IMG/VR virus record: IMGVR_UViG_3300044825_003843
Span: 1 to 64,000 of that record
DNA: 64,000 nucleotides
Source of the DNA: a virus
Lineage: Duplodnaviria; Heunggongvirae; Uroviricota; Caudoviricetes
Reading direction: 5' to 3' (one strand)
Part shown: positions 1-64,000 of the stretch, piece by piece
Layout: each line of letters starts with the position of its first letter
Position numbering within the stretch: position 1 is the first letter of the stretch
Position numbers and translations under genes: made by a program
The notes under the pieces: model-generated
The model's database searches: none
Told to the model about the DNA's origin: nothing
Seen by the model: only the letters and a program-made list of their open reading frames with translations

Positions 1-25
1 TCTACAATTCCGATTTTCTTGTTCA

Positions 26-343
26 TTATAACTTATTTAATATCCATGAAACTCTTCCCCACAGATTTTGTTGTCCTTCGTATCTTCTAATCTTGAAACA
101 AACCTTATCTGTCAACACAACAAGGTCTCCCTCCACAGGGTCAATAGATTTGTCTATGACAAGAATATTCCCTTTCTTTACACCGAGGGAATCGGGACCC
201 ATATACCTAAAATAAAATGTGGTATGAACGTTTTCGATAATCAGTTCATTAAGGTCTAACCTCTTGTCTACATACGACTCCGCAGGTGAAGCAAATCCTG
301 TTGTCCTTGACTTGATTTGAAGTTCCTTCTCTGTAGTATACAT
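26..343 (-). CDS. umuD: UmuD-like S24 peptidase (LexA C-terminal domain family)
   Basis: FASPAESYVDKRLDLNELIIENVHTTFYFRYMGPDSL closely parallels E. coli UmuD [36 protein letters not shown]; Ser (GPDSL) and Lys (FKIRR) of the catalytic dyad present. Confidence 0.75.
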   Translation of the reverse strand: MYTTEKELQIKSRTTGFASPAESYVDKRLDLNELIIENVHTTFYFRYMGPDSLGVKKGNILVIDKSIDPVEGDLVVLTDKVCFKIRRYEGQQNLWGRVSWILNKL

Positions 344-425
344 GATACAAATATAATAAAAAATTGTGACGATAAAAAGATATTGAACTGTTAGACAACC
401 AAAACTTTTTTGTTATATTTCCTAA

Positions 426-1202
426 ATGAAGACAATTAGACAATCACTGACTGAAATAGTTAACTTTGATTTTGTTAATGCATCACAAAAAGAAATTGAA
501 AATATACTTCCGACCTTTGGAATGAACAATGAATACATTAGTGAAATACCTCCCATGTTCTCGAAATATATGGGATGGGGCATTAAATTTTGGCAATACC
601 CAAACCAACTTAGTAAATTACTTTGTCATTTGAAAGGAAAGAAAATTAATTCATACTTAGAAATTGGTGTAAGGTATGGTGGTACATTTGTTTTAATAAA
701 CGAATTACTTAAAAGATATAATAACTACGTGGAATCTCATTGTGTCGATGTTATTCCTGCTTCTGAAATATTACACACCTATCAACATGAATTTGCAAGA
801 GATAGGTTTTATTATCACCAAACCCCATCACACAGTTCTACTTTCTTTGATACACTTACTGGTGTTGACCAAATATCTGTCGCCATTACTACAAAAAAAA
901 TTGATTTAGTATTCATCGACGGATGCCACACCTATCCTTGTGTTAAACAAGATTATGTAACCGCACTTATCTTAGGTGCAAAATACATTATCTTTCACGA
1001 CATAAGTAACACTAACTCGGAAAGTACTAGATTGATTTGGAGTGAAGTCAAAAAAAATCACAAGAAGACCTATGAATTTATTGACCAATATGAAGGTATG
1101 GACGCTAATTACTTAGGTATTGGACTTGTAGAAGTTTCACCTGAGGATGCAGTATTTCCGATGTTCGAATCAAATTATCCAGGTGTCGAGTTGTCGTTGT
1201 AA
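426..1202 (+). CDS. class I SAM-dependent methyltransferase, CmcI/cephalosporin-hydroxylase-like (sugar O-methyltransferase family)
   Basis: WQYPNQLSKLL...YLEIGVRYGGTFVL (motif I) and DLVFIDGCH match CmcI-family signature (Q.P.....IIE.G...GGS ... LVFIDSDH). Confidence 0.6.
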   Translation: MKTIRQSLTEIVNFDFVNASQKEIENILPTFGMNNEYISEIPPMFSKYMGWGIKFWQYPNQLSKLLCHLKGKKINSYLEIGVRYGGTFVLINELLKRYNNYVESHCVDVIPASEILHTYQHEFARDRFYYHQTPSHSSTFFDTLTGVDQISVAITTKKIDLVFIDGCHTYPCVKQDYVTALILGAKYIIFHDISNTNSESTRLIWSEVKKNHKKTYEFIDQYEGMDANYLGIGLVEVSPEDAVFPMFESNYPGVELSL

Positions 1203-2440
1203 TATTCTTCTATTTCCTCTGAGAAATTATCTTCGATGTATTTGGTTATATATGGGGCAAGTTTCTCCCTCATTTTCATTATTTCTTCATAGTTTTCCTC
1301 TCCTGAAGAAAGAGAAATTTCTCTAACAACATTGAAAATAATTCTTTCCATGTATTCGTCATAACTATTAAATGACCATGGTGCCAACCATTCATAGGTA
1401 TTTCTTATAAAATTAGGTAACATCTCAAACAATCTTCTTTTGAGATAAACAGGAATTACCGATTCTGTAACTAAATCATTGTTTGTACCACAGTGAGGAC
1501 AGATTGGTAAAGACTTTTTTCCTTTATGAATTGTTTGTGTAAACTTCTTTTTGCAGTTAACACACTTGACCCACTCCTCTCCTGATTTTTTTTCTTCCTT
1601 GATATTAATTTTGATTTTAACTTTGGTAACCTTTGGAGTTATACCTAAAAGTCTACAAACAGACAATCTTGTGTTTCCCGCAACTAAGTATGGTGGATGG
1701 TTGTCTGCGTATGCAACTATAGGTGTTTCAACTATTCCTCCATTTTTGAGCGGTTCCATCGAATGTTTAATTATCCTTTCCTCACTCCTACCCCATTGCC
1801 CATGTATAATATCGAACAAATCTTTATATGTTTCTATTGTCCAACTATCCGTATTTTCCATCTTCGACCATTCTTCATCAGTTAATGATTTCACATCAGC
1901 CCTTTCATAAGCACTATGAATATCATCAATAAGTTTGTCTAATTGTTTATTTGAAAAATGCTCAAAGTTTACTTGAAGAACGTCGTCTTGTAACCAATTA
2001 AGAAAATGATTCATAAATTCGTTTTCTTCCGTTTGGAACTCAGGTTTGACCCATTCGATTTTTTTTTCTTCTGAATTTTCATTAAGATTATCTACGTTTT
2101 TTCTATTCAAAATTTTAATAGACCTCAAAATCTGTTCATATTTTTCTCGACTGAGACTGAATTGACCCTCATTTGTCCAATATTGTATTGCTTCAGGTTT
2201 TGGATGTTTGATTGCATCGTAAACCCATTCTTGACCTTGTTCAGGATTTTTCAAGTTCCATAATGTAACTATATTCGAATCCCCTTCCCAATTTGATGGA
2301 ACTAATTCACCATTTACATGTGGTTCGGTGACCCACAAAACACCTTTGTTAACCAAATCAGAAAAATCAAATATTTCTCTTTCGGATTCACTTAAACCCA
2401 TCATCTCTTTAATTCTTAATATGTTTTCTTGTAAGTTCAT
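1175..2440 (-). CDS. hypothetical protein with conserved N-terminal MNLQENILRIKEMMG leader and C4 zinc ribbon (family member 1 of 3)
   Basis: Track ORF 1175..2518; conserved leader starts at internal Met (ATG 2438-2440); CVNCKKK...CPHCG zinc ribbon; start chosen by paralog alignment. Confidence 0.55.
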   Translation of the reverse strand: MNLQENILRIKEMMGLSESEREIFDFSDLVNKGVLWVTEPHVNGELVPSNWEGDSNIVTLWNLKNPEQGQEWVYDAIKHPKPEAIQYWTNEGQFSLSREKYEQILRSIKILNRKNVDNLNENSEEKKIEWVKPEFQTEENEFMNHFLNWLQDDVLQVNFEHFSNKQLDKLIDDIHSAYERADVKSLTDEEWSKMENTDSWTIETYKDLFDIIHGQWGRSEERIIKHSMEPLKNGGIVETPIVAYADNHPPYLVAGNTRLSVCRLLGITPKVTKVKIKINIKEEKKSGEEWVKCVNCKKKFTQTIHKGKKSLPICPHCGTNNDLVTESVIPVYLKRRLFEMLPNFIRNTYEWLAPWSFNSYDEYMERIIFNVVREISLSSGEENYEEIMKMREKLAPYITKYIEDNFSEEIEEYYNDNSTPG

Positions 2441-2441
2441 A

Positions 2442-3587
2442 TTATTTTTCACTTCGATAAATAACTTTGAATCTTTGTTTTTCCTCAATAGGTAATTCCA
2501 ACTTTTCGAACTTTTCATTTTCTACTTGGAATCTTTCTTCATCTTTGTATTTCCACTGACCATAAAAAGAATAAACTTTACCAGTTGTGGTATCAACTAC
2601 AGTATCTCCACCTCTCGGTTCTAACCCTTCATATTTTTTGATTTTATCTTCTATAGACATTTCAGGGTTTTCCTCTAAACTATCAAACCAATTCGTAAAA
2701 TCTTCACCCAACTTTTCTTTTAATTCAGGTGATATTCGTACAGATTTTTTATCGGTAAATTTATTCGATACAAAATCATTAAATATTTTTTTAACATCTT
2801 CGTTAATGTTTTCATCTATAACCAACACATGTTGTTGTAACAATAAAGACATCAAATTATAATCAGGGTTTGATAATAAATCTTGATATATCATTTTAAT
2901 TTCCGCCGAACTCCCCATACCACTTGTAATGTATCCAAGTTTCCTAATCATCGCCAAATAAATTAAAGTTCCTAATTTTTTTCCTCTTAATTTTTCGGGT
3001 ACTCCTTTATAAAAATGAATCCTATTTTGCGAAGGTTCCAAGTTCACGTAAGTTGTTCTATCTTTAACATCTAATTCTTTAGCACATTCGTAAGGAAATT
3101 TAATTCTATAAACCTTACCACCTTCCTGAGTAACACCATAAGCTCTTTCTAAAGATTTTTCATCTTTAGCTACCAGTGGACCAATAATTTCGAAATTGGA
3201 GGGGTCACAATTCACAACTTCAGATTTTGGTTTTTGTTTTCCCCTCAAACCATAATAATCCGAAAATATTGAATACAGCAATGAGTTGAATTTTTTTGAA
3301 CCATGGGATATCATATAGTTCAGGTATTTGTTGTCTAAATTTTGTAAATCTTTAGATAAAACAGGTTTCTTTACAAATGGGTCTTTATCAATTACAACTG
3401 AGTTTTTGAATTTAACAAAATCACCATCAGATGATTGTAGTTTATCTTGTAATAAATTTGAAATCTCCTTCTTGTATTTAGGAAAATTTTTTATATTCAT
3501 CATAACATAAGAATCTGATGGTACATCTAAGGTTTCATTGATACCCATCATTTCCTTAATCCTTTGTATGTTTTCTTGTAGGTTCAT
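2442..3587 (-). CDS. hypothetical protein with MNLQENIQRIKEMMG leader (family member 2), possible GNAT-like motif
   Basis: Track ORF 2442..3608; leader at internal Met; 1-nt spacing to neighbours; RGKKLGTLIYLAMIRKLGY resembles acetyltransferase motif A (weak). Confidence 0.5.
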   Translation of the reverse strand: MNLQENIQRIKEMMGINETLDVPSDSYVMMNIKNFPKYKKEISNLLQDKLQSSDGDFVKFKNSVVIDKDPFVKKPVLSKDLQNLDNKYLNYMISHGSKKFNSLLYSIFSDYYGLRGKQKPKSEVVNCDPSNFEIIGPLVAKDEKSLERAYGVTQEGGKVYRIKFPYECAKELDVKDRTTYVNLEPSQNRIHFYKGVPEKLRGKKLGTLIYLAMIRKLGYITSGMGSSAEIKMIYQDLLSNPDYNLMSLLLQQHVLVIDENINEDVKKIFNDFVSNKFTDKKSVRISPELKEKLGEDFTNWFDSLEENPEMSIEDKIKKYEGLEPRGGDTVVDTTTGKVYSFYGQWKYKDEERFQVENEKFEKLELPIEEKQRFKVIYRSEK

Positions 3588-3588
3588 A

Positions 3589-4065
3589 TTACTTTTTCTT
3601 TTTAACACAATTGGGGTATCTTTTACCGAACATTGTTTTCATTCCTTTCTGAGTATATCCTTTCCAACATCTCTCAGTAATTTCTGATTCGTTCTGTTCT
3701 TCTTTCATATCTGAATCTGACATATATTCGGAACAAGTTGTTTGGTAAATATCAATCAAATACTGACCAAAGAAAATTCTTGACATACTTCTCAAATAAT
3801 CCATAACATCACTAATGTAGTCCTGCTCGAATATGTTTTCGTCCACATCATCCAATAATTTATCAACTGCATAATCAATTACAGCGTCTGCATATTCATA
3901 TCCATCCTCAAAATCATCACACAGAGTTGGATATTCTACTTCTGCTCTGAATATATATTCTTTCAGTGTCTCACGATTAGCTCTCCTTTTAATTGAGTTT
4001 GGAATAGTGGACTCAGTTATACCCATCATCTCTTTAATCCTATGTATGTTTTCTTGTAAGTTCAT
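3589..4065 (-). CDS. hypothetical acidic protein with MNLQENIHRIKEMMG leader (family member 3)
   Basis: Track ORF 3589..4149; leader begins at internal Met (ATG 4063-4065); nucleotide sequence atgaacttacaagaaaacat conserved in all three. Confidence 0.5.
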   Translation of the reverse strand: MNLQENIHRIKEMMGITESTIPNSIKRRANRETLKEYIFRAEVEYPTLCDDFEDGYEYADAVIDYAVDKLLDDVDENIFEQDYISDVMDYLRSMSRIFFGQYLIDIYQTTCSEYMSDSDMKEEQNESEITERCWKGYTQKGMKTMFGKRYPNCVKKKK

Positions 4066-4116
4066 ATTATGTCTATAAAGATAAATATCTTTGTATTTAT
4101 TACTAAACAAAGCTAA

Positions 4117-4503
4117 ATGCGATATATTATAAGTCCATCTCAATTTCATTCCTTGGTTTACAGATACCTTACGGAAATTTTCTCAAAAGAAGATTTCAGG
4201 AATTACAAAAACCCTCATGTTGAAGATGGTAGCGTATGGAGAGTTGAAATTCATACTGACGACGGGGAACGTTCAATGAGTTATTTTTGGTATGGTCCTG
4301 GTGAAGACGACGATGGAAATCTACATAATGGTATGGGTAGTCTTTACATTGACTCCAATTTGGTCGACAACCTAAGAATAAATCTTAACGTAAGAGAAAG
4401 TAAAATAATTGATATTCTTGCAGATTGGGTTAGTGAAAAATTGAATGTTGAAATAGATGAAGTAGGTATTACTCGTGAACCTGGTAATCGTTCAGTTTAT
4501 TAA
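4117..4503 (+). CDS. hypothetical protein
   Basis: 128-aa ORF, strand switch island, no recognisable motif. Confidence 0.4.
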   Translation: MRYIISPSQFHSLVYRYLTEIFSKEDFRNYKNPHVEDGSVWRVEIHTDDGERSMSYFWYGPGEDDDGNLHNGMGSLYIDSNLVDNLRINLNVRESKIIDILADWVSEKLNVEIDEVGITREPGNRSVY

Positions 4504-4507
4504 TTTC

Positions 4508-4846
4508 CTATTTCTCCAATCTTTGAGTTGAGTTTCCCGAAAGGTCTTTGAATTGAACACCAAAAAACGTTTGACTTGCCCTTTTAACTCCAAAGTTTTC
4601 TACAACCCACTCTCTGATTATTTTTTTCAAGTCTCTGATGTCATCAAAGAAAAATGTGTTAGTGATATGGTCAATAATACTTTTGTCGATTACGACTCTG
4701 TTAGGATAAATTGTCATCATCACTTGACCGTCTACGTATATATTTCTACCATCGCCTTCGAACTTCATTTTGTAACCCGTAAAGTTATCCGCCAAAATAT
4801 TATAAATCAATGAATCAGATTGACCTTCGGTGATGATAATTTTCAT
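4508..4846 (-). CDS. hypothetical protein
   Basis: 112-aa ORF. Confidence 0.4.
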   Translation of the reverse strand: MKIIITEGQSDSLIYNILADNFTGYKMKFEGDGRNIYVDGQVMMTIYPNRVVIDKSIIDHITNTFFFDDIRDLKKIIREWVVENFGVKRASQTFFGVQFKDLSGNSTQRLEK

Positions 4847-4864
4847 ATCTTATAAATAGATATA

Positions 4865-5152
4865 TTAAGAAAAAGAATCATGTCCATTTTTAATAACTGC
4901 TTCCAAAATACCTATGGATTCTTTATCTTTTTTACTTTTATTTGGTTTCGATTTGAGTTCTCTCAGGGTTCTTTGTAAATCGTTCTCAGGTTTTTTTGTA
5001 GGTTTTGGTTTTACTTGAGTGACCTTGTTCGGTTTGACCTGTTTAAGTTTTTGATATGAAAATTCGTCCTCGAATAATATCTTGTAAACTTTAGCAGTGA
5101 TTATTGGGTCTTTGAGAAGGAGTTTGAGTGTAAGGTATTGTAATAGTTTCAT
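4865..5152 (-). CDS. hypothetical lysine-rich protein
   Basis: 95-aa ORF, K/P-rich C-terminal half. Confidence 0.35.
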   Translation of the reverse strand: MKLLQYLTLKLLLKDPIITAKVYKILFEDEFSYQKLKQVKPNKVTQVKPKPTKKPENDLQRTLRELKSKPNKSKKDKESIGILEAVIKNGHDSFS

Positions 5153-5181
5153 ACCACAAATATACTAAATTAAATTCTAAA

Positions 5182-5529
5182 TTACTTATCGAAATAAAGT
5201 TGGTAAAGTGTAGTTTTCTCCCTCTTCAATGGGATTTTTTCGATTTTAACTTTTTTTGGTAATTTACTTATTAGAGAAATCCAAGCTCTTTCCGCCTCTT
5301 CACTACGAAACACTGAATTTATTTTTATTGATGGTATCTCAGAAAGTAATTTCAAAATTGCTCTTTGATACAACCCCTTTCCTCTAAAACTTGGTATTAT
5401 GTTTGCATCAATGATAGTAAATTCATTACCCCTGACATCTTTTTCTAATGTCATATACCCAACTTCTTCCTCATCTTGAATTAGAGAAACATTCAAACCA
5501 AAATCATCTCTAATAATTTCTATATCCAT
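5182..5529 (-). CDS. small GNAT-like acetyltransferase (putative)
   Basis: SFRGKGLYQRAILKLL resembles GNAT motif A (R-x-x-G-x-G/A). Confidence 0.35.
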   Translation of the reverse strand: MDIEIIRDDFGLNVSLIQDEEEVGYMTLEKDVRGNEFTIIDANIIPSFRGKGLYQRAILKLLSEIPSIKINSVFRSEEAERAWISLISKLPKKVKIEKIPLKREKTTLYQLYFDK

Positions 5530-5549
5530 ATTGATAAATATTTAATAGT

Positions 5550-5819
5550 ATGTATTACATTATAACAGAGGAACAGGTAAAAAGATTAGTCAAAGGTTGG
5601 AAAGTCAGTGAAGGACAGTTAACAAAAACTTTCAATTTCAAAACTTATAAAGATGTTTTGAAATTTGTTAATAAGGTAGGTTCAATTGCTGAAAAACAAA
5701 ACCATCATCCTGAAATGTTAGTTAAATATAATTCAGTAAAAGTTTCACTGTTTGACCACGGAGCCAATAAAGTTTCGGACAAATGCCACAAGTTAGCCGA
5801 CCTAATCAATAAGACCTAA
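5550..5819 (+). CDS. pterin-4-alpha-carbinolamine dehydratase (PCD/DCoH family)
   Basis: FNFKTYKDVLKFVNKVGSIAEKQNHHPEMLVKYNSVKVSLFDHGANKVSDKCHKLADLI matches PCD core (F.F..F..A..F..V...AE...HHP......Y..V...L.TH). Confidence 0.7.
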   Translation: MYYIITEEQVKRLVKGWKVSEGQLTKTFNFKTYKDVLKFVNKVGSIAEKQNHHPEMLVKYNSVKVSLFDHGANKVSDKCHKLADLINKT

Positions 5820-6007
5820 GTCTTTTCTTTCGGTATCAACCTAAAGGTACATGCACGTTTACCGTTGATGGTCGGCATACCATATTCATCAATTCCTATT
5901 GTTTTAACTGTCGTCTTCTTGTTTTTGAATCTCCCTGTATAAATTACATCACCAACATTCAAAGGCACAAATATACCCGATATTCTATTTTTATTATCTT
6001 CTTTCAT
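5816..6007 (-). CDS. hypothetical protein
   Basis: 63-aa ORF overlapping PCD stop by 4 nt. Confidence 0.3.
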   Translation of the reverse strand: MKEDNKNRISGIFVPLNVGDVIYTGRFKNKKTTVKTIGIDEYGMPTINGKRACTFRLIPKEKT

Positions 6008-6262
6008 TTAATTAATGATTTTTATTTACTCACTGAATTAAAAATTTAATATTAATATATGATTAAAAAAATATTGTTTTTCCTGTTGATAGTATCCTTA
6101 TTTTCTTCATGTTTCATAATGAAGAAAAGGGATTATTATACAAATTACAAAAAGAATGGTAGAAATCTAACCAAAGGGAGAAGTTCTTGTAATATGTTCC
6201 CATACCCAATCAAGGAAATGAGAAAATCTCGTTAATTGAAAAAGAAAACGAATACTGTTTTG

Positions 6263-6454
6263 TTAATAGAAAGTTTTTTTCTTTTTCTTCCTGTTAACCA
6301 TTAACTCTATGGTATATCCTATGAAATAAGAGACAATTAGAGCAAATCCCCAAAATATTTTGTCCCTCCAATCCATTTTAATCCAACTAACTAAAAAGTA
6401 TGCTCCGACAATTATCAGTATCCCAACGATAAGTCTTCCTATATGATGTAACAT
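6263..6454 (-). CDS. small membrane protein
   Basis: two hydrophobic helices (LIVGILIIVGAYFLVSW ; IFWGFALIVSYFIGYTI). Confidence 0.35.
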   Translation of the reverse strand: MLHHIGRLIVGILIIVGAYFLVSWIKMDWRDKIFWGFALIVSYFIGYTIELMVNRKKKKKTFY

Positions 6455-6491
6455 CGGATTTTAGTTTTTTTATGAATATAAAGATACAAAT

Positions 6492-6779
6492 TTAGATTAT
6501 GATAATCAATTTGTCATCGTGTAAAACTATTTGACCATCTTTGGTCTCCAATTCACAAATTGTATTTTCATCAATGAGTTTCGAAAGTAAAAATTCAGTG
6601 ATAGGATAATAATCTATAAACCCAACTTCTAAGTTATTACCAACTTTATTTGTGTATTTTACGTATCCTACTTGGTTAGGTAAGTTTTCCCCTTTGTTAG
6701 GTTTGAAGAAGATATACGAACCCTCCTGAACCAAATATCCTTTAATCTTCCCCGTAGATAGTTTTTTTGTATTTTTCAT
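6492..6779 (-). CDS. hypothetical protein
   Basis: 95-aa ORF. Confidence 0.35.
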   Translation of the reverse strand: MKNTKKLSTGKIKGYLVQEGSYIFFKPNKGENLPNQVGYVKYTNKVGNNLEVGFIDYYPITEFLLSKLIDENTICELETKDGQIVLHDDKLIIII

Positions 6780-7146
6780 TTTCTTTCTCGAACTTTTTGA
6801 ACATTATACCACTCAAAATATTAGCTAAATTTTCGTCAGGACCACCTATATTTTGTTTCTTTTCCTTCTCAGTTAGACCTAATTTTTGGTGTTGGTATTC
6901 ATGAACCCACTCATGAGTAATTGTTCTAAGTATGTCAACTAAAAGTCTGTCTTTTGCCAAAACAATAATCCCCATAGGCCTCATTCTCAGACCTGTTGTC
7001 ATATTAAATTGTCTGTTGTCTGTAAATTGAATATTGACCCCTTGTGATAATGGTAATTGTTTTTGAAGGAAAACAATAAACTCTTTTATCACTTCCGTTT
7101 CCTCGGAGTTGAAAAAGTTTCTTATATTTTTGAGTGGTAATTTCAC
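6742..7146 (-). CDS. putative zinc metallopeptidase (HExxH motif)
   Basis: ITHEWVHEYQH contains HExxH plus downstream His. Confidence 0.35.
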   Translation of the reverse strand: MKLPLKNIRNFFNSEETEVIKEFIVFLQKQLPLSQGVNIQFTDNRQFNMTTGLRMRPMGIIVLAKDRLLVDILRTITHEWVHEYQHQKLGLTEKEKKQNIGGPDENLANILSGIMFKKFEKENEKYKKTIYGED

Positions 7147-7186
7147 AAATATAAATACAAATATTTGTGGTTTAATTTCAACTAAC

Positions 7187-8275
7187 CTATTTTATCTTAT
7201 CCACTAATTTTAATGCAGAAGCAATAATTTGGTGCATATCGTAGTAAATATAATTTGCCAATCTACCTCCAAAGAAAATGTTTTTTTCTTTTTTTGATAA
7301 CTCGGAATATTTCTCATAGAGTGAGCTGTTTACTGAGTCTCTTATTGGATAGTATGGTTCATTATATCCTGTGTAGTTTTCTGGGTATTCATAACTCACA
7401 ATTGTACCTTTTTGTTGTTGGAAATCAAACCATTTGTGTTCTACTATTCTTGTGTAAGGGATGTCTTTGTCGGTATAGTTCATAACAGGCACACCTTGAA
7501 AGTTATCGTCCTCCAAATGTTTTTCTTCCCATCTTAAACTTCTGTATTCTAACTTTCCGAATCTGTAGTCGTAAAATCTATCAATTTCTCCTGTGAATAT
7601 TACTTTACTACATAGTGAATTATATTTCTCCCTACTTTCGAAATAATCGACCCCTAATTCAACATCAATCCCATGCAACATTTTTTCAAATATTTGGGTG
7701 TAACCACCTATTGGCATTCCAACGTATTTGTCATCGAAATAACTACTGTTCCATGTAAATCTTACAGGTAATCTTTTTATAATATATGAAGGTAACTCAT
7801 CACAAGACTTGTTCCATTGTTTTTCCGTATATCCCTGTATTAATATTCTATATATGTCTTCCCCAACTAATGATTTTGCTTGTTGTTCTAAATTGACAAT
7901 TTCCCCTTTGTATTTTTGATTTTCAATAACATTTCTCGCATCAATTTCGTTATTAACCCCCCATATTTGATTGAAGGTCCACAAATTGAACGGTAAGGAA
8001 TATATTTTGTCTTTATAGTTAGCTAAAACATTATGTGTATATTGTTTGAATTCCGCGAATTGATTTACATAGTCCCATAGGTATTTTTCATTGGTATGAA
8101 AAATATGAGCCCCATGTTTGTGAACATGAATTCCATTGATGTTTTCAGTATAACAATTACCTCCAATAACATTCCTCTTATCAATCACTAAACATTTATA
8201 TCCTAATTTAGTCAATTCATATGCACAAGTTGTGCCGAAAATTCCCGAACCCACAATAAGGAAATCATACATCAT
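7187..8275 (-). CDS. glf: UDP-galactopyranose mutase
   Basis: N-terminal FAD fold DFLIVGSGIFGTTCAYEL...VIDKRNVIGGNCYTE...GIHVHKHGAHIFHTN and near full-length colinearity with bacterial Glf (YTEKQW, RFTWNSSYFDDKYVGMPIGGYT, YTRIVEHKWF, YYPI). Confidence 0.93.
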   Translation of the reverse strand: MMYDFLIVGSGIFGTTCAYELTKLGYKCLVIDKRNVIGGNCYTENINGIHVHKHGAHIFHTNEKYLWDYVNQFAEFKQYTHNVLANYKDKIYSLPFNLWTFNQIWGVNNEIDARNVIENQKYKGEIVNLEQQAKSLVGEDIYRILIQGYTEKQWNKSCDELPSYIIKRLPVRFTWNSSYFDDKYVGMPIGGYTQIFEKMLHGIDVELGVDYFESREKYNSLCSKVIFTGEIDRFYDYRFGKLEYRSLRWEEKHLEDDNFQGVPVMNYTDKDIPYTRIVEHKWFDFQQQKGTIVSYEYPENYTGYNEPYYPIRDSVNSSLYEKYSELSKKEKNIFFGGRLANYIYYDMHQIIASALKLVDKIK

Positions 8276-9438
8276 GAAAAACTAAAAGAAAAACTGTTTA
8301 AATTTATAGTCGGTCTTGATAATTTATTTGTATATGTTTCTTTTAAGGTATTTAACAAGGTACCAGTATTGTGATAAATTCTATCGTCAATCAAAAAACA
8401 AAGATTCGGGTATGGGTTCGGTCTATCAACAGAAGCCATAAATTCTACTAAGTTTAACGCTTCTTGATATCTACCTTGAGCGTCCAAAATTTCTACTTTG
8501 TGGAACAGGTGTTCATTTCTATTAGGACAAAAATCTTCAGCAAAATCAAAATATTTGAATGTTTTGTCTTTTTCACCCATGAATTCATATGCTTGTGCCA
8601 TCAAGATTAGTGCAAAATACGCCATTTCATTATTTGATGTTGCAATTGGGTTTTCAGGTGTCCATCCGTGAACTAACTCCAAATACCTTTCGAAATACCA
8701 TATACCCCTCCTCGCATACTCGTCCGAGTGTTGCTTACCAAAAGCTAATTCATCAGGTCTACCATAACAGTCAGTATAACTTTTTGCAATATACCATAAA
8801 TGATATAAATCATGTTTAACTTTATCACCAACAATGTTATCAATTTCCAATTCTAAAGCATCTCTCAGAAACTTTCTTGGAACGTGCCAAGTTTGCCCAT
8901 CTTGAGAAACCCTGTGTCTAAATGATTGAGGTAAAGTTACTCTTTGGAAGTTTTCACCAATATTGGGTAAATGAATAGTTTCATGTCTTTTATCTAATTG
9001 GAAAAACCAAGGTAATTTAGCGTTCCACATCCATGTTCTCATGTATCTTGTACCTCCATTCACAGCATTAACATTCCAACTCTCTACTTTGGTATCATCT
9101 AATATACTCCAATCAAAATCGTTATCAATCTCTAAAGTTTCGTCCGCATCCATTCTCAAAATCCAGTCACAACCATGGTCAGTTTGTAATGCAACTTGTA
9201 AAGTATGATTCCTATTCCAGCCAGGAAAGTTCCATTCAATAAAATAAGTAAACCCTTTGATTCCTTTTTGTTTAAAAAAGGTGTCAATTATTTCTCTCGT
9301 GTTGTCTCCTTTACCATTACATTGTATTACATAATAATCGATATATGGTGCCACAGACTCCAACATTCTTGTTATTGTCGGGGCTTCATCACCGACCATC
9401 GCATTCAAACAAATTTTAGTTTTTTTATTCATATACAT
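8272..9438 (-). CDS. glycosyltransferase (GT-A/GT2-like N-terminal domain) with C-terminal TPR-like region
   Basis: ICLNAMVGDEAPTITRMLESV...YYVIQCNGKGDNTREII and RMDADE (DxD-like); helical repeat C-terminus. Confidence 0.5.
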   Translation of the reverse strand: MYMNKKTKICLNAMVGDEAPTITRMLESVAPYIDYYVIQCNGKGDNTREIIDTFFKQKGIKGFTYFIEWNFPGWNRNHTLQVALQTDHGCDWILRMDADETLEIDNDFDWSILDDTKVESWNVNAVNGGTRYMRTWMWNAKLPWFFQLDKRHETIHLPNIGENFQRVTLPQSFRHRVSQDGQTWHVPRKFLRDALELEIDNIVGDKVKHDLYHLWYIAKSYTDCYGRPDELAFGKQHSDEYARRGIWYFERYLELVHGWTPENPIATSNNEMAYFALILMAQAYEFMGEKDKTFKYFDFAEDFCPNRNEHLFHKVEILDAQGRYQEALNLVEFMASVDRPNPYPNLCFLIDDRIYHNTGTLLNTLKETYTNKLSRPTINLNSFSFSFS

Positions 9439-10672
9439 AATTCATTTTTTGTTCTTCATCATAAAACTTTCTTATGGAAACACTATTTTGAAATTTTTGA
9501 GAGTGTCCTTCTTCTTCTATCCAATTCCAATCAAAAAATCCTAAGTAATTAATTCTTTCATGAATTGCTAAATCATAGTAATCTCTTATTAATCTTGCTC
9601 TTCGATTGATATCCTGAGCGTTGTTGTCTGTTGTAGTGTCTCTACTACTATATTGAAAATATAAAACTTTTTTCACATGTATCATCCTTGTATTCAAAAA
9701 AGTCCTGATGAGTATTTCCAAATCATCTGCTACAGGTGTATTTTTATTGTGTCCTCCGATTTCATGATACAGATTTCTTTCCCACATTCTTACGTGGTTG
9801 GGCATACTAATGTTGAATCTTATAGACAAAGGGTTGATATCAGGATATCTGTGTGCTAATATTTCATTTCCATCAACAGTTTCCCATTCATGTCCAGCAT
9901 AACCAAAATCGAAAAAGTTATCATGTCTTGCATACCAATTACCTGTCCAATCGTGGTCATAATATTTAAACTCACCTGTTTCATAGAACTCACAACAATC
10001 TGAATATAAAAATCCCGCGTCAGGAAATCGTAGAATAGCATCGTCTGCAACCGCCAAACAATTTGTGGTAAGACAATCGTCATGGTCAAGTTCTATTAAC
10101 CAATCACCATCACACAACATTGCCGCTCTATGTTTTGCCAAACCAACATTCCCACCCGTTATTGGATTTAGTTTGTATATTTTAACACGGTAATCTAACG
10201 ACTCTATGTCTTTTAGAATTTTGAAGGTTTCTTCGTTTGGTGAGTCATCAACAACAACCCATTGCCAATTCTTAAGTGTTTGATTTTTTAAACTTTCATA
10301 CGTTCTATAAATTCTTTCACCCGTATTATACGTGGGGGTAAAAATTGAGAACCTTGGTCTTATAACCTCACAGGATTTAAACACGGTTTGACAAACAATA
10401 TCATTAGCCAAAACACTATCAGGTAATTGTTGTTGATAGTATCTATAAATCCTAAGTAATCTGTAATTGTTTATTGGAATATCCTGACCAAACGAGATAA
10501 TTAAGTCAGGTTTATACTTTGTGAAATCAAGTTCCATGTTACCATCATAAGTAAGTGAATAAACTTCAACACTTTCATGTAACCCTTCCTCCCAATATAC
10601 ATCAGAAGTCAATGTGTGGTGACCAATTCGGTCCCAACCATATACAATAGCCGTAGGTTTTTTTGTTTTCAT
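9425..10672 (-). CDS. family 2 glycosyltransferase
   Basis: FSIFTPTYNTGERIYRTYESLKNQTLKNWQWVVVDDSPNE ... IELDHDD (GT2 DxD motifs). Confidence 0.7.
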   Translation of the reverse strand: MKTKKPTAIVYGWDRIGHHTLTSDVYWEEGLHESVEVYSLTYDGNMELDFTKYKPDLIISFGQDIPINNYRLLRIYRYYQQQLPDSVLANDIVCQTVFKSCEVIRPRFSIFTPTYNTGERIYRTYESLKNQTLKNWQWVVVDDSPNEETFKILKDIESLDYRVKIYKLNPITGGNVGLAKHRAAMLCDGDWLIELDHDDCLTTNCLAVADDAILRFPDAGFLYSDCCEFYETGEFKYYDHDWTGNWYARHDNFFDFGYAGHEWETVDGNEILAHRYPDINPLSIRFNISMPNHVRMWERNLYHEIGGHNKNTPVADDLEILIRTFLNTRMIHVKKVLYFQYSSRDTTTDNNAQDINRRARLIRDYYDLAIHERINYLGFFDWNWIEEEGHSQKFQNSVSIRKFYDEEQKMNYVYE

Positions 10673-10709
10673 GGATTAAATTTAAAGAAAAAAAAGATAC
10701 CTGTAAAGT

Positions 10710-11042
10710 CTAATCACCATCATCATTCCAAGATGTTAATATGAATTCTAAATTTATGTAATTGATTTGATTATACTTGTTTTTTGTTACGGATGCCTTC
10801 ATTCCTCCTGTTGCGGTGAAGAATGACTCCCAAGGTCTCAAAGTTTTACTTTCGAGCGCCCCTTTAATCGCATTATCAATCAAATATCTAGCATTACTTT
10901 TCAAATCGTCAACATTTGGAACTCCCCGACCAGGAACACCAGCCCATGTCCAATTCAAAAATCTCATAGTTTTTTCTGTTTTTTCCCAATTGAAATGCTC
11001 CATGACGGTTTCAATCATGTCCTCGAGTTTCTTTCGTTTCAT
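10710..11042 (-). CDS. hypothetical protein
   Basis: 110-aa ORF. Confidence 0.4.
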   Translation of the reverse strand: MKRKKLEDMIETVMEHFNWEKTEKTMRFLNWTWAGVPGRGVPNVDDLKSNARYLIDNAIKGALESKTLRPWESFFTATGGMKASVTKNKYNQINYINLEFILTSWNDDGD

Positions 11043-11061
11043 ATTTTTTTGTTTAAAGGAA

Positions 11062-11079
11062 AACTCCCCGAAGGGAGTT
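11062..11079 (-). terminator. putative rho-independent terminator hairpin
   Basis: aactccccgaagggagtt stem-loop immediately downstream of the 11084..11824 gene, followed on minus strand by T-rich tract. Confidence 0.4.
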
Positions 11080-11083
11080 CTAA

Positions 11084-11824
11084 TTAACTTACCGCATCTA
11101 ACGCCATGGACATATCACCATCCCACTTAATGATTTTGGACTTCGGAACCCAAAACTCCATCTCTCCAATCTCTTCTACTCTTTTCAAATATTCCTCTCT
11201 AAATCTGTTCGCTTGGGACTTGTCTGTGATATACTCAACTCCCATGTGACCAGCACAAATCTTACCCATACGAGTCAACATTGAGAACTCATCAGTCAAA
11301 GTTTTAGCACAACACATACAAACGTCCCCTCTTTTAACTGTCATCTTTCCTGAGAACTTAACCGCCTTCGGAGAAATTGCCAATATCTTAGTGATATCAA
11401 GAAGGATTGGATTGAACTTCAAACCATACTTCTCTTTCAATCCCTGACCCACAGTTCTTCCCACTTTGATGGTTTCACCTGGTGTCGGCCACTTGACATG
11501 GATAGTTTCGTTTTTGTCTTTCTCTTTCTGAATTGTTTTGGTTGCTGCTTCAACCTGCTTGTTAGTGAGTGTCCCGTAAGTAATCAACTTTTTCTTGATG
11601 TCAGCTACAAACGCACTTGGACCATTGTAATCAGCAATAATTTTGAGTTCTTCAGGTAACTCCTGAACGTTCACTTTAACTTCTGAATTCAAACACTTCT
11701 CAACCGCGGCTTCTTGTGCGGGAGTCAAACCTCCGTAACGTGAAATTGTTTCTTTCATTTTCATAACAAAACTGTTTGAACCTTGATAGTTTCTTACTTT
11801 GCTAACGGTGTTAATTGTTGTCAT
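11084..11824 (-). CDS. hypothetical protein (possible virion protein), preceded by conserved promoter motif
   Basis: 246-aa ORF with internal YGxLTxxQ repeats; conserved upstream motif 11836..11857. Confidence 0.5.
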   Translation of the reverse strand: MTTINTVSKVRNYQGSNSFVMKMKETISRYGGLTPAQEAAVEKCLNSEVKVNVQELPEELKIIADYNGPSAFVADIKKKLITYGTLTNKQVEAATKTIQKEKDKNETIHVKWPTPGETIKVGRTVGQGLKEKYGLKFNPILLDITKILAISPKAVKFSGKMTVKRGDVCMCCAKTLTDEFSMLTRMGKICAGHMGVEYITDKSQANRFREEYLKRVEEIGEMEFWVPKSKIIKWDGDMSMALDAVS

Positions 11825-11835
11825 ATAGTGGTGAT

Positions 11836-11857
11836 TTGTGAATACAAAGATACGACC
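11836..11857 (-). promoter_or_regulatory. conserved upstream element, Bacteroidetes-type promoter (TAnnTTTG) plus palindrome TTTGTATTCACAAA
   Basis: minus-strand reading GTCGTATCTTTGTATTCACAAA about 15-35 nt upstream of ATG; identical 22-mer at 12487..12508 and related copy at 44536..44554. Confidence 0.55.
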
Positions 11858-12002
11858 TTTTTCTCATTCCGCCAAATAAAAAATCCCTCAATTTGAGGGA
11901 CCTTTTTTCCTAAATTTTCCAGCAAAATTGTCAAAAACTATGATACAAACAAGAATCAGTGGTACACTGAAAAGATACAACAAAATCGAAATCTTGAAGA
12001 TA

Positions 12003-12476
12003 TTAATTATTTCTAAAAGCATAATCAGCCCAAGTTTTAGCGTTTACAAGTTCCCACAATTTCATGTCACACATATCAGGGAAAGAAGTTCTCATATCAC
12101 CTACGGTCAAAACTTTCAGGAAACCCAAATCTATACTATACCATTTACCCCCTTTGGTTGTTAGAACATTAAACCAAAGAACCTTACCGTTATCGTAGGT
12201 GTGTTTAACTTGAATATTTACGAGACCGTTTTTGGACCAAGGAGAAATAACGTCCTTGGGAGTTCCTGTTATATCAGTAATATTGACAAATCCCGCTTTA
12301 CATTTAGCCGCCACACGGAACTCATACTGTTTATTGTCATCCTTGAGATGGTTAGAAACCATAACTGAGGTTCTCTTACCTTTGATTGTGGTATCGAAAG
12401 AACCGTAAAAAACATCTCCTGACATTACTGGGTCTGTACTAACTTTAACTGCGGGGGTGGTAGTGATTGTGTTCAT
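12003..12476 (-). CDS. hypothetical protein (beta-rich, possible structural)
   Basis: 157-aa ORF preceded by same conserved upstream motif. Confidence 0.45.
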   Translation of the reverse strand: MNTITTTPAVKVSTDPVMSGDVFYGSFDTTIKGKRTSVMVSNHLKDDNKQYEFRVAAKCKAGFVNITDITGTPKDVISPWSKNGLVNIQVKHTYDNGKVLWFNVLTTKGGKWYSIDLGFLKVLTVGDMRTSFPDMCDMKLWELVNAKTWADYAFRNN

Positions 12477-12486
12477 ATGTTGTTTT

Positions 12487-12508
12487 TTGTGAATACAAAG
12501 ATACGACT
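12487..12508 (-). promoter_or_regulatory. second copy of conserved promoter-like element
   Basis: tttgtgaatacaaagatacgac identical to copy at 11836..11857. Confidence 0.55.
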
Positions 12509-12614
12509 TTCTATATTGTCAGCCAAAACTTTTTTTTGTATTGATTTTCAGTTAGTTATGTTTTCTACTGAGGGGAAAACTGTAGATTTTTAGTCAATTG
12601 TTGTATTTATTGGA

Positions 12615-13529
12615 ATGAGTAATAGGTTAAAAAAACTTGCAAGTATTATTAGTGATGAATTCAGTGATAATTTAACAAAAATCTACGGTTCAGTTTTGAC
12701 TTTTCAGTCAGAAAATCCTGATTATTTTGTACCAACTTTTACCGCCAATGATACAATTAAATTGGTATATTATATCTATTCTCTCAAAAAAACTGATGGT
12801 TTTGACTTTGCTGAAAAAATTATCCCTGAGTTACATCTTGCACAATTTTTTGATTATAATAAAGTAAGTGTACATCAGGAAAATTGTGATAATTGTGATG
12901 GTGATGGAAATGAGACATGTCAATATTGTGATGGAAATGGGCAGATAAGTTGTGACAGTTGTGAGGGCGAAGGTGAAGTAGATTGTAATATGTGCGATGG
13001 AGAGGGTAGAACAGAATGTAGTGAATGCGATGGTGAAGGTGATATCGATGGAGAAACATGTGATAATTGTAGTGGGAACGGTGAAGTTGAGTGTGATACT
13101 TGTGGAGGTGGTGGTAAAAAAACTTGTAATAGTTGTGGTGGTGATGGGTATGAAAGTTGTGATGAATGTAGTGGCAACGGGTCAATAAATTGTGATTACT
13201 GCGATAATGATGGTCAAATAGATACTGAAGATTTCGATTATATAATACATGAATATCTGATATTTGACGATGACCTTATAGATGGTCTTTACAGGGATTG
13301 GCAAAATAACACACCCTTAGGTCATACCCTCGAGTTCAAGGGAAGACCAACAGTTCTCTTAATCAATAGTAGATGGGAATATGGTCAATTCGACCCATCA
13401 GTTAAAGAGTATGAAAAATATTGTTTCAACATATCCCCATTCAATTCAACAAGACTATTCTACAAAAGAAAAGGTGTATCAGTTGAAGGAATTAGTGCAA
13501 ATGACGAACCAGATACTTTATTGATTTAA
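12615..13529 (+). CDS. protein with about 14 tandem DnaJ-type CxxCxGxG zinc-finger repeats
   Basis: CDNCDGDGNETCQYCDGNGQISCDSCEGEGEVDCNMCDGEGRTECSECDGEGD...; N- and C-terminal flanks paralogous to 14205..15050. Confidence 0.65.
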   Translation: MSNRLKKLASIISDEFSDNLTKIYGSVLTFQSENPDYFVPTFTANDTIKLVYYIYSLKKTDGFDFAEKIIPELHLAQFFDYNKVSVHQENCDNCDGDGNETCQYCDGNGQISCDSCEGEGEVDCNMCDGEGRTECSECDGEGDIDGETCDNCSGNGEVECDTCGGGGKKTCNSCGGDGYESCDECSGNGSINCDYCDNDGQIDTEDFDYIIHEYLIFDDDLIDGLYRDWQNNTPLGHTLEFKGRPTVLLINSRWEYGQFDPSVKEYEKYCFNISPFNSTRLFYKRKGVSVEGISANDEPDTLLI

Positions 13530-13793
13530 ATTATCAATCCAATCCTGTAAAGGTTGATGGTCACCATTGTAAAGTTCCCTTCTCAAATCATGTTGAATAT
13601 GTTGTTCTTCTGTTGGAGTTTGTCCGTTTGTCAGAAGTTCTGTGTGTCTTTGACCTTGAATAAATTGTATGATATTTTGATAACATCGAGCAGAATAAAC
13701 GAAGTTCTCACACTCAAAAACAACATATTTTGTAAACTCTTCAGGTGAAATCAGAGTTCTTATAAAAGTAAATCCAGTAGTTTCGTAACTCAT
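13518..13793 (-). CDS. hypothetical protein
   Basis: 91-aa ORF. Confidence 0.35.
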   Translation of the reverse strand: MSYETTGFTFIRTLISPEEFTKYVVFECENFVYSARCYQNIIQFIQGQRHTELLTNGQTPTEEQHIQHDLRRELYNGDHQPLQDWIDNLNQ

Positions 13794-13798
13794 AGTTT

Positions 13799-14140
13799 TT
13801 ATTTATAATTACACACGTTTGATTGAAAACAACCCTGTCCCGCACCTTCAACATAACCGACTCTTGTATCAATATGAGTATAGGTTTTGTAAGGTGACAC
13901 TTTACCACAGACAACACATTTATCATATCCGTTTTCTACATAAGAATCTTTTTTTGGTAAATGTATTCCCTTGACCAATCCGTCTTCATCAGCAATAATC
14001 ATAAACTTTTCGTCATCATATTCACGGATAGATTCCTCTTCTTTTTCTTCCCAATACATTTTTCTTACTTTTTCACCCAATTCTGCATCGTTAGGTGTAT
14101 TCAAAATTTCGTTTTCAGACAAATTAATAGTTATTGACAT
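13799..14140 (-). CDS. hypothetical protein with putative zinc ribbon
   Basis: CVVCGKV...GQGCFQSNVC. Confidence 0.4.
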   Translation of the reverse strand: MSITINLSENEILNTPNDAELGEKVRKMYWEEKEEESIREYDDEKFMIIADEDGLVKGIHLPKKDSYVENGYDKCVVCGKVSPYKTYTHIDTRVGYVEGAGQGCFQSNVCNYK

Positions 14141-14204
14141 ATAATTTAGTTTTTTGAAAACATAATCAAACTAATTCAATTTTCCAAAGCTATTTATAGT
14201 TTGA

Positions 14205-15050
14205 ATGAAAAATACAATCAAGAAAATTTGTTTAACATTGTTAGAGGATTGTCCTGAATCCCTCAATGGAATTTATTTGGAAGTGAAAAAACAACTTAAA
14301 TCACAACCTAATTATTTCTCGAGATTTTCTACTGCTGAAAAGTTTGAAATCGTTTACGGTATTTTTTCTCTCAAACAAACAGGACGTTTTGATTTGGCTG
14401 AACAAATTTTACCAAATATCAAGTTAGTTTCAATCTTCAATTTTTTATCAGATGATTTTGCAGAAATCGATTGTCCAAAGTGTGAAGGAGGTGAAAACCG
14501 ATGCAAGGAATGTAACATGTTCGGTGTAGTCAAATGTGATGATTGTGATGGTGAGGGTAGCCAATTTTGTTACAAATGCTATGGGACAGGTGAATACGGA
14601 AATGCCGATTGTGATAATTGCAGAGGAACTGGTCAAATTAGATGTAAGGTGTGTAATGGAGATTCAATGTTAACTTGTCCTGAATGTGGTGGTGACAAAG
14701 TTTTAACCTGTAACGAATGTGGTGGACAAGGAATGTTAGAATCTGAACAAGTGAACTTTAACCTATACGATTATATAATTTACGATAAAAATATATTACG
14801 ATATCTGTTCGATAGAGCCGAGTTGTTCAAACCTATCGGAGAAAATTCGAGCTTTTCTGATTCAATATCTTCGAATGAGAATATACTTCATTTAGGGTTA
14901 AGGTTTGATACCTTTGAACCAAAATCATTTGTTCAAGAAAAAGATTATTGTTATTTCATAGGTTCTATTAACGACGAAGAAAAAATAAATTGGAATATTT
15001 CTCCATCACCAATAGTCTCGACATTACCTCACAAGTATGTAAAAAAATAA
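14205..15050 (+). CDS. paralogous CxxCxGxG zinc-finger repeat protein
   Basis: DCPKCEGGENRCKECNMFGVVKCDDCDGEGSQFCYKCYGTGEYGNADCDNCRGTGQIRCKVCNGDSMLTCPECGGDKVLTCNECGGQG; shares flanking domains with 12615..13529. Confidence 0.65.
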   Translation: MKNTIKKICLTLLEDCPESLNGIYLEVKKQLKSQPNYFSRFSTAEKFEIVYGIFSLKQTGRFDLAEQILPNIKLVSIFNFLSDDFAEIDCPKCEGGENRCKECNMFGVVKCDDCDGEGSQFCYKCYGTGEYGNADCDNCRGTGQIRCKVCNGDSMLTCPECGGDKVLTCNECGGQGMLESEQVNFNLYDYIIYDKNILRYLFDRAELFKPIGENSSFSDSISSNENILHLGLRFDTFEPKSFVQEKDYCYFIGSINDEEKINWNISPSPIVSTLPHKYVKK

Positions 15051-15052
15051 AA

Positions 15053-15072
15053 AGAGAGACCGTAGTCTCTCT
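15053..15072. terminator. bidirectional terminator hairpin between convergent genes
   Basis: agagagaccgtagtctctct perfect 8-bp stem, A-run upstream and T-rich downstream. Confidence 0.5.
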
Positions 15073-15116
15073 TTATTGGGACTGCCCGATAAGGGACAAT
15101 CGCTCCACCACCAAGT

Positions 15117-15395
15117 TTAACTTGGAAAAATCAACTCGTTTATGATTCTTTCTGTCTCTTGAGCAGATACCCAAGCCATCACATCATCTTTTAGGTCAGG
15201 AAAATATTTCTTGGTTACAAATTCTTTTGTCTGTTTGTCTATGAGAGCAATTTCAAAATCATTCTCGAAATCACCATATAAACCTGGTCTACCACCTACA
15301 ATAGAAATCATAAATGAGTCTGACTCGATTATTGTTTGTTTTGCATCATCGGGTCTTGTCGTTGCGAGAGATACTACGTCTTGAATCGTTATCAT
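15117..15395 (-). CDS. hypothetical protein
   Basis: 92-aa ORF. Confidence 0.4.
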   Translation of the reverse strand: MITIQDVVSLATTRPDDAKQTIIESDSFMISIVGGRPGLYGDFENDFEIALIDKQTKEFVTKKYFPDLKDDVMAWVSAQETERIINELIFPS

Positions 15396-15401
15396 ATGTT
15401 A

Positions 15402-15686
15402 TTATTTTGAGACTGGTGACTCTATTTTAGATTTATTGATAAGTTGGTCAGTCAATGTTAAATAGTGTGTTTTAGTGGTTATTACGGACTCCACAAGGGT
15501 CTTGTAGGGAACGTGAATCAAGAAGTCTACCCCATTGAAAAAAGTAAGGTCTTCTTTCATGGTCAAACAACCTTGAATCATCTTCAAAAAAAGTTTGAAC
15601 TGAGATGGATTGACAAAATCTTCATCAACCAAAGTGCCGTAGGTTTCATTGATAACCCTGATGTTGTAGTGACTCATTGTATTCAT
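15402..15686 (-). CDS. hypothetical protein
   Basis: 94-aa ORF. Confidence 0.4.
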   Translation of the reverse strand: MNTMSHYNIRVINETYGTLVDEDFVNPSQFKLFLKMIQGCLTMKEDLTFFNGVDFLIHVPYKTLVESVITTKTHYLTLTDQLINKSKIESPVSK

Positions 15687-15722
15687 ATTACAAAGATATG
15701 GAAAAAAACATTACCAAAAAAA

Positions 15723-16268
15723 TTATTCTTGAGTGTTTTGTATAATTGGGGTGAAATTTTTACCCGAATCACTCATTATTCTGAAAGTTTGTATTTCTCC
15801 CAAATCGGGGAAACTTACCTGTTCTACAGTAATTCCCCACTTCTCCACCTGTTCGTTAATCTCAGGTGTTACCACACTACTCAAATCATACAAATCAGCC
15901 CATTTACAACCTTCAACTATATCACGAATAATTCCCTGTGTTGTATCAACCAAGACATCATTAGCATGCATTACTCCTAACAAAAACTTTCTAACGTCGT
16001 GAATATGGTATCGAACAATACTTGTGAGAACGACACTTTTCTCATCTTCAGAAGTCACAGTTTGGGGTGATAAGTTTACAGTCTGAGTTATTACAGGAGT
16101 TGTGATTATTTGGTCAAAGAAAGGAATTTTCCAATTCAAACCCGGTTCCACAACCTTTATGAATTTACCTACTCTGAGATGAACACCCATTTCCCATTGG
16201 TCAACAATTTTGAAGGGTAAAAAATCTCCAATAAAAGTTACGATTAAATCGATGAGTTTGTCAAACAT
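15723..16268 (-). CDS. SPFH/band-7 domain protein (stomatin/HflC-like)
   Basis: IVDQWEMGVHLRVGKFIKVVEPGLNWKIPFFDQI...KSVVLTSIVRYHIHDVRKF...WGITVEQVSFPDL fits SPFH core. Confidence 0.65.
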   Translation of the reverse strand: MFDKLIDLIVTFIGDFLPFKIVDQWEMGVHLRVGKFIKVVEPGLNWKIPFFDQIITTPVITQTVNLSPQTVTSEDEKSVVLTSIVRYHIHDVRKFLLGVMHANDVLVDTTQGIIRDIVEGCKWADLYDLSSVVTPEINEQVEKWGITVEQVSFPDLGEIQTFRIMSDSGKNFTPIIQNTQE

Positions 16269-16332
16269 TTTATGTAATTTTGAAACACAAAGTTACTTAA
16301 AATAATCCAAATCACAAATATTTATAAAAACC

Positions 16333-16605
16333 ATGGAAAAAGATTTTGAAGTTTTGAAAAAAATTCTTAAAGAAATGAATTTCGCTGAAGGATTCATTGA
16401 TATGTTACTGAGTTTTGTAAAAAAACAAATGTTATCATATAATTTTGATAAATTGACACCAAACTTCCTTTACACTATTTTGATGTACGAAATTGGTAGG
16501 AATAATGCAAGAGACGTTTCTGAATATTTTGAAGATTATTTGAAAAAGGGAACTTACAAAACTAAACTGCAAGACTTATTGGATAAGTCTCCGTGGATGA
16601 GATAA
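16333..16605 (+). CDS. hypothetical protein
   Basis: 90-aa ORF followed by strong terminator. Confidence 0.4.
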   Translation: MEKDFEVLKKILKEMNFAEGFIDMLLSFVKKQMLSYNFDKLTPNFLYTILMYEIGRNNARDVSEYFEDYLKKGTYKTKLQDLLDKSPWMR

Positions 16606-16608
16606 TAA

Positions 16609-16633
16609 AAACCCTCCGTTTGGAGGGTTTTTT
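16609..16633. terminator. bidirectional rho-independent terminator
   Basis: aaaccctccgtttggagggtttttt: 6-bp GC-rich stem, GTTT loop, T-run; between convergent genes. Confidence 0.7.
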
Positions 16634-16635
16634 AT

Positions 16636-17823
16636 TTATTGTTGTTGTCTATTTCTCATCCTCTCAACCTTACGTTGTTGTTGAGGTGTTAAGTTAGTTT
16701 GTGGTACTTGAAATGTTGGTGCTTGTGTCGATAAATTCTGTGGTATTTGATTAGATATTTGTGTGTTTCTGTCAGGTCTATCTAATTTCACTGGTTGTTC
16801 CAACTCTCTTTTAGTAGGTATTGGTTCTTCCTGAGATGGATTTTGTTGTCCTTTACTTGCTAAATAAGCTTTTTTAATCTCTTCATCTTGCCATGCTCTA
16901 CTTGTATTTGGTCCAAATTTACCGAAGCCTTTTTGAACATTACCACCAAGTGTTTGATATTTAGAATGCCATCCAGGTTTATTTGTATCCAACCAAGTTT
17001 GGAAATCCTGAACTCCTTTTACATCCACTAATTCAGAAGGAATTTCATAACTTGTTGATGAGCTTGAACTTGTTCCATAACCAGTTACTGGTGTGTCTTG
17101 CGGTGGTTGTTCTGGTTGTCCTTCAGATTGAACTCCATTATCTTTAGCAAATTGCCAAAGAACCGCACCTGTTATACCTATACCAGCAGCAAACGCTAAG
17201 GTTTTTTTCCACCCTTTTGTTTTTAGTGAAGTCAACAAATTATCTTTATATTTTGTTAGATTCTCTTTAGCCTTTGTCAAACCTTCTTTGGTTTTTTGAA
17301 TCAATGATTTTTTGCCTTGTTGTATTGGTGGTGGTGCAATACTATCATATTTTTTCATAATTCTTTTGATACCATCATCAGAATATCCATTTTGTTTTAA
17401 TAAAACTTTTCTATCTGCCGCTGAAGCATTTTGGAATTGTACAGCCTTTGTTCCTTTTGAATTTGCTAGTTGTTTTGCATAACCCTCGGCCGCTGCATCA
17501 GCAAGTCCAACCAATTCATCTGTTTGTTTCGCATTTTTTAAGAGACCTTGCTGTAATTCTTGCATGACGTTTGCTGATGCCTTACCCTGTTTAGCTAATG
17601 CTAATACTTTTTCAGCACCACCAGCATTTTTCAAAGAAGGTATTATATTGTCTAATTGTGCTGAAATTGTCTTAATAAAATCATCACTATATCCTTGAAT
17701 TAGTTTAGCAAAAAAACCTGATTCGACTAATAAGTCAAGATTTTCAGTAAGAGTTAGCTCTGTTTTATAATTTGAAAGAATTCTCATTCTTTCCAATTCT
17801 TCTTTCAATAAATTCTCTGTCAT
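16636..17823 (-). CDS. hypothetical membrane-anchored protein with Q/P-rich C-terminus (possible internal virion/ejection protein)
   Basis: one TM segment (TLAFAAGIGITGAVLWQF), low-complexity S/Q/P-rich tail. Confidence 0.4.
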   Translation of the reverse strand: MTENLLKEELERMRILSNYKTELTLTENLDLLVESGFFAKLIQGYSDDFIKTISAQLDNIIPSLKNAGGAEKVLALAKQGKASANVMQELQQGLLKNAKQTDELVGLADAAAEGYAKQLANSKGTKAVQFQNASAADRKVLLKQNGYSDDGIKRIMKKYDSIAPPPIQQGKKSLIQKTKEGLTKAKENLTKYKDNLLTSLKTKGWKKTLAFAAGIGITGAVLWQFAKDNGVQSEGQPEQPPQDTPVTGYGTSSSSSTSYEIPSELVDVKGVQDFQTWLDTNKPGWHSKYQTLGGNVQKGFGKFGPNTSRAWQDEEIKKAYLASKGQQNPSQEEPIPTKRELEQPVKLDRPDRNTQISNQIPQNLSTQAPTFQVPQTNLTPQQQRKVERMRNRQQQ

Positions 17824-17842
17824 TTTTATTTTTTTTTATTTT

Positions 17843-19075
17843 TTATAAAGATTGATTGAAATCTATACCTGTATCATCGAATGATACAGAAGAATAATCT
17901 TGAGGGGTAGAAGTCTTACCGCCACCACCACCACTAGATAACCCATAAGCAAGCCCTGTTGATAACCCAACACCTACCGCGCCTTGTGATATTTTAGCAG
18001 CGTTCGGTGCGGAGGCACCAAGTTTTTGAGCTGTTTTCGTAACTATTTTACCAGGAGCATTAACCACTGCAGCACCTCCCTTTATAGCACCTTGACCTAA
18101 ATAAGCCAAAGTGTCAACTATTTTTTTAATAAATCCTGAAACTTTAGTAATAAGTCCACTAACCCATTTATGTATTGTTGGTGATTTTGTTGCCAACCAT
18201 TGTGAAGCTTGACTTAATAAACCCGGTACCTTGTCTAAAGAACTTTTTATTTTATCTACTATTTTAATCATAGCTGGAGATTTTTGAATTCCAGCTCTCA
18301 TTGTTTGTAAATTTTTTCCGAACCCCCTTACGAAAGCACCAACCACACCCTTTGCTGTTTTAGCCGCAACGCCAGCGAAAACCAGCCCTATCATATCGAC
18401 TCCAGTGAACAACAACTTTGTATACAAATTCTGTCCTTCAGGATAATCTCCACTTACCAATTCATAGATATCCAATGCAACAACGATTGCCCATACAACA
18501 AATTGAGCAGCTTTTCCAATTCCCGATGCAACTAAAATAGCATCTAAAACCATACCTACAGGATGATAGAGAGCATCTCTCAATTTTCTTGCCAAATATA
18601 AAGTGCCTTTTTTAACAATATCCAAAGCTTGCATCCACTCACTTTGACTGAATTTTGAATAAGCATCTTTTGCTCCTTGTATTGTTTTTTGAATGACCTG
18701 CTTAGTACCTTGAACCGCCTCTTTCCCTTTTTGATATGCCCAATCCATGAAACCTTCTTCATTCAATAAAATAAATTGAGACTTGAGAAACTGTAGTTGT
18801 GTTTTACTTTCTAATAATACTATTGAATTGATATCTTTTTTAATCTGAATTAAGTTTTCATTCAGAGTTTTCGGAACATCGTTGAAGAATACTTTGAAGT
18901 TATCAAAACTTTCCCAAATGTTTCCAAGATGTTTTTTATTTTTCAAATCATACATCTCATCAAGGAAAATTGCATAGTTTTCATTCAAAGATACCAAAGC
19001 AGTTATCGCAATCTTTTCTCTTTCGATATTATATTGTGAAAGTATTTCTCTTTTTTCACTTTCTGAGATAATCAT
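17843..19075 (-). CDS. hypothetical Gly/Ala-rich membrane-associated protein
   Basis: hydrophobic helices (AAQFVVWAIVVALDI, VDMIGLVFAGVAA) and GGGGGK tract; weak similarity to 24218..25351. Confidence 0.4.
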   Translation of the reverse strand: MIISESEKREILSQYNIEREKIAITALVSLNENYAIFLDEMYDLKNKKHLGNIWESFDNFKVFFNDVPKTLNENLIQIKKDINSIVLLESKTQLQFLKSQFILLNEEGFMDWAYQKGKEAVQGTKQVIQKTIQGAKDAYSKFSQSEWMQALDIVKKGTLYLARKLRDALYHPVGMVLDAILVASGIGKAAQFVVWAIVVALDIYELVSGDYPEGQNLYTKLLFTGVDMIGLVFAGVAAKTAKGVVGAFVRGFGKNLQTMRAGIQKSPAMIKIVDKIKSSLDKVPGLLSQASQWLATKSPTIHKWVSGLITKVSGFIKKIVDTLAYLGQGAIKGGAAVVNAPGKIVTKTAQKLGASAPNAAKISQGAVGVGLSTGLAYGLSSGGGGGKTSTPQDYSSVSFDDTGIDFNQSL

Positions 19076-19138
19076 CTTTTTTTACTATAAATACCCATAA
19101 GAACAAAAAAGTTTTTTTCTCATCCTATTTATTTATAC

Positions 19139-19468
19139 ATGAAAAACTTAAAAAAGTATTTGGATGAGATTTCAGGTAAAGAAATTCATAGTGTGTCAGT
19201 GTTCATAAGACTTCCATACGATTCAAGAAAAACTAAATTATCATTTAGTTTAAAAATAGAAAGTGCAAAGCTAACTGAGGTTTTGACTATTAAATTCAAT
19301 ATTTTTAATAGAAAAGTGAACGATGAGTCAGATGACCCAACGTTCGAATACTTATTCAGTAAAAATTCATTTCAAGAAGAATTTCAACGAGATACTTATG
19401 AAAACTATAACTTAGTAATCTTTGGTGTCGAGTTAGAAGATTTGGAATTGGTTTACGTGTTCAAATGA
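19139..19468 (+). CDS. hypothetical protein
   Basis: 109-aa ORF. Confidence 0.35.
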   Translation: MKNLKKYLDEISGKEIHSVSVFIRLPYDSRKTKLSFSLKIESAKLTEVLTIKFNIFNRKVNDESDDPTFEYLFSKNSFQEEFQRDTYENYNLVIFGVELEDLELVYVFK

Positions 19469-19474
19469 TTTTTA

Positions 19475-20329
19475 TTAAATTATTTCTATCTGAACCGAGT
19501 CAATTCGTTTTATACTTAACTCAAAATATTCTTTAGAAATTTCACTACCGATAAATTTTCTTCCTGTAAGTATTGAAGCTTTAGCAGTAGTTCCACTTCC
19601 CATAAATGGGTCATAAATAAGTTCTTCAGGGTTCGACCAACTAAGAATATGGTCTTTCACTAGTTGTATTGGAAATATTGCAGGATGTTGATATGCTATT
19701 TCGTCTTCTTGTCCGTTTTTCGATGTCTTATATGTCCAAACATTATATCTTTGTCCGTACTCATCAATTATTTTCTTTTTCCTTTCAATCATACTTCCGT
19801 CAACCTGCCTTGATGTATTTTTTCCCCAACTACCGACTTGTCCTCCGTAGACGTTTTTCCTGTCTTTTATTGAATTAAAAGTTTTTGGTTTACCCTTAGA
19901 AAACACAAACATATATTCAAAAATCTGATGATACCTGTTTGAAGATGGATTTGAAAAATTATTCTTCATGTAAATCATAGTATCATGGATATTGAATCCA
20001 ATTTCTTTGAAGAAAAGAGCCTGTCTGAATGAAGTGCCAGTTTCACTCCCTTTTTCCGTTCCATCTCCAACGACCCATACAACAACCCCGCCTTGTTTAG
20101 TGGTTCGATAAAGTTCCTTTGCAATATTTTCGAAATCAAATGAATAACCATTGAATTCGGTTTTTATACCTGAAATATGATTATTGTAAGTTCTTAAATC
20201 ATCATATGGTGGTGAAGTTATTGTTACGTCAATAGTATTATCAGCAATTTTACCTAAGGTTGTAAGACAATTTTCTTGATATATTTTATTAAATTGAATC
20301 ATAAATTTCGTAAAATTTTTTTGCTGCAA
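19475..20329 (-). CDS. DNA methyltransferase, beta-class (N4-cytosine or N6-adenine), SPPY motif
   Basis: motif IV TSPPY near N-terminus and motif I DPFMGSGTT near C-terminus: beta-class permutation as in M.PvuII. Confidence 0.8.
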   Translation of the reverse strand: MQQKNFTKFMIQFNKIYQENCLTTLGKIADNTIDVTITSPPYDDLRTYNNHISGIKTEFNGYSFDFENIAKELYRTTKQGGVVVWVVGDGTEKGSETGTSFRQALFFKEIGFNIHDTMIYMKNNFSNPSSNRYHQIFEYMFVFSKGKPKTFNSIKDRKNVYGGQVGSWGKNTSRQVDGSMIERKKKIIDEYGQRYNVWTYKTSKNGQEDEIAYQHPAIFPIQLVKDHILSWSNPEELIYDPFMGSGTTAKASILTGRKFIGSEISKEYFELSIKRIDSVQIEII

Positions 20330-20738
20330 TTGATTTATTTACTCCTATTGGGAGATGGTTTAGGTCATCTTTAGAAACCTCTATTAAATCAACACTACCG
20401 CTATGTAAACATCTTAAATCTAATAATAAGTAACTATCCAACGAATTCAACTTTTGTTCAAACCCTTCATTTGTTACACTTCTTCCGTAGCCAACTTCCT
20501 TAGAAGAGGCAAAACTTACCTGAGTTGTAATTGAACGAACCTCAACTCTTTTTCCATCTTTATCCTTCACATCAAATGGTGAATTTTCATTTTGTCTTTC
20601 TCCCTCGTGCCAAAATTCACCTACTCTACCCATAATTCTTCCATCATCACAAAATTTACGAGCTTCATATTCATTCTTGAATCCGAACCCTTTAGCAATT
20701 GCTTTAAAATCAAGTTTTCTACTACCAATTTGTTTCAT
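20289..20738 (-). CDS. putative PvuII-like type II restriction endonuclease
   Basis: 149 aa; NSPFDVKDKDGKRVEVRSIT parallels R.PvuII catalytic segment NDAVDNAGQEYELKSIN (D..D...E.E[LV][KR]SI); overlaps MTase gene by 41 nt. Confidence 0.45.
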   Translation of the reverse strand: MKQIGSRKLDFKAIAKGFGFKNEYEARKFCDDGRIMGRVGEFWHEGERQNENSPFDVKDKDGKRVEVRSITTQVSFASSKEVGYGRSVTNEGFEQKLNSLDSYLLLDLRCLHSGSVDLIEVSKDDLNHLPIGVNKSIAAKKFYEIYDSI

Positions 20739-20772
20739 TAGAAAATGATAATAAAATTTTTGACTACAACCA

Positions 20773-20806
20773 AATAAAAAACCCCATTTGTAGAAACAAA
20801 AGGGGT
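20773..20806 (-). terminator. putative terminator (minus strand)
   Basis: minus-strand CCCCTTTTG-loop-CAAATGGGG followed by TTTTTTTATTT. Confidence 0.45.
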
Positions 20807-20829
20807 CAATTAGTTAAAAAAACTTTGAG

Positions 20830-21780
20830 AATACAAGTTCTATTTGAGAATCTTTAGAAGGATTATGGTTTCCCTCCGTTTCCACTTCCTTTTGAGAAGT
20901 AATCCTCAGTGACGATTAATTAGGTTAATCAAACCTTGAGTTGTCAGATACTCTCTTGATACTTGCTACTCCTCGATGATGCCTCACCAATACTTCCTTG
21001 CGAGAATAGAGAACTTTTTCAAAAATCGTGTCGGGTTTGGGACCCTTCACGGCCGTGAACTTCTCACGACTATGTAGTCACCTTTCACTGACAACTGACG
21101 GACACTTTTCCGTTTGTAATTATTATTGTTAATAACATTTAACAAATGAATTGGTTTGTGGATTTGGAAAGTAGCGGTCCGTCAACCTGCTTCCCCATCT
21201 TTTGAACGAGGAAATACTGAACTACTCTCTGAGACATCCCTGCCTCCATACTTCAAGTTTACTTCATAACTCATGCCTTGGTAGGCTAAGGTTAAGGAGA
21301 ACAACAGCACCACCTGTACGAACTCATACCTTTCGGTTTTAAGTCAACTCTGATATTGAATCACGCAATTGTATAGTTGGATGACCATACTTCTTGCAGG
21401 AGTTCTACGGGTTATTCTTATCGGTGTTCCCACCTCAACCAAACGACCCACATCGCTTGGTCATCATTCCATTTCGCCTACAGTGTCACCCTCAGCTACT
21501 CAGGGACAATGATATCCCGCTTGTCTACTCAAGCTCAACAGAGGACACCCCTATCGAGCCGCAACCTACTTCAACCGAGGTAGGTCACTTTATACTGCTT
21601 TCACAGTTTATTTTATGGACTATAGACCGCCCAATATCTTGAATCAAAGAACTATCAAGTTTGAAGGAAAAAGGTATTTTTACGACCTGAAACCTTTCAG
21701 GAACCTTTACAACCCGTTTCCTTCAATTGTTCTACAAAACTAAGAAGGGTTTTTGATACTTCCAAATTTTATTAGAACTT
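20830..21780 (-). ncRNA. candidate large structured non-coding RNA (ORF-free, GC-elevated block downstream of tRNA); strand uncertain
   Basis: about 1 kb with stops in all six frames, markedly higher GC than flanks, many local helices (e.g. TTCACGGCCGTGAA at 21046..21059); no known ncRNA family recognised by eye. Confidence 0.3.
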
Positions 21781-21788
21781 TTTTTTGT

Positions 21789-21860
21789 TGCGTGAGTAAG
21801 AATCGAACTTACGACCTAAAGGTTATGAGCCTTCCGAGCTACCGCTGCTCTATCACGCGA
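21789..21860 (-). tRNA. tRNA-Met (anticodon CAT), initiator-like
   Basis: 72-nt cloverleaf CGCGTGA-TA-GAGC-AGCGGTA-GCTC-G-GAAGG-CTCATAA-CCTTT-AGGTC-GTAAG-TTCGATT-CTTAC-TCACGCA-A; C1:A72 mismatch and A11:U24 typical of bacterial initiator tRNA. Confidence 0.8.
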
Positions 21861-22166
21861 TGTTAAGTTAAATTCTACCCATTCCCCGTCGTCACCATCC
21901 AAGTCATGCTCTGGTTGTACATGGGTAGAATCAATATATTAAAGAACTTTATTCGATTAAAAAGTCCCACAAATCTACGATACTTTTCTCAAACTACCAA
22001 ATTCGTGGGACTAAGGGGGGAGAGATGTTTGACCATCTCATTTGTTTCACAAAGTTAAGAAGAATTTCTCAATTCGTCAAATTTTTTCTTGTGAAACTTT
22101 TTTTGTGGGGTGTTCACCTTTTTACAGGTGTGGATATATAAATATCACATTAATTTGTAAAGTCAA

Positions 22167-22589
22167 TTATTTTCCCAAAATAATTTGAAGTAATTTGTAT
22201 AAATGTGTTCCTGTCGAAAGTTCGTCCATTTGTTCTGCAGTAAAATATTTACATTCAGAATGTTCTTCACCATCCGAAGCATTTTCCAAATCAGGATTTA
22301 TTTCTTGGTCGGTGTTCAGAACGTATGTGTACATTCTCCCCTTAACTTTTTTACCGTCTCTAGTATGTCTTGGTAGAATACCTGTGAAAGTTAATTCTTT
22401 ATCAGAAATATCCAAATTAGTTTCCTCAAAGAATTCTCGCTTAGCACCTTCAAGAGTATCTTCCTCTTTTTCTAATTTGCCTGCTGGTATAGACCACATA
22501 CCAGGGTATGAGCCTTTACTATTTCTCTTACATAGTAAACATTTCTCCTTATGTTTTACTATTATTCCTACATATGTTTGTTGTTCCAT
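22167..22589 (-). CDS. Nudix hydrolase
   Basis: Nudix box GKLEKEEDTLEGAKREFFEETNL (Gx5Ex7REUxEExGU). Confidence 0.8.
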   Translation of the reverse strand: MEQQTYVGIIVKHKEKCLLCKRNSKGSYPGMWSIPAGKLEKEEDTLEGAKREFFEETNLDISDKELTFTGILPRHTRDGKKVKGRMYTYVLNTDQEINPDLENASDGEEHSECKYFTAEQMDELSTGTHLYKLLQIILGK

Positions 22590-22604
22590 CGTATTTATAT
22601 ATAT

Positions 22605-22952
22605 ATGAAAGTAAAAATAAATGAAAATATCTTCAAGGTCAAAACTTTAATTGATGAAAATTCACAAACCCTTGGAATGCAGAATAAAAGTTTTGATAAT
22701 ACTTTCGATGGGTTGCTTTTTCTGATGGGTGGAAAAGAACAATGTTTTTGGATGAAAGACTGTATTATACCCTTGGATATAATAATGATTAAAAATAACG
22801 TTATAGTTAATATTCACCACGACTGTCCTCCATGTAAAGGTGATGACTGTCCTTCTTACTGTGGTAAAGGTAATATTGTTTTAGAACTTGAGGGTGGTAC
22901 TTGTGAAGAGGTAGGTATTGAACCAGGTGATTCAATAGAATATATTTTCTAG
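22605..22952 (+). CDS. DUF192 family protein
   Basis: GLLFLMGGKEQCFWMKDCIIPLDIIMI...VLELEGGTCEEVGIEPGDSI fits DUF192/COG1430; start moved to MKVKINE (ATG 22605) to avoid overlap with divergent gene. Confidence 0.55.
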   Translation: MKVKINENIFKVKTLIDENSQTLGMQNKSFDNTFDGLLFLMGGKEQCFWMKDCIIPLDIIMIKNNVIVNIHHDCPPCKGDDCPSYCGKGNIVLELEGGTCEEVGIEPGDSIEYIF

Positions 22953-23506
22953 TTTGACTTCCAAACTTTTTCTTCTACACCAATAACAAATCCAACGTAT
23001 CTTGAAAGAACAAATAGATAGTCACTTAATCTATTCAGGTAAATTAAAATTTCGTTAGGAACTGATTCCAAAACACAAAGTCTTTCTGCTCTTCTACAGA
23101 CAGTTCTACATACGTGAGCAGTAGAAACATATATGTGACCACCAGGTAGTATAAAGTTTTTCAATTCAGGAAGAACATTATCCATTTTGTCAATCCAATT
23201 TTCTAAAGATTTCACATCTTCTGAATCAACTGATGATAATTCGAAACCTAACTTAGCATTTGGGTCTTTAGAAACTACAGAACCTATTTTGAATAGGTTA
23301 TTTTGAATGATATTCAATTGCAGTTGTTGTTCCATAAATTTAGACTTATCTGAAAATAAATGGTCAGAGAGTAACCCAATAAATGAGTTCAATTCGTCTA
23401 TGGTTCCGTATGCTTCTATTCTTAAATTGTTTTTTGGGACTTTTGTTCCACCTAATAAAGAAGTATACCCTTTGTCTCCTGTCTTTGTGTATACTTTTTT
23501 ACTCAT
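22949..23506 (-). CDS. ATP:cob(I)alamin adenosyltransferase, PduO-type
   Basis: VYTKTGDKGYTSLLGGTKVPKNNLRIEAYGTIDELNSFIGL matches PduO/MMAB N-terminus (YTKTGDKGETSL...R.EAYGT.DELNS.IG). Confidence 0.8.
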   Translation of the reverse strand: MSKKVYTKTGDKGYTSLLGGTKVPKNNLRIEAYGTIDELNSFIGLLSDHLFSDKSKFMEQQLQLNIIQNNLFKIGSVVSKDPNAKLGFELSSVDSEDVKSLENWIDKMDNVLPELKNFILPGGHIYVSTAHVCRTVCRRAERLCVLESVPNEILIYLNRLSDYLFVLSRYVGFVIGVEEKVWKSN

Positions 23507-23521
23507 ATGGTTATTTGAACA

Positions 23522-23830
23522 CTACAGACTTAACACAATTTCTTTACCTTTTCCGATTAACTTACCGTTTTTGTTTATTATCATGAATTTTTCTTTGTCT
23601 TTCAAATGGTCGGCAGTTACAGGACCTATTTTTTTTGTTTTACCAGGAAACATTTCAGATTCCAAATATATATATTTTTTTCCGTTTTCTACTTTTACAA
23701 AAGCTTGAGAAGAACCTCCATCACGAATTGGAAGTTTCAATAAAGGTGGTCTCTGTTCTTCTATTACTTTATTTATAATGCGGGCCAAGTCTTCCTCGTT
23801 CAATCTGATTACTTTTGGATTGTTTTTCAT
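23522..23830 (-). CDS. hypothetical protein
   Basis: 102-aa ORF. Confidence 0.4.
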   Translation of the reverse strand: MKNNPKVIRLNEEDLARIINKVIEEQRPPLLKLPIRDGGSSQAFVKVENGKKYIYLESEMFPGKTKKIGPVTADHLKDKEKFMIINKNGKLIGKGKEIVLSL

Positions 23831-23833
23831 GAA

Positions 23834-24205
23834 TTAGTGCTTAAGAGTTAACAAGTATTTCAATTTATTTGTCATACCTAAAATTTCATCCCTAAGGTTG
23901 AGTAGGTCAGTATCATATCTAGAATCTAGATGGTCACTTAAACCCACCAAAAATTCAGTTATGCCATCTAAAAAATTTTGAATAGTCAACTTGGAGATGT
24001 CTTGAAACATGATTGAAAATTCAGAATCAAATTGATATCTACCGTACTTACCCATGGTTATTTCTGCAAATTCGTCTAAAAAATCACCCAATTGTTCGTA
24101 AGTCTCACCATATGCACGATGTTTAGCATCACCATATGTTTGCCAATGTAAAAATCTGAATTGATTTTGGATTTGTACTAATTTTAAAATAATTTCTTCC
24201 TTCAT
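23834..24205 (-). CDS. hypothetical protein
   Basis: 123-aa ORF. Confidence 0.4.
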   Translation of the reverse strand: MKEEIILKLVQIQNQFRFLHWQTYGDAKHRAYGETYEQLGDFLDEFAEITMGKYGRYQFDSEFSIMFQDISKLTIQNFLDGITEFLVGLSDHLDSRYDTDLLNLRDEILGMTNKLKYLLTLKH

Positions 24206-24217
24206 ACTTTATAAATA

Positions 24218-25351
24218 TTAAACCGCACCTAAAGCTGCACCTTTTACTCTACCTAAAACTAAAGATTGAACCATTTGTTGAATTACATCTCCTTTTGGAC
24301 TTTGTGTATCCGTAGATTGTGATTGTCCTTGAGTTTCAGGTGTAGTTTCATCTACGCCATGCTCGTCTGCGAAATTCTGCTGAGACTGAGGAGTTTTTTG
24401 ATAGTTTGCTAACATCTTTTCAAATTCCGTATCTCCAACTTTATTTTTAAATTCTTCAGGACCTACAAAATTAGCAACACCAACGTAATCTAAAAACCCT
24501 AACCACCATTTACTTTTTCTCATCAAAGCTCTTACAGACTTATTCCTTCCCATAAGTTGAGGCATCCCTCCCCATATATTTTTCCACGAAAGTATTTTAT
24601 TAGGAGTTCGATATGATTTGAAAAAATTTGTTTCGTCCGCAATTTGCTTCAATGCTTTCAGTTTACTCAACTGTTCTGTCTTAGATAATGTAGGTAATTT
24701 TGCCGCTAAATTTTGACCATAAATTCTCAACGGTTTTCCTGCTTTAGCTCCCTTCTCGAAAAGTTCTATCCATTGTAAAATAGTATTTTTAACACCTTTG
24801 AACAATCCTCCAGGACTTCTAAGAATCATTTCTTTCAATTTACCAGATAACTTTCCGAAACCTTGTACAAATTTTGCAACAGTACCATCAGTTTTACTTA
24901 TTCTAGCAAGTTCAGCTGAAGCTCTGGCTGTATCACCAGCCTTTGCCAACCCCATCACATTTTTCAAACCTTTCACAGATGGACCTCCAACTCTCAACGA
25001 AGCCATTACAGGTTTTGCTACAGCGTCACCAATATATGGGACTGCAGAAATAAGTGATAAAAATCCGAATAATTGGTCTCCCTGTAATATATATGAAACA
25101 CCGTTTACAAAATCCACAACACCTGTTGGGTCAAAGATTCCTATCACATCACCGAGAGTATTCAACCAATGAGCTTCGTTTATATATTTTACTTTTTCAG
25201 GATACCAATTTTTGAAAGTTTCAACTACAAATTCTTTTTGTTCTTTTGTGAAATTTTCCCAATTTTCGAGAGCAAGATTATATTTTTGTTGAAATTCAAT
25301 CTCATTTGTTATGTGTTCAAGTTGTTCTTTTTTAAGGATATAGTCAGGCAT
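24218..25351 (-). CDS. hypothetical Gly-rich membrane-associated protein
   Basis: 377-aa ORF, hydrophobic segment LFGFLSLISAVPYIG, Gly/Lys-rich middle. Confidence 0.4.
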   Translation of the reverse strand: MPDYILKKEQLEHITNEIEFQQKYNLALENWENFTKEQKEFVVETFKNWYPEKVKYINEAHWLNTLGDVIGIFDPTGVVDFVNGVSYILQGDQLFGFLSLISAVPYIGDAVAKPVMASLRVGGPSVKGLKNVMGLAKAGDTARASAELARISKTDGTVAKFVQGFGKLSGKLKEMILRSPGGLFKGVKNTILQWIELFEKGAKAGKPLRIYGQNLAAKLPTLSKTEQLSKLKALKQIADETNFFKSYRTPNKILSWKNIWGGMPQLMGRNKSVRALMRKSKWWLGFLDYVGVANFVGPEEFKNKVGDTEFEKMLANYQKTPQSQQNFADEHGVDETTPETQGQSQSTDTQSPKGDVIQQMVQSLVLGRVKGAALGAV

Positions 25352-25388
25352 TGAAATACTTTTAAAATAAATATCAACAAATAAAAAA

Positions 25389-25404
25389 AGGGTCTATTGA
25401 CCCT
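25389..25404 (-). terminator. rho-independent terminator overlapping stop codon of MTase gene
   Basis: minus-strand AGGGTCAATAGACCCT followed by TTTTTTTATTT. Confidence 0.55.
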
Positions 25405-26263
25405 CTTTTAAATCCAATTCCAATTGTTTCTTCTTATCTATGAAACCCTGAACTCTTTTCTTAGCTATTTCACAATAGTTTTCACTCAGTTCAATCCCTA
25501 CCCATCTTCTGTCTAAGATTTCCGCAGCAACCAAACTAGTTCCACTACCAGCAAACGGGTCAAGTATCAAATCATTTTTATATGAGAGTATTTTGATTGC
25601 TTTCGTTGGAATATCCATTGAGAATGTTGCCTTGGTAAGTGACTTTGTATCTGCGAAGTAATCCCACTGACCGAAGACCAACTCCATAAATTCTTTCTTA
25701 CTTTCGTCCGTATAGACCATTTTTTTCTTTGAGGTGCCATCCTCATTCTCAATTAAGGTTTCTTCTCCTTTCCATTGTGGTTCACCTTTAACCTTCTTAA
25801 TATGATTGTTTTTGTAAGCTAAAATTATACACTCTTTGGGATTATAAATGTAAGGAGATGATGGCGACATCCACGACCCCCATGCCGTAGTCTTGCTTCT
25901 ATGTGGAGAATTTTCTTCTAAATCCACAATTCCGAAGAATTTGAAACCAATACTTTGCATGATTGACCATAGTTCTGCCGCCATAAAGATTCGACCCCCT
26001 TTCGATTGTCTGTTAATCTCATAGGGTATATTGAGAGCTATTCTCCCATCGTTTTTTAATACTTTATAGGCTTCTGTTAACCAACTCTTTGAAAACTTTT
26101 TATATTCTTCAAAATCAATATCATCATCATGTGTGTCGTAATCAATTCCAACTCCATAGGGTGGTGAGGTAACAATTAAATCAATAGAATTCTCAGGAAT
26201 GTCTTTCATAACTTCAATACAATCCCCATTCAGTATTTTACCAACGTATTTTTCCATAAACAA
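25394..26263 (-). CDS. DNA methyltransferase, beta-class (SPPY)
   Basis: N-terminal IVTSPPYGVGIDYD and C-terminal DPFAGSGTSLVAA. Confidence 0.8.
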   Translation of the reverse strand: MFMEKYVGKILNGDCIEVMKDIPENSIDLIVTSPPYGVGIDYDTHDDDIDFEEYKKFSKSWLTEAYKVLKNDGRIALNIPYEINRQSKGGRIFMAAELWSIMQSIGFKFFGIVDLEENSPHRSKTTAWGSWMSPSSPYIYNPKECIILAYKNNHIKKVKGEPQWKGEETLIENEDGTSKKKMVYTDESKKEFMELVFGQWDYFADTKSLTKATFSMDIPTKAIKILSYKNDLILDPFAGSGTSLVAAEILDRRWVGIELSENYCEIAKKRVQGFIDKKKQLELDLKEGQ

Positions 26264-26282
26264 AATATAAAAAATTTTTTGA

Positions 26283-26687
26283 CTATAACAAACCTTCGTT
26301 TCGAAGTTCTTGTCTGATTTTTGTTGCTGATATCTCTTTGATGTCGTCAGGTGGAATGTGTTCTATGATATCATATCCAACACCCCTTCCAAAATTAATT
26401 GATTCGATATCAGGTATAATAATAACTTTTACCCTTTCATCACCTAAAAGTTGCCATAGGTCTCGTTTAATTTTTATTTCCACTTCTTGTGCGGTGAAAG
26501 GATTTTTTTCATCGGGTTTTATGTCCCTGACACAAATCAAAACATTTTTTCCTTCTTCGATACATTGATTTACTAACCATTTGTGACCATCATGAAAAGG
26601 TTGGAATCGTCCCACAATCATGGAGTATTGTTTACCTCCTGTGTTTTTGAGTTTCGGGTCACCTTCTACGTGAATTTTTTTCATCAC
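26283..26687 (-). CDS. nicotinamide-nucleotide adenylyltransferase, archaeal NadM-type (HxGH nucleotidyltransferase)
   Basis: VGRFQPFHDGH, ...KNPFTAQE..., ISATKIRQEL parallel archaeal NMNAT IGRFQPFHKGH / ENPFTAGER / ISGTEIRRRM. Confidence 0.65.
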   Translation of the reverse strand: MMKKIHVEGDPKLKNTGGKQYSMIVGRFQPFHDGHKWLVNQCIEEGKNVLICVRDIKPDEKNPFTAQEVEIKIKRDLWQLLGDERVKVIIIPDIESINFGRGVGYDIIEHIPPDDIKEISATKIRQELRNEGLL

Positions 26688-26690
26688 TTA

Positions 26691-27125
26691 TTACATTATT
26701 CGAGTTAATATATACGACACACATTCTTCAGGTGTGATATCATCCGTACATAAACTTAAATAGTTCTCTGATGGTTCTTCATATTCTTTAACAAAGTAAT
26801 TCTCCCTTCCTCTTATTTGTGTTGTATGAACGTAAACCTCCAAAATATCTTTACCCATCTTATCTTTGAACTTATCTCTTTGGTCTTTGTAAGGAGAAAC
26901 CAATGAGACTACAGGATGAAACCCTTTTCTATGAAGAAACTCTGCAATATGTTGTGCCAGTTCAATATTCTTTCTCCTACCAACTTCACTATAGTCCTTG
27001 TTTTGGAAGATTTCTCTGAGGTCGTCTCCATCTATATTGATGAATGTACCCGTACTATCTGAAACAAGTTCATTAGCGATTGTAGATTTTCCACTACCTG
27101 GTTGTCCTGTTAACCAAATTATCAT
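26691..27125 (-). CDS. APS-kinase-like P-loop kinase
   Basis: IIWLTGQPGSGKSTIA...IDGDDLRE...RRKNIELAQHIAEFLHRKGFHPVVSLVSPYKDQRDKF...ILEVYVHT colinear with CysC (VLWFTGLSGSGKSTVA...LDGDNVR...ENIRRVGEVA...LTAFISP...FIEVFVDT). Confidence 0.7.
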   Translation of the reverse strand: MIIWLTGQPGSGKSTIANELVSDSTGTFINIDGDDLREIFQNKDYSEVGRRKNIELAQHIAEFLHRKGFHPVVSLVSPYKDQRDKFKDKMGKDILEVYVHTTQIRGRENYFVKEYEEPSENYLSLCTDDITPEECVSYILTRIM

Positions 27126-27304
27126 TCCTCGTCCTCCATACTTTCTATAGACATCTGTTTAATGTAGGCTATTGCAATCCAAGCCATACATGATAATTGC
27201 CAAATAAATGGTTCACCTTCGTAAAAATCTATTAGGGAACTTATTCCTGCAGAAATGAATCCCAAAAACATGAATAATTTATCAAAAATTCTATAATTTT
27301 TCAT
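27122..27304 (-). CDS. small membrane protein
   Basis: 60 aa, two hydrophobic helices. Confidence 0.35.
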   Translation of the reverse strand: MKNYRIFDKLFMFLGFISAGISSLIDFYEGEPFIWQLSCMAWIAIAYIKQMSIESMEDEE

Positions 27305-27770
27305 TTTTGAGATTTTGAATTTTTCTGTTTAGATAAAAAACCGCCTTTTCCAAATCCTCGATTTCTTTAGATGGATTTTTCTTACCGGCTCTTGCAACAT
27401 ATTTTACCACATTGAACAGGTAAGCATCTTTGTCTAAATCCCATGCCTCGCATACTTTGATAACTTCATAAGTATTTTTTTCTCCTCCGTAGTGATTAGG
27501 GTGATTTACTGATTCAGAGGATTTTGGTAATAATTGTCTAATATTTGTGACGACATAATTTTCAGTGATGTCATTCATGTGAACTTCGTATTCAACCTCC
27601 ATTCCTTTTCCATCATTATTAAAAAAATCAAAATGTTGATTACAAATCTCTTGTTCTTCACCATGAAGTTCTATTCCCTCAGACCATATTCCGTTGTATA
27701 AAACAGTGTAAACATACCACTTTGGTGGAGTGAGGAGTGTGTTGTTGAATTTTAATAATCCTTCGGGCAT
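27291..27770 (-). CDS. phage protein with DUF3310-like C-terminal domain
   Basis: NHPNHYGGEKNTYEVIKVCEAWDLDKDAYLFNVVKYVARAGKKNPSKEIEDLEKAVFYLNRKI matches DUF3310 (HY...E.I......F...N.IKY..R...K....EDL.KA..YL). Confidence 0.55.
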   Translation of the reverse strand: MPEGLLKFNNTLLTPPKWYVYTVLYNGIWSEGIELHGEEQEICNQHFDFFNNDGKGMEVEYEVHMNDITENYVVTNIRQLLPKSSESVNHPNHYGGEKNTYEVIKVCEAWDLDKDAYLFNVVKYVARAGKKNPSKEIEDLEKAVFYLNRKIQNLKNEKL

Positions 27771-27780
27771 ATTATTTTTT

Positions 27781-28560
27781 TTAAAATGTGTAATAAGGCA
27801 TGTTTTTTTTCTTTATGATAGGACAATAATATTTTTTCCATTCAGGGTACCAATATATTAAACCATCCGTTCTTTGTCTGTCCGTTGAATCTATAAAATC
27901 CAAATCAATCGGCTGAAACTCAACCTCTCCCCACTTAGTTATTATTTCAAAATCCTCGTCCGTCATATGGAGTCCTTTTTCATCATCTCTCGGATTATTG
28001 AAGTATGAAAAGATTCCATTCTCTTTGAGAATACTACGAACTTTCATCAAAAAGTCACCTCCGTCGTCTTCCCAAGTGTCAAAATATATTCCATCAAACA
28101 TGGGTAGATATTTGAAATACCACTGCCAATCACCAAACAATATCTTTACTTTAGGTTTCAAGTGCCAACCATCATCGAACATTTTTTTATACACGTCTTT
28201 GTGTGGTTCTATAATCCAATGTTCAGTGATATTTTGTTCTTGGATGTAACTATCAATGATACCCATCCCAAAACCAACGTTCAAAACTTTCCCACCATTT
28301 CTACAAACTAACTCTGCAGACTTTTTCATTATGGGTCTTTCCCACTCCATCATGACTGCGTTACCATATTCATCTAACAACCTACCATCAGATGAATATG
28401 TTAACTTTTGGTCTTTGTATGGTTTCACATCATTCATTTGGAATTTTACTGTGGTCGAAAAAGAAACTATCCAAACTTTTTTTGTAATACTCTTGAGAAG
28501 TCGTGTCTTCAACTGAAGGAGTAGGTAATTCTTTCTCTCCTTTGTTAGTAAGTCCAACAA
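27781..28560 (-). CDS. guanidinoacetate N-methyltransferase-like (GAMT/RMT2 family) SAM-dependent methyltransferase
   Basis: MEWERPIMKKSAELVCRNGGKVLNVGFGMGIIDSYIQEQNITEHWIIEPHKDVYKKM...FDGIYFDTW colinear with GAMT (MERWETPYMHALA...[39 protein letters not shown]...FDGILYDTY). Confidence 0.75.
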   Translation of the reverse strand: MLDLLTKERKNYLLLQLKTRLLKSITKKVWIVSFSTTVKFQMNDVKPYKDQKLTYSSDGRLLDEYGNAVMMEWERPIMKKSAELVCRNGGKVLNVGFGMGIIDSYIQEQNITEHWIIEPHKDVYKKMFDDGWHLKPKVKILFGDWQWYFKYLPMFDGIYFDTWEDDGGDFLMKVRSILKENGIFSYFNNPRDDEKGLHMTDEDFEIITKWGEVEFQPIDLDFIDSTDRQRTDGLIYWYPEWKKYYCPIIKKKNMPYYTF

Positions 28561-28735
28561 TTGTTAAGCCAATTATAAGAGAAAATAACATTGCAAAAAA
28601 GAACTCTTTATTTTTCATTCTTACCCCATTTTTTCTCCATATATTCGATATACTTGTGACCCTTATTGCCGTTATACAACATCCAAACGAAATAATAGTC
28701 TACGAACCATTCAACTTTTCTAATAAAACTTTTCA

Positions 28736-28990
28736 TTAGTCTTTGTTTTTATGTTTTTCAGACCTTTGCCCTTTTTTATAAGGTTTTTTCTCAACTTGCT
28801 CGTTTTCAACTTGGTCCTGACTTGGTTCCAACTTGGTTCCAACTTGGTTCCTTGTGGACTTTTTCCATTCTGTTTTTGGAATATACTTCCAAGAAAGTCC
28901 TACCATGTTAAATGCCGTTTTGTCATCAACACGTCTGATTTCACCTGACTTGAACTCTTTACCATCCTTAATTGCCATGATTGTCTTCAT
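28736..28990 (-). CDS. hypothetical basic protein
   Basis: 84-aa K-rich ORF. Confidence 0.3.
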   Translation of the reverse strand: MKTIMAIKDGKEFKSGEIRRVDDKTAFNMVGLSWKYIPKTEWKKSTRNQVGTKLEPSQDQVENEQVEKKPYKKGQRSEKHKNKD

Positions 28991-29171
28991 ATATTCTATT
29001 TTTGATTTCTTCCGTAGTTATACCGCTTTTGAATAATTCAAAAACTTTGGAGCTGACATCGTCCATAAAAATAAGTGATTCGGATGAATAAAGCACAGAA
29101 AGTTCATCTGAATTCAGATAAGATTTGGTTACTTGTTCAGTAATAATTCGTCTGTGAAAGCCCATAAACAA
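28968..29171 (-). CDS. hypothetical protein
   Basis: 67-aa ORF. Confidence 0.3.
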   Translation of the reverse strand: MFMGFHRRIITEQVTKSYLNSDELSVLYSSESLIFMDDVSSKVFELFKSGITTEEIKNRIYEDNHGN

Positions 29172-29182
29172 AATTAATGAAT

Positions 29183-29959
29183 CTATTTGACAGAATCAAT
29201 AACTTGGGTCTTTTTGAAATTAACAATTTGGAAAACGTAAGCCATAATTTTTCTTCTCATCATTGGGATGAAGGCTTCTTGCATTGGATATTTCTGTGAA
29301 CATTTAATTTCGAATACAGGAAATTTTTTGTGTTCTTCTGTCTCTTTCCATGTTGTATTGGAATAAAGAACATCATTCATGGTTTTGTCCTCTGTTGGTC
29401 CTTCGTATATTTTGGTTAGATATGTTTTGGAGATTTGCTGTTTTCCTGCGTTTTTGATTGTATACTCCCAAACATGTAGAGTTTCGTCCTCTTTGGAATA
29501 ATAAAATGAATATCCTTTTGTCGACTCAATATTTTCTTTGTTCTTTTTGATACTGAGGTTCATACTATCGTGAACAACGTTCCATATTGATTTTCCAATA
29601 TTAAAAACATCGAACACTTTAGTTGTTGAATACTTAATAGTCTTATCTATTTCTGCCTGTTCTTCTTCATTAAGTTTTGGTGGAACTTTTGGGTATAATT
29701 CTTTAAGTAATATTTCATCGTCAGGGTCTTCGAACTTTTTCTCAGTCAATAATAATGTATTTTCTTTCAGTAAAGATTGTAAATTAGCAAAGTGCAATGA
29801 TAACTCAACAAAGTCTGGATAGATTTCAAATTTCTCGAATCTATTTTCACATTTCTGCAAATAACCCAATAGTGTGTATTTGTTATATTCAAAATCTATG
29901 GGTTCCTTGAACATCCATTCAGGATTAAGTCTGAATGCCATTTTCTTTTTTCTTGCCAT
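29183..29959 (-). CDS. hypothetical protein
   Basis: 258-aa ORF. Confidence 0.45.
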   Translation of the reverse strand: MARKKKMAFRLNPEWMFKEPIDFEYNKYTLLGYLQKCENRFEKFEIYPDFVELSLHFANLQSLLKENTLLLTEKKFEDPDDEILLKELYPKVPPKLNEEEQAEIDKTIKYSTTKVFDVFNIGKSIWNVVHDSMNLSIKKNKENIESTKGYSFYYSKEDETLHVWEYTIKNAGKQQISKTYLTKIYEGPTEDKTMNDVLYSNTTWKETEEHKKFPVFEIKCSQKYPMQEAFIPMMRRKIMAYVFQIVNFKKTQVIDSVK

Positions 29960-29977
29960 ATTGAAATATAAAAAACT

Positions 29978-31729
29978 TTAATCAAGTCTGAATACATAAA
30001 TCCATTTGTCATTGATGTTATATTCTTCGTAGTTCCCGTCATACGGACAAAGAACCCCCCAACCATCCTCGTCAACCACCGCGTCTACAAACGATTGTCT
30101 GTCTATAAACTCTGTAATTTCCATTCCATGTTCCCTTATATAATACAATGGACTACTTCTCACGTCTTCAATCATTTCTTCAACCTTCTCATCAATTAAT
30201 TCTTGTGGAAAATCACCTTCAGGGTCTGATTCTATTTCCTCTATTTCCGATTCAAGTTCTTCAATATTAGATTCGAATTCTTCAATTTTCGAAGTAATTT
30301 CATCTTCTTCCTCATCATCTAAACGAGCCTCCAACGTTTGGATTACTGTTCTATAATATTGAATTTGTTTTTTCAGGTGAGATATTTGGTCATTCTGTCC
30401 ATCTGATAACATTCTACTTTCATCATCAAAATACGCATCAGGACTATTGTTAATATCATCCTCCCAAAAATCTCTGAAGTGGTCTGCAACCATATCTGCG
30501 TCGACGTGGTCTTCAACAAATGAAGCTCTAAAACCTTCATAACCAACATCATCCACTAGTTGATTCACATAATCTACCACTGCATCTGCCATTTCTTGTT
30601 GTGTACCAGCTGCATACGTATGCCCGTCTGTAATCAACTCAAATTGCGATAACCCATAATAGTCATAGGTCAATGGAATAATCGAATATAAATCAATATA
30701 TTCCGAATACCCTTCGAGTTCATCCTCCAATTCAGAAATACTATCTAATAAGTCAGTTCTAACATCTTCACTCTGATTGTATTCGTTATTTAATCTTTCG
30801 ATTTCTGATTTCAACGAAGCAATATATTCTCTATCTTCATTGGTTATTATGTTATGGTTGTTTGTATCATCTATAAACCTTAAAACTCCATTTGCCTTTA
30901 GACATTCTTCATCACAATTACCACTATTCAAATCCCATTCGTTATCCAACCTTCTTTCTTCAGCTTGTGCCTCTTTTGCCATTTGTTCTCTTCTCCTCCT
31001 CAACGCTTCAATTCTTTCTTTTTCCTTCTTTACCCTTTCCTTGTCAGCAAAAATAGCCAATTGTTCAGAGAATTCAGAGTTCATGTAATCTAGAATCTCC
31101 TTGATAAGTTTACTAACAATTTCTTCACCAAATATTTCTTTAGGTTTATGAAGAACTTCATCTTTAGCATCATAGAATATTTCTTCCCCATCAAATTTTT
31201 TCAATAAGGCTATTTTATACATTGGGTCATTTGCCGCCTTGGTTTTGTCTAAAATATAAAAAAGTTTGCCGTCATCGTTGTATTTTACAAACTGATTATT
31301 AGTCTCAGCTGCCGTACACCATTTGGTTCCCTTACCATAATAACAAGAAGCGGTAGGTGTCAATGGGTTTACGACAAAAAATCTATCATCTTCATAAACA
31401 ACATTACCACCCTCCACTTGTTTGTATGACCTTCTTGGTCTTTCTACATAAGCTTTGATAGCAGTTGCTAATTCATCAATACTCTTATATTGTGAGATAT
31501 CTGTTTTTGGTAGATTGGTTGAATATTTTTTGAACAAATCTATGTTTTGTTTGACTTTCATTAAGTTTTGGTCAAAGTTCATAGTTTCTAACACCTGACC
31601 AACCCAATTCAGAAATTTTGGTTCAATCAAATCAACAATCCTTTGGACATTTTCTTGACCAAACTTTCTTGTGAATTGTTGTTTGAAATTATCTTCCCTA
31701 CTTTCTTTTAAAATATCCAAAAATTTCAT
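29978..31729 (-). CDS. hypothetical large protein with acidic coiled-coil region; shares a Cys/Trp-containing domain (KGTKWCTAAE) with 43115..44512
   Basis: 583-aa ORF; segment ASCYYGKGTKWCTAAETNNQFVKYNDDGKLFYIL aligns with AACFYGG...GETRWCTSAPGLSWFDRYIKDGPLYVVI. Confidence 0.5.
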   Translation of the reverse strand: MKFLDILKESREDNFKQQFTRKFGQENVQRIVDLIEPKFLNWVGQVLETMNFDQNLMKVKQNIDLFKKYSTNLPKTDISQYKSIDELATAIKAYVERPRRSYKQVEGGNVVYEDDRFFVVNPLTPTASCYYGKGTKWCTAAETNNQFVKYNDDGKLFYILDKTKAANDPMYKIALLKKFDGEEIFYDAKDEVLHKPKEIFGEEIVSKLIKEILDYMNSEFSEQLAIFADKERVKKEKERIEALRRRREQMAKEAQAEERRLDNEWDLNSGNCDEECLKANGVLRFIDDTNNHNIITNEDREYIASLKSEIERLNNEYNQSEDVRTDLLDSISELEDELEGYSEYIDLYSIIPLTYDYYGLSQFELITDGHTYAAGTQQEMADAVVDYVNQLVDDVGYEGFRASFVEDHVDADMVADHFRDFWEDDINNSPDAYFDDESRMLSDGQNDQISHLKKQIQYYRTVIQTLEARLDDEEEDEITSKIEEFESNIEELESEIEEIESDPEGDFPQELIDEKVEEMIEDVRSSPLYYIREHGMEITEFIDRQSFVDAVVDEDGWGVLCPYDGNYEEYNINDKWIYVFRLD

Positions 31730-31800
31730 CCTTTTTTATTTGATAAATATTAGGCACAATTTATATTTATTGGTATAATAAACATTTAAAAATAAATGCT

Positions 31801-31968
31801 ATGGGTTGCGGATGTAAAGGTAAACAACAACCAGCTCCAGCTCCTTCTACTCAAACTACCCAAACTACTTCGGGTCAAACTACTAAAACTGTCGTAAATG
31901 AGAGTGTTAAACAAGCTATCAAGAAGACAGTAGAAAAGTATTATTACGTTAACAAATCTTCACAGTAG
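31801..31968 (+). CDS. small S/T/Q-rich protein (55 aa) starting MGCGCKG
   Basis: below 60-aa track cutoff; own AT-rich upstream region and strong downstream terminator. Confidence 0.3.
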   Translation: MGCGCKGKQQPAPAPSTQTTQTTSGQTTKTVVNESVKQAIKKTVEKYYYVNKSSQ

Positions 31969-31993
31969 AAAGGGGAGGAACAATTAGTTAGAA

Positions 31994-32020
31994 GGGGCGT
32001 TAAAAAACGTCCCTTTTTTT
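31994..32020 (+). terminator. rho-independent terminator
   Basis: ggggcgtt-aaaa-aacgtccc stem followed by ttttttt. Confidence 0.6.
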
Positions 32021-32033
32021 GTATTTATAACAT

Positions 32034-33068
32034 ATGTCAACTTGGAAAGATTATATTGAAGAATTCAACTCAGGAGATACAGACTTTTTAGGAAACTTTG
32101 GAGATGATATTGGTCTGTTCGTAGATTTAATAACTCAGAAAGGATTACTTAAATACTTGAACGTTAATGCAAGTATGGAACCTGAAGTTGAGAATAAAGT
32201 TGTGTTGGCCTTTTATGAACATCACATGCCAAGTTATATAGAATTTTTACAAGAGAATTTGAGTGATGTAGAATTTGAAAATGGAGTGTTTTATTTTGTC
32301 GGTGACCCTTCAGATTTATCTACTCTTTTTGATGAAGGTAGAAATACCTTGCAGAAAAAAACTGTAGAAAAAATTTTGAGTGGTGAAGGTTTAGACTTTG
32401 AATTTTTTGACTACACAACAGACAACGTTTATTCCGACGTTGTTGAAGAATTGAATATTGTAAATTTGCAATCCTTATATGAAGCCGTTCTTTACTTTTC
32501 CAAAGACGTTCAAATAGAACCAAGTACAGAACTTTTAGAATTGATTGCTGAAGAACAAGGTCACCCTGATTTTGTAATCATAGACAAAAACAATGTTGAA
32601 AGAATTGTCGATGACAGAGAAACTTTCGAATCACTTCTTAATGATGAATTATCTGATTTGAAGGGTAATCTCATAAACCTTCATCATTGGGCTTACAATT
32701 CAGCATATGAAGAAGAAGTTTACGAGGAAGTTTGGAATCAGCTTGATAAGTTTTTTGTCACTGACCAAAAGAAATGGGTTTCAGTACCAATGTATACAGG
32801 ACCTGCTGGTTCACAAAAGATTGCAAGTACTATAGAAAGAATGAAATTACCAATAAGAAATTTACCCGAAATAATAAATGATTATCTAAGATGGAATGTG
32901 GAAGCTACATATCCAGAATCAGTTAGGTATTATGGTAACTACTCAGCAATATTGACATGGGTTCTCGACGAAAACCGTGATTATTCAAAGGTATATCCCC
33001 CTGATTTTCCTGATAGTTCTAAAGTTGATAAAAACATCAACGAAATGTTCAACGATTATATATACTAA
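32034..33068 (+). CDS. hypothetical acidic protein
   Basis: 344-aa ORF, only long plus-strand gene near the fibre module. Confidence 0.5.
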
Positions 33069-35152
33069 CCATTAAGTTTGTCTTCTATCTTTTTTAACTT
33101 ATCCTCTACCTGAGTCAATAATCTATATTGTTCTTTAATTGCTTGAGTGCAAATTGCAACAATCTCAGAGTATTTTACTTTATATCCATTTTTTTCGTCA
33201 CCATATACAACCTGTGGTAAAACCTCTTGAAGTTCTTGTGCAATGAAACCTATATCATCATCGTCTTTCTTGTGAATATGATATTTTTCTGGGTTCTTCC
33301 ACTTAAATCTAACACCCCTCAATTTTTGGATTATACTAACAGCATCCTCTATTACTTTGATATTTTTCTTCATCCTTGAATCAGACGGTGGTCCGATTGC
33401 ACCTGTTCTACCTGTCTGTCCAATATTACCTTGAGCACCTTGAGCTCCTTGTGGACCAGGTCCTCCACTTTGTCCTTGAGCTCCTTGGGCACCTGTTGCT
33501 CCTTGTGCACCTTGAGGACCCGCGGGATTACCCGCAAGGTTATTACCTTGGTCACCAAAATTTCCTTGAGCACCCTGAGTACCTGGTGGGCCAGGAGTTG
33601 GTTGACCTTGAGCACCTTGAAATCCTTGACCACCAACAGGTCCTTGAGCACCTTGAGCACCGGGGGGACCTGTATTCCCTTGTGGTCCAGGTGCTCCTAT
33701 AGGACCTGGTGCACCTGGCGGACTAAGTCCTGGTGCTCCTTGAGCCCCTTGAGCACCTTTCGAACCCTGACTTCCTGCGACTCCAGGAGTTCCTTGTGCA
33801 CCTTGTGGTCCTTGTGGTCCGAGAGCTCCAGGATTACCTGTAGGTCCTTGAGCACCTTGTGCTCCTTGCCCTCCTTGAGCTCCTTGAGGTCCCTGAGCTC
33901 CTTGAGCTCCCTGAGCACCCTGAGCACCCTGAGGTCCTAAAGCACCTTGTGCACCTTGACCACCCCGTGGGCCTTGAGGACCCGCAGTCAAAGATTGAGC
34001 TCCTTGAGCACCTTGACCTCCTTGAGCACCAACAGCTCCTTGTGCTCCCTGCGCTCCCTGAGCTCCCTGTCCTCCTTGAGCACCTTGAGCGCCTTGACCT
34101 CCTTGAGCACCTTGACCTCCTTGAGCACCTTGGCCTCCTTGAGCACCTTGACCTCCTTGAGGACCAACAGCTCCCTGCGCTCCTTGTATTCCTTGAGCAC
34201 CTTGACCACCTTGAGCTCCTTGAGCACCTTGACCTCCTTGAGCACCTTGTATTCCTTGAGCACCTTGACCTCCTTGAGCGCCTTGAGCACCTTGACCTCC
34301 TTGAGCACCTTGAGCACCTTGACCTCCCTGAGCACCTTGAGCACCCTGTCCTCCTTGAGCACCCTGTCCTCCTTGAGCACCCTGTCCTCCCTGTGCTCCA
34401 ATGTTTGCCCCTGGGGCACCTGTATTTCCTTGAGCACCTTGAGCTCCTTGAGCACCTTGAGCTCCTGTTGCTCCTTGAGCACCTTGAGCACCCTGTCCTC
34501 CTTGAGCACCCTGTCCTCCTTGGGCACCTTGTCCTCCTTGGGCACCAACGTTACCCACAGCACCCTGAGCACCTTGACCTCCCTGAGCACCTTGAGCACC
34601 CTGTCCTCCTTGAGCACCCTGTCCTCCTTGAGCACCCTGTCCTCCTTGAGCACCCTGTCCTCCTTGAGCACCTTGAGCTCCTGTTGCTCCTTGAGCACCT
34701 TGTCCTCCTTGAGCACCTTGTCCTCCTTGAGCACCAACGTTACCCGCAACACCCTGAGCACCTTGACCTCCCTGAGCACCTTGAGCACCTTGTGCACCTT
34801 GAGCACCTTGACCTCCCTGAGCACCTTGAGCACCTTGTGCTCCTTGGGGCCCTTGTGTACCTGAAGAACCTTTTGCACCTTGAGCTCCTTGGGGTCCTTG
34901 TGGTTGTCTGTTACCCTGCCATGCCGTCGTATTAATCAAAGTTCCAGCATCATTAATAAGAGTATTGGTTAATCGTAAATCTGCATTTGTAACTCTGAAA
35001 TTAGGATAAGTATTATCCAAGGACAGATAAGTAGTAACCCCTCTTCTAAATTGTAAACTAGCTGAGGTTACAACCAAATCAGTTTGGGTCGTTGCAGAGT
35101 CATAAAAGGAAATCGTCCCCGTACCAGGCGTTATCTTAATATCTTCAGGCAA
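33065..35152 (-). CDS. collagen-like triple-helix repeat tail fibre protein with C-terminal intramolecular chaperone (peptidase S74-like) domain
   Basis: about 480 aa of G-X-Y repeats ([10 protein letters not shown]...) and C-terminal [32 protein letters not shown] (SDxRxK self-cleavage motif). Confidence 0.85.
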
Positions 35153-38100
35153 TCAATTTTGTTTTTAAATATTTTATTTTTTCATAAATAGAATTTATCC
35201 TTTTTTGTTGTTCTTGAATTGAACCGATACAAAGAGCAACAATTAAACCATATTCCAATCTTTTATATCCATCGTCCTCCGTCCACACAACTTGTGGTAA
35301 TACCATTTCTACCTCCTGAGCAATATATCCAACAGAATCTTTTTCATAATAGTGTTCTTGAGCTGGGTTGAGATAGTTTTGAACTTTATCATTTTTTTCA
35401 TCCCAAGTAAAGTAAACACTTTGAAGTTTCAAAATTGTATCAATACTGTTTTTCAAAGTCTGAACTTTTGACTTCAATCTTCTATCTGAAGTAGGTCCAG
35501 TTGGTCCTTGCGGTCCTTGAGAACCTTGAACCCCTTGAGCACCTTGAGCTCCCTGTGGTCCCTGTGGACCAGCACCTGCAGTTGCAGGTGCACCAACACT
35601 ACCTTGAGCTCCTTGTGCACCTTGAGCCCCTTGCGGGGCACTTAACCCTTGGGTTCCTTGAGCACCTTGAGCACCCTGAGGTCCTCGAGGTCCAGTTGGA
35701 GAGGCACCCTGAGCACCTTGTGCACCCTGAACCGTACCTTGCGGTCCAGCAGCTCCCGAGTTACCTGTCACACCTTGAGCTCCTTGTGGACCTTGTGGAC
35801 CTTGGGCACCTTGAACACCTTGAACACCTTGTGGTCCCTGAGCACCTTGCCCACCTTGGGCACCTTGGGCACCTTGGGCACCTTGTGTAGTATTTGTAGT
35901 TCCTGGTGCGCCAGGATTACCGACCACAGCACTTGCACTTCCTTGGGCTCCTTGAGGTCCTTTCGCACCTTGCGCTCCTGTGTTAGCACCTGACGCACCT
36001 GTGTTACCTGTCCCTCCAGGGACACCTTGAGCTCCGGTCGCACCCACGGGTCCTTGAAGTCCTTGAGCTCCTTGGTTTCCTTGGAATCCTTGTGGTCCTT
36101 GTGGTCCAGGTGCTCCAGGCGTTGTGTTGGCAGCACCTTGAGCACCTTGTCCTCCTTGCGCCCCTTGAGCACCCTGAGCACCTGTATTTGCACCCTGAGC
36201 TCCTTGAGCACCTGTCGCTCCTTGCACCCCTTGAGCACCCTGAGCACCTGTATTTGCACCCTGAGCTCCTTGAGCACCTTGAGCTCCTTGTTGTCCAACT
36301 GCGCCGGTATTTAGACCCTGAGCTCCCTGAGCGCCTGTTGCTCCTTGTATCCCTAATGCACCCTGAGCACCTGTATTTGCCCCTTGAGCACCTTGTGCAC
36401 CTTGTCCTCCCTGAGCACCTTGTGCACCTTGTCCACCCTGAGCTCCTGTATTCGCACCTTGAGCACCTTGTGCACCTTGTGCACCTTGTGCACCTTGTAC
36501 ACCTTGTGCACCTGTATTTACACCTTGAGCTCCTTGAGCCCCTGTTGCTCCTTGAGCTCCTTGTCCACCCTGAGCACCTGTATTTGCCCCTTGAGCACCT
36601 TGTGCACCTTGTCCTCCCTGAGCGCCTTGTGCTCCCTGAGCACCTGTATTTGCTCCCTGAGCTCCCTGAGCACCTTGTCCTCCCTGAGTGCCTTGTGCTC
36701 CCTGAGCACCTGTATTTGCTCCCTGAGCACCTTGAGCTCCTTGAGCACCTTGAGCTCCTTGAGCACCTTGAGCTCCTGTGTTTGCTCCCTGAGCACCTTG
36801 AGCTCCCTGAGCACCTTGTCCTCCCTGAGCACCTTGAGCACCTGTATTTGCTCCCTGAGCACCTTGTCCTCCCTGAGCACCTTGTCCTCCCTGAGCACCT
36901 TGAGCTCCTGTGTTTGCTCCCTGAGCACCTTGTGCTCCTTGCACACCAATACTTCCTTGAGCACCTTGGGCTCCCTGCACACCAATACTTCCTTGAGCAC
37001 CTTGAGGTCCTTGTGACCCCTGAGCACCTTGAGCTCCTTGTCCTCCTTGGAACCCAATAATATTTGTTGTTGGTCCTACCCAAATGGCAGAACTATTAAC
37101 AAATAAAGTATTTCCAACATACAATCCACCTGAATTTAGGCTAGCCCCTGATGATAATATATTTTGTGGCCCTATTTGAAATCCCGTGGAAACTGTTGAA
37201 GATGAGAGTTGTAAAAACAAATTTTCAACATTCAACTGTAACTTGTTTGTACCATCATCGAATATGATGAATGGTTTCAGAACTGAAGCATTACCTTGAG
37301 GATATATTATTATATTAGCCATTTATTTTACTTTCTAATTCTTTTACTTCGATAAGAAGTTTTTCTATTTCTCTTTGATGCTCTTTTATCGCTTCAACCA
37401 CAACCGCGTTCAATTTGGTGTATTCCACGTAATAATATCCAGACTTATTGACACCAACGGCCTCAGGGAAATATTTCTTAAGGTCTTGGGCTATCAATCC
37501 GATAGACTGTAGTTTACCTACCTGAGAAAGATAATCATATTTGTTAGGGTCTATTTTATCATTCCATTCAAATTGAATTACTTTCAGTTTATTAATACTC
37601 TCTAACACATTTTCAAGGTTAGATACTTTCTTTTTCAATCTTTTATCTGAGAAACCTGGTGGACCTGGGAAACCAGGGTCCCCTTTAGCACCTTGAGCCC
37701 CTTGAGCACCCGTATTTCCTGTCGGTCCTCCACTTGCAGGACCTTGAGCTCCTTGTGCACCTTGAGCTCCGGTGTCCCCTTGAGCACCAAATTTTGCACC
37801 TGTAGCACCTTGAGCACCTTGTGCACCTTGAAACCCTGTTGGTCCTTGAGGTCCGAGAGTTCCTGGAGCACCTTGAGCCCCATTGGGTCCGAATGCACCT
37901 GGTCCTCCTTGAAAACCTATATTGCCTGGCGCACCTGGCCTTCCGACGAATCCTTGTGCTCCTTGTAGTCCTTGTATTCCTGTAGCACCTTGAGCCCCTT
38001 GAGCACCTTGACCTCCTTGGGCCCCTTGAGCACCTGTAGGACCATTAGGTCCAGGTGGACCTTGGACTCCTTGTGCTCCTGCAGCTCCCTGAGCACCTTG

Positions 38101-39130
38101 TGGACCTTGTTGTCCCTGAGCACCTTGCGGTCCCAAAGGGCCTTGAGCACCTTGTGGACCTGTGGGTCCTGCGGCTCCTTGGAAATTTTGAGGTCCTTTC
38201 GCACCTTGAGCACCTTGTGAACCTTGAGCACCTTGAATACCCGGAGGTCCAATAGGTCCTATAGGTCCTTGAGCACCTTGAGCACCTTGAGCACCTTGAG
38301 CACCTTGTCCACCTTGAGCACCTTGTGGACCTTTGGAACCCTGAGCTCCCTGAGCTCCTTGTGCTCCCTGAGCTCCTTGTGCTCCTTGTGGACCTTTGGA
38401 ACCCTGAGCTCCCTGAGCACCTTGTGGCCCTTGAGCTCCTTGTGGTCCTGATGGTCCTTTGGCCCCTTGAGCCCCTTGAGCTCCTTGACCTCCTTGAGCT
38501 CCTTGTGGACCCCGTGGACCTTGAGCACCCACAGAACCCTGTGCACCTGTACTTCCCACAGCACCTTGAGCTCCTTGAGGTCCCCGTGGACCTTGAGCAC
38601 CTTGACCACCTTGAGCACCCTGCCCTCCTTGAGCTCCTTGTGGACCTCTTGGTCCTTGAGCACCTTGTCCTCCTTGAGCTCCTTGCGGACCTTGAGCTCC
38701 TTGAGGTCCCCGTGGACCTTGAGCACCTTGAGCACCTTGGCCACCTTGAGCACCTTGAGCTCCTTGTGGACCTCTTGGTCCTTGAGCACCTTGTCCACCT
38801 TGAGCTCCTTGTCCACCTTGGGCTCCTTGAGGTCCGGCAAAACCTATATTCCCTTGAGCACCTTGCCCACCTTGAGCACCTTGAGCACCTTGTGGCCCTT
38901 TCGAACCCTGTGCACCCTGAGCTCCCTGAGCACCCTGACCTCCTTGAGCACCTTGTGGCCCTTTCGAACCCTGTGCACCCTGAGCTCCCTGAGCACCCTG
39001 ACCTCCTTGAGCACCTTGTGGCCCTTTCGAACCCTGTGCACCTTGAGCACCTTGTCCTCCCTGAGCACCTTGAGCGCCTTGTCCTCCCTGAGCACCTTGA
39101 GCACCGATATTTCCTATAAATCCCACATTT
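33400..39130. repeat. highly repetitive 9-nt periodic DNA (GXY-encoding ccttgagca/ccttgtgca units) spanning three genes
   Basis: visible tandem near-identical 9/18/27-nt units; all six frames open. Confidence 0.9.
35145..37322 (-). CDS. collagen-like tail fibre protein with C-terminal S74-like chaperone domain (paralog 2)
   Basis: [20 protein letters not shown] repeats; C-terminal [30 protein letters not shown]; overlaps neighbours by 8 nt. Confidence 0.85.
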
Positions 39131-39447
39131 CCTGGCGCACCTTGAGCCCCTTGTCCTCCCGCAATATTTGTGGTTGGTCCGACCCAATTCAAAGTATTAT
39201 TTAATATCTGTATTCCACCAACACTCATGAAATTTCTAATATTCAAAGTGTATCCTGAAATATTAGTGTTCGAAGGATTAACTGATAATATATTACTTTG
39301 AGTTGCAGAACTAAAAGTCACTACAGCACCCGATAAAACTTTCAATGAAATGGGTACATCACCGACATTATTTATAAAGTCGATAAAAGGAATTCTGTCA
39401 GGTTGTTGAACCAACCGACTCGGAACTATTTTAATGTTTAGACCCAT
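37315..39447 (-). CDS. collagen-like tail fibre protein with C-terminal S74-like chaperone domain (paralog 3)
   Basis: [16 protein letters not shown] repeats; C-terminal [30 protein letters not shown]. Confidence 0.85.
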
Positions 39448-39569
39448 CTGATAATACTATACGATAAATACCTTACAATAAAACTTTATATAGTAATTAA
39501 ACTATCATTCATATTGTTACAAAAAATAGTTATACTTCCACTCACAATAAATAAATAAAATACTCATTT

Positions 39570-40232
39570 ATGAACTTATCAGGTAAGACAAACCTAAACC
39601 TTTATGTAAACTTTTTATTAGAAAGTTTACCATCGAATGTTGAAAGTTTTTTTGAAGTGTGTGATTGTAACAATTTTGTGGTGGTCAAAGGTGAAACCTC
39701 TCATACTGAAGTACTGAACTTAATAGACTTGAATAAAAAATTCGAAGAAAAATATCCTGAAACTAAATTGAAAGGAACCATAGATTTGATAAAATATAAT
39801 GTAGTATTTGAACCGAAAAAAACCTATGAATTTATTTTTTATAACACACCGAATCTGAAGTTAAGTGCCGATAGTAATAATTCTTTATTTACATTATCTG
39901 AATTTCCATGGGGTTCGTCTTGGAATCAAGGGAAACTATTATATTTTTATTTCAAATTTATAACTTATAAAATACCGTCAACCTATGTGTTCGATTGGCT
40001 AAAATATAAAGTAGAGGTTAGTTCGGATAATCAAATTGATTTCACGATAGAAGATAACTTTGTTAATAATCACAACGATGTTTTGAAATCTGCAATCTTG
40101 GATTGTTTCGATTTCAATTTGTATGATTTTGAAACTCACGCAAGAAAAATGGATTTAGAAAATTTAATTCTAAACCCATTCAATAAAGAAGATATTTCAG
40201 ATATCTCTGTAAAAGATTTTATAATCGTTTAA
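39570..40232 (+). CDS. hypothetical protein
   Basis: 220-aa ORF. Confidence 0.45.
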   Translation: MNLSGKTNLNLYVNFLLESLPSNVESFFEVCDCNNFVVVKGETSHTEVLNLIDLNKKFEEKYPETKLKGTIDLIKYNVVFEPKKTYEFIFYNTPNLKLSADSNNSLFTLSEFPWGSSWNQGKLLYFYFKFITYKIPSTYVFDWLKYKVEVSSDNQIDFTIEDNFVNNHNDVLKSAILDCFDFNLYDFETHARKMDLENLILNPFNKEDISDISVKDFIIV

Positions 40233-40525
40233 CCTAACAATTTTTTTCGATGTCCTTGAATGATTTTCATGGCTTCTTTAAGTTCATTATAATCCCTCTC
40301 AGGTGCATATAGGAAACTTTCATATTTGTCTCCTTCACTTTCAATCAGAAGCAGAGCCGGAATGTATTCATTTTCCGTAATTTCAACGTAAGTTTCGTAT
40401 TCCTCATCGTACTCTTCAATGTCTCTATCGTGGAATTCTACATTTTCTTCCTGTAACATTTTTTTAAAATCATCACAGAAAGGACATCCTTTCATTGTAT
40501 AAACAACTACCGTTAGTTCTTTCAT
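40229..40525 (-). CDS. glutaredoxin/NrdH-like redoxin
   Basis: VVVYTMKGCPFCDDFKKML (CPFC active site at start of helix 1). Confidence 0.55.
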   Translation of the reverse strand: MKELTVVVYTMKGCPFCDDFKKMLQEENVEFHDRDIEEYDEEYETYVEITENEYIPALLLIESEGDKYESFLYAPERDYNELKEAMKIIQGHRKKLLG

Positions 40526-40526
40526 T

Positions 40527-40844
40527 TTAATTCAATAAACTAATTAATTCCGGTGCAGACATTACACCAGTCTTAGAATGGTATTCTTTACCATTCTTAT
40601 AAAATTTTACTGTCGGTACACTTCTTATACCTAATTCATTCATTGCAAATTCTCTATCTTGGTCGATATCGAACTTATAGAAAGCGTAGTCAGAATTTTT
40701 ACTTTCAGTAAGCATGGTTGAAGCTTTCTCCATATTATTCAACATTACTTTACAAGGTCCACACCAAGTGGCGTATAAATCCAAAACAAAGTTTTCATTT
40801 GAGTTCATTTTTTCTTTGAGTTGTTCTGATGTTAATTGTGTCAT
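40527..40844 (-). CDS. thioredoxin
   Basis: FVLDLYATWCGPCKVM (WCGPC), SVPTVKFYKNGK. Confidence 0.85.
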   Translation of the reverse strand: MTQLTSEQLKEKMNSNENFVLDLYATWCGPCKVMLNNMEKASTMLTESKNSDYAFYKFDIDQDREFAMNELGIRSVPTVKFYKNGKEYHSKTGVMSAPELISLLN

Positions 40845-40845
40845 A

Positions 40846-41166
40846 TTATTTATTTATAAATTTTAAGAAAATTATTATTTCGTTGATTTGGTTTGGTAAA
40901 TGATAAATAGTTAATTCATATTTGGAAATACCTTCATTAGTTAAATGTTTTTTCACATAGACATAAAAGCCAATACTACTTGAAAATAATTTACATTTAT
41001 AATCTATTTTATTTTGAACAAACTCAGATTCGCAGTAAACTAACTTCAGGTTAGGATTTTTATTCAATTTATCGACCTGAAAAGTTTCGAGTAAAAGTTG
41101 ATTATCTAAGACTGAGAATATTAAATCTTCAGTCTCTATTTTTTTTATAAATTCTATTTTATTCAT
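40846..41166 (-). CDS. hypothetical protein
   Basis: 106-aa ORF. Confidence 0.4.
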   Translation of the reverse strand: MNKIEFIKKIETEDLIFSVLDNQLLLETFQVDKLNKNPNLKLVYCESEFVQNKIDYKCKLFSSSIGFYVYVKKHLTNEGISKYELTIYHLPNQINEIIIFLKFINK

Positions 41167-42775
41167 AATACGATGTTATATCTACCGAACTCCACTTAAG
41201 GTAACCCTCTTCATCCCAATAAGTATCAGAACAAAGTTTCTTACCATTCTGAAATTTTTTTTCTATTTTGACAGGTTCAAAATTATCCTTACCTAAGGAT
41301 TTAGCGAATCTTAACAACAATTTCTGAATAGCTGGTTCCCATAGTTGAGATAAAGATTGATTGTATTTCCCCAATGCCTGTTTAACCCTGAAGTATGGTA
41401 CATCCGTACCGAACTTAGTAAGATAAAATTCAATTGTAGCCCTATCATTTGAATTTTTATCATCCCTTCTAAGTGAAACAATGTATGAGCTCGGATTACC
41501 TATGTATGTTTTTACACAATTACTTTGAACCGTACTTTCACTTACATATTCATCAGTATCCTTGATAAGGATTGGATAAAATAAATCATCTTCAGTAACT
41601 ATTGGCATTTCGATTAAATCGGTGAAGTTTTTTGGGTAAATTCTAACATAAAAACCTTTTTTATGATATTCTACTTTTGAGGCCAATTTCGAATGTTCCT
41701 CGTTAAACTCGTGGATATTAGTTGCTTTCCAACTTATATCATTCTCACCTATCAACTTCAACTCTTTTATCATCCTAAGGTGGTCCATGAATGTAGAAAC
41801 ACCGAACATGGATATTTTAAGAACATATTCCCTCAAAAAGTTGAACGCTCTCCTTTTTTCAGATTGTGTTAAAAAATCAATATTTGTAATCCTTGTTTCG
41901 AACATATCTGAATAATAAAGTTTACTATTCAAACAATATAGTAATAACTCATAATCTTGATTGACCCAATCTTGCCCAAACAATCCCGATACTAGTTTTA
42001 GGATTCTCAAATTGACGTTTTCACAATTATGGAGCGCTTTTTTTATTACCCTTCCGAATAATTGATTTTTTTCCATGAAAGCATCAATAAACTTCCCTTT
42101 GAATTTCCTTATTTCTTTTAATTTTAGTAAGTTATCTTTTTCTCTTATGAAATACCAAATGTTATCAGGATATTTTATTCCTTTCTTGTTTGCATAATAT
42201 TTCAATAATTGAACATTAATGTTGAAATTAGGTGTGTCAACATAATCAATATTTAGTTCCTTAAAGAAAACATATACTATTTGTTGGTACAATTCTTGAT
42301 TTTTTGACATAGTCTCAGGATTCGAATTACTTTTGAGACATGAGTAAATTGACAAAAAATCATCATTAGAAAAATTATTTTTACTGAATGTTTTTTTAAC
42401 TTTTCTTTTTTTGTGGTAGTTTACAAGTCTTCCTGTATATAAATCACCAGTCTTCTTGGACATAGTTATAAACTGACAGAGTGTTGATTTACGAAAGTAA
42501 TTGGTGAAAGACCTTCTATATCTGCTTCCACTGAAAAGTTTAAGGGAGACCTTATTTTCATCTGAAGTAATAACTACAAGTTGGTAGTTGTGATGTAACT
42601 CACTTAGTGGATTTCCGTAGTTATCAACGAAATCTTTCTCAGTGATTTTAGTTCCAATGATTTTGGAAACAAGTCTATTTTTTTTTCGGAATGGTAGTTC
42701 AGAACCTAAGTTGGAGTGGTCTTGATAAATTATTGTAGAATAGTTGTCGTTTTTGAATTTGAAAAGTTCTTTCAT
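41159..42775 (-). CDS. PcfJ-like protein
   Basis: C-terminal SNCVKTYIGNPSSYIVSLRR...ATIEFYLTKFGTDVPYFRVKQALGKYNQS resembles PcfJ core (HCVGSY...LR...TIE....Q.RGK.N). Confidence 0.5.
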   Translation of the reverse strand: MKELFKFKNDNYSTIIYQDHSNLGSELPFRKKNRLVSKIIGTKITEKDFVDNYGNPLSELHHNYQLVVITSDENKVSLKLFSGSRYRRSFTNYFRKSTLCQFITMSKKTGDLYTGRLVNYHKKRKVKKTFSKNNFSNDDFLSIYSCLKSNSNPETMSKNQELYQQIVYVFFKELNIDYVDTPNFNINVQLLKYYANKKGIKYPDNIWYFIREKDNLLKLKEIRKFKGKFIDAFMEKNQLFGRVIKKALHNCENVNLRILKLVSGLFGQDWVNQDYELLLYCLNSKLYYSDMFETRITNIDFLTQSEKRRAFNFLREYVLKISMFGVSTFMDHLRMIKELKLIGENDISWKATNIHEFNEEHSKLASKVEYHKKGFYVRIYPKNFTDLIEMPIVTEDDLFYPILIKDTDEYVSESTVQSNCVKTYIGNPSSYIVSLRRDDKNSNDRATIEFYLTKFGTDVPYFRVKQALGKYNQSLSQLWEPAIQKLLLRFAKSLGKDNFEPVKIEKKFQNGKKLCSDTYWDEEGYLKWSSVDITSYYE

Positions 42776-42818
42776 TTTACAAATATAACAACTTTTCGGG
42801 AATCGATAAAGTTTTTAA

Positions 42819-43103
42819 TTAATTCAAACAGAATTCCCCATACTTAGTTCTGTATATAGGTCCACTGATATGTGTAATTTCAAATGGTTTTTCATTTGTA
42901 TTGATTTCAATGCAAATATCAATCATTTGTTTTTGTGTGATTGTAACTTCCTCTCCCTTTTCACAATTTTGCAAAGCTTTCTCACGAATTTTTGTGAAAA
43001 AGATTTCTTTCTTGTCTTGTGGGATTAGACTTTGTAAGTCTTTAGGATTTTCGTTGAAAAATTTAATCACCCCATTCATGTAAATTTCAACATCCAAATT
43101 CAT
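42819..43103 (-). CDS. hypothetical protein
   Basis: 94-aa ORF. Confidence 0.4.
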   Translation of the reverse strand: MNLDVEIYMNGVIKFFNENPKDLQSLIPQDKKEIFFTKIREKALQNCEKGEEVTITQKQMIDICIEINTNEKPFEITHISGPIYRTKYGEFCLN

Positions 43104-43114
43104 ATTATAAGTTT

Positions 43115-44512
43115 TTATAAGTCATCATCTTCTAACGCAAAGTCCCACATACCCTCTTTCTTCCAATTGCTTCCTTGTGGTGTTCTTGCCTTTTCTTTAA
43201 TCTTTTGTGGAACCTCCACGTTATTTGAACCCATCAAGTTCAACATAAGGATTTTCGGCATATCTGCAATACACTCAGGTACTGTTCTCAACTCAGGACA
43301 ATTCAAGATTGTAATAAAGTTGAGTTTTCTCAATTGACAAATAGAATCAGGTATACTACTAACACAATTATTTAAAATTATTGTCTTCAAGTTTTGGAAA
43401 CGAGAAATACTTTCAGGTATTTTTATGTTTACATTTAAGTTTTTGTCGTTGTTGGTCATTGAAAATGATTTTATGCTGTTAGGAATAGAATCAATTAGTT
43501 CGTCCAACCCGTAAAGAGCAATAAATTTACCAACAGGACCTGTTGTGAAACTATCCACTACAAACTTTTCACCACCAACGGTCAAACCTTTGGCAAACTC
43601 ATGTTTGAAAATATCTTTAAGCTCTGACATAGAACCGTTCAACAATTGAACCAAATCAACACTTCTATCATGAACGTCCATGAATTGATTAGAAGGGAAA
43701 TGGAACTGATATCTTTCAGCAGGTAGATTTGATTTTATACCTCTCTGTCCTTCCCAATTATTTGGGATTACAACATATAATGGACCGTCTTTAATATATC
43801 TGTCGAACCAACTCAGACCAGGGGCAGATGTACACCATCTTGTTTCACCCTTCGATGGTTCTAAGTAATTACCTCCGTAGAAACAAGCTGCATCTTTACC
43901 CAACGCACCGGTATCGGAAACTCTTGCTACTGTCCATTGGTCTCCCCTGAATATTACATCACCACCAGGGTGTTCATATGTTTCTTGAGCCTTCTTTTTT
44001 TCTTCTGCGGATGCTTTAACTTTTTCTAATGAGAAATCCTTCACTTTATCATAAAGTTGTGATGGCTTCATTTTATTCAAGTCTCTCTCACCTTCAATTC
44101 TACCCTTGAACCTCTTAAACTTCATTAAATCATTAGTTAATTTGAAGAGGTCTTCAAAGTAAACTTCTCTTTGTCTGAGTAATGCAGACTTGTATTGTTC
44201 ACTTTGTGGGTCTAGTGAAAGATACTCCTCAGGTATTTCAGGCTTCAAATAATGTCTTATAATCCATTCAGAGTATCCACCTGGTTTAATCTGCATCAAT
44301 TCCTTTTCGTCAGCCGTCGCAGGGTCAACATTATTCATCTTTGTATCTGGGTCTGCTTGTATTAGTTGCAGAAACATATCTTTACTCAAAAGCGGTTTCA
44401 CTTTTTTTCCTTCTTTATCTAATTTCGGTTTTGTGTATTTGTCAAGAAGTGCATCCATTTTAGCACCTTCTACAATTAGACTTTTCAATATGGTAGTAAA
44501 CCTTGTTGCCAT
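43115..44512 (-). CDS. hypothetical protein with C-terminal leucine-rich repeats and a shared WCT domain
   Basis: LRR-like IPNSIKSFSMTNNDKNLNVNIKIPESISRFQNLKTIILNNCVSSIPDSICQLRKLNFITILNCPELRTVPE; domain shared with 29978..31729; conserved promoter motif upstream. Confidence 0.5.
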   Translation of the reverse strand: MATRFTTILKSLIVEGAKMDALLDKYTKPKLDKEGKKVKPLLSKDMFLQLIQADPDTKMNNVDPATADEKELMQIKPGGYSEWIIRHYLKPEIPEEYLSLDPQSEQYKSALLRQREVYFEDLFKLTNDLMKFKRFKGRIEGERDLNKMKPSQLYDKVKDFSLEKVKASAEEKKKAQETYEHPGGDVIFRGDQWTVARVSDTGALGKDAACFYGGNYLEPSKGETRWCTSAPGLSWFDRYIKDGPLYVVIPNNWEGQRGIKSNLPAERYQFHFPSNQFMDVHDRSVDLVQLLNGSMSELKDIFKHEFAKGLTVGGEKFVVDSFTTGPVGKFIALYGLDELIDSIPNSIKSFSMTNNDKNLNVNIKIPESISRFQNLKTIILNNCVSSIPDSICQLRKLNFITILNCPELRTVPECIADMPKILMLNLMGSNNVEVPQKIKEKARTPQGSNWKKEGMWDFALEDDDL

Positions 44513-44535
44513 TATTTTTGTTTAATATAAATACT

Positions 44536-44554
44536 TTGTGAATACAAAAATAAC
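44536..44554 (-). promoter_or_regulatory. third copy of conserved promoter-like element (TAnnTTTG + TTTGTATTCACAAA)
   Basis: tttgtgaatacaaaaataa upstream of 43115..44512 start. Confidence 0.45.
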
Positions 44555-45393
44555 TAATAATTCAATATCAACAGCTCTTCACCCAAATTTTGTTTTACCC
44601 CTTTTTTCGCTGAAGCTGCTTTTGCAAAACTTTTTTTCTCCCACCTATACCTATCTTCAGGAAACCACTCGTGTAGCTGGGGAAAATCATAATAAGAAAG
44701 ACTGAATTTGGAATGTACTTGATTTAGTACATTTGCCAACCTTTCGTGGTCATTTCTATCAAAATCGTGATTAGAATAATAATTCTCAGTTTTCCAATAA
44801 GGTGGGTCAAGGTATATGTATGTGTTTTTACTATCGAATTCACCAATAACTTCTTGAAAATCCATATTCCTTACCTCAGTTATTTTTAAAAAATGTTCCA
44901 CCCAATCAGGCTTAGATAATTTGTCCCTGAATGAGAGATATTTTGACCTGTACTTACCTTTCAAATCGATAAATGATGAAGTTTCTGGTTTACTGCCACT
45001 AAAGACCTGAGTTACAACGTAAACGTATTTTGCTGCGATGATATAGTCAGGATAATTAATCGTAAGACCTGAATGAAAAATTTCAAATTGGAAGTCTTCA
45101 AACCTTGATTTGTATACTGGGTCTGTACTATACTCTCCAAGTCTCTGTACAGGTATCATATCGAGAGCCCTTTGAAGTTCTGAAGGGTTCTGTACACATT
45201 TGAAAAGATTGTAATTTAAAGGATTGAAATCGTTGTATACAACTTGTTTTAGATTTGGGAACTTGGAAAGGTCCATATTAAAAAAACACCAAAACATTCC
45301 TCCGAATGTTTCCAAGTAAACTTCCATATCTTGTGGATAAAGGTCCACAATCCATTTACCTATTTTTGATTTACCACCGATATAACTTAACAT
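44554..45393 (-). CDS. Dam-family (alpha-class) N6-adenine DNA methyltransferase
   Basis: N-terminal YIGGKSK and ETFGG (SAM binding) followed by YIYLDPPY (catalytic DPPY). Confidence 0.8.
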   Translation of the reverse strand: MLSYIGGKSKIGKWIVDLYPQDMEVYLETFGGMFWCFFNMDLSKFPNLKQVVYNDFNPLNYNLFKCVQNPSELQRALDMIPVQRLGEYSTDPVYKSRFEDFQFEIFHSGLTINYPDYIIAAKYVYVVTQVFSGSKPETSSFIDLKGKYRSKYLSFRDKLSKPDWVEHFLKITEVRNMDFQEVIGEFDSKNTYIYLDPPYWKTENYYSNHDFDRNDHERLANVLNQVHSKFSLSYYDFPQLHEWFPEDRYRWEKKSFAKAASAKKGVKQNLGEELLILNY

Positions 45394-45428
45394 GTAGTAA
45401 TGATAAATAAAAAAATTGAAAAGGCAAA

Positions 45429-45659
45429 TTACTTATAACAATTTTTGTATGGTCTACAAGAAGCTTTTTGTGTAAATCCCATTTTATTACATGGAGTTGA
45501 TTCACAATAGGATTTACTATATTTCCTTGGTTTTTTAAATTTGTTTGAGTTTTTTTCCTCAAGATATTGATGAATAATCCTTCTTATAATCTGCTCGTTA
45601 ATCATACTTATAAATATGTCAGAAAAAAAATGTAGTTCCTGCAAAAAACCACTTATCAA
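45429..45659 (-). CDS. hypothetical small Cys-containing protein
   Basis: 76-aa ORF in intergenic gap; alternative overlapping ORF 45371..45562. Confidence 0.2.
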   Translation of the reverse strand: MISGFLQELHFFSDIFISMINEQIIRRIIHQYLEEKNSNKFKKPRKYSKSYCESTPCNKMGFTQKASCRPYKNCYK

Positions 45660-45752
45660 CGTAGAGTATAAAATAGTAATATTATCAACCTATATAATAG
45701 GAACTTCCATATACGGAACGATTGAGTTACTAAAAAAACTTATTTCGTTATT

Positions 45753-46670
45753 CTAATCTCTTTCGAATCTAACGTTAAGTTTTACATACATATCTCCACC
45801 ATTGTATCCTTTACCCTTTAATCTCAAGGGTTTAGAACTATCAAATAGTTTCGGAGCATTAACATTCAATTCCCCTTGTGGGTGAGGTATGGTATAAGTT
45901 TGTTTCTTCAAATCTTCATAATTCAAATATAAATTATATACAAGGTCATTATTCATTTTTTCATACATCTCATCTCTCGTCATAACAATTTGAATTACCA
46001 AGTCGCCGAACACACCGTTTGCATAATCACCATGATTCTCCAATTTCAAAAATTGTCCATCGTCAACACCATGAGGTAATTTTATCTTAACTTCATTTGC
46101 TTCTGATTTAACCCCCCTACCGTCACAGTAATAACACTTGTCAACTAAAGTGAAACCTTTACCACCACACCCATCACACACTGTCCTAACTTGTTGAACA
46201 AGAAAACCAGTACCGAATGTTCTAATGTGCCCCCCACTACCTCCACATGATGTACAAGTTTTCTGTTCTCCACCACCACCCTTACAACTATTACATGGAT
46301 TATTCTTAAAGTATGTCAAGGTCTTTTCAGAACCTAAAAATGAATCTATTGGTGTAACGTTTAGTTTTATAATTTTATCTGGTGCATTTTTTCTCCTCTG
46401 TTGGTTGAATGGGTTATTCATGTTAAACATACTATTGAATATGTCGTTAAAGTTACCTCCATTAAAAGGGTTTTTTCTTTTGGCATCATATTCCGCTCTC
46501 TTGGTTGGATTGCCAACAAAGTCGTATGCTTCAGCAATTTCTTTAAACTTCTCCCCCCCTTGAGGATTTACATCAGGATGGAACTTCTTAGATAAATTTC
46601 TATATTGTTTTTTTATCTCATCTTCTGTCGCATTCTCTTCAACTCCTAAAATTTTATAGTAATCTTTCAT
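45753..46670 (-). CDS. dnaJ: DnaJ-like co-chaperone (J domain + CxxCxGxG zinc finger + C-terminal domain)
   Basis: DYYKILGVEENATEDEIKKQYRNLSKKFHPDVN (HPD), CNSCKGGGG...CTSCGGSGG...CDGCGGKG...CYYCDGRG. Confidence 0.85.
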   Translation of the reverse strand: MKDYYKILGVEENATEDEIKKQYRNLSKKFHPDVNPQGGEKFKEIAEAYDFVGNPTKRAEYDAKRKNPFNGGNFNDIFNSMFNMNNPFNQQRRKNAPDKIIKLNVTPIDSFLGSEKTLTYFKNNPCNSCKGGGGEQKTCTSCGGSGGHIRTFGTGFLVQQVRTVCDGCGGKGFTLVDKCYYCDGRGVKSEANEVKIKLPHGVDDGQFLKLENHGDYANGVFGDLVIQIVMTRDEMYEKMNNDLVYNLYLNYEDLKKQTYTIPHPQGELNVNAPKLFDSSKPLRLKGKGYNGGDMYVKLNVRFERD

Positions 46671-46671
46671 T

Positions 46672-47325
46672 ATGGAAAACTATTTGATTGTTTTATTCAA
46701 AAATAAAGTTAGGTATAAAATACTAAAAAAATATATTACCTTCAAGAAGGCAAAAAACTATTTTGAAAGTTTGAAAAAAGAAAGTCAAGAAGTTATTTTC
46801 GACAAATTGATTGTAGATGGACACGAAACAAACTTTGAAATTGGATTAGTCGAAAAAAGTTCTGTTCAGTTAATACCAGTCTACATTACAGACGAAATGG
46901 GTAGAAATGTGAGGGTTAAATTGGAAAACGAAGGAATGACATTAATTGAAATTTCAGGGTTCAAAATAGAAGAAGAAATTTATGATTTACAACAAAATAG
47001 AAAAATTAAAACTAAGGAATTAATAAAAATATATCTAAGAGATGGAGGGGTTAAGATGATTTCATCTCTAAACAATAAGGTTATAATACAGAATGATGAT
47101 GAGATTTACTTATTTTCAACAAAAAACTCATTAGAGTCTGAAAGGTTTTTAGATTGTCTTTCGAATCACTTTTACAACATAAAAAGAAGAGATTGTCTTT
47201 TTATTAAGGATGTTTCAACACCACAAAAGAAGTATTTATATTCTTTCTTGGAATCTAAAGGTTTCGATAAAAAATTATTGTATAGAAAATTTACAACTTA
47301 TCCTCGACAGGTTGGTCCAAAATAA
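46672..47325 (+). CDS. hypothetical protein
   Basis: 217-aa ORF. Confidence 0.45.
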   Translation: MENYLIVLFKNKVRYKILKKYITFKKAKNYFESLKKESQEVIFDKLIVDGHETNFEIGLVEKSSVQLIPVYITDEMGRNVRVKLENEGMTLIEISGFKIEEEIYDLQQNRKIKTKELIKIYLRDGGVKMISSLNNKVIIQNDDEIYLFSTKNSLESERFLDCLSNHFYNIKRRDCLFIKDVSTPQKKYLYSFLESKGFDKKLLYRKFTTYPRQVGPK

Positions 47326-47530
47326 AGACAAAATCGGTCCCTGAAATCTCTATAGTAAATTGTTTGTGATGTCTATCTATTTCTCGAAAATGATTTATTA
47401 CCTGTGAATATTCGTCTTTTGGTAATTCAAATATTATTGTGGTCTTCCCTTTGAATAGGGTTTGTACAGAATCAGTTATCAATGCTAACTTTTCTAATGT
47501 CCCCAAATCACCATCTTTATTTTCTGCCAT
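47291..47530 (-). CDS. hypothetical protein
   Basis: 79-aa ORF. Confidence 0.35.
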   Translation of the reverse strand: MAENKDGDLGTLEKLALITDSVQTLFKGKTTIIFELPKDEYSQVINHFREIDRHHKQFTIEISGTDFVFILDQPVEDKL

Positions 47531-47641
47531 AATGTGAGTTTTTTCGGTTCAGGAAAAAAATCTTTTTTGGAATATTTTTTTATTTCCGTAATAAATTTCT
47601 CCTTATCTTTTTCTATTTGGATTTGGTCTTTCCTGCTTTCT

Positions 47642-48073
47642 TTATTCAGCCAATCCAATAATTTCTGACTCCTGTCCATCTTCTTCTTCGTTTAGTTCAG
47701 TTACATCGGTTTCAAAATCGAAATATAATTTTTTTAATTTATCTAAATCGGTTTTCTCAAATGTCTGTTTGAGTTTTTCTATAGTTTCTTTAAAGAGTCT
47801 ATCTTTAATTTCTCGGTCTTTGTTTAATTTAATTGCTTTACCTATTTTAGATAAAACTTCATTTATTTCCTTTTCATTTATTTGACACACAAAAGAAAAC
47901 CCCTTTAAATTGTCATCACCAGTTTCAAAAGGTACCAACTTCCCTTCCTCTAAATAACTTTTAGGTAAACCCCATTTAGTGGGAAATTTCATGTCAAAAC
48001 TTAAAAAACTTTCTAGTTTTCTAATCGAATGAATATAATCCAAATACTCTACAAAAACTTTATGAAAATCCAT
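47642..48073 (-). CDS. hypothetical protein
   Basis: 143-aa ORF. Confidence 0.4.
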   Translation of the reverse strand: MDFHKVFVEYLDYIHSIRKLESFLSFDMKFPTKWGLPKSYLEEGKLVPFETGDDNLKGFSFVCQINEKEINEVLSKIGKAIKLNKDREIKDRLFKETIEKLKQTFEKTDLDKLKKLYFDFETDVTELNEEEDGQESEIIGLAE

Positions 48074-48253
48074 TATTTGAAACTTAAATAGGTAATTAAA
48101 TAACTTATGATTAATCCGGTAAAAATTAGTTCCCTGTTACTCAGGACCAATGGTTTCGGTTCTTTTTGTAACAGGGTACCTAAAAATTTGAATAAAATTC
48201 TACTAATAACTAAAATACTGAACACGAATGTATAATAAAACACTGCGTCAACA

Positions 48254-48436
48254 TTAAGCATTTTCTTCTGATTTTTTGTGTTCTAAAATCTCACCTCTGA
48301 ATTTCTGAAGTAAAGCTTTCAGTTCTTGAGCAGATTTTCTTGCTCTGGTTCCCGCACTTTTATTCCCGTTAAAAAATTTTGACGCATCAACAGAAAGTTG
48401 TTCTGTAAGAGCCTTAATTTGTTCTAAAGTTTCCAT
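48254..48436 (-). CDS. Bacteroidetes-type histone H1-like small DNA-binding protein
   Basis: 60 aa, FFNGNKSAGTRARKSAQELKALLQKFR resembles the NKAAGTRARK...ELK.LLQ.FR pattern of Bacteroidetes histone H1-like proteins (from memory). Confidence 0.45.
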   Translation of the reverse strand: METLEQIKALTEQLSVDASKFFNGNKSAGTRARKSAQELKALLQKFRGEILEHKKSEENA

Positions 48437-48510
48437 ATTAATGTAATTTGTTTTTTTTATTATTGGCTAATAATAACAAGAATTTTCAATAAAATAAAGA
48501 TATCAAAAGA

Positions 48511-48978
48511 CTATTCCGTATTTTTTTCGAACATATTATAAAGTTCAGTTAATATATCCAAATCACTTTTGGTGAATGGTTTATCTAAATTAAAAACATC
48601 TTCTATAAATTCAGGTATCGCCACTTTTAAATTTTTTTGAGTTGAGTCATAGAATGAATCCAAAAAAAAGGATTTGAAGTAATCCTTATGTTGTCCTTCG
48701 TGTTTTATGATAATATTTTCTTTTTTGAAATCTTCTAAAACCTTATTCCAACACCATTCGAAGTGAGCAATTTTATCTTCTTCTTTTAAACTTATTCTTG
48801 TTTCTAACTCATCATCACCCAAATAGGTGTCAATAATAGTTTGATATAATGATTTTACTAAATCACCATATAGTTCAATTTTCTCATAGTTTAAATTATG
48901 AATATTGAACCAAATCAACACTTCTTCTTTCGATATTGGGTTTGACATCCACCTAAAAAAATTCTCCATAGAACTCAT
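48511..48978 (-). CDS. hypothetical protein
   Basis: 155-aa ORF. Confidence 0.45.
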   Translation of the reverse strand: MSSMENFFRWMSNPISKEEVLIWFNIHNLNYEKIELYGDLVKSLYQTIIDTYLGDDELETRISLKEEDKIAHFEWCWNKVLEDFKKENIIIKHEGQHKDYFKSFFLDSFYDSTQKNLKVAIPEFIEDVFNLDKPFTKSDLDILTELYNMFEKNTE

Positions 48979-49016
48979 CTATGGAGAATATAATTTAATA
49001 ATTGATAATGTGAATT

Positions 49017-50252
49017 TTATTGAGTTTTGGAATTATATTTGATGATATTCATCATCTTTGAAATTTCCTCGTTAACCATCTTTTCTTTTTTGTTCTCCGT
49101 TGATTCCAACTTTGCAAACATTTTATCTAATGATTTCTCTCCCTTATCCTCACCGGCAGTATCTACAGGTTGTTTAACTCTTTTGTATGACCTGTCTTTT
49201 TCTTTTTGATAAAGATTCGCCTTTCTTTTGTTGTTAGCCTTTTCACCTACTTCAGTTTTTACGGCATTTGCCCACTCAGGATTATTTCCTGTTCTAGATG
49301 AACCTATTAAATTATCTTCCAACCATTTATCATTTGGCTTTATTTCATCATAATGAGTGTTTTCTAAACCTGGATATGCGAAGTTTTCGATATATTCTTC
49401 AACAGCGTCAGAAGGCTTATAAGCTTTTTTCGTCATTTTTTCATCTAACTCTCCATTACCTTCTGGGAAATGTTTAGGGTCCATGGTAAAATCTTCTTTG
49501 GACCCATCTTTCAAATATTCTTTGAGTTTTTTTGTGACATCTTTAACTTGTTGTGATGTTTCTTGTCCAGTTTTTTTGTTCGCCTTTTCAACTTCTCTTA
49601 GACCGATAGGTATTTTCATCTGAATATTACTTTTTGTTTTTTGTTCAGATATGATTTTTTCAATCATGTCAATCAATTCATCTTCAGTAAGTTGTAAAGT
49701 TTGTGTGTTCTCTTTTAACCCTTTCAAGGTTAATGCTAAATTAACTTGTTTCAAAAGTTTTGAATCGGAAGCAGATAGTTTTTTATCTCCTTCACCCTTT
49801 TTCATCAATTCTTTTTTCAAAGATTTGAGTTTAGCCTCAGGTATTTTTTCGTCTTCAGGAACATTTAATTTTTTGTGTAATGCACCTTTTTTCATATCTG
49901 TTTTCTGAATCCACTTTTTTTCTTCTTTATTTTCTTTTTTCTTAACAGATTCTTTGACATCATATTTCTTTCCATCAACTTCAAATGAATCTTTACCCTC
50001 TTCCTTGGCTTTAGCCAAAGCGCCAGAAAATGCATTACCTTCTTCAGTTTCTTGTTCCTCGACATCTTCCTCTTCTTTCATATCACCTAACTTTTTGAAA
50101 TCCGCCTTTGTTAATTTACCTTTTGGTTTTGCAACATCTAATTTGTGTTGGTCTCCGTGAAGTTTCTCATTCATTTCATCAGACTTTTTTTCTATTTCTT
50201 CCAATAAAATTTTAGAAACCATTCTATCTATTTTTTCTTGAAAATCTTTCAT
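49017..50252 (-). CDS. hypothetical highly charged K/E-rich protein
   Basis: 411 aa, low-complexity charged composition. Confidence 0.45.
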   Translation of the reverse strand: MKDFQEKIDRMVSKILLEEIEKKSDEMNEKLHGDQHKLDVAKPKGKLTKADFKKLGDMKEEEDVEEQETEEGNAFSGALAKAKEEGKDSFEVDGKKYDVKESVKKKENKEEKKWIQKTDMKKGALHKKLNVPEDEKIPEAKLKSLKKELMKKGEGDKKLSASDSKLLKQVNLALTLKGLKENTQTLQLTEDELIDMIEKIISEQKTKSNIQMKIPIGLREVEKANKKTGQETSQQVKDVTKKLKEYLKDGSKEDFTMDPKHFPEGNGELDEKMTKKAYKPSDAVEEYIENFAYPGLENTHYDEIKPNDKWLEDNLIGSSRTGNNPEWANAVKTEVGEKANNKRKANLYQKEKDRSYKRVKQPVDTAGEDKGEKSLDKMFAKLESTENKKEKMVNEEISKMMNIIKYNSKTQ

Positions 50253-50273
50253 TTTTTTTTATTTATAAATATC

Positions 50274-51257
50274 TTATTTCGTTTGTTTATTCAATTTCTC
50301 TATTTCATATTGTAATATTGCCTTGATAGTCGTTTCACTTAGGTTGAGTTTTTTTGATACATTCGAAATTGCATCATGGACGTTTTCGTTTTGATAAATG
50401 TTCAAAGCATTGATGTCTCCTTTATTACAATAAGGAAACTTTGTGCATTTTTTCTTTACAGAAACGAAAGCTCCACCTGGTATCTGTGTTTTCGATTTAC
50501 CTCTCCAATCTTTTTTACCTGTAGATTTCGCCCAAGCGGCAGGACTTTCATACGAACCTACAGAACCAGATGTAGTTGCTTCTTTAGCCTCAATCTTTTC
50601 AACTTTACTATCGACAGGTTTTGGATTTTCACTTTTACTTTTTTTCCAAAATTCGTCATTACCTCCAAATACAGGAGCCGAGTATGCCCCTACTGAACCT
50701 GACCCTGTTGCTTCTTTTGATTCAGTCTTTTTATTTGTTTTAAATCCACATGATTTCATAAATTTGTCATGGTCAAAATCTACTTTTTCTCTTTTCAATT
50801 TTTCCAACATGTTTTTTGCAATTGATTTTCTATTTGTAAGATTTTTGACCTGTTTAACTATTTCGATTATTCCATTAACCATATCTTTTTCATTTTGAGT
50901 CGAGTTAACTTCTTCAGTTTCTTTCGTCTCTATTTTAGATAATTTATCGTAATATTTTGGGTCTTCAAATATATGGTCCATTGCAATCTCTCTTGCCTTT
51001 TTTTTATTATCAGTATGTTCTAATTCAACCTTAATACCAATTTGTAATTGTTTTTTTAATTCTGAGATATCTTTCATTTTGTGTTTACGAGCTAAATCCT
51101 GTAAACTTTTTTTATCTGCCAGTCCCCCTTGTAGAATTTCATTTTCTTTCATACTGTTTTTCAAATTACTTAAAGTCGCAACTACTTCAGGACTTAGTTC
51201 CACTCCTGCAGATGATTTATCAATTGAATTTCTAAAAATGTCTTTAGATGATTTCAT
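50274..51257 (-). CDS. hypothetical charged protein with internal duplication
   Basis: repeated KEATGSGSVGAYSAPVFGG / KEATTSGSVGSYESPAAWA modules. Confidence 0.45.
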   Translation of the reverse strand: MKSSKDIFRNSIDKSSAGVELSPEVVATLSNLKNSMKENEILQGGLADKKSLQDLARKHKMKDISELKKQLQIGIKVELEHTDNKKKAREIAMDHIFEDPKYYDKLSKIETKETEEVNSTQNEKDMVNGIIEIVKQVKNLTNRKSIAKNMLEKLKREKVDFDHDKFMKSCGFKTNKKTESKEATGSGSVGAYSAPVFGGNDEFWKKSKSENPKPVDSKVEKIEAKEATTSGSVGSYESPAAWAKSTGKKDWRGKSKTQIPGGAFVSVKKKCTKFPYCNKGDINALNIYQNENVHDAISNVSKKLNLSETTIKAILQYEIEKLNKQTK

Positions 51258-51259
51258 AA

Positions 51260-51505
51260 TTATGCGTTTTTAAGTCTTGGTTCCCAATAGCTTCTATTCA
51301 TCCACATGAATTGATAGAATTCTCGGAACATTTTCAGTGTTATCTCCTTTACCTCACCCTCTAATTTGCCACGTTTAATTTCTTTTTGTATCTTTTCCAT
51401 CAACTTATCTTCGAACTGTCTGATTGTATTATTTTCCATAAAGTTTCTTATTTCTTTACGAACCACAGTTTGAATTTCTCTCATTTCAGATGCAGTCAGT
51501 GCCAT
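51260..51505 (-). CDS. hypothetical protein
   Basis: 81-aa ORF. Confidence 0.35.
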   Translation of the reverse strand: MALTASEMREIQTVVRKEIRNFMENNTIRQFEDKLMEKIQKEIKRGKLEGEVKEITLKMFREFYQFMWMNRSYWEPRLKNA

Positions 51506-51924
51506 TATTTAATAATTAATAAAACAGCCAAAATTGCGGTTAAAGAACTACCAACTATTTTGGTAAGTTTATTTTTGAATTTTTCTTTTTTCAATTCTTT
51601 ACTCACTTCAGATATTTTATCATCCATGATTTTAATTTTACTATCTTTTTCTAACAGAATTTTGTCATAGATTAAAAATTTATCTTCTTGTTTGACTATA
51701 ATACTGTCTTTCAGAGAAACGAGTTTTTCAGTATGTTTCAGTTGTTCCTCGGTCAATTTGAGCTGAGCCTTAGCTGAATCACCACTAATCAAATCTTTGA
51801 TGATTAGTTTGACTACAGGTATTGGAAAACTTTTAGTTGGTATACTGTCTACCGTACCTGCTTGAGAAAAAGCTGTCGAGCTCATCATTAGTGAACTTAT
51901 CAACACTATTAATTTTGTTTTCAT
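51505..51924 (-). CDS. secreted protein with Bacteroidetes-style signal peptide
   Basis: MKTKLIVLISSLMMSSTAFSQ N-terminal signal. Confidence 0.45.
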   Translation of the reverse strand: MKTKLIVLISSLMMSSTAFSQAGTVDSIPTKSFPIPVVKLIIKDLISGDSAKAQLKLTEEQLKHTEKLVSLKDSIIVKQEDKFLIYDKILLEKDSKIKIMDDKISEVSKELKKEKFKNKLTKIVGSSLTAILAVLLIIK

Positions 51925-52204
51925 AATACTCTTTAATGATTACTTTTTGATTTTTAACTGAACCTATTGTAGACTCAACTTCGAAAACTTCCCCTTTCAA
52001 TTCAGAAATGTTCTCATCTACTTGTTTTTGTTGTTCCCTTAAGAGAACAATCTTATTATCTATAGAATCAATTTTATTTTTGAAAGTGTTAATTCCGTCC
52101 AATTTCGGAGAAAATATAGCACTGAACCAATAAAATATTACACCTACAATTATAATAAGTGCAAAATCCCTTCTATACTTTTTTATAAAATCAAACATTT
52201 TCAT
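51833..52204 (-). CDS. membrane-anchored protein
   Basis: N-terminal TM helix FALIIIVGVIFYWFSAIF then coiled-coil. Confidence 0.4.
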   Translation of the reverse strand: MKMFDFIKKYRRDFALIIIVGVIFYWFSAIFSPKLDGINTFKNKIDSIDNKIVLLREQQKQVDENISELKGEVFEVESTIGSVKNQKVIIKEYYENKINSVDKFTNDELDSFFSSRYGRQYTN

Positions 52205-52763
52205 TCGGTTTTGTTCTTTTTCTTGAGGCCAATATTTTTGACCATTTTGATTTGAATTTTTCGTAAAACTGTTGAAGTTTATTGACCATATTCAAAAATT
52301 CCTCATCTACTTTGATTGCCGTTCCATTTACGTAGATTCCACTGTCCTCTCCTATAGTCAAAATAAATTCAACATCCTCATCGATAATTTTACCAGACCA
52401 CTCCACACTATTCGAATAAACATTCAACTCGTTGAAGTCAACTAAATCAGAGACTTCATCAACAAACTCATCCATCGTTTCTTGGAATGCTAACTTCTCT
52501 TCTGATGTGATTTCAACATCGCTTTTTTCTTTACCGTGCATTGATATTATTCCACCCGATATTCTATATTTTTGAACTACGTCATCTGGTGATTCTTCTT
52601 TTTCTACTTTTGCAGTTTCGAACTCATCATTATCTTGGTCTATCTTATCTTCAATACTTTTAGCAATATTGTCTTTTTGTATTGTAACTTGTTCTTTAAG
52701 TAATCTTGACTTATTCAATAAAGATTTTATTTGGTCGTATTTTTCATCATGATAGTTACCCAT
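52191..52763 (-). CDS. hypothetical acidic protein
   Basis: 190-aa ORF. Confidence 0.4.
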   Translation of the reverse strand: MGNYHDEKYDQIKSLLNKSRLLKEQVTIQKDNIAKSIEDKIDQDNDEFETAKVEKEESPDDVVQKYRISGGIISMHGKEKSDVEITSEEKLAFQETMDEFVDEVSDLVDFNELNVYSNSVEWSGKIIDEDVEFILTIGEDSGIYVNGTAIKVDEEFLNMVNKLQQFYEKFKSKWSKILASRKRTKPNENV

Positions 52764-53424
52764 GTTCTATTTTTTTTAAAAATTTTTCAAAATCGAAAGC
52801 TGGACTCAAATCCGTAAATCTTGTATCGAAATTACTCCTTGATACTATGCCCTCGAAGTTTTTTATTCCTTCTATTTTAGTGTTATGTCCTGTACATTTT
52901 TTGGAAATTTCTAAATTTTCACAAATCTCTTTACACAACTCAGAAAGACTTTCCATTTGCTGTTCAGGATAAAAGTCCCAAAAAAAATAATCTCTCCATT
53001 TTTTTTCGAAAACTTCTCCTTTATAAATACTCTTGTTCCAGTTAATGTAGTCAGATGAAAGCGGTTTTCTCTCAAGCCACCCTAAATTCTCGAGACTAAT
53101 TACTATAGAATTTTTGTTTATCTTCTCTTCTTCGAATATGTTAGAAAATTTGTTATTCTGGAGGGTGTTCAAAATATCACCCTTTTTGGTTATTATATAA
53201 TGCGGAATTTTATTATATTTCCCATTATATCTAAATTTAAGGGAGGTCAAATATTCATTGACCTCCCTTGATGTATGACACAGAATTATTTGTGACTTTC
53301 TTTTGTGTATACCCTCAGACTTAAACTCTTCTAAAAGGTAAGTTTTATCCATTTCTATTGATATAAGATAATCTTTTAATAGTTGTCCCACTTTCTCCCT
53401 GTTGAATGTCTTCAGGTTCTTCAA
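52756..53424 (-). CDS. N-acetylmuramoyl-L-alanine amidase (T7 lysozyme-like endolysin)
   Basis: IILCHTS, IPHYIITKKGDIL, NKNSIVISLENLG, YPEQQMESLSELCKEICENL, SPAFDF colinear with T7 lysozyme IFVHCSAT, VGYHFIIKRDGTV, NHNSIGVCLVGG, FTPAQMQSLRSLLV, CPSFDL; true start may be internal Met. Confidence 0.6.
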   Translation of the reverse strand: MKNLKTFNREKVGQLLKDYLISIEMDKTYLLEEFKSEGIHKRKSQIILCHTSREVNEYLTSLKFRYNGKYNKIPHYIITKKGDILNTLQNNKFSNIFEEEKINKNSIVISLENLGWLERKPLSSDYINWNKSIYKGEVFEKKWRDYFFWDFYPEQQMESLSELCKEICENLEISKKCTGHNTKIEGIKNFEGIVSRSNFDTRFTDLSPAFDFEKFLKKIEHG

Positions 53425-54133
53425 TCGTCATTTCTTCGGGATTAAGAGGTTCTTGTTTTGTAACAACCTCAGGAGTTTCTTCCAAAGTCTTGAATTTATT
53501 TTGATTGATTTCCTTAAGGGCTCTTTCCAACTCGGCCAATTGTTGTTCGGTGGGTACGAACTTCTCACTTTCTATTTTTGCTTCTTCCTTACCTGCAAGA
53601 ATACTCAACTCATCTATGTTTTTTTCTTCAATTTGTTGTGGTATCGCTTGTAGTTCTCCTTTTTTCTTTTTTTCTTCTTCTTCAAATTTTACAAGCATAT
53701 GTAAGAATGAAAGAGAAATTATTGGTAACATCCCACCAGAAAAAAGTGCCAAGAACCTCTTATGGCCGACCATGTCACCAGACTCTACCCCCATAAAACT
53801 TACAATTGGGTCAACTAGCTCAACCCAATCGATGAAAGATTCCGAGGTAATATCTATAAATTGATAAGAAAAATATATGTTACCTAAGAATTGTATCAAG
53901 GTAACAATCGCAAAAGGAAAATAAACTTTTTTACCCATTTGGGCTGAAATTGCAGCTAACGCCGAGAGAGCTGCAATTTCAATACCAATGGAAAGATATA
54001 TCGCCCAACTAAGTGGATTCGAAATACCATACCATGTAGTTACGTGTGATATTGAAACAAACGCAACTGCAAGTATCGGAACTAAGAATGCGGTATAAAT
54101 TAGTGTTTTGAAATTTCTTTGAAACCAATTCAT
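53345..54133 (-). CDS. polytopic membrane protein with charged C-terminal tail (holin-like candidate)
   Basis: four to five hydrophobic helices in first 140 aa; adjacent to amidase. Confidence 0.35.
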   Translation of the reverse strand: MNWFQRNFKTLIYTAFLVPILAVAFVSISHVTTWYGISNPLSWAIYLSIGIEIAALSALAAISAQMGKKVYFPFAIVTLIQFLGNIYFSYQFIDITSESFIDWVELVDPIVSFMGVESGDMVGHKRFLALFSGGMLPIISLSFLHMLVKFEEEEKKKKGELQAIPQQIEEKNIDELSILAGKEEAKIESEKFVPTEQQLAELERALKEINQNKFKTLEETPEVVTKQEPLNPEEMTIEEPEDIQQGESGTTIKRLSYINRNG

Positions 54134-54138
54134 TTTTG

Positions 54139-54414
54139 TTATTTAAGTTTTTTTATCTCTTCCTCGATTTCAGTTTGTCTTCTAACATCTAATAGTTTTC
54201 TATCAGTTGCCTGAATCATCCTTTTTTCCGCTTCTAAACCAGAAATTTTCAATTCTTTCAAAAGTTCCGTTTTGGTATAGGTTGAATCTTTGATGGACTT
54301 TATTTCATTTTTAATTTTAGAAATTTCTCTTGAATCACTACAACCCTTGAAAAAGGCTAGTAGGGAAATTACAAGAACAATTACAGTAAAATTTTCTTTA
54401 ATAAATTTTTTCAT
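54139..54414 (-). CDS. small signal-anchored protein
   Basis: N-terminal hydrophobic VIVLVISLLAFFKGC (possible lipobox) then coiled-coil. Confidence 0.35.
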   Translation of the reverse strand: MKKFIKENFTVIVLVISLLAFFKGCSDSREISKIKNEIKSIKDSTYTKTELLKELKISGLEAEKRMIQATDRKLLDVRRQTEIEEEIKKLK

Positions 54415-54427
54415 GATAAATAATATC

Positions 54428-54835
54428 TTAGTGTTTGTTGAACCTATACACAGGAACTTTTAATCCTATAGTTCTCAATCTGTCGTTAAAAGAACTTGTA
54501 AATGCAAGTCTAACCTGTTCAGAAATTCTAACATCTACTCCGAATATTGGTTCGAATTTATGATTCTGTAAATAACAACCAGCAAGCATGAAACCTACGT
54601 TGTTTTTCCATGCTGAATGTCTGAAACCTACAGTTGACATGTCTTGTCCTGCAAGAACTTTCGAATATGTTCCGACTGCAGTCAATTCTTTTGTTATGTT
54701 TCCACTAACCTCCAACTGAGAAAAACCGTAGTTTTTTCCTCTGTAAGTTACGTTTCCACCTTGTACTGAAACCAATTGTGCTTTGGACACCATGAATGAT
54801 AGTGTCATCAAAAATGCGAATAAAATTTTTTTCAT
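54428..54835 (-). CDS. secreted outer-membrane beta-barrel-like protein
   Basis: signal peptide MKKILFAFLMTLSFMVSKAQ and alternating amphipathic beta pattern ending in aromatic residue. Confidence 0.4.
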   Translation of the reverse strand: MKKILFAFLMTLSFMVSKAQLVSVQGGNVTYRGKNYGFSQLEVSGNITKELTAVGTYSKVLAGQDMSTVGFRHSAWKNNVGFMLAGCYLQNHKFEPIFGVDVRISEQVRLAFTSSFNDRLRTIGLKVPVYRFNKH

Positions 54836-54874
54836 AATTTTTTATTTTCTTAATAAATACTAAAAATTTCAGGA

Positions 54875-55672
54875 TTATAAATAATCAAACAAAGAACCTG
54901 ACTCATTTCTAAGTTTTCTAAGTGCCTTTTCTTTGATTTGTCTGACCCTTTCTTTAGTTAATTCGAAATCATTTCCAATGTCTTCTAATGTTCTTGTATT
55001 ACCTGATAAACCGAAATAATCTTCAATTATTATACGTTCTCTTTCGTCCAAAACATCGAGCATCGATAGTAATTTATCTTTTAAAGTATGTTCGGTATTT
55101 AATCCTGAATCAGGACTTTCGACGTTAGGGTTTATTACAACATCCATCAAGGTATCTCCGTCTTCATTAAGTGGTGTTTCAAGGTCAACAGTATATGGTA
55201 AGTTAGCAAACCTATCAGATAACTCTTCTCCATTTATTTCTTGTTCCTTTTTTGCCTTATGTAATTCTTGAACTACGTTCACAGGGAACCTAATGGTTCT
55301 CGCGTTCTCATTTAGCGACTGTAATATAGATTGTCTAATCCACCAAACAGCATATGATATAAACCTCAAATTTTTCGACCAATCAAAGTTCTCTATCGCC
55401 TTTAAAAGACCATAGTTACCTTCAGCAATTAAATCTGAAAGGTCTAGTCCTTGGTTTTGATATTGTTTACTTACAGTAATAACAAACCTCAGGTTACCTT
55501 CTAATATTTCTTTTTTAATCTCTTCCTTTTGTCTTGGAGTTACACTTCCAGAAAGCATAAGTTTTGCCAACTCTTTTTCTCTTTCAGGTGTCATGACAGT
55601 CAACTTCCTGATGTCTTTAAGATAAACTGAAATCTCTTCTTGATTAATTGGAATTACTGATTTTTCTTTCAT
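54875..55672 (-). CDS. RNA polymerase sigma-70 family factor
   Basis: region 2 LRFVITVSKQYQNQGLDLSDLIAEGNYGLLKAIENFD...FISYAVWWIRQSI; region 4 TLEDIGNDFELTKERVRQIKEKALRKLR. Confidence 0.85.
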   Translation of the reverse strand: MKEKSVIPINQEEISVYLKDIRKLTVMTPEREKELAKLMLSGSVTPRQKEEIKKEILEGNLRFVITVSKQYQNQGLDLSDLIAEGNYGLLKAIENFDWSKNLRFISYAVWWIRQSILQSLNENARTIRFPVNVVQELHKAKKEQEINGEELSDRFANLPYTVDLETPLNEDGDTLMDVVINPNVESPDSGLNTEHTLKDKLLSMLDVLDERERIIIEDYFGLSGNTRTLEDIGNDFELTKERVRQIKEKALRKLRNESGSLFDYL

Positions 55673-55675
55673 TTT

Positions 55676-56203
55676 TTATTTTTTTGAATATTCTGACAAA
55701 ACGTCTTTTTCATAACTGGTTAGTGAATCAATACCTTTATCTTTTATCTTGTCTAATATTGAATCTAATGATGGTTTTTTATCATTCTTGATTAACTCCA
55801 AAAGTGATGCCAAATTTTCATATTCAGACTCATCTTCTTCTTCGAATTGAGCTCGAGTAGTGTTTTGACTCAATCTGATTTCAGAAGAATTATCAGACTC
55901 TAAATCCATTAAATGTTCATATGTTACTTGTGGAAAAGAAACTGACACCTTGTCATTCATTTCTGTCAAAATAAATGACATACCCACTCCATCACTTTCA
56001 ATACATGATTTAATATAATAATTGATTTCCTCCATGGGTACCTCTGTTCCAAAGTGGAAAACCGATGCACCCTTACTGAATTGAAACTTAATCTGTGGTG
56101 TATCCACAAGTGGTGTTAGAGAAATTGCAAAATTTTTCAAATAATTAATGCTCTCAGAATCCTGTAAATAATCACCAAATACTACTAATAAAAATTTTTT
56201 CAT
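55676..56203 (-). CDS. hypothetical acidic protein immediately downstream of sigma factor
   Basis: 175-aa ORF, 3-nt spacing to sigma gene. Confidence 0.4.
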   Translation of the reverse strand: MKKFLLVVFGDYLQDSESINYLKNFAISLTPLVDTPQIKFQFSKGASVFHFGTEVPMEEINYYIKSCIESDGVGMSFILTEMNDKVSVSFPQVTYEHLMDLESDNSSEIRLSQNTTRAQFEEEDESEYENLASLLELIKNDKKPSLDSILDKIKDKGIDSLTSYEKDVLSEYSKK

Positions 56204-56223
56204 AATCTATAACACAAATTTAA

Positions 56224-56868
56224 TTAAACTCTTTTAGAATGCGAAATAACTTGATAAAAATCTTTTTTCCCTTCACAATAACTTTTGACTAAAATTAACA
56301 AATCCTTGAACATAAATGCCTTTGGATTTTGTTTTTCGCACTTGATAAATAACTCTATCATTATACATAAAAATTCAATACTATATTCTCCCAACATACC
56401 TAAGGTAGAATACTTAGAATCGAATTTTTGCAAATATCTAATCTGATAATTGTTCCTTTCTTCCACAGAACTGAATGGGTTAATTATATCGTAGTGTTCT
56501 AACCAATCATTGACAAAATTCAAAACCTGAGGTTTGGCGTTCTCACTTTTTATCAATAAATCAACAACCCAATGTGTGTGTGATGGAGCTCTTAGTCTTT
56601 TATTTGGTGAAAGATATTTTACAACAAAATCTAATTCGGGGTTTGACCCTCTATTCCCTTGATATATTGCGACGAAAGTACCATCTCTCAATTCCCAATA
56701 TTTTAAGGGGAGATGTTCTGCTCCCGTTTTTTTAAATTGCAACTTCTTCATATAGATAAACTCTACCTTTTTGTCCTGAATGTTGTTCGTACCATTTTTC
56801 ATTCTCATCCATCCAAACATATGGTGAGGATGGGTCGACGTTCCATTTATACCTACTGTAAAACTCAA
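56224..56868 (-). CDS. hypothetical protein
   Basis: 214-aa ORF; likely true start at a downstream Met to limit overlap. Confidence 0.4.
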   Translation of the reverse strand: MSFTVGINGTSTHPHHMFGWMRMKNGTNNIQDKKVEFIYMKKLQFKKTGAEHLPLKYWELRDGTFVAIYQGNRGSNPELDFVVKYLSPNKRLRAPSHTHWVVDLLIKSENAKPQVLNFVNDWLEHYDIINPFSSVEERNNYQIRYLQKFDSKYSTLGMLGEYSIEFLCIMIELFIKCEKQNPKAFMFKDLLILVKSYCEGKKDFYQVISHSKRV

Positions 56869-57223
56869 AGTCTTTCTTCAACAAGTTTGCTTTATGTGAA
56901 TCGTGAAATTTAGTTTCACCCCACCATTTTGGATAATAAATTGCTTCATTTACGTCTTCACGTACCATAGTATTTTTGAATCCTCTTTTAATCCATTCCT
57001 CGAGCGATAAGTTGTAATAAACTTTGAGAAGTGGAACATATTTTCTCCACATTACAGAACAAGGATGATTTAACCATCCCTTGTATGGGGTTCCATCTAA
57101 TTTTGGTCTACCTGTAATTGCAGACAAGATTTGATATGTTTCGACTCTCTGTTTACCTAATCGTTTGTTATCAAGAACTTCTAATGATTTTATTAAGTCG
57201 GGGTAGGGTAAAAATGTTTGCAT
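56732..57223 (-). CDS. putative pyrimidine-dimer DNA glycosylase (DenV/Pdg-like)
   Basis: LPYPDLIKSLEVLDNKRLGKQRVETYQIL...GWLNHPCSVMW...LEEWIKRGFKN parallels WSLHPKYLD.KGLVALWREALLAQ..L...GY..HPQ and T4 endoV ECLKRGFNIK. Confidence 0.45.
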   Translation of the reverse strand: MQTFLPYPDLIKSLEVLDNKRLGKQRVETYQILSAITGRPKLDGTPYKGWLNHPCSVMWRKYVPLLKVYYNLSLEEWIKRGFKNTMVREDVNEAIYYPKWWGETKFHDSHKANLLKKDFEFYSRYKWNVDPSSPYVWMDENEKWYEQHSGQKGRVYLYEEVAI

Positions 57224-57691
57224 TTAATTTAGTATTAATTCTGATAAACCTTTAACTTCAATATCAAATTTAAGATAAATCTCATAGTTCAAATATGATG
57301 AGTTATTTCTTGCAAAGATACTAACTTTCTGATGTTCTTCCTTCGTTAATTTTACAGTTGAGCAGTATTTTTTTAGACAAAAAATGAATTCTTCTTGAGA
57401 CATATTTTCATTCCTATCTAATTCAGAAAAAATAAATTTCATCGCAAAACTTCTTTGAATGTAATGGTCATCGACTAATTCTGCAACAGGAATTTTTTTT
57501 CCTTCTTCTGAAACTAATTTAGTTTTAAAATATACCGCTTGAGAAATATCCCAAACAGGATTTCTGTTTCTAACGAAGAAACTCCTACTTTTGACTTCAT
57601 CGTTTTTGATTTTTCTATATCTTGGTAATAATGCTTTAAAATCTTCTAACGTTTCAGATATTTTATCCAACTGATTATTATTCATTCTCAT
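57224..57691 (-). CDS. hypothetical protein
   Basis: 155-aa ORF. Confidence 0.4.
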   Translation of the reverse strand: MRMNNNQLDKISETLEDFKALLPRYRKIKNDEVKSRSFFVRNRNPVWDISQAVYFKTKLVSEEGKKIPVAELVDDHYIQRSFAMKFIFSELDRNENMSQEEFIFCLKKYCSTVKLTKEEHQKVSIFARNNSSYLNYEIYLKFDIEVKGLSELILN

Positions 57692-57727
57692 GGAGAAAAG
57701 TTTATATATTCGAAGATATGGAAAATT

Positions 57728-58660
57728 TTAATAAGTTGAGTATTTTTTTTCGAATTCGTTAAGAAAATCAATTTTTTCCTGATAACCTAAGAATAAAGGT
57801 GCAAAGTCTATTGGAATTTCACCTGGTCCTGTTCTTTCATGAATCATTTTGGAAAGTACATGGTCCCTTACTTTATAGAACATATCGTCTCTTCTTGCAA
57901 TAACATAATCACCATTCTCAACGGTATTTGAAGCTCTTTTCTGAATACCGAATGATGTTCCATCTCTAACCCACATATCACTAGCAGAAGTAAACCAATA
58001 GGATAATTCATCATTTTGGTGCCCCCATAAAAAATCGTAATGTATTTTTAAATCTTCACCAACTATAACTTCAGGGTCGTATCTATAACTTTCAGCAACT
58101 TTTCTTGAGAAAAGAACTAACCTTGCATAGTTTGGGTTACTTATACCATCAACTAGCGGGTCTTTACCAAAAAACATATTACCTCTGTAATCAATGTAAT
58201 TTGCCCCCCAAAGACTGCCGAAATTACCTGATGCGAGTTGAGCATCGTTTCCATTTTTTCTTGGAAAAATTGAATCGCAAGGACATGTTGCCATCGCATC
58301 CGTGTTCGGATATTTTTTCAAATGTCTTTCTACTTGTTGTAAAAAGGTTGGATAAAAGAAATCATCTCCATCTAATTGTGTTAGATGTGTAAAGTCTTTA
58401 GTCATGAAATATTCGAATACAGTATTCTTACCTGTTGAAGGCGTGCCATCTGACTTGGTGACCACATAGGGTATATGGTTATTTTCACAATATTTTGCCA
58501 TTTGACTCACAAAACTACTATCTACACTATTGATTACCAAATGAACTTCATACTTTATAGAATAGTTTCTTTGGTTTAATGCTGTTTGTATACATCTAAT
58601 TGCTCTTGAGACATCCGAAGATACCAGAGGACAAATCATTAATTTTATTTCTTTACACAT
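57728..58660 (-). CDS. putative glycosyltransferase (GT-A-like)
   Basis: ICPLVSSD...EVHLVINSVD and LDGDDFFYP (DxD). Confidence 0.35.
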   Translation of the reverse strand: MCKEIKLMICPLVSSDVSRAIRCIQTALNQRNYSIKYEVHLVINSVDSSFVSQMAKYCENNHIPYVVTKSDGTPSTGKNTVFEYFMTKDFTHLTQLDGDDFFYPTFLQQVERHLKKYPNTDAMATCPCDSIFPRKNGNDAQLASGNFGSLWGANYIDYRGNMFFGKDPLVDGISNPNYARLVLFSRKVAESYRYDPEVIVGEDLKIHYDFLWGHQNDELSYWFTSASDMWVRDGTSFGIQKRASNTVENGDYVIARRDDMFYKVRDHVLSKMIHERTGPGEIPIDFAPLFLGYQEKIDFLNEFEKKYSTY

Positions 58661-61035
58661 TATTGACTTACTTTTGAAATGTTATCGCTTTTTGTTATTC
58701 TAACGACGTTATTAGCCCAATTATTGACTAATGGGTTATGAGTTATGACAAATATTTTTTCAAAATAATCCCTCATTTTAGTAAAAAATTCTCCCACCAT
58801 TTCTAAGTTTTCATTACTTATTTTACCGAAAACTTCATCCCAAACTATAATATTTGGTTTAGGTAGAGAACAGACTTTAGAAAGAACTGCCCTCAAAGCC
58901 ATAGCCGCAATACTTCTTTCGTATCCCGAACCTGAGGTTATTAATTTCTCAATACCGGTATTATTATCAATCATAATAAATTCTACCTCATTTTTTTCAT
59001 TGATTCTAATCTCCAAATTGAAGTATGCAGAATCCATCATCAACCTTTGAAGTTCTTGATTTATCAACGGCATCATGGTTTTCATTATATTTTTTGATAT
59101 TCCATTTTTACCGAAGACATCCAAGTATATTTTATAAACTTTCTCTCTTTCAAATTCCTCGACAATTTTAGTAATATTTTCATGATTTTTACTAATTCTG
59201 TCTTGGTAATTTTTGATACTAATTTGGTTGGAGGTAATTATTCTCTCATATCCTCTCTTCTCATTAATCAACTCATCAATTCTCATATTAGCCTTGATTA
59301 GTTGCCCATCTATTTCTTTATTCTTTTTAATCTTATCCTGAACTTCAAGGAACCTCCTTTTCTTATCTTTGAGTTGGTCTAACTTGATAGTAATAGATTC
59401 CAAGGTAATCTCAAACTTTTCTTTGATAAGTTTATTTTTTTCATACTCATCAAAGTCCTTCTTGAGCTGTATATATGATTTTTCCTTGTAATCTAAATCT
59501 TTCAGTTGTTTAGATAAGTTATCTACTTTTTTCTCCCAATCACCCAATTCATCAATCTTTTGTTTGGTCAAAGCCGCTTCCATCAGTTTTATACCACAAT
59601 GTTCACACTGTACCCCATTACCAAACTTTTTTATCAGTTGTTCAATATCCTCCACCTTATTCTGAGCAAGAATCAAATCATTATTTACTTTCTTGAATGA
59701 CTCCTTTATCTCATCGTGTTTATCTTCATGATAAAACTCTTTAGGTTCTACAATTTTTACCTCACTAATTTTTCTATTGGTATCAATTTTTCTTGCTTCA
59801 AAATCATTTATTTCAGAGTCCAAAACTACAGGATTCAAAACAACTAGCTCTTGTTCCAAATCATTGAATTTAGACTTTAGAAGGTTTTCTTTATAGTCTT
59901 GTCCCTTCTTTAGTCTACTATCAACGTCGTCGATGTTTTTATTGGAGCCTTCTATTTCAGACTGTAAACCTTCAATGTCTTTTGTGAGAGACTCTATTTC
60001 CTGTTTCAATGATTCCCTGTCATACAAGTTGGAAATCATACCTTTAGAGAAATTCGAATATAATTCTTTTCCTATTTCTTCTTTCTTTTTCAAAAATTCC
60101 AATCCGAGAAATCTTGATAAAACTTGTCCTCTTGCGGTTGGCTTTGATTCCAAGAGTTCTTCCAAATTAGAAGCTGTTGTCAGAATTGTCATCAAGAAGT
60201 CGTCCATAGTCCCGATTGACTTTTTGATAAAGTCTTCGGTTTCTCTTCTTTGTTCTCCGGTAAAATTCTGAAGTTGACCATCAGCTAGTTTTTTGAAAAA
60301 GTCCAATTCAGTTTTAACAGTCCAATCACCGTTTTTACTTTTTTTCCTTTCAATTTGTCGGACTAAAATATAGTCTTCTCCATCGATTTGAATCTCACCT
60401 CTAACTGAAACTTTATTCTTATCAGTAAACCTGTTGAATATTTCTTCGGCTTTGCTTGTCTTTGTTGTCGTATTAAAGAACAAAAAGATTAGTAAGTCTA
60501 CAGTTAAAACTGTTTTACCTCCGAAGTTTGGAGGGTTAGATTCGACAACAGTAATTCCATTACATTTATCAAAATCTAATACTTGATTTTCTCCGTAAGA
60601 AAGGAAGTTAGAAAATTCAATCTTCTTTATATACCACCTTTTGAAAGCAGTAACACTTGTGTCTTCGCTAATTATTTTATTTTCAACTGCCAAGTCAATA
60701 TTCATCACATCTTCGAAAGATTGGTCTAATCCTTTCGATAAAAGATAACTTCTAATCAACTCTCTTTGATAATTTTTATCTAAGATATTGAAAGATACAT
60801 CAACAGTTTGTTGGTTCTCCTCTGTAGATTTTACTTTGGTGATAACATTAACGTTAGTTGTAATATACTTTTTTTGAAAGTATTGTTTAACTGACTTCAA
60901 TCTTTCCTGTGTGAAGTTCTCGGGTGTATCTTCCCAAATTACTTGCACATAAGGATTGTCTAAACTCTCAATATCAATTTTTTTTGACATAGTGTTATAG
61001 TTAAATTCTGGAGTTGGATTGAATAAATCCCACAT
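58660..61035 (-). CDS. SbcC/Rad50-like recombination ATPase (T4 gp46-like)
   Basis: N-terminal P-loop region NFGGKT, long coiled coil with CxxC zinc hook (CEHCG), C-terminal signature SGSGYERS, Walker B IIVWDEV, H-loop ITHN. Confidence 0.75.
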   Translation of the reverse strand: MWDLFNPTPEFNYNTMSKKIDIESLDNPYVQVIWEDTPENFTQERLKSVKQYFQKKYITTNVNVITKVKSTEENQQTVDVSFNILDKNYQRELIRSYLLSKGLDQSFEDVMNIDLAVENKIISEDTSVTAFKRWYIKKIEFSNFLSYGENQVLDFDKCNGITVVESNPPNFGGKTVLTVDLLIFLFFNTTTKTSKAEEIFNRFTDKNKVSVRGEIQIDGEDYILVRQIERKKSKNGDWTVKTELDFFKKLADGQLQNFTGEQRRETEDFIKKSIGTMDDFLMTILTTASNLEELLESKPTARGQVLSRFLGLEFLKKKEEIGKELYSNFSKGMISNLYDRESLKQEIESLTKDIEGLQSEIEGSNKNIDDVDSRLKKGQDYKENLLKSKFNDLEQELVVLNPVVLDSEINDFEARKIDTNRKISEVKIVEPKEFYHEDKHDEIKESFKKVNNDLILAQNKVEDIEQLIKKFGNGVQCEHCGIKLMEAALTKQKIDELGDWEKKVDNLSKQLKDLDYKEKSYIQLKKDFDEYEKNKLIKEKFEITLESITIKLDQLKDKKRRFLEVQDKIKKNKEIDGQLIKANMRIDELINEKRGYERIITSNQISIKNYQDRISKNHENITKIVEEFEREKVYKIYLDVFGKNGISKNIMKTMMPLINQELQRLMMDSAYFNLEIRINEKNEVEFIMIDNNTGIEKLITSGSGYERSIAAMALRAVLSKVCSLPKPNIIVWDEVFGKISNENLEMVGEFFTKMRDYFEKIFVITHNPLVNNWANNVVRITKSDNISKVSQ

Positions 61036-61225
61036 ATTTTTTACTCGAATGATTCAGTTGCACCTGATTCAGTCATTTTTTTAATTTCTTCGAGCTGTTT
61101 TTTCATAGACTCGTTGAATAGTTTTTGCATTGCAGATTGAGCTGCTCCAATTTTCTGATTTCTTGATTGTACTTTTTGTCTGTGGGCTTTAGCTCCACCT
61201 CTAACTTTTGATTTTGCCATATTTT

Positions 61226-61576
61226 TTAATTTTTGTTTGGTCTATTTTCTTCGAACCACTCCACTATTGAATTAATTGCCCATGTTCCTCCTGATGCTAA
61301 CATACCATCAAAGAACCATGAAACAAAATTATTCACCCCGAGAAGTTCATGAACAGGTGAATATAAGAAAATTCCGAAAAAGAATCCAACCCAAGTTGGC
61401 GCACACATCATGCATTTCAACATATCGGAAAGAAAGACCCAAAACCCATGTAACGGAGCAAACTCATTTGCCGCCCATTTATTTATTTGATTCCTTGGTC
61501 CATTAAAAATACTTCCGTAAACTAATATGTTACTCATTCCATAAGATAACAATATCCATAAAATTAACTGTGTCAT
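61226..61576 (-). CDS. membrane protein
   Basis: 116 aa with three to four hydrophobic helices. Confidence 0.4.
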   Translation of the reverse strand: MTQLILWILLSYGMSNILVYGSIFNGPRNQINKWAANEFAPLHGFWVFLSDMLKCMMCAPTWVGFFFGIFLYSPVHELLGVNNFVSWFFDGMLASGGTWAINSIVEWFEENRPNKN

Positions 61577-61582
61577 ACTTTT

Positions 61583-62233
61583 TTATTTATATAATGTATC
61601 ATTCAGGTTTGACCCTCTCAAGAAAGCCGCACCCGCATTTTGTTTATAATTCTCAAAATTAGTGATTATTTTTTCTAATTCCTCAATTTTTTTATTTTTT
61701 TCTCCCAAATCGTGTTTCAGTTTTTGTAAGGTCTGAGTCAACATTTCTGTTTTACTGTTATCTTGGACAACAACTTCTTTTGTAATTTCTTTAATTACTT
61801 CTTTTTCAACCACCTGTGGTTCTCTATTCTCTAATTCTTTAATTTTATCCAACAGAATTTCAATCTCTGAGTTGTCGTAAACATTTACTATTTTTTCGAC
61901 AATTTTTTCTACAGGAACCTCTCTAATTACCTCTCTATCAACATATTCCACAACTCTAACTTCCGTGGGAGGTGTTGGGACTTCCTTGATAATTTCTACG
62001 GTCACTTCCTTAATCACTTCGACCTCTTTTACAACCTCTACGGGTCTATCAACATACTTGATAACTTCTTTTTCAGTTATGGTCCCACCTGAAGACAACA
62101 ACCCATACTTCTCAATCCTAAAACCTTGTAAATAAGAACTCTTGAGAACTTCATCCTCAACCAACCCATTCAAATCACAATAGGATTTCAGGTCTTTGTA
62201 TTCTTTAGTTGAAAGTGATATTGTTTTCTCCAC
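61583..62233 (-). CDS. hypothetical protein with VEVIKEV-type short repeats
   Basis: 216 aa, repeated (K/R)EV(I/P)(K/V)E motifs. Confidence 0.4.
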   Translation of the reverse strand: MEKTISLSTKEYKDLKSYCDLNGLVEDEVLKSSYLQGFRIEKYGLLSSGGTITEKEVIKYVDRPVEVVKEVEVIKEVTVEIIKEVPTPPTEVRVVEYVDREVIREVPVEKIVEKIVNVYDNSEIEILLDKIKELENREPQVVEKEVIKEITKEVVVQDNSKTEMLTQTLQKLKHDLGEKNKKIEELEKIITNFENYKQNAGAAFLRGSNLNDTLYK

Positions 62234-62241
62234 TTTGATTT

Positions 62242-63021
62242 TTAATAGTTTACCAGTTTTTCAGTTCCTTCTGTCAAAGACTCAAAAGAGTTGATATAAA
62301 AAGAAAGGAATGGTTTAGGATTTGGTAAATCAACAAATGTGTATTCATCAGTTTCTACATCATATACCCCATATCCATGATTTCTTACTGTCTCACCAAA
62401 GTTTTGTTGGATGGTTGACCCAACCATGTAAGCCTTCTTTTTGCCAGGTATATCGAAAACTTGTCTTTTATGGATATCACCACACAAAACTATATCGCAT
62501 CCTTTGAACTTATCTTTATCATACCCTTCCTCAAACTTATATCCAATATCAGTTGTGAGACCTTGTATAGGACCATGAAAAAGACCTATATTCTTTTTAC
62601 TACTTTTTGATATGTCGGGAGGTAGATTATGTTCAACCAATGAGTAAACACACCAATTTATATTTTGGTCTTCGTACACTCCTCGATTTTTGAGATAAAC
62701 AATATTTTCATCTTGGAGTGAATCTACGATAGGTGTGAGAGCATCTAGTCTTGAACTATTATTCTCCAAGAAGTCGTGATTACCGATTACAATGATAGTT
62801 TTAGCAATTTTAGAACATTCTGTGAGAACCCATGCAACAAACTCAACGAGTTCAGGTGTCATCTGATTCTTTGAATGTACCAAGTCACCGGTAAAAACAA
62901 TTCTATCAGGAGCAATGGAACCCCACTCACTGAACATTTGCTTCAGTATCTTTTTGTAGAGTTCGTGGTCTTTAAATAATCTGATATGTAGGTCCGAAAA
63001 ATGAACTAATCTTTTTATCAT
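62242..63021 (-). CDS. SbcD/Mre11-like nuclease (T4 gp47-like metallophosphoesterase)
   Basis: FSDLHIR (DxH), FTGDLVH (GDxxH), VIGNHDF (GNHD), LFHGPIQG, CGDIHKRQ. Confidence 0.75.
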   Translation of the reverse strand: MIKRLVHFSDLHIRLFKDHELYKKILKQMFSEWGSIAPDRIVFTGDLVHSKNQMTPELVEFVAWVLTECSKIAKTIIVIGNHDFLENNSSRLDALTPIVDSLQDENIVYLKNRGVYEDQNINWCVYSLVEHNLPPDISKSSKKNIGLFHGPIQGLTTDIGYKFEEGYDKDKFKGCDIVLCGDIHKRQVFDIPGKKKAYMVGSTIQQNFGETVRNHGYGVYDVETDEYTFVDLPNPKPFLSFYINSFESLTEGTEKLVNY

Positions 63022-63042
63022 ATTATAGTATAATATAGTAAA

Positions 63043-63891
63043 TTATTTTTTGAAATTCAAATATTTGTTCACATCCATATCCATCACTATATTAATGATG
63101 TCTTTAGGAACACGATATTCCTCAAAGGTTGCATCCTCTTTGAGATGTGTTATGATACAACCGTAAAGTTTGATGTTTTCGAATTTACTGCCTTCAAGCA
63201 TTTTAAGTAATAACTTACCGTATAAAGGTAACTGAACATAGTAGTGTCCAAGTGCAGTATTTGGATAGTTTTCAAATGGACTATACATTCTTTCAGTAAA
63301 ATCATTCTCAACAAAATTCTTAGGTTTATTGGTCTTCCAATCTGTAATCATCAGACCATATTCTGAATTTGTTTTGTTGTGTATCAACCAAACTTTATCG
63401 GGCTGACCGGTATACCCAAGTTCAGGATGTCCTAAGACCATTTCTGTATCCAATAGAACAGAACCTCTTTTTTTCATCAAATCAAGGTATACTCTGCCAG
63501 CACCAATCATCTTATCACTTTTCATAAGTTGGGTCAAGTCACACTCAAATATTGGTTGTCTAACGTCCTTGAAAGAACCGTACATGTCAACCAAAGCTTT
63601 TTCCAAAACGAAATGGACTCTACTTCCTAAGTTCGTAGAATATTCACCAGCCTTTGACCACTCTTCGAGTAGTTCTTGTTGTCTCTGTGGGTCACCTTTG
63701 GCTTTGTTAAAAGCTGCTTCTTCAGTTGGGAATTGTTTATAAAACATTTTCAAAACTTTAGAAACTGAAGGATAATCTGTCCTTCCATTCATTGTATAGA
63801 TATGGTCTTCCTCTTTGAAGGTAAGACCTAATTCTTTTTGTTTTTGGGAAACGATTTCACGTATTTCTTTGGAGATAGATTGTAAGTCCAT
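63043..63891 (-). CDS. putative PD-(D/E)xK exonuclease (YqaJ/lambda-exonuclease-like)
   Basis: HIYTMNG...YPSVSKVL, GLMITDWKTNK (D-x-K), YVQLPLYG (QxxxY). Confidence 0.4.
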   Translation of the reverse strand: MDLQSISKEIREIVSQKQKELGLTFKEEDHIYTMNGRTDYPSVSKVLKMFYKQFPTEEAAFNKAKGDPQRQQELLEEWSKAGEYSTNLGSRVHFVLEKALVDMYGSFKDVRQPIFECDLTQLMKSDKMIGAGRVYLDLMKKRGSVLLDTEMVLGHPELGYTGQPDKVWLIHNKTNSEYGLMITDWKTNKPKNFVENDFTERMYSPFENYPNTALGHYYVQLPLYGKLLLKMLEGSKFENIKLYGCIITHLKEDATFEEYRVPKDIINIVMDMDVNKYLNFKK

Positions 63892-64000
63892 GTTTTATTT
63901 TTGAAATTTTGGAGTGAGATATTGAATTAGGTATTTTGCGTAATCTGTCAACAAATCATGACCTTCGAATTTAAATACCTCTGTTTTGTTTTGGAGTGCG

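Follow-up and report, generated by a model that had tools for sequence, protein, structure and literature searches.

Three tandem genes in the 64,000-nucleotide stretch of viral DNA analyzed here (the window, positions 1 to 64,000 of IMG/VR record IMGVR_UViG_3300044825_003843) encode otherwise unrelated proteins behind the same 19-residue leader. Two points are absent from the earlier note on this DNA: the leader is a joint at which recombination shuffles cassettes, and these phages have other leader types besides it, at least four in all. From sequence comparison we favor, with a little less than even confidence, a dual role in which the leader would serve both as that recombination joint and as an analogue, though not a homologue, of the T4 capsid-targeting sequence (CTS).

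Three tandem genes with a common leader

The array and its leaders have the following features:

4066..4116, no strand: divergent intergenic region of 51 nt upstream of gene A, with TATTTAT at 4081-4087 (minus strand)
3589..4065, minus: gene A, first gene of the array, an acidic protein of 158 aa (pI 4.69)
4009..4065, minus: leader of A, codons 1-19, MNLQENIHRIKEMMGITES
3592..3690, minus: C-terminal module of A, ..EQNESEITERCWKGYTQKGMKTMFGKRYPNCVKKKK, modeled as a beta-hairpin and nearly invariant across the A family
3588..3588, minus: 1-nt spacer (T) between the A stop and the B start, TAA-T-ATG
2442..3587, minus: gene B, 381 aa
3531..3587, minus: leader of B, MNLQENIQRIKEMMGINET
2441..2441, minus: 1-nt spacer (T) between the B stop and the C start
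1175..2440, minus: gene C, a mosaic protein of 421 aa
2384..2440, minus: leader of C, MNLQENILRIKEMMGLSES

The earlier note had described tandem minus-strand genes at 1-nt spacing, and both junctions (3591-3585 for A/B, 2444-2438 for B/C) indeed read TAA-T-ATG, so that B and C each begin one nucleotide past the preceding stop codon. ORF calling places the starts of A and C farther upstream, at in-frame ATGs 4149 and 2518; comparison with homologues identifies MNLQ as the true start of both. The three proteins carry the same N-terminal leader, as claimed, with the consensus MNLQENIxRIKEMMG[IL]xE[ST] and, among the three, the ends ITE, INE and LSE. The DNA of the leader was also said to be conserved, and the 20-mer ATGAACTTACAAGAAAACAT is present in three copies at no more than one mismatch against 0.02 expected, a count reached in 0 of 100 shuffles; the three leader copies differ at synonymous sites. 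The description of the bodies as otherwise unrelated agrees with a BLASTP comparison of A, B and C among themselves from residue 21 to the end, which gave no significant match (best E 0.095 over 14 aa), and the pI of A accords with the acidic character ascribed to it.

The leader on unrelated phage proteins

A profile search of the leader in related phages, suggested in the earlier note, extends it to hundreds of unrelated proteins. The profile matches 766 clusters (50% identity) among 1.84 billion metagenome representatives, and the match begins at residue 1 in nearly all of the 150 matches listed. A search with a 42-aa profile returned short fragments only, in which the cargo is not visible. 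On viral contigs, the leader pattern is found in 120 ORFs on 65 contigs, and the proteins behind it fall into 45 mutually unrelated body clusters across about 70 loci. A few proteins hold the leader internally, without its Met, as occurs in fusions. The leader is nearly absent from bacterial genomes: of 185,579 species genomes, a single metagenome-assembled one has the pattern, on a contig of 3.3 kb, and a prophage or host origin was rejected on that count. No cultured relative was found, as neither megablast with 25 kb of the window nor tblastn with the 20-aa leader against 50,697 phage records gave a match, and a full-text literature search for the leader motif strings returned no paper.

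The bodies behind the leader include Acb1-like, ParB-like, GNAT, VanY, peptidoglycan (PG)-binding, P-loop kinase, thioredoxin and pterin dehydratase proteins. The first five kinds are plausible as injected effectors. Thioredoxin, P-loop kinase and pterin dehydratase have no obvious use inside a capsid.

Protein bodies and cassette exchange

Protein A consists of the leader, a helical body and, after a disordered linker, a C-terminal module rich in Lys (AlphaFold2 [AF2] mean pLDDT 77), and has more than 2500 relatives in metagenomes. Its C-terminal module is also present in T4-like cyanophages, including gene SSCSM1_29 of S-SCSM1, which is annotated as 'virion protein'; the virion proteome of S-SCSM1 was determined by mass spectrometry (PMC9602691). 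Orthologous A bodies are preceded by a type 1 leader (..MGINE|S), a type 2 leader (MKYIITESQYIFLKE|S) or a truncated leader, and all are joined at that Glu. In protein B, the leader is followed by a helical N-domain, a middle part that weakly resembles GNAT and, at the C-terminus, a Tudor/KOW-like barrel of the CarD/Mfd-RID-like kind. An exact look-up of B gave no matching record, and B is present in only three IMG/VR contigs, none of them among the contigs listed with the S77 protease. Protein C comprises the leader, a domain X (residues ~21-135), a ParB-like region (~140-290), the zinc ribbon noticed earlier (CxxC...CxxC, residues 292-320; Pfam Zn_ribbon_8 at E=0.003, below the family cut-off) and a helical C-domain (~330-415). 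Its residues 140-290 match the body of another leader protein, P0100 (E=6e-13), and over residues 282-415 C shares 66% identity with a separate leader protein of 154 aa in the relative L066.

Between the window and the related genome L070, homology switches partner exactly at the 3' end of the C leader. Four different cassette orders are seen around A and B among related genomes, and both leader-only remnant ORFs and leader-protein fusions are present. Three neighboring genes bear a leader of another type:

4117..4503, plus: gene with a type 2 leader, MRYIISPSQ...
4508..4846, minus: gene with a type 2 leader, MKIIITEGQ...
5550..5819, plus: pterin-4a-dehydratase-like gene with a type 2 leader, MYYIITEEQ...

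The orthologue of the pterin-4a-dehydratase-like gene in a third relative, L273, has a type 1 leader instead.

Terminal motif and T4-type head genes

The earlier note had likened the end of the leader to the LxE sites of prohead proteases, and this likeness holds beyond the window: 90 of 97 leaders (93%) have an [LIVM]xE that begins within residues 14-21, versus 16% expected, an excess that remains partly suspect because Glu and Ile/Leu are frequent in these proteins, a worry that the background test reduces and does not remove. These phages have at least four leader types, and a terminal [LI]xE is found in 14 of 14 type 1b and 12 of 12 type 3 leaders. The residue after the Glu (P1') is not conserved. 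The T4 gp21 protease cuts after (L/I)xE.

T4-type head genes are on 10 of the 65 leader-bearing viral contigs, among them contigs of 245-311 kb, and nine of the 10 have a gp21-family prohead protease. The head module includes Portal_T4 (4.7e-76), Peptidase_S77 (9.5e-22) and Gp23 major capsid protein (3e-73) genes and an acidic scaffold-like ORF with no family match; in contig L031, the Peptidase_S77 gene (9.5e-22) lies beside this acidic ORF, together with the Gp23-family capsid and Portal_T4 genes. The order of portal, protease, scaffold-like and capsid genes is that of T4 genes 20, 21, 22 and 23, and the place of T4 genes 67 and 68, between portal and protease, is taken by two unmatched ORFs (243 and 141 aa). 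The search for a prohead protease, also proposed in the earlier note, was thus positive on nine other leader-bearing contigs and negative in the window and the examined stretches of its closest relatives (L066, L070 and L273-L279), where no head genes were seen. There are likewise none in the neighborhoods of leader proteins P0351, P0404 and P0407, and the L031 head proteins, used as tblastn queries on the window and its relatives, gave no match. The link to the S77 protease is therefore carried over from other leader-bearing lineages. A candidate maturation site in the capsid protein, YLINE|AA (LINE|A), is conserved; MAFFT aligned the T4 gp23 site LTE|A to SFET and not to LINE|A, and with this ambiguity the capsid protein failed as a readout of protease specificity.

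Proposed function and alternative explanations

The leader reads as a short amphipathic helix (residues 3-13, with L3, I7, I10 and M14 on one face) followed by Gly15, a short flexible stretch and the terminal [LIVM]-x-Glu. Structure prediction, another of the checks named in the earlier note, places the helix at residues 3-13 in both A (pLDDT 54-60) and B (pLDDT about 50, with residues 14-25 disordered), so that AF2 pictures the leader of both proteins as a detached helix, itself of low confidence, on a disordered linker. Membership of a known domain family, which the earlier note had wanted checked, is not seen: no Pfam family extends over residues 1-19 of A, B, C or any of 75 further leader proteins, and DUF6576 in P0163 and P0220 spans residues 25-52 only. 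A reading as signal peptide or secretion signal was rejected, the leader being hydrophilic.

We propose that the leader is a modular N-terminal address tag, a capsid-targeting propeptide, that would dock unrelated accessory proteins on the scaffolding core of a T4-type prohead. The gp21-family Peptidase_S77 prohead protease would remove it by cutting after the Glu, and the mature proteins would be packaged alongside the DNA and enter the next host cell. The 57 nt of the leader are also a shared homology block at which related genomes exchange, fuse, lose and rearrange cargo cassettes, and this yields tandem arrays joined by TAA-T-ATG. The capsid-targeting part of this proposal, raised in the earlier note, is partly supported by the position at residue 1, the absence of a Pfam family, the [LIVM]xE end, the detached helix and the S77 head module in related contigs; against it are the lack of a head module in the window and in the stretches of its closest relatives, and of significant similarity to the T4 CTS. 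Also in its favor are the exchange of leader types at the Glu, the plausible effectors among the cargo and, as an indirect link to virions, the cyanophage 'virion protein' gene that shares the C-terminal module of A. It is weakened by the cargo of no obvious use in a capsid, the internal leader copies, the unconserved P1' residue and the ambiguous maturation site of the capsid protein.

A rather unlikely alternative is that the leader persists on the mature protein as a docking or assembly helix and binds a common non-capsid partner, such as a host machine, an adaptor or chaperone encoded by the phage, or a second copy of the leader. The [LIVM]xE would then be a mere part of the helix-linker design. 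The amphipathic character of the leader (muH of about 0.5, equaled by 4-16% of shuffles) suits such a helix, as do its detachment from the bodies in the AF2 models, its retention at internal positions in fused proteins and the cytoplasmic, housekeeping-type enzymes among its cargo. It leaves unexplained, however, why four dissimilar leader types end in [LI]xE, why leader types are exchanged exactly at the Glu, and why the leader co-occurs with T4-type head modules and a Glu-specific protease family; nor did the analysis turn up a candidate partner.

We consider it improbable that the conservation of the 5' end mainly reflects a nucleic-acid device, encoding a peptide without function, in which a standard A-rich, unstructured (re-)initiation region for hosts whose translation does without Shine-Dalgarno sequences is combined with a homology arm for cassette exchange. 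No Shine-Dalgarno sequence is found in the 51-nt region upstream of A or ahead of the leader genes, whose upstream regions are A/T-rich. The TAAT-ATG junction is among the commonest contexts directly upstream of these genes, and this recurrent coupling, the breakpoints at the leader and the remnant ORFs and fusions would all suit a device of this kind. So would a TATTTAT element 8-23 nt upstream of many starts. This element precedes leader genes, the protease and scaffold genes and numerous further genes; it may act in translation initiation and therefore assigns no temporal class. The coding sequence itself speaks against the device. Among leader copies collected with an amino-acid-level degenerate pattern, synonymous codons vary freely (TTA 40 and CTA 39 at L3; AGA 46 and AGG 40 at R9; ATT 59, ATA 16 and ATC 12 at I10), and homologues of bodies A and B that were found independently of the leader pattern retain the peptide to codon 19, well past a ribosome footprint. 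Together, the mixed codons and the retention by body homologues indicate selection on the peptide itself, beyond any on the DNA. The peptide is also kept in internal copies that lack a start codon, and the variant leader MNRKLINEELNRVKSLMGLVSE of B orthologues preserves the helix pattern with different DNA. Whatever its role, the leader is a clear example of one short sequence that is both a functional peptide and a recombination joint driving cassette turnover.

Finally, a local accident in the form of a recent 5' duplication or chance, to which the adjacency of the genes and the near-identity of their DNA over 20 nt might point, is refuted by the worldwide spread of the leader (766 clusters; 120 ORFs in 65 viral contigs) and is at odds with the synonymous differences among the three copies, and we give it practically no credence.

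Implications of the proposed capsid loading

A broader form of the capsid-targeting proposal is possible, if clearly doubtful: the 19-residue leader may be a universal tag that, with its sister tags, allows plug-and-play capsid loading in a widespread clade of uncultivated jumbo phages with T4-type heads, the tag DNA being the crossover site. An interchangeable arsenal of hundreds of enzymes would then be packed into the capsid and delivered with the DNA. Candidate cargo would include Acb1-like anti-CBASS phosphodiesterases, ParB-like proteins, peptidoglycan hydrolases and the GNAT-like protein, which with its CarD/Mfd-type barrel for binding RNA polymerase would be a functional counterpart of T4 Alt. 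If the leader is indeed a loading tag, the T4 capsid-targeting principle, seen in a handful of small internal proteins in T-even coliphages, would reach across a pan-genome of environmental jumbo phages with at least 766 protein families, and a simple sequence rule would predict phage proteins that are injected with DNA. Such proteins are the first to act against host defense and, unless the phage is in culture, difficult to recognize. The leader would also lend itself to the loading of foreign proteins into large capsids, as a short natural tag that brings its own release site.

Comparison with known systems

In phage T4, otherwise unrelated internal proteins, including the anti-restriction protein IPI*, carry a CTS, an N-terminal peptide of 10-19 aa that ends in IAE or ITE, with the 10-aa sequence MKTYQEFIAE or the 19-aa sequence MKTFKEFTSTTTPVSTITE (PMC9026906; PMC3012670; PMC5694885). 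Like the CTS of IPI, IPII and IPIII and the propeptide of Alt, the leader is a short N-terminal peptide on unrelated, fast-evolving proteins; it ends in (L/I)xE, its genes are in variable loci, and the genomes concerned have a gp21-family protease and a gp22-like scaffold; for the leader these are seen in some related contigs, the scaffold as a candidate. Side by side, only M, Q-E and I align between leader and CTS, with a gap needed and no significant similarity, too little for homology; the leader is thus an analogue and not a member by descent. The leader differs in its helix-Gly-linker architecture, in a far larger and more enzymatic cargo (766 clusters), in at least four coexisting leader types, in the conserved C-terminal module on some proteins and in its internal copies in fusions, and its targeting and cleavage are putative.

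In phiKZ-like giant phages (phiKZ, 201phi2-1 and SPN3US), whose head and ejection proteins can bear N-terminal propeptides, many inner-head proteins are cut after Glu by a diverged gp21-like protease, and the SPN3US paralogues gp53 and gp54 have identical N-termini (PMC5694885). Their propeptides resemble the leader in the short Glu-ending motif and in N-termini that can be shared between paralogues, yet are mostly longer than 100 aa with the motif (S/A/G)xE, and the head module of the leader contigs is the classical T4 type (Gp23, Portal_T4 and Peptidase_S77) rather than the phiKZ type.

As a recombination joint, the leader recalls the hyperplastic regions of T4-type phages and the cassette exchange of polymorphic toxins, where a short conserved border of variable cassettes is the crossover point. 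Different cassette orders are likewise found around the leader in related genomes. The border in those systems is a promoter/stem-loop element or a pre-toxin domain, whereas the leader is a translated N-terminal peptide under amino-acid selection.

Three tandem genes with a common leader

The three leader-bearing genes lie head-to-tail on the minus strand, preceded by a 51-nt divergent intergenic region:

4065..3589, minus strand, gene A, 158 aa, acidic (pI 4.69)
3587..2442, minus strand, gene B, 381 aa
2440..1175, minus strand, gene C, 421 aa, with a CxxC...CxxC zinc ribbon

The proteins begin with MNLQENIHRIKEMMGITES (A), MNLQENIQRIKEMMGINET (B) and MNLQENILRIKEMMGLSES (C), and the DNA 20-mer ATGAACTTACAAGAAAACAT is found three times when up to one mismatch is allowed (chance expectation 0.02). 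Both the A/B and B/C junctions read TAA-T-ATG, so that B and C start 1 nt past the preceding stop. Past residue 20, the bodies have no significant mutual similarity (best E-value 0.095 over 14 aa). The earlier note had described three tandem genes with a common leader, 1-nt spacing and unrelated bodies, an acidic A and a zinc ribbon in C; ORF coordinates, N-termini, 20-mer count and body comparison bear all of this out.

Spread of the leader and its cargo

We searched IMG/VR contigs and bacterial and archaeal genomes with a degenerate DNA pattern covering leader codons 1-12. The pattern matches 65 IMG/VR contigs, of which many are 200-320 kb long, versus a single 3.3-kb contig in 185,579 species genomes of bacteria and archaea, which indicates that the leader is virus-specific; a prophage or host feature as its origin was rejected on the same count. 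The loci of the 65 contigs contain 120 leader ORFs, and the 101 unique ones (window and later loci included) fall into 45 unrelated body clusters. A leader profile found 766 clusters (50% identity) at E<=0.001 among 1.84 billion representative proteins, with the match beginning at residue 1 in nearly all cases among the matches listed. Most bodies match no Pfam family; those identified are VanY, PG_binding_1, BRCT, thioesterase, GNAT, thioredoxin, Peptidase_M78, P-loop kinase and ParB_N-like domains, plus an Acb1-like body with a variant leader. The leader itself is covered by no Pfam model, and a full-text literature search returned no paper with the motif. The Acb1-family (PF23474) protein, with variant leader MKLNEEVLRIKEVMGLNE, lies at 12138-12704 of L066, a stretch of a 270-kb relative. 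T4 gene 57B, which we take to encode an Acb1 homologue, adjoins ipI.

Anatomy of the leader

The leaders of 97 unique proteins were compared. Since positions 1-7 and 9-14 were fixed by the collecting DNA pattern and regular expression, their invariance alone is no evidence; position 8 is freely variable. Gly15, which like the residues beyond it lies outside the search constraint, is present in 79 of the 97, and is followed by [LIV], one or two residues and then Glu. The motif [LIVM]xE begins at residues 14-21 in 90 of the 97 leaders (at residue 16 or 17 in 80), compared with a 16% chance expected from body composition in a window of equal size.

Residues L3, I7, I10 and M14 share one helical face, and in AlphaFold2 models the leader forms a low-confidence helix (pLDDT 50-60) over residues 3-13, then an irregular stretch, also of low confidence. 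The bodies are modelled confidently (B: 49-sequence alignment, pLDDT 84, pTM 0.79; A: 33 sequences, pLDDT 77), and this difference indicates that the leader, as modelled, is a detached tag outside the folds of A and B.

Synonymous codons vary freely in copies gathered by an amino-acid-level degenerate pattern: L3 is TTA 40 or CTA 39 times, E5 GAA 60 or GAG 27, R9 AGA 46 or AGG 40, and I10 ATT 59, ATA 16 or ATC 12. Together with retention of the leader in homologues of the A and B bodies that were found without that pattern, this variation shows selection on the peptide.

The leader as a recombination joint

The relative L070 shares 83% identity with the window in C and about 75% in A. The 3' end of B and the leader that follows it run into the C body in the window and the A body in L070, and DNA identity changes partner exactly past ..GAATCC, the Glu-Ser codons. 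Related genomes have four leader-cassette orders:

A-B-C, window
x-B-A, L070
PCD-B-Zn221, relatives L273 and L274
kinase-A'-Zn154, L066

Remnant ORFs of 23-41 aa consist of the leader alone. Fused metagenome proteins (P0241, P0248, P0265, P0274, P0296 and P0339) carry a complete leader internally, where another residue stands in place of the start Met (e.g. ..KRNLQEQISRMKSMMGIVTE..), and look like two cassettes merged in one reading frame. Residues 140-290 of C align with the body of P0100, a leader protein in its own right, and residues 282-415 share 66% identity with a second such protein, the fusion point lying exactly at the leader-body boundary of the latter; by these alignments C is a mosaic protein. 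At the level of sequence comparison, a role of the leader as a recombination joint is demonstrable.

The same joint accepts different leaders. Orthologous family A bodies (...IPxSIKRRAN...) carry type 1 (..MGINE-S), type 2 (MKYIITESQYIFLKE-S), a truncated leader or, in one case, an upstream domain, all meeting the body at the same Glu-Ser. The pterin-dehydratase-like gene has type 2 in the window versus type 1 in its L273 orthologue, and some B orthologues have the variant leader MNRKLINEELNRVKSLMGLVSE.

Leader types recurring in the loci, unique ORFs, and ORFs with a final [LIV]xE
Type 1: 92; 88/92
Type 1b, MNLQETIRRILREE: 14; 14/14
Type 2, MKYIITExQ, pattern M[KRY][YI]II[ST]ExQ: 60; 38/60
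Type 3, ..RLTESDLxRIVKRVIKEQ, also given as ..RLNEEDLARIINKVIEEQ: 12; 12/12

Genes with sister leaders in the window are:

4117-4503, plus strand, type 2
4508-4846, minus strand, type 2
5550-5819, plus strand, type 2, pterin-dehydratase-like
23522-23830, minus strand, type 3

Body and C-terminal module of protein A

Protein A has an acidic helical bundle as its body, for which our search gave no convincing match. Its C-terminal module (CWKGYTQKGMKTMFGKRYPNCVKKKK, 3592-3690, minus strand), modelled as a beta-hairpin, is nearly invariant and more conserved than the leader. The module is present in T4-like cyanophages, among them S-SCSM1, where it lies within SSCSM1_29, a gene annotated as a 'virion protein'; mass spectrometry has been used to determine the virion proteome of that phage (PMC9602691). 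Minimal proteins consist only of leader, linker and module (P0189, P0225, P0236), and Lys-rich metagenome proteins (P0102, P0103, P0105) have it singly or repeated, with the P0105 copy adjoining a DUF6321 domain. DNA binding as its role is a guess. The module was also noted at 2338-3891 of L072.

Genome context

The G+C content of the window is 34%, and none of 50,697 phage records matches its DNA closely. Encoded there are three fibre proteins with collagen repeats and Peptidase_S74 domains, two glycosyltransferases, UDP-galactopyranose mutase, DNA methylases, DnaJ, thioredoxin and glutaredoxin, an Amidase_2 protein (a likely lysin), one tRNA-Met, and:

22949-23506, minus strand, full-length PduO-type cobalamin adenosyltransferase (PF01923, 1e-55)
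54875-55672, minus strand, sigma-70-type factor with regions 1.2, 2 and 4
58660-61035, minus strand, SbcC-like ATPase
62242-63021, minus strand, metallophosphoesterase

Classical T4-type phages have a small late sigma factor, gp55, from which this sigma factor differs. Three small ORFs separate the ATPase and metallophosphoesterase, an SbcCD or gp46/gp47-type pair. Among isolated phages, Microcystis phage Mel-JY01 gives the best match to the ATPase; one record of an uncultured metagenomic phage scores slightly higher. No head genes are recognisable within the 64 kb, and the window belongs to the accessory and replication part of a large lytic phage genome. The three collagen-repeat genes stand in tandem at 33065-39447 (minus strand); each codes for ~700 aa with long collagen triple-helix repeats and a C-terminal Peptidase_S74 chaperone domain, and they are probably fibre paralogues. 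One of 71 window ORFs scanned matches the chlamydial histone H1-like family Hc1 (PF07432, 2.5e-20); 61041-61220 was ruled out as that ORF.

Start codons are preceded by A/T-rich sequence without a Shine-Dalgarno sequence. In the 60 nt upstream of the 94 predicted window genes, the heptamer TATTTAT is found 24 times, versus 1.9 expected, usually 8-23 nt ahead of ATG; examples are 4081-4087 (minus strand) and copies upstream of genes starting at 39447, 31729, 50252, 44512 and 25351. In related loci it is found upstream of the protease (21/21 gene contexts), scaffold (28/28) and portal (2/2) genes, and of the capsid gene in 0/39. The heptamer may be a phage promoter whose mRNAs would be nearly leaderless, or it may serve initiation in hosts without Shine-Dalgarno sequences.

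Contig names or direct matches place head genes on 10 of the 65 leader contigs, among them contigs of 245, 287, 298 and 311 kb, and 21 leader ORFs lie inside head-module loci. In the relative L031, the head module is 0.9 kb from a leader gene:

Gene 1, portal (Portal_T4, 4.7e-76)
Gene 2, 243-aa ORF
Gene 3, 141-aa ORF
Gene 4, protease (Peptidase_S77, 9.5e-22)
Gene 5, very acidic 395-aa scaffold-like protein
Gene 6, major capsid protein (Gp23, 3e-73)

Those four of the six that can be assigned stand in the order of T4 genes 20, 21, 22 and 23, with the two unmatched ORFs in the place of T4 genes 67 and 68. The L031 protease has 544 close relatives in IMG/VR, and its best hit is likewise Mel-JY01. 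In alignment to T4 gp21, the conserved ELNHP, SSRGxGS and DxV..PSxP blocks match up, and the protease clade has an invariant LIE near the N-terminus at the place of T4 LIE-9, in agreement with the gp21 cleavage logo (PMC9026906). No protease was found in the window or in the stretches searched from its closest relatives.

Interpretation and comparison with T4

In phage T4, the first 10 residues of internal protein IPIII, its capsid targeting sequence (CTS), are enough to direct foreign proteins into the head; processing is governed by residues 8 and 10 (I and E), the cut comes after Glu, and the CTS alone is conserved among internal proteins that are otherwise highly diverse (PMC9026906 section 2.6; PMC3012670; PMC5694885). 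The CTS is MKTYQEFIAE in IPII and IPIII and MKTFKEFTSTTTPVSTITE in IPI, each cut before A; that of IPI has 19 residues and a final ITE, as in the leader of gene A.

In the best-supported reading, to which we give slightly less than an even chance, the leader would be an analogue of the T4 CTS without homology to it, and its DNA would also serve as a crossover site. The leader would dock cargo onto the prohead core and be cut off after the conserved Glu by the S77 protease, with its DNA permitting cassette exchange. We stop short of greater confidence because each of the steps of targeting, cleavage and packaging is an inference, because the protease was not found in the sequence covered from the window's own lineage, and because thioredoxin, kinase and pterin dehydratase cargo have no obvious use within a capsid. 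A retained docking helix for another partner is unlikely, if still worth considering. We find it rather improbable that the leader is mainly a nucleic-acid device for initiation without Shine-Dalgarno sequences and for recombination, an explanation weakened by its synonymous variation and internal copies. A local accident behind the common N-termini of A, B and C, which deserves hardly any credence, is refuted. The rest of the probability we reserve for functions outside those considered.

Capsid-targeting propeptides are already known as a kind. Read as a CTS analogue, the leader analysed here departs from them in its sequence family, which is new, and in its architecture. The set of cargo proteins that it heads is far larger and richer in enzymes, sister tags occur alongside it, some of its proteins also have a conserved C-terminal module, and its role as a recombination joint can be demonstrated from aligned sequences.

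Follow-up and report, generated by a model that had tools for sequence, protein, structure and literature searches.

An uncultured, large freshwater phage carries a compact glycosylation cassette within the 64,000-nucleotide stretch of its DNA that was analysed as a whole (the window). In our reading the cassette encodes a pathway of the host cytoplasm that attaches sugar to a protein, probably one of the phage's own, with a probability that we put at roughly 0.45. Three overlapping minus-strand genes encode a GT2-family glycosyltransferase (GT2), a second GT-A enzyme with a C-terminal TPR domain (GT-TPR) and a UDP-galactopyranose mutase (Glf) (Table 1). A first-pass annotation of this DNA had recognized the same three genes as a clear Glf with two glycosyltransferases, and Pfam, TIGR00031 and the comparison with 1I8T bear out its core reading, that of a functional-looking phage module for the production of UDP-Galf accompanied by two glycosyltransferases. 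Virion proteins, the host surface and DNA had all been named there as possible targets, with no choice made between them; the evidence tilts towards a protein acceptor, which is favoured by the SunS/ThuS/GmaR-like architecture of GT-TPR, the soluble and acidic character of the enzymes, the P4H-type and TibC-type genes of relatives and the diversity of hosts, and the host surface and DNA stay as rivals.

Layout and linkage of the cassette

Table 1. Position and assignment of the cassette genes and of neighbouring features in the window
Feature	Position	Strand	Basis
GT2-family GT-A glycosyltransferase (GT2), 415 aa	9425..10672	-	PF00535
GT-A glycosyltransferase with C-terminal TPR domain (GT-TPR), 388 aa	8272..9438	-	sub-threshold Pfam GT2 match and AF2 model
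UDP-galactopyranose mutase (Glf), 362 aa	7187..8275	-	PF03275, TIGR00031
p110, 110-aa protein, pathway membership uncertain	10710..11042	-	position, homologues
p134, 134-aa basic protein with HExxH motif (HEWVH), pathway membership uncertain	6742..7146	-	position, homologues
Terminator-like hairpin, tentative	11043..11083	-	read from sequence

The cassette genes are translationally coupled, with gene-to-gene overlaps of 14 nt and 4 nt. The mutase gene had been described as followed by those for the glycosyltransferases; their adjacency holds, and because the genes lie on the minus strand Glf comes last, not first, in the order of transcription. The gene for p110, a protein for which no Pfam or PHROG match was found, shares the strand of GT2 and is separated from it by 37 nt on the upstream side, and this gene in turn is preceded by a hairpin (GAACTCCC-TTCG-GGGAGTT, then a T-rich run) that separates it from the upstream gene for a 246-aa protein. 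The hairpin is likely the upstream boundary of the transcription unit, an assignment that we keep tentative since a consensus terminator scan did not list it, and p110 is likely the first gene of that unit.

The conservation of this arrangement was followed in 43 dereplicated groups of relatives, 41 of which could be assessed for genes lying within 3 kb of one another. Glf is no more than 3 kb from GT-TPR in 35 of these 41 groups and GT2 is equally close in 37, and in 34 of the 43 Glf adjoins GT-TPR directly (<150 bp). The linkage persists through shuffling, with at least four different gene orders among the relatives, and given this linkage in 43 groups and the 666 and 1007 homologues counted for the cassette proteins (the larger number being for GT2, at about 70% identity), the cassette is far beyond chance. 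Its neighbours are kept less widely. Homologues of p110 are found just upstream of GT2 in 14 of the 43 groups, and p134, which begins 40 nt after Glf and immediately downstream of it, is retained in that place in 11 of them; p134 directly follows GT-TPR in a relative without glf (L005) and is fused to a ParB-like C-terminal domain in some others, and it gave no family match in Pfam, NCBIfam and PHROG scans.

The mutase and the two glycosyltransferases

Glf matches PF03275 (E=1.6e-74, 250 bits, GA 26.3) together with PF13450 (NAD_binding_8), scores 393.7 bits against the cut-off of 303.75 for the NCBIfam equivalog TIGR00031 and matches phrog_9677 (5.7e-136). It can be matched over its full length to the E. 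coli enzyme 1I8T (E=6e-142), to whose sequence it is 56.7% identical in a global alignment, and all 13 of the active-site positions checked are identical between the two. We take the active-site residues of such mutases to be, in E. coli numbering, H56, H59, Y151, W156, R170, R174, Y181, R247, R278, Y311, Y346 and D348. Judged by its sequence, Glf is a genuine mutase whose active site is intact, and it is predicted to convert UDP-Galp to UDP-Galf.

By domain, motifs and fold, GT2 is a member of the GT2-family GT-A glycosyltransferases. The PF00535 domain (E=1.2e-17, 64.8 bits against 23.3) spans residues 109-234 behind an unassigned N-terminal alpha/beta domain of about 105 aa, and the DDS and DHDD motifs of the protein do not vary among 41 sequences. 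Sequence matches in the PDB include the chondroitin polymerase K4CP (1.8e-12) and TarP (2.2e-8), and Foldseek with the AF2 model (pLDDT 70) returned K4CP (5e-13), TarP, WrtF, SpsA and TarS, with E values for K4CP, TarP and SpsA of 1e-10 to 1e-13. GT2 probably extends the glycan. Some relatives have a GT2 joined to a methyltransferase domain (of a different type from that encoded at 426-1202 of the window), and these may plausibly make a methylated glycan.

The assignment of GT-TPR draws on structure as well as sequence, its Pfam GT2 match over residues 18-103 (23.2 bits) lying just below the gathering score of 23.3. A TPR-like Pfam match covers residues 270-341, a profile search of the PDB matched TPR proteins as well as GmaR (E=2.7e-4), and the AF2 model (pLDDT 81.4, pTM 0.70) contains both the GT-A and the TPR domain. 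The best Foldseek matches of the model are SunS (2.5e-12) and ThuS (1e-11) over about 385 columns, a likeness that is only architectural (TM about 0.47, identity 14-16%), and neither protein was matched at E<=1 when the PDB was searched with phmmer or with a profile. About 40 diverse homologues all keep the D97-A98-D99 motif. Identity is 47% in the TPR half as against 76% in the catalytic half, and this faster divergence is as expected of a domain that tracks a lineage-specific partner. The Galf-transferases GlfT2 (E about 1e-4) and AfGfsA (1e-3) were matched by Foldseek through the generic GT-A core only; it is the adjacency to Glf that makes GT-TPR probably the enzyme that uses UDP-Galf. No membrane or hydrophobic segment was found in the cassette enzymes (maximum KD19 <= 1.28 for the glycosyltransferases), which are soluble, and both GT2 and GT-TPR are acidic (pI 5.2-5.6).

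The phage and its relatives

The window represents about 20% of a roughly 320-kb genome. That the cassette is encoded by a phage, as originally annotated, is supported by the collagen-like tail fibres and SbcCD of the window and by the sheath, neck and terminase genes of its relatives, whose contigs extend up to about 320-350 kb. No close relative was found among 50,697 GenBank phage records; the cassette is common, at 45-70% identity, to psbA-carrying cyanomyophages and to jumbo phages for which the only host hints point to Bacteroidota. In the window it lies away from recognisable structural genes, among non-structural, early-looking genes, in the relatives L057 and L089 its immediate neighbours are the genes for tail sheath, neck and TerL, and in one further subgroup it is found beside the genes for DnaB, RNR and thioredoxin.

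Several relatives carry companion enzymes. A 2OG-type oxygenase occurs with the module in 21 of the 43 groups; sorted by type, P4H-type enzymes (PF13640) are beside the cassette in 5 of 35 groups and DUF6445 proteins in 16 of 40. In L015 a P4H-type oxygenase, whose PDB matches are protein prolyl hydroxylases only, is placed between GT-TPR and Glf along with a TIGR04414 Aah/TibC protein O-heptosyltransferase (231 bits, cut-off 200). Neither a P4H nor a DUF6445 gene was found in the window by tblastn or by a Pfam scan of its ORFs, and the link to hydroxylation therefore holds only for the relatives; in the G-A-Q repeats that make up the collagen-like fibres of the window, the Y position is seldom occupied by Pro, Lys or Thr.

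A proposed pathway

We propose that p110, GT2, GT-TPR and Glf would constitute a self-contained, soluble glycosylation pathway expressed by the phage in the host cytoplasm. Glf would turn host UDP-galactopyranose into UDP-galactofuranose; GT-TPR, as the proposed acceptor-recognising initiating transferase, would bind a protein or peptide through its TPR domain and add the first sugar, most likely Galf because Glf almost always adjoins GT-TPR; and GT2, with its likeness to TarP, K4CP and SpsA, would then lengthen the glycan. The acceptor would most likely be a phage protein, and probably a virion component, since the cassette is found in phages of very different hosts and abuts sheath, neck and terminase genes in some of them. 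A broader and more doubtful extension is that aquatic jumbo phages and cyanomyophages might share a self-sufficient, modular cytoplasmic system of protein O-glycosylation that coats virion proteins with Galf-containing glycans, the core of which would be a SunS-like GT-A/TPR transferase fed by the phage Glf and the optional add-ons of which would include prolyl-hydroxylase-type oxygenases, a TibC-type heptosyltransferase, a carbamoyltransferase and methyltransferase fusions.

Comparison with known glycosylation systems

SunS and ThuS (PDB 7MSN and 7MSK), which we take to be soluble glycocin S-glycosyltransferases acting on a polypeptide acceptor, have the same N-terminal GT-A (GT2) and C-terminal TPR domains as GT-TPR. 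Unlike their genes, the cassette is unaccompanied, in the window and the related loci, by genes for a precursor peptide, an ABC exporter/peptidase or a thiol-disulfide oxidoreductase; it is paired with Glf, whereas SunS and ThuS use UDP-Glc, and its context is viral and not that of a bacteriocin. As sequence homology and glycocin genes are both lacking, the likeness is one of mechanism class only. GmaR (PDB 22ao), presumably a Listeria flagellin O-GlcNAc transferase and a GT2 plus TPR protein, is the only PDB glycosyltransferase matched by the GT-TPR sequence, and weakly so (E=0.012 for a single-sequence query and 2.7e-4 for a profile, along about 90 residues of the N-terminal GT-A region); the cassette is without a flagellin context, and its donor is presumably different. 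The Skp1 pathway (PhyA-Gnt1-PgtA) and the machineries of giant viruses, in which the GT-A plus TPR architecture is common, combine soluble cytoplasmic GT-A enzymes with a P4H-type 2OG oxygenase of the kind that relatives place beside GT2 or GT-TPR. This likeness is by gene content only, the window being without the oxygenase and any hydroxyproline-containing acceptor being putative.

We know of no Glf or TPR-containing glycosyltransferase in mycobacteriophage virion glycosylation. Mycobacteriophage glycosyltransferases decorate the phages' own structural proteins, as has been shown experimentally (Freeman et al. 2023, according to the account in PMC12582341), and in this they provide the precedent for the reading that we prefer; that system belongs to another phage lineage and other hosts, whereas the modification discussed here is deduced from genes. 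The Glf of the Pootjesviridae phage RL38J1, about 45% identical to that of the window, has been proposed to feed UDP-Galf to phage glycosyltransferases (PMC13326640). Pathways of that type need a 5hodCMP synthase, which is a ThyA homologue, as well as nucleotide kinases and DNA glycosyltransferases that are GT-B-like. No such genes turned up in the window or in the +/-10 kb flanks of the related loci, where Glf is instead coupled to the GT-A/TPR enzyme. Because DNA glycosylation with a phage Glf has been proposed in print (PMC13326640), the place of Galf in phages is less unexplored than was implied by the first-pass annotation, which called Galf-containing glycans on phage particles poorly described.

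Alternative acceptors

Bacterial Galf is typically part of O-antigens, capsules and cell walls, and prophage TarP modifies wall teichoic acid. It is conceivable, if unlikely, that the soluble transferases add Galf side chains to a lipid-linked precursor of O-antigen, capsule or cell-wall glycopolymer, which could block superinfection or stop progeny from being trapped on cell debris. GT2 resembles polysaccharide enzymes of the TarP, TarS, SpsA, WcaA and TuaG type, homologues are annotated by their sources as 'glycosyltransferase involved in cell wall biosynthesis', and the cassette glycosyltransferases have weak and partial PHROG matches to 'GtrB-like O-antigen conversion' (5.8e-7 over about 100 residues). 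Soluble enzymes can still use lipid-linked acceptors, and it counts against a protein acceptor, itself a candidate, that TarP-like soluble GT-A enzymes also act on lipid-linked or polymer acceptors. In contrast to Gtr serotype-conversion systems, however, the window has no membrane-anchored GtrB, GtrA-like flippase, GtrC or integrase, nor were Wzx/Wzy, an ABC exporter or a lysogeny module seen there. The surface glycans of hosts as different as those of the cyanomyophages and the Bacteroidota-hinted jumbo phages are not alike, which argues for a host-independent acceptor, and the TPR domain, the P4H-type oxygenase and the TibC-type enzyme point to protein. If the acceptor is a protein, it might also lie outside the virion, GT-TPR modifying either a host protein, as part of takeover, or a small phage peptide in the manner of the glycocins. 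SunS and ThuS, the closest structural analogues, act on small peptides, GmaR presumably glycosylates flagellin as a host protein, the cassette of the window lies among early-looking genes, and small conserved ORFs such as p110 flank the cassette in the closest relatives. We nevertheless regard a non-virion target as improbable: no paired-cysteine precursor peptide, C39-peptidase ABC exporter or dedicated thiol-disulfide oxidoreductase is encoded next to the cassette, no flanking ORF is conserved across all 43 groups and no small ORF tracks GT-TPR in every group, and two subclades have the cassette against morphogenesis genes.

The remaining candidate is DNA, where UDP-Galf from Glf would allow one or both GT-A enzymes to glycosylate 5hoC, 5hmC or 5hmU and so evade restriction. 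The precedents are the RL38J1 Glf, placed in a glycosyl-5-hydroxycytosine pathway (Lee et al. 2026, PMC13326640), the L. brevis phage ATCCB, in which the genes immediately ahead of glf carry the annotations 'thymidylate synthase' and 'beta-glucosyltransferase', and phage GT-A enzymes with TarP/JGT-like folds that glycosylate DNA (preprint 10.1101/2023.12.21.572611), TarP being among the top GT2 matches. However, such pathways usually cluster, and tblastn with the ATCCB thymidylate synthase and beta-GT as queries, run against the window and 1.59 Mb of related loci (with flanks of +/-10 kb), found no homologue of thymidylate synthase or of a T4-type DNA glucosyltransferase. Base hydroxylation of the JBP and TET kind is in principle open to the 2OG oxygenases of the relatives, but these are of the P4H and DUF6445 types and not Tet_JBP, and for the P4H-type enzyme the PDB yielded protein prolyl hydroxylases as the only matches. 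Neither Thymidylat_synt nor Tet_JBP was matched when the window ORFs were scanned with Pfam, no base-hydroxylating neighbour (ThyA or TET/JBP 5mYOX) was found in the window or related loci, and the three DNA methylases of the window are N6A/N4C types, whereas a TET route would need a C5-type methylase upstream of it. The subgroup with the cassette pair beside DnaB, RNR and thioredoxin genes is consistent with a DNA target, as are the p134-ParB-like fusions, ParB-like proteins being associated with DNA-modification clusters. Against it, known DNA glycosyltransferases are without a TPR domain or SunS-like architecture, both GT2 and GT-TPR are strongly acidic, and a protein heptosyltransferase is inserted in the cassette of relatives. 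On balance we hold that DNA, too, is unlikely to be the acceptor.

Significance

Few systems are documented in which phages glycosylate proteins of their own, and the cassette would add to the still small number of phages that bring their own glycosylation machinery. Viral metagenomes from fresh and marine waters contain it in abundance, homologue clusters numbering from hundreds to about a thousand. The sugar itself, galactofuranose, does not occur in animals and is strongly antigenic. Decoration of virions would bear on how ecologically important phages adsorb, on the stability of their particles, and on grazing and immune recognition, and would make available new soluble Galf-transferases and peptide-directed GT-A/TPR enzymes for glycoengineering. 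Should the protein O-glycosylation reading be true, the system would be a bacteriophage counterpart of giant-virus glycosylation factories; were DNA modified instead, it would represent a ThyA-independent, TPR-containing class of DNA glycosyltransferase.

Other genes in the window

Two further genes had been connected with the module, and synteny does not support the link for either. The product of 426-1202, thought to be a CmcI-like methyltransferase, is a class-I methyltransferase (Methyltransf_24, E=5.7e-12) that falls short of the CmcI family (20.0 against 23.2 bits); its gene is 6 kb from the cassette on the opposite strand and has a homologue in only one related locus. The glycosyltransferase-like ORF at 57728-58660 does have a marginal GT2 match (24.6 against 23.3 bits), and it lies on the minus strand next to SbcC, 47 kb from the module to which it had been tied.

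The cassette and its three enzymes

The first-pass annotation had placed a UDP-galactopyranose mutase (UGM; Glf) and two glycosyltransferases in the region from 7187 to 10672, and this reading is borne out by Pfam, by the NCBIfam equivalog TIGR00031 (393.7 bits for Glf, cut-off 303.75) and by a full-length match of Glf to the E. coli enzyme (1I8T, E=6e-142). The ends of the ORFs for GT2 and for GT-TPR, a GT-A protein with C-terminal TPRs, overlap by 14 nt and those of GT-TPR and Glf by 4 nt (ATGA), and since all three ORFs lie on the minus strand, Glf comes last in transcription order. Matches in a sigma-70 promoter scan were no commoner than expected by chance. Judged from its sequence, the identity of Glf is unambiguous, with 56.7% identity to E. 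coli Glf and conservation at 13 of 13 active-site positions checked. The GT-A domain of GT-TPR falls marginally below the Pfam threshold (23.2 versus 23.3 bits), and both its domains are visible in an AF2 model (pLDDT 81). In 41-sequence alignments each transferase keeps an invariant DxD motif, so that the outcome named as one that would refute the proposal, namely that these are inactive paralogues, looks unlikely. Neither the three proteins nor the flanking small proteins contain a segment hydrophobic enough for a membrane helix, and both transferases are acidic (pI 5.2-5.6).

The top full-length structural matches of GT-TPR are SunS and ThuS (E ~1e-12, ~385 aligned columns), GT-A+TPR enzymes that act on peptides and share their architecture with the phage protein; after these come generic GT-A matches to TarP, RmlT, GlfT2, the GT domain of LH3 and XylT1. 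At sequence level GT-TPR matches a single glycosyltransferase in the PDB, GmaR (E=0.012 in a single-sequence search, 2.7e-4 in a profile search), the GT2+TPR enzyme that serves as the flagellin O-GlcNAc transferase of Listeria. In a BFVD search the GT-A+TPR architecture proved common in giant viruses and present in some phages. Among GT-TPR homologues the TPR half is 47% identical to the window protein and the catalytic half 76%, and this faster divergence fits a domain that recognizes the acceptor. GT2 resembles soluble enzymes of glycan or polyol extension (K4CP, TarP, TarS, WrtF, SpsA).

Features of the window
Feature	Position	Strand	Remarks
GT2	9425-10672	-	415 aa; PF00535 1.2e-17
GT-TPR	8272-9438	-	388 aa; GT-A N-terminal domain, TPR-like C-terminus
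Glf	7187-8275	-	PF03275 E=1.6e-74; FAD/NAD Rossmann domain
HExxH protein	6742-7146	-	downstream of Glf
Methyltransf_24 enzyme	426-1202
Protein with LVAGNTRL motif	1175-2518	-	447 aa
Shared N-terminal peptide, three consecutive genes	2399-2434, 3546-3581, 4024-4059	-	MNLQENI(L/Q/H)RIKEMMG(L/I)
Pterin-4a-carbinolamine dehydratase	5550-5819
Rejected oxygenase candidate	11084-11824
CxxCxGxG-type cysteine-repeat proteins, two paralogues	12615-13529, 14205-15050	+	like DnaJ zinc-finger region
DNA methyltransferases (two N6_N4_Mtase type, one D12/Dam type)	19475-20329, 25394-26263, 44554-45393	-
GOLLD RNA, full-length	20822-21229	-	RF02032; 316.5 bits, gathering score 150; model positions 1-416
tRNA-Met (CAT)	21787-21859	-
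Cobalamin adenosyltransferase	22949-23506
APS (adenylylsulfate) kinase	26283-27125	-	PF01583, 1.5e-16
Collagen-like tail fibres, three tandem paralogues	33065-39447	-	695, 725, 710 aa
DnaJ	45753-46670
Hc1 histone-like gene	48254-48436
Sigma-70 factor	54875-55672
Marginal GT2	57728-58660	-	LDGDD motif
SbcC-like gene	58660-61035

Linkage and gene order among relatives

GT-TPR has 666 clusters of homologues and GT2 1007, mostly ~62-72% identical and of fixed length. From 80 viral and a few metagenome loci that carry related genes (numbered L001 onward), ORFs were called and clustered, and dereplication at 95% GT-TPR identity left 43 groups, in which we counted same-strand genes no more than 3 kb from GT-TPR wherever contig ends allowed assessment. 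GT2 lies within this distance in 37 of 41 assessable groups and Glf in 35 of 41, followed by DUF6445 (16/40), a P4H-type oxygenase (5/35) and a TibC/Aah-like heptosyltransferase (4/35). GT-TPR and Glf, which are directly adjacent (<150 bp) in 34 of the 43 groups, are the tightest pair in the cassette. Gene order has been reshuffled among subclades, which include GT2-TPRGT-GLF, DUF6445-GLF-TPRGT-DUF6445-GT2, TPRGT-GLF without GT2, and GT2-carbamoyltransferase-TPRGT-GLF (TPRGT being GT-TPR and GLF being Glf); linkage that has outlasted so much reshuffling speaks for functional coupling more than for inherited synteny. In one subgroup, genes c17-c20 upstream of the GT-TPR/Glf pair (DnaB-, RNR- and thioredoxin-like by eye) were treated as synteny and not as members of the pathway. 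A cyanomyophage subgroup with a genuine UGM-family gene, in which psbA, ThyX, PhoH and SpeD adjoin the cassette, also carries it, and the cassette therefore spans phages of very different hosts. Over a stretch of 6.9 kb that ends exactly at the GT-TPR stop codon, L005 and L006 share 99.8% identity; after it glf is present in L006 and absent in L005 (L005 11130-11230 versus L006 6880-7265). The two loci are a natural glf-minus/glf-plus pair, and glf is dispensable. An assembly artefact, Illumina adapter sequence (AGATCGGAAGAGC...), is present at the end of L006.

Two outlying genes had been linked to the module in the first-pass annotation, and only their general enzymatic character stands. The supposed CmcI-like sugar O-methyltransferase is a Methyltransf_24 enzyme whose CmcI match is sub-threshold; among the related loci a single one has a homologue, at +9.5 kb, and synteny of this gene with the cassette is not conserved. 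The distal glycosyltransferase-like ORF is a marginal GT2, similarly lacking conserved synteny, with homologues in none of the related loci. Neither ORF has a PDB or PHROG match. The latter abuts an SbcC-like gene, and the alpha-glucosyltransferase gene of T4 also adjoins genes 46/47 (SbcCD homologues). If any glycosyltransferase of the window acts on DNA, this ORF would be the candidate, for which no supporting matches were found.

Companion genes in relatives

In several relatives a P4H-type 2OG-Fe(II) oxygenase (PF13640, 4.5e-16), whose PDB matches are weak (E ~0.003-0.006) and exclusively to protein prolyl hydroxylases, directly adjoins GT2 or GT-TPR; a 2OG-type oxygenase of some kind occurs in 21 of the 43 groups, and DUF6445 is often present as two copies. 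In L015, where the order is GT2-TPRGT-P4H-X-GLF, gene X scores 231 bits (cut-off 200) against TIGR04414, the Aah/TibC autotransporter O-heptosyltransferase family of dedicated protein glycosyltransferases, and genes related to X come after the cassette in L055, L060, L061 and L089. The set is further extended by a carbamoyltransferase, by GT4 and GT4-GT9 fusion proteins, and by versions of GT2 that bear a fused methyltransferase domain (L004, L009, L016 and cluster P0193, seen on 24 contigs). None of these companions was found in the window, and the gene at 11084-11824, considered as a diverged 2OG oxygenase at the position of the relatives' P4H gene, showed no similarity.

In some relatives (L012 12277-13260) the HExxH protein that follows Glf is fused to a C-terminal domain bearing a ParB-like LVAGNTRL motif, which recurs in a 447-aa protein of the window. 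Many relatives retain homologues of the cysteine-repeat proteins (cluster 3) upstream of the cassette, at a distance of a few kb.

A proposed pathway and its alternatives

What the genes are, that their motifs are intact, that they are coupled and linked, the architectural class of GT-TPR and the companion enzymes of the relatives are all shown by the data above. As to donor and acceptor specificities, order of action and target, we infer that Glf would convert host UDP-Galp to UDP-Galf (Galf, galactofuranose), that GT-TPR would use its TPR domain to choose a polypeptide acceptor and would attach the first sugar to it, probably Galf because GT-TPR adjoins Glf, and that GT2 would then lengthen the glycan. 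A phage protein, plausibly a virion component, is the probable acceptor; we give this tentative reading as a whole a probability of about 0.45. Hydroxyproline- or hydroxylysine-linked glycosylation of the collagen-like fibres was set aside as speculation only, since their Y position seldom carries Pro, Lys or Thr and no hydroxylase is encoded in the window. Autonomous glycosylation exists in giant viruses. For virion glycosylation mycobacteriophages offer a precedent (as cited in PMC12582341).

The likeness of GT2 to polysaccharide enzymes, and the compatibility of lipid-linked acceptors with soluble enzymes, would also suit a TarP-like remodelling of the host envelope. We consider this doubtful, as flippase, polymerase, exporter and lysogeny genes were not found in the window, and a cassette common to cyanophages and putative Bacteroidota phages favours a host-independent acceptor. 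A host protein or glycocin-like peptide as target is improbable, the hallmark glycocin genes being absent. Glycosylation of DNA is a serious rival, if an unlikely one. Neither the window nor the related loci, which total 1.59 Mb, contain homologues of ThyA or of T4-type DNA glycosyltransferases, although such pathways are usually clustered; the oxygenases of the relatives are not of the TET/JBP type; and no DNA glycosyltransferase is known to carry a TPR domain. We retain the idea at this level because only about one-fifth of the genome is visible. In its favour, DNA can be glycosylated by GT-A enzymes (preprint 10.1101/2023.12.21.572611), and the Glf of Rhizobium phage RL38J1 has been proposed to supply UDP-Galf to a glycosyl-5-hydroxycytosine pathway (Lee et al. 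2026, PMC13326640). In Lactobacillus phage ATCCB of L. brevis (L001, 6046-9101), glf directly follows genes annotated as 'thymidylate synthase' and 'beta-glucosyltransferase', a layout that matches the DNA hypermodification clusters of PMC13326640, and ATCCB DNA may therefore carry a Galf-containing base modification.

With respect to novelty, annotations of glf in phages exist already (PHROG family phrog_9677), a Glf homologue occurs in 90 GenBank phage records, and glf, P4HA and cysC are among the viral auxiliary genes of a Lake Baikal viral metatranscriptome. No description of the GT-A/TPR, Glf and GT2 cassette, or of its spread over jumbo phages and cyanophages, was found in the searchable literature.

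Phage context and other features of the window

The window is phage DNA, as the description of the module as phage-encoded had implied: it holds tail-fibre genes, and the cassette recurs in relatives that are IMG/VR viral contigs with lengths reaching ~317-349 kb, in some of which tail-sheath, T4-type neck and large-terminase genes lie beside it. Megablast found no DNA-level relatives among GenBank phage records, and at the protein level the best matches from cultured or named phages show 27-35% identity. Close GT-TPR matches in cellular bins are confined to two MAG contigs, in Saprospirales and Weeksellaceae bins (L089 and L090). The readable flanks of L089 mark it as a phage contig rather than a cellular homologue, and L090 is 2.3 kb long; these two Bacteroidota-binned contigs are the sole host hints for the clade.

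A GC-rich block at 34-40 kb (local GC ~0.50 against a background of 0.32) was considered as an rRNA or bacterial locus; Rfam found no rRNA, and the block is due to the three collagen-like tail-fibre genes. Each fibre has ~160 triplets, mainly G-A-Q, and its C-terminal SD(R/K)RLK... domain resembles an intramolecular chaperone. Besides three DNA methylases and a sigma-70 factor, the window encodes SbcC- and SbcD-like proteins and has a large number of auxiliary genes, and the methyltransferases together with Hc1, sigma-70, DnaJ, cobalamin adenosyltransferase and pterin-4a-carbinolamine dehydratase make an unusually rich auxiliary set. The APS kinase gene directly follows a cytidylyltransferase-like gene, which hints at phage activation of sulfate or of a nucleotide cofactor. 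Three consecutive genes share a near-identical N-terminal peptide, the Met of which is probably their true start; the peptide could serve these otherwise dissimilar proteins as a common signal for targeting, packaging or processing. GOLLD RNAs have been described in lake metagenomes and in prophages of Lactobacillales, often close to tRNAs, and the one in this jumbo-phage-like window, from a clade with genomes of ~320 kb, lies ~560 nt from tRNA-Met.

Follow-up and report, generated by a model that had tools for sequence, protein, structure and literature searches.

A predicted Bacteroidota-type -33/-7 promoter cassette precedes two adjacent genes of an uncultured large-phage family

A 22-nucleotide (nt) element, GTCGTATCTTTGTATTCACAAA, that occurs twice in a 64,000-nt stretch of viral DNA (the whole of the stretch analysed, hereafter the window) is probably the core of a strong promoter read by a Bacteroidota-type host housekeeping holoenzyme of the sigma-ABfr class. 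The promoter would consist of a -33 TTTG(G), a spacer of 19-20 nt, the -7 box TATCTTTG and a favoured region for initiation, TATTCACAAA. The predicted first nucleotide of the transcript is the C or A of CACAAA, 4-5 nt past the -7 box, and the resulting leader of about 14-15 nt would be A/C-rich, unstructured and free of a Shine-Dalgarno motif. This cassette appears to head two adjacent single-gene units, each followed by a putative intrinsic terminator, and a weaker internal version that comprises only the -7 box would lie ahead of a gene for a 465-aa protein. The sequence architecture, its conservation among orthologous loci, its recurrence ahead of many unrelated genes and stable RNA genes and the host-type signals are observed directly; the start site, recognition by the host sigma-A, high strength and early or constitutive timing are inferred.

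Results

Architecture of the two full copies

The two copies of the 22-mer were located by an exact search of the 64-kb window (Table 1). They end 10 nt and 9 nt upstream of the ATG codons at 11824 and 12476, respectively, and span positions of about -31 to -10. The original prediction had described two identical 22-mers at these genes, and both are indeed exact copies; its coordinates, however, were one base too high, and the distance of 15-35 nt from the gene starts that it gave is not that observed. No further match with three or fewer mismatches is present in the window, and none was obtained in 100 shuffles. The likeness of the two copies exceeds the 22-mer and extends from TTTGGC at -33, which both have, through to the ATG, and the TTTG within TTTGGC lies exactly 20 nt 5' of TATCTTTG in each case. 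By sequence architecture, both would thereby constitute a complete Bacteroidota -33/-7 promoter. With the family promoter profile, the two copies score 35.0 and 34.5 bits, a site at 15691 scores 24.1 bits and the rest of the window remains below 11 bits; these three are the only sites above 20 bits in 64 kb. A sigma-70-type promoter was also considered and was rejected, as scan matches are at background level (10 vs 6.6 expected).

Table 1 Features of the promoter copies and the genes that they precede.
Feature	Position	Strand	Basis or remark
22-mer copy 1: GTCG, -7 box TATCTTTG and TATTCACAAA	11835..11856	-	exact match
-7 element TATCTTTG, putative promoter of gene 11084..11824	11845..11852	-	invariant in 57 unique orthologous upstream regions
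-33 element TTTG (in TTTGGC), 20-nt spacer to -7 box	11873..11876	-	position conserved in orthologs
Predicted transcription start (C or A), 4-5 nt past -7 box; leader ~15 nt, no Shine-Dalgarno motif	11839..11840	-	from the F. johnsoniae 4-5 nt rule
22-mer copy 2	12486..12507	-	exact match
-7 element TATCTTTG, putative promoter of gene 12003..12476	12496..12503	-	25/35 unique ortholog regions have TATCTTTG
-33 element TTTG (TTTGGC), 20-nt spacer, copy 2	12524..12527	-	33/35 unique ortholog regions have -33 TTTG
Predicted transcription start, copy 2; leader ~14 nt	12490..12491	-	as for copy 1
Variant copy TATTTTTGTATTCACAAA, 18 nt	44535..44552	-	22 nt before ATG at 44512
-7 box TATTTTTG of variant copy	44545..44552	-	TAnnTTTG type
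Third-best profile match TATCTTTGTAAT, ATG directly after; leaderless-type start of 94-aa gene 15402..15686	15691..15698	-	family profile
Gene, conserved 246-aa protein: two helical repeats, small beta-barrel, Cys-rich DUF6011-like motif	11084..11824	-	
Gene, conserved 157-aa protein	12003..12476	-	
Gene, 465-aa protein, weak LRR match, downstream of variant copy	43115..44512	-	
Hairpin and T-rich tail (GAACUCCCUUCGGGGAGUUUUCCUUU), likely terminator of 246-aa gene	about 11053..11080	-	-12.4 kcal/mol, z = -2.0
Intrinsic terminator (GGUCCCUCAAAUUGAGGGAUUUUUU) between 157-aa and 246-aa genes	11878..11902	-	reads as terminator on both strands

In F. johnsoniae, the -7 box of promoters is T-12 A-11 .. 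T-8 T-7 T-6 G-5 (TAHHTTTG), and 4-5 nt separate it from the start (Baez et al. 2019, PMC6847099). Comparison with this host promoter consensus, which had been proposed together with a reading of TATCTTTG and TATTTTTG as TAnnTTTG -7 elements, agrees with that reading: both boxes are of the Bacteroidota type, and TATCTTTG matches TAHHTTTG exactly.

The two full copies form part of a regular arrangement, in the order promoter, 157-aa gene, terminator, promoter, 246-aa gene, terminator. The 246-aa protein, in which the helical repeats are N-terminal, is highly conserved and has 1943 homologues in metagenomes; no informative fold match was found for it. A blastn search with positions 9000..16000 and a tblastn search with the 246-aa protein detected no similarity to isolated phages, so the host is not given by any cultured relative. 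The number of metagenomic homologues, together with relatives on contigs of up to 322 kb, indicates that the window comes from a big family of uncultured large phages. Its GC content is about 32%, and 79 of its 94 ORF calls lie on the minus strand. Besides tRNA-Met and a GOLLD RNA, it encodes three tandem collagen-like tail-fibre genes, SbcCD, an exonuclease and several DNA methyltransferases. The tail-fibre genes (33065..39447, minus strand) are paralogues of ~700 aa that match collagen-like tail fibres with E values as low as 1e-105 and have a GC content of about 46-51%, compared with about 32% elsewhere. A glycan-modification cluster is located at 426..1202 (plus strand) and 7187..10672 (minus strand). 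It includes a UDP-galactopyranose mutase (7187..8275; phrog_9677, E 6e-136; about 55% identity to glf of Streptococcus suis phages) and two family-2 glycosyltransferases, plus a methyltransferase further upstream.

The variant copy and other promoter-like sites

A shorter variant had been predicted upstream of the gene for the 465-aa protein. Such a copy exists, at 44535..44552 and not at 44536..44554, and is found directly 3' of the TAG stop codon of a Dam-like methyltransferase gene (44554..45393). TTTG is absent at a spacing of 19-20 nt from its -7 box, the -33 position falling in the end of the Dam methyltransferase gene, and its score with the family promoter profile is <9 bits. At this third site in seven relatives, TATTTTTG is kept in five but the TATTCACAAA part is not: the sequence downstream of the box reads TATTCTCAAT, CATTATCAAT, CTGAAACAAT and similar, and conservation is limited to the -7 box and a CA(A) some 6-8 nt further on, with no -33 TTTG at canonical spacing. 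The third copy, which is without a -33 element, may be weak or inactive.

The third-best profile match lies at the start of a 94-aa gene (Table 1), the orthologs of which in two relatives (L011 and L107) have the full TATCTTTGTATTCACAAA cassette and a 21-nt leader. Five genes of the window start 3-4 nt past a TAnnTTTG box (341..355, 5150..5164, 15684..15698, 42773..42787 and 29166..29176, all on the minus strand; for example TATATTTGTATCATG), and the pattern of TAnnTTTG, N4 and start occurs seven times vs 1.6 expected. If the 4-5 nt rule for the distance from box to start is applied to these five genes, the first transcribed base would be the A of the ATG and the mRNAs would be leaderless.

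Two more -33/-7 promoter-like sites are observed upstream of tRNA-Met (21962..22081, minus strand). One of them, TAGATTTG (21970..21977), lies in the loop, 31 nt long, of an inverted repeat with 8-bp arms, AGTCCCAC...GTGGGACT, and TTTT after it. The GOLLD RNA (Rfam RF02032, 316.5 bits) is the next feature downstream of tRNA-Met (21788..21859); it occupies 20822..21229 on the minus strand and probably reaches about 21729. A putative Bacteroidota-type promoter of its own, TTTGG-N20-TAGTTTTG, precedes it at 21735..21766, and a hairpin with a T tract follows it at about 20775..20810. GOLLD also adjoins tRNAs in the relatives L045 and L014. The GOLLD RNA is thereby placed in a putative Bacteroidota phage.

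Conservation at orthologous loci

About 140 IMG/VR loci, on contigs of up to 322 kb, were compared; many of these related sequences are orthologous, and the counts are therefore not independent. Among orthologs of the 246-aa gene, 78 loci extend far enough upstream, and each of them has TAnnTTTG 19-27 nt before the ATG, although the proteins are no more than 51-70% identical. Across the 57 unique upstream regions of this gene, TTTTG at -33 and TATCTTTGTA are near-invariant, and the spacer and the leader drift. For the 157-aa gene, the box is present in 58 of 65 loci, and the 35 unique upstream regions contain the -33 TTTG at a spacing of 19-20 nt in 33 cases, TATCTTTG in 25 and TATTCACAAA in 20. 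The box is decayed (TATCTTTA) at two loci of this gene and is wholly absent from the most distant orthologs (47-52% identity). Three loci with distant orthologs (L333-L335) have no TAnnTTTG and have in common a TTGACC upstream of the gene, the spacing of which to a -10-like box is ambiguous. This TTGACC may reflect a different host promoter type.

The likeness of the two promoters of one genome could also have arisen by concerted evolution. This explanation was rejected, as the likeness within genomes equals that between orthologous promoters of different genomes: in the 13 genomes with both genes, the values are 0.63 within vs 0.57-0.62 between for the downstream part and 0.48 vs 0.48-0.50 for the upstream part. 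Thus, 18 of the 22 identical bases would be consensus bases of the family that selection maintains at either site, and the extra GTCG common to both window copies appears to be particular to this genome and not a rule of the family.

Recurrence of the cassette and of its start-region decamer

The decamer TATTCACAAA is not obligatory, as promoters of 246-aa orthologs have TACTCACAAAAC, TAAAACAAATAC, TGAAACAAAAC, TAAGGTAATCAATAAAAC, TATAAATCAAAAC or TTTAAATAAAAAAC in its place. The exact 18-mer TATCTTTGTATTCACAAA nevertheless occurs in 103 IMG/VR stretches, compared with 15 and 8 for two control 18-mers with an identical -7 box and a downstream part of equal base composition. A -33 TTTG accompanies 49 of the 105 unique IMG/VR matches to TAnnTTTGTATTCACAAA. 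An ORF start comes next in 37 of these 49 (mostly 10-13 nt on) and tRNA genes in six; the remaining six are mostly cut by the end of the locus. The ORFs that follow the cassette in relatives belong to about 20 different families. In one locus (L086), the tRNA starts 4 nt past the motif. In three others (L112, L119 and L063), a G-rich hairpin (for example GGGGGTGTAGG...CCTACACCCCC) is observed after TAnnTTTGTATTCACAAA, ahead of long arrays with as many as about 30 tRNAs in a locus. The three genes of the window had been proposed as a possible co-regulated phage regulon. What remains of this proposal is the common promoter type: the third copy has no -33 element and its TATTCACAAA is not conserved, and the presence of the cassette before about 20 other gene families and tRNA arrays argues for a promoter class rather than a specific three-gene regulon.

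The same 18-mer is found in cellular genomes. When one genome per bacterial or archaeal species was searched, 34 of the 63 exact matches were in Bacteroidota, and 18 of these 34 are located just 5' of an ORF start, vs 2 of 29 outside this phylum. In two MAGs, one of Parabacteroides (L215) and one of Tannerellaceae (L256), the tmRNA gene starts 4 nt after the end of the exact 18-mer. The mature 5' ends of both tmRNA and tRNA, 4 nt past the 18-mer, are compatible with a start inside CACAAA. Because the same sequence precedes tRNA and tmRNA genes, its role would be exerted at the level of transcription and not as a translation signal. The simplest reading of TATTCACAAA is a favoured start-site or initially transcribed region, with a C/A start and then a run of A residues, joined to a consensus -7 box. 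A bolder reading, which we consider unlikely, is that TATTCACAAA(AC) is a distinct start-proximal element of Bacteroidota polymerase promoters, of an initiator, discriminator or promoter-escape type, that is new to description. If this were true, TATTCACAAA(AC) would mark the strongest promoters, namely those of tmRNA genes in the host and of tRNA arrays and highly expressed genes in the phages, and its near-dyad with the -7 box might be functional, for example as a sequence read by a phage or host factor.

The palindrome and alternative explanations

The sequence TTTGT-ATTC-ACAAA is a genuine 5+5 inverted repeat, and the original prediction had suggested that it could be an operator. The 14-bp dyad TTTGTATTCACAAA, from -7 to about +5, would then be bound by a dimeric phage or host regulator that switches the genes together. 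In agreement with this idea, the dyad is at a classic repressor position, 42% of the promoter-like sites of the family (127 in all) retain TTTGT-N3/4-ACAAA, the decamer is 7-13 times as frequent as controls of matched composition and TTTGTNNNNACAAA is over-represented in the window (four occurrences vs 0.55 expected). Three of these four occurrences, however, are the 22-mer and variant sites, and the fourth, which is the sole window dyad apart from a promoter, is located in the hairpin stem that follows the GOLLD RNA. As the left arm coincides with the invariant -7 box, the symmetry is inseparable from the promoter, and the two half-sites and their spacing are not conserved independently of it. 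A T follows TTTG in 90% of the 127 family sites. Of these 127 sites, 53 have the right arm ACAAA, separated from TTTGT by 4 nt (37 sites) or 3 nt (16 sites), and 54 keep TTTGT but lack the right arm (about 40-43% of the 127, including many orthologs of the same gene). Furthermore, the arms are no longer than 5 bp, the same 18-mer stands before host tmRNA genes and a Pfam scan of roughly 20 neighbouring ORFs detected no HTH-type or other DNA-binding family. An operator superimposed on the promoter is thus improbable. The palindrome is most likely a by-product of promoter box and transcription start, and not a repressor site, because the invariant -7 TTTG(T) happens to complement the (A)CAAA of the start region.

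The palindrome was also evaluated as an RNA hairpin. Its centroid energy of -1.1 to -1.3 kcal/mol (z of -0.4 and +0.3) is no better than that of shuffles, and a structured RNA leader or attenuator hairpin was rejected on this ground; its left arm, moreover, is 5' of the predicted start and would not be part of the transcript.

Conservation outside the host consensus raises a different question. The C at position 4 of the -7 box (-9), the TA after the box (-4/-3) and CACAAA are all strongly conserved beyond TAHHTTTG, and an additional factor could read them. In the extreme case, TATCTTTGTATTCACAAA would belong to a phage-specific class that is read by a phage sigma-like factor or a phage-modified RNA polymerase and that marks middle or late genes. 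Factors of this kind could be supplied by the phages themselves, which are very large (contigs of up to 322 kb), and the rarity of sites above 20 bits in the window would fit such a class. Against this, the -33 TTTG is conserved with canonical spacing, which fits recognition by the host holoenzyme, an identical 18-mer precedes tmRNA in Bacteroidales genomes and no HTH-type or sigma-like protein was detected in the about 50 of 94 window ORFs scanned, most of which have unknown function. We therefore regard a phage-specific class as very improbable. It is hardly credible that the conserved ACAAAAC... acts in the RNA as a translation enhancer or stability signal, for example one selected by phage-modified ribosomes: an A/C-rich, unstructured leader is favoured for Bacteroidota initiation (PMC6847099) and bS21 is encoded by freshwater Bacteroidetes phages of matching genome size and GC content (PMC9723584), but tRNA arrays and tmRNA preceded by the same sequence are not translated from it, the hairpin is negligible (z about 0) and half of the 22-mer is upstream of the predicted start.

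Discussion

The promoters A1-A3 of T7, N25 of T5 and PL/PR of lambda are near-consensus, strong promoters for the host polymerase that are repeated at several genes and have a defined initially transcribed sequence. The cassette of the window resembles these classical phage promoters in being a near-perfect copy of the host consensus that would recruit the host polymerase, and differs from them in having Bacteroidota -33/-7 elements in place of -35/-10.

The likeness to Bacteroidota housekeeping promoters extends to several features. The -7 box has no G at the two variable positions, TTTG is located 20 nt upstream and the element is co-oriented just 5' of Shine-Dalgarno-free genes with short A-rich leaders, as predicted here. 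There are also differences from F. johnsoniae. The -33 TTTG is near-invariant in the phage family and gives a weak signal in the promoter logo of F. johnsoniae. The -7 box is mostly of a single variant, TATCTTTG, with TATATTTG next, and the start decamer TATTCACAAA is preferred. Finally, the predicted leaders are 14-15 nt long or absent, compared with a host average of 33 nt (PMC6847099). The closest cellular parallel drawn here is with Bacteroidales tmRNA promoters, in which TATCTTTGTATTCACAAA ends 4 nt before the mature RNA, as it likewise does before tRNA arrays in phage relatives. Only one of the two tmRNA loci (L256, Tannerellaceae) has TTTG at 19-20 nt in a strict test, and these loci are cellular genes of gut taxa, whereas the phages are from lakes. 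Taken together, the element appears to be new for this uncultured phage family, but to fall within the known Bacteroidota -33/-7 promoter class. The cassette reveals no new regulatory mechanism.

The original prediction had also proposed the motif as a handle on the host clade. This use of it agrees with the near-absence of Shine-Dalgarno motifs, which are found in 2 of 94 window genes, the upstream regions of the genes being G-poor and A-rich, and with the 18-mer before Bacteroidales tmRNA genes. Promoter type, Shine-Dalgarno scarcity and the use of the 18-mer in Bacteroidota genomes, all read from sequence, point to a Bacteroidota host. A described group of freshwater phages predicted to infect Bacteroidetes has genomes of 293-331 kb, a GC content of 31-33.7% and many tRNAs, and encodes the ribosomal protein bS21, which is proposed to favour phage transcripts; promoters are not discussed in that study (PMC9723584). 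The family described here is alike in contig size and GC content, a link that serves as a lead only. A phage-style cassette, TTTG-N20-TATCTTTGTATTCACAAAACGAAAATATAT..., is also present at the edge of the stored stretch of a Chitinophagaceae MAG contig (L225; CANFHA010000011.1, 189,787 bp). This contig could be a large phage genome placed in the wrong bin, or it could hint at the host.

The promoter model TTTG-N19/20-TATCTTTGTA, with or without TTCACAAA, can be used to annotate transcription units in these genomes, and the compact, putatively strong cassette is suggested for trial in genetic work with Flavobacterium or Bacteroides. The promoter type and the scarcity of Shine-Dalgarno motifs together would provide a pointer, drawn from the DNA itself, to the host of a large uncultured family of freshwater phages whose contigs reach about 320 kb.
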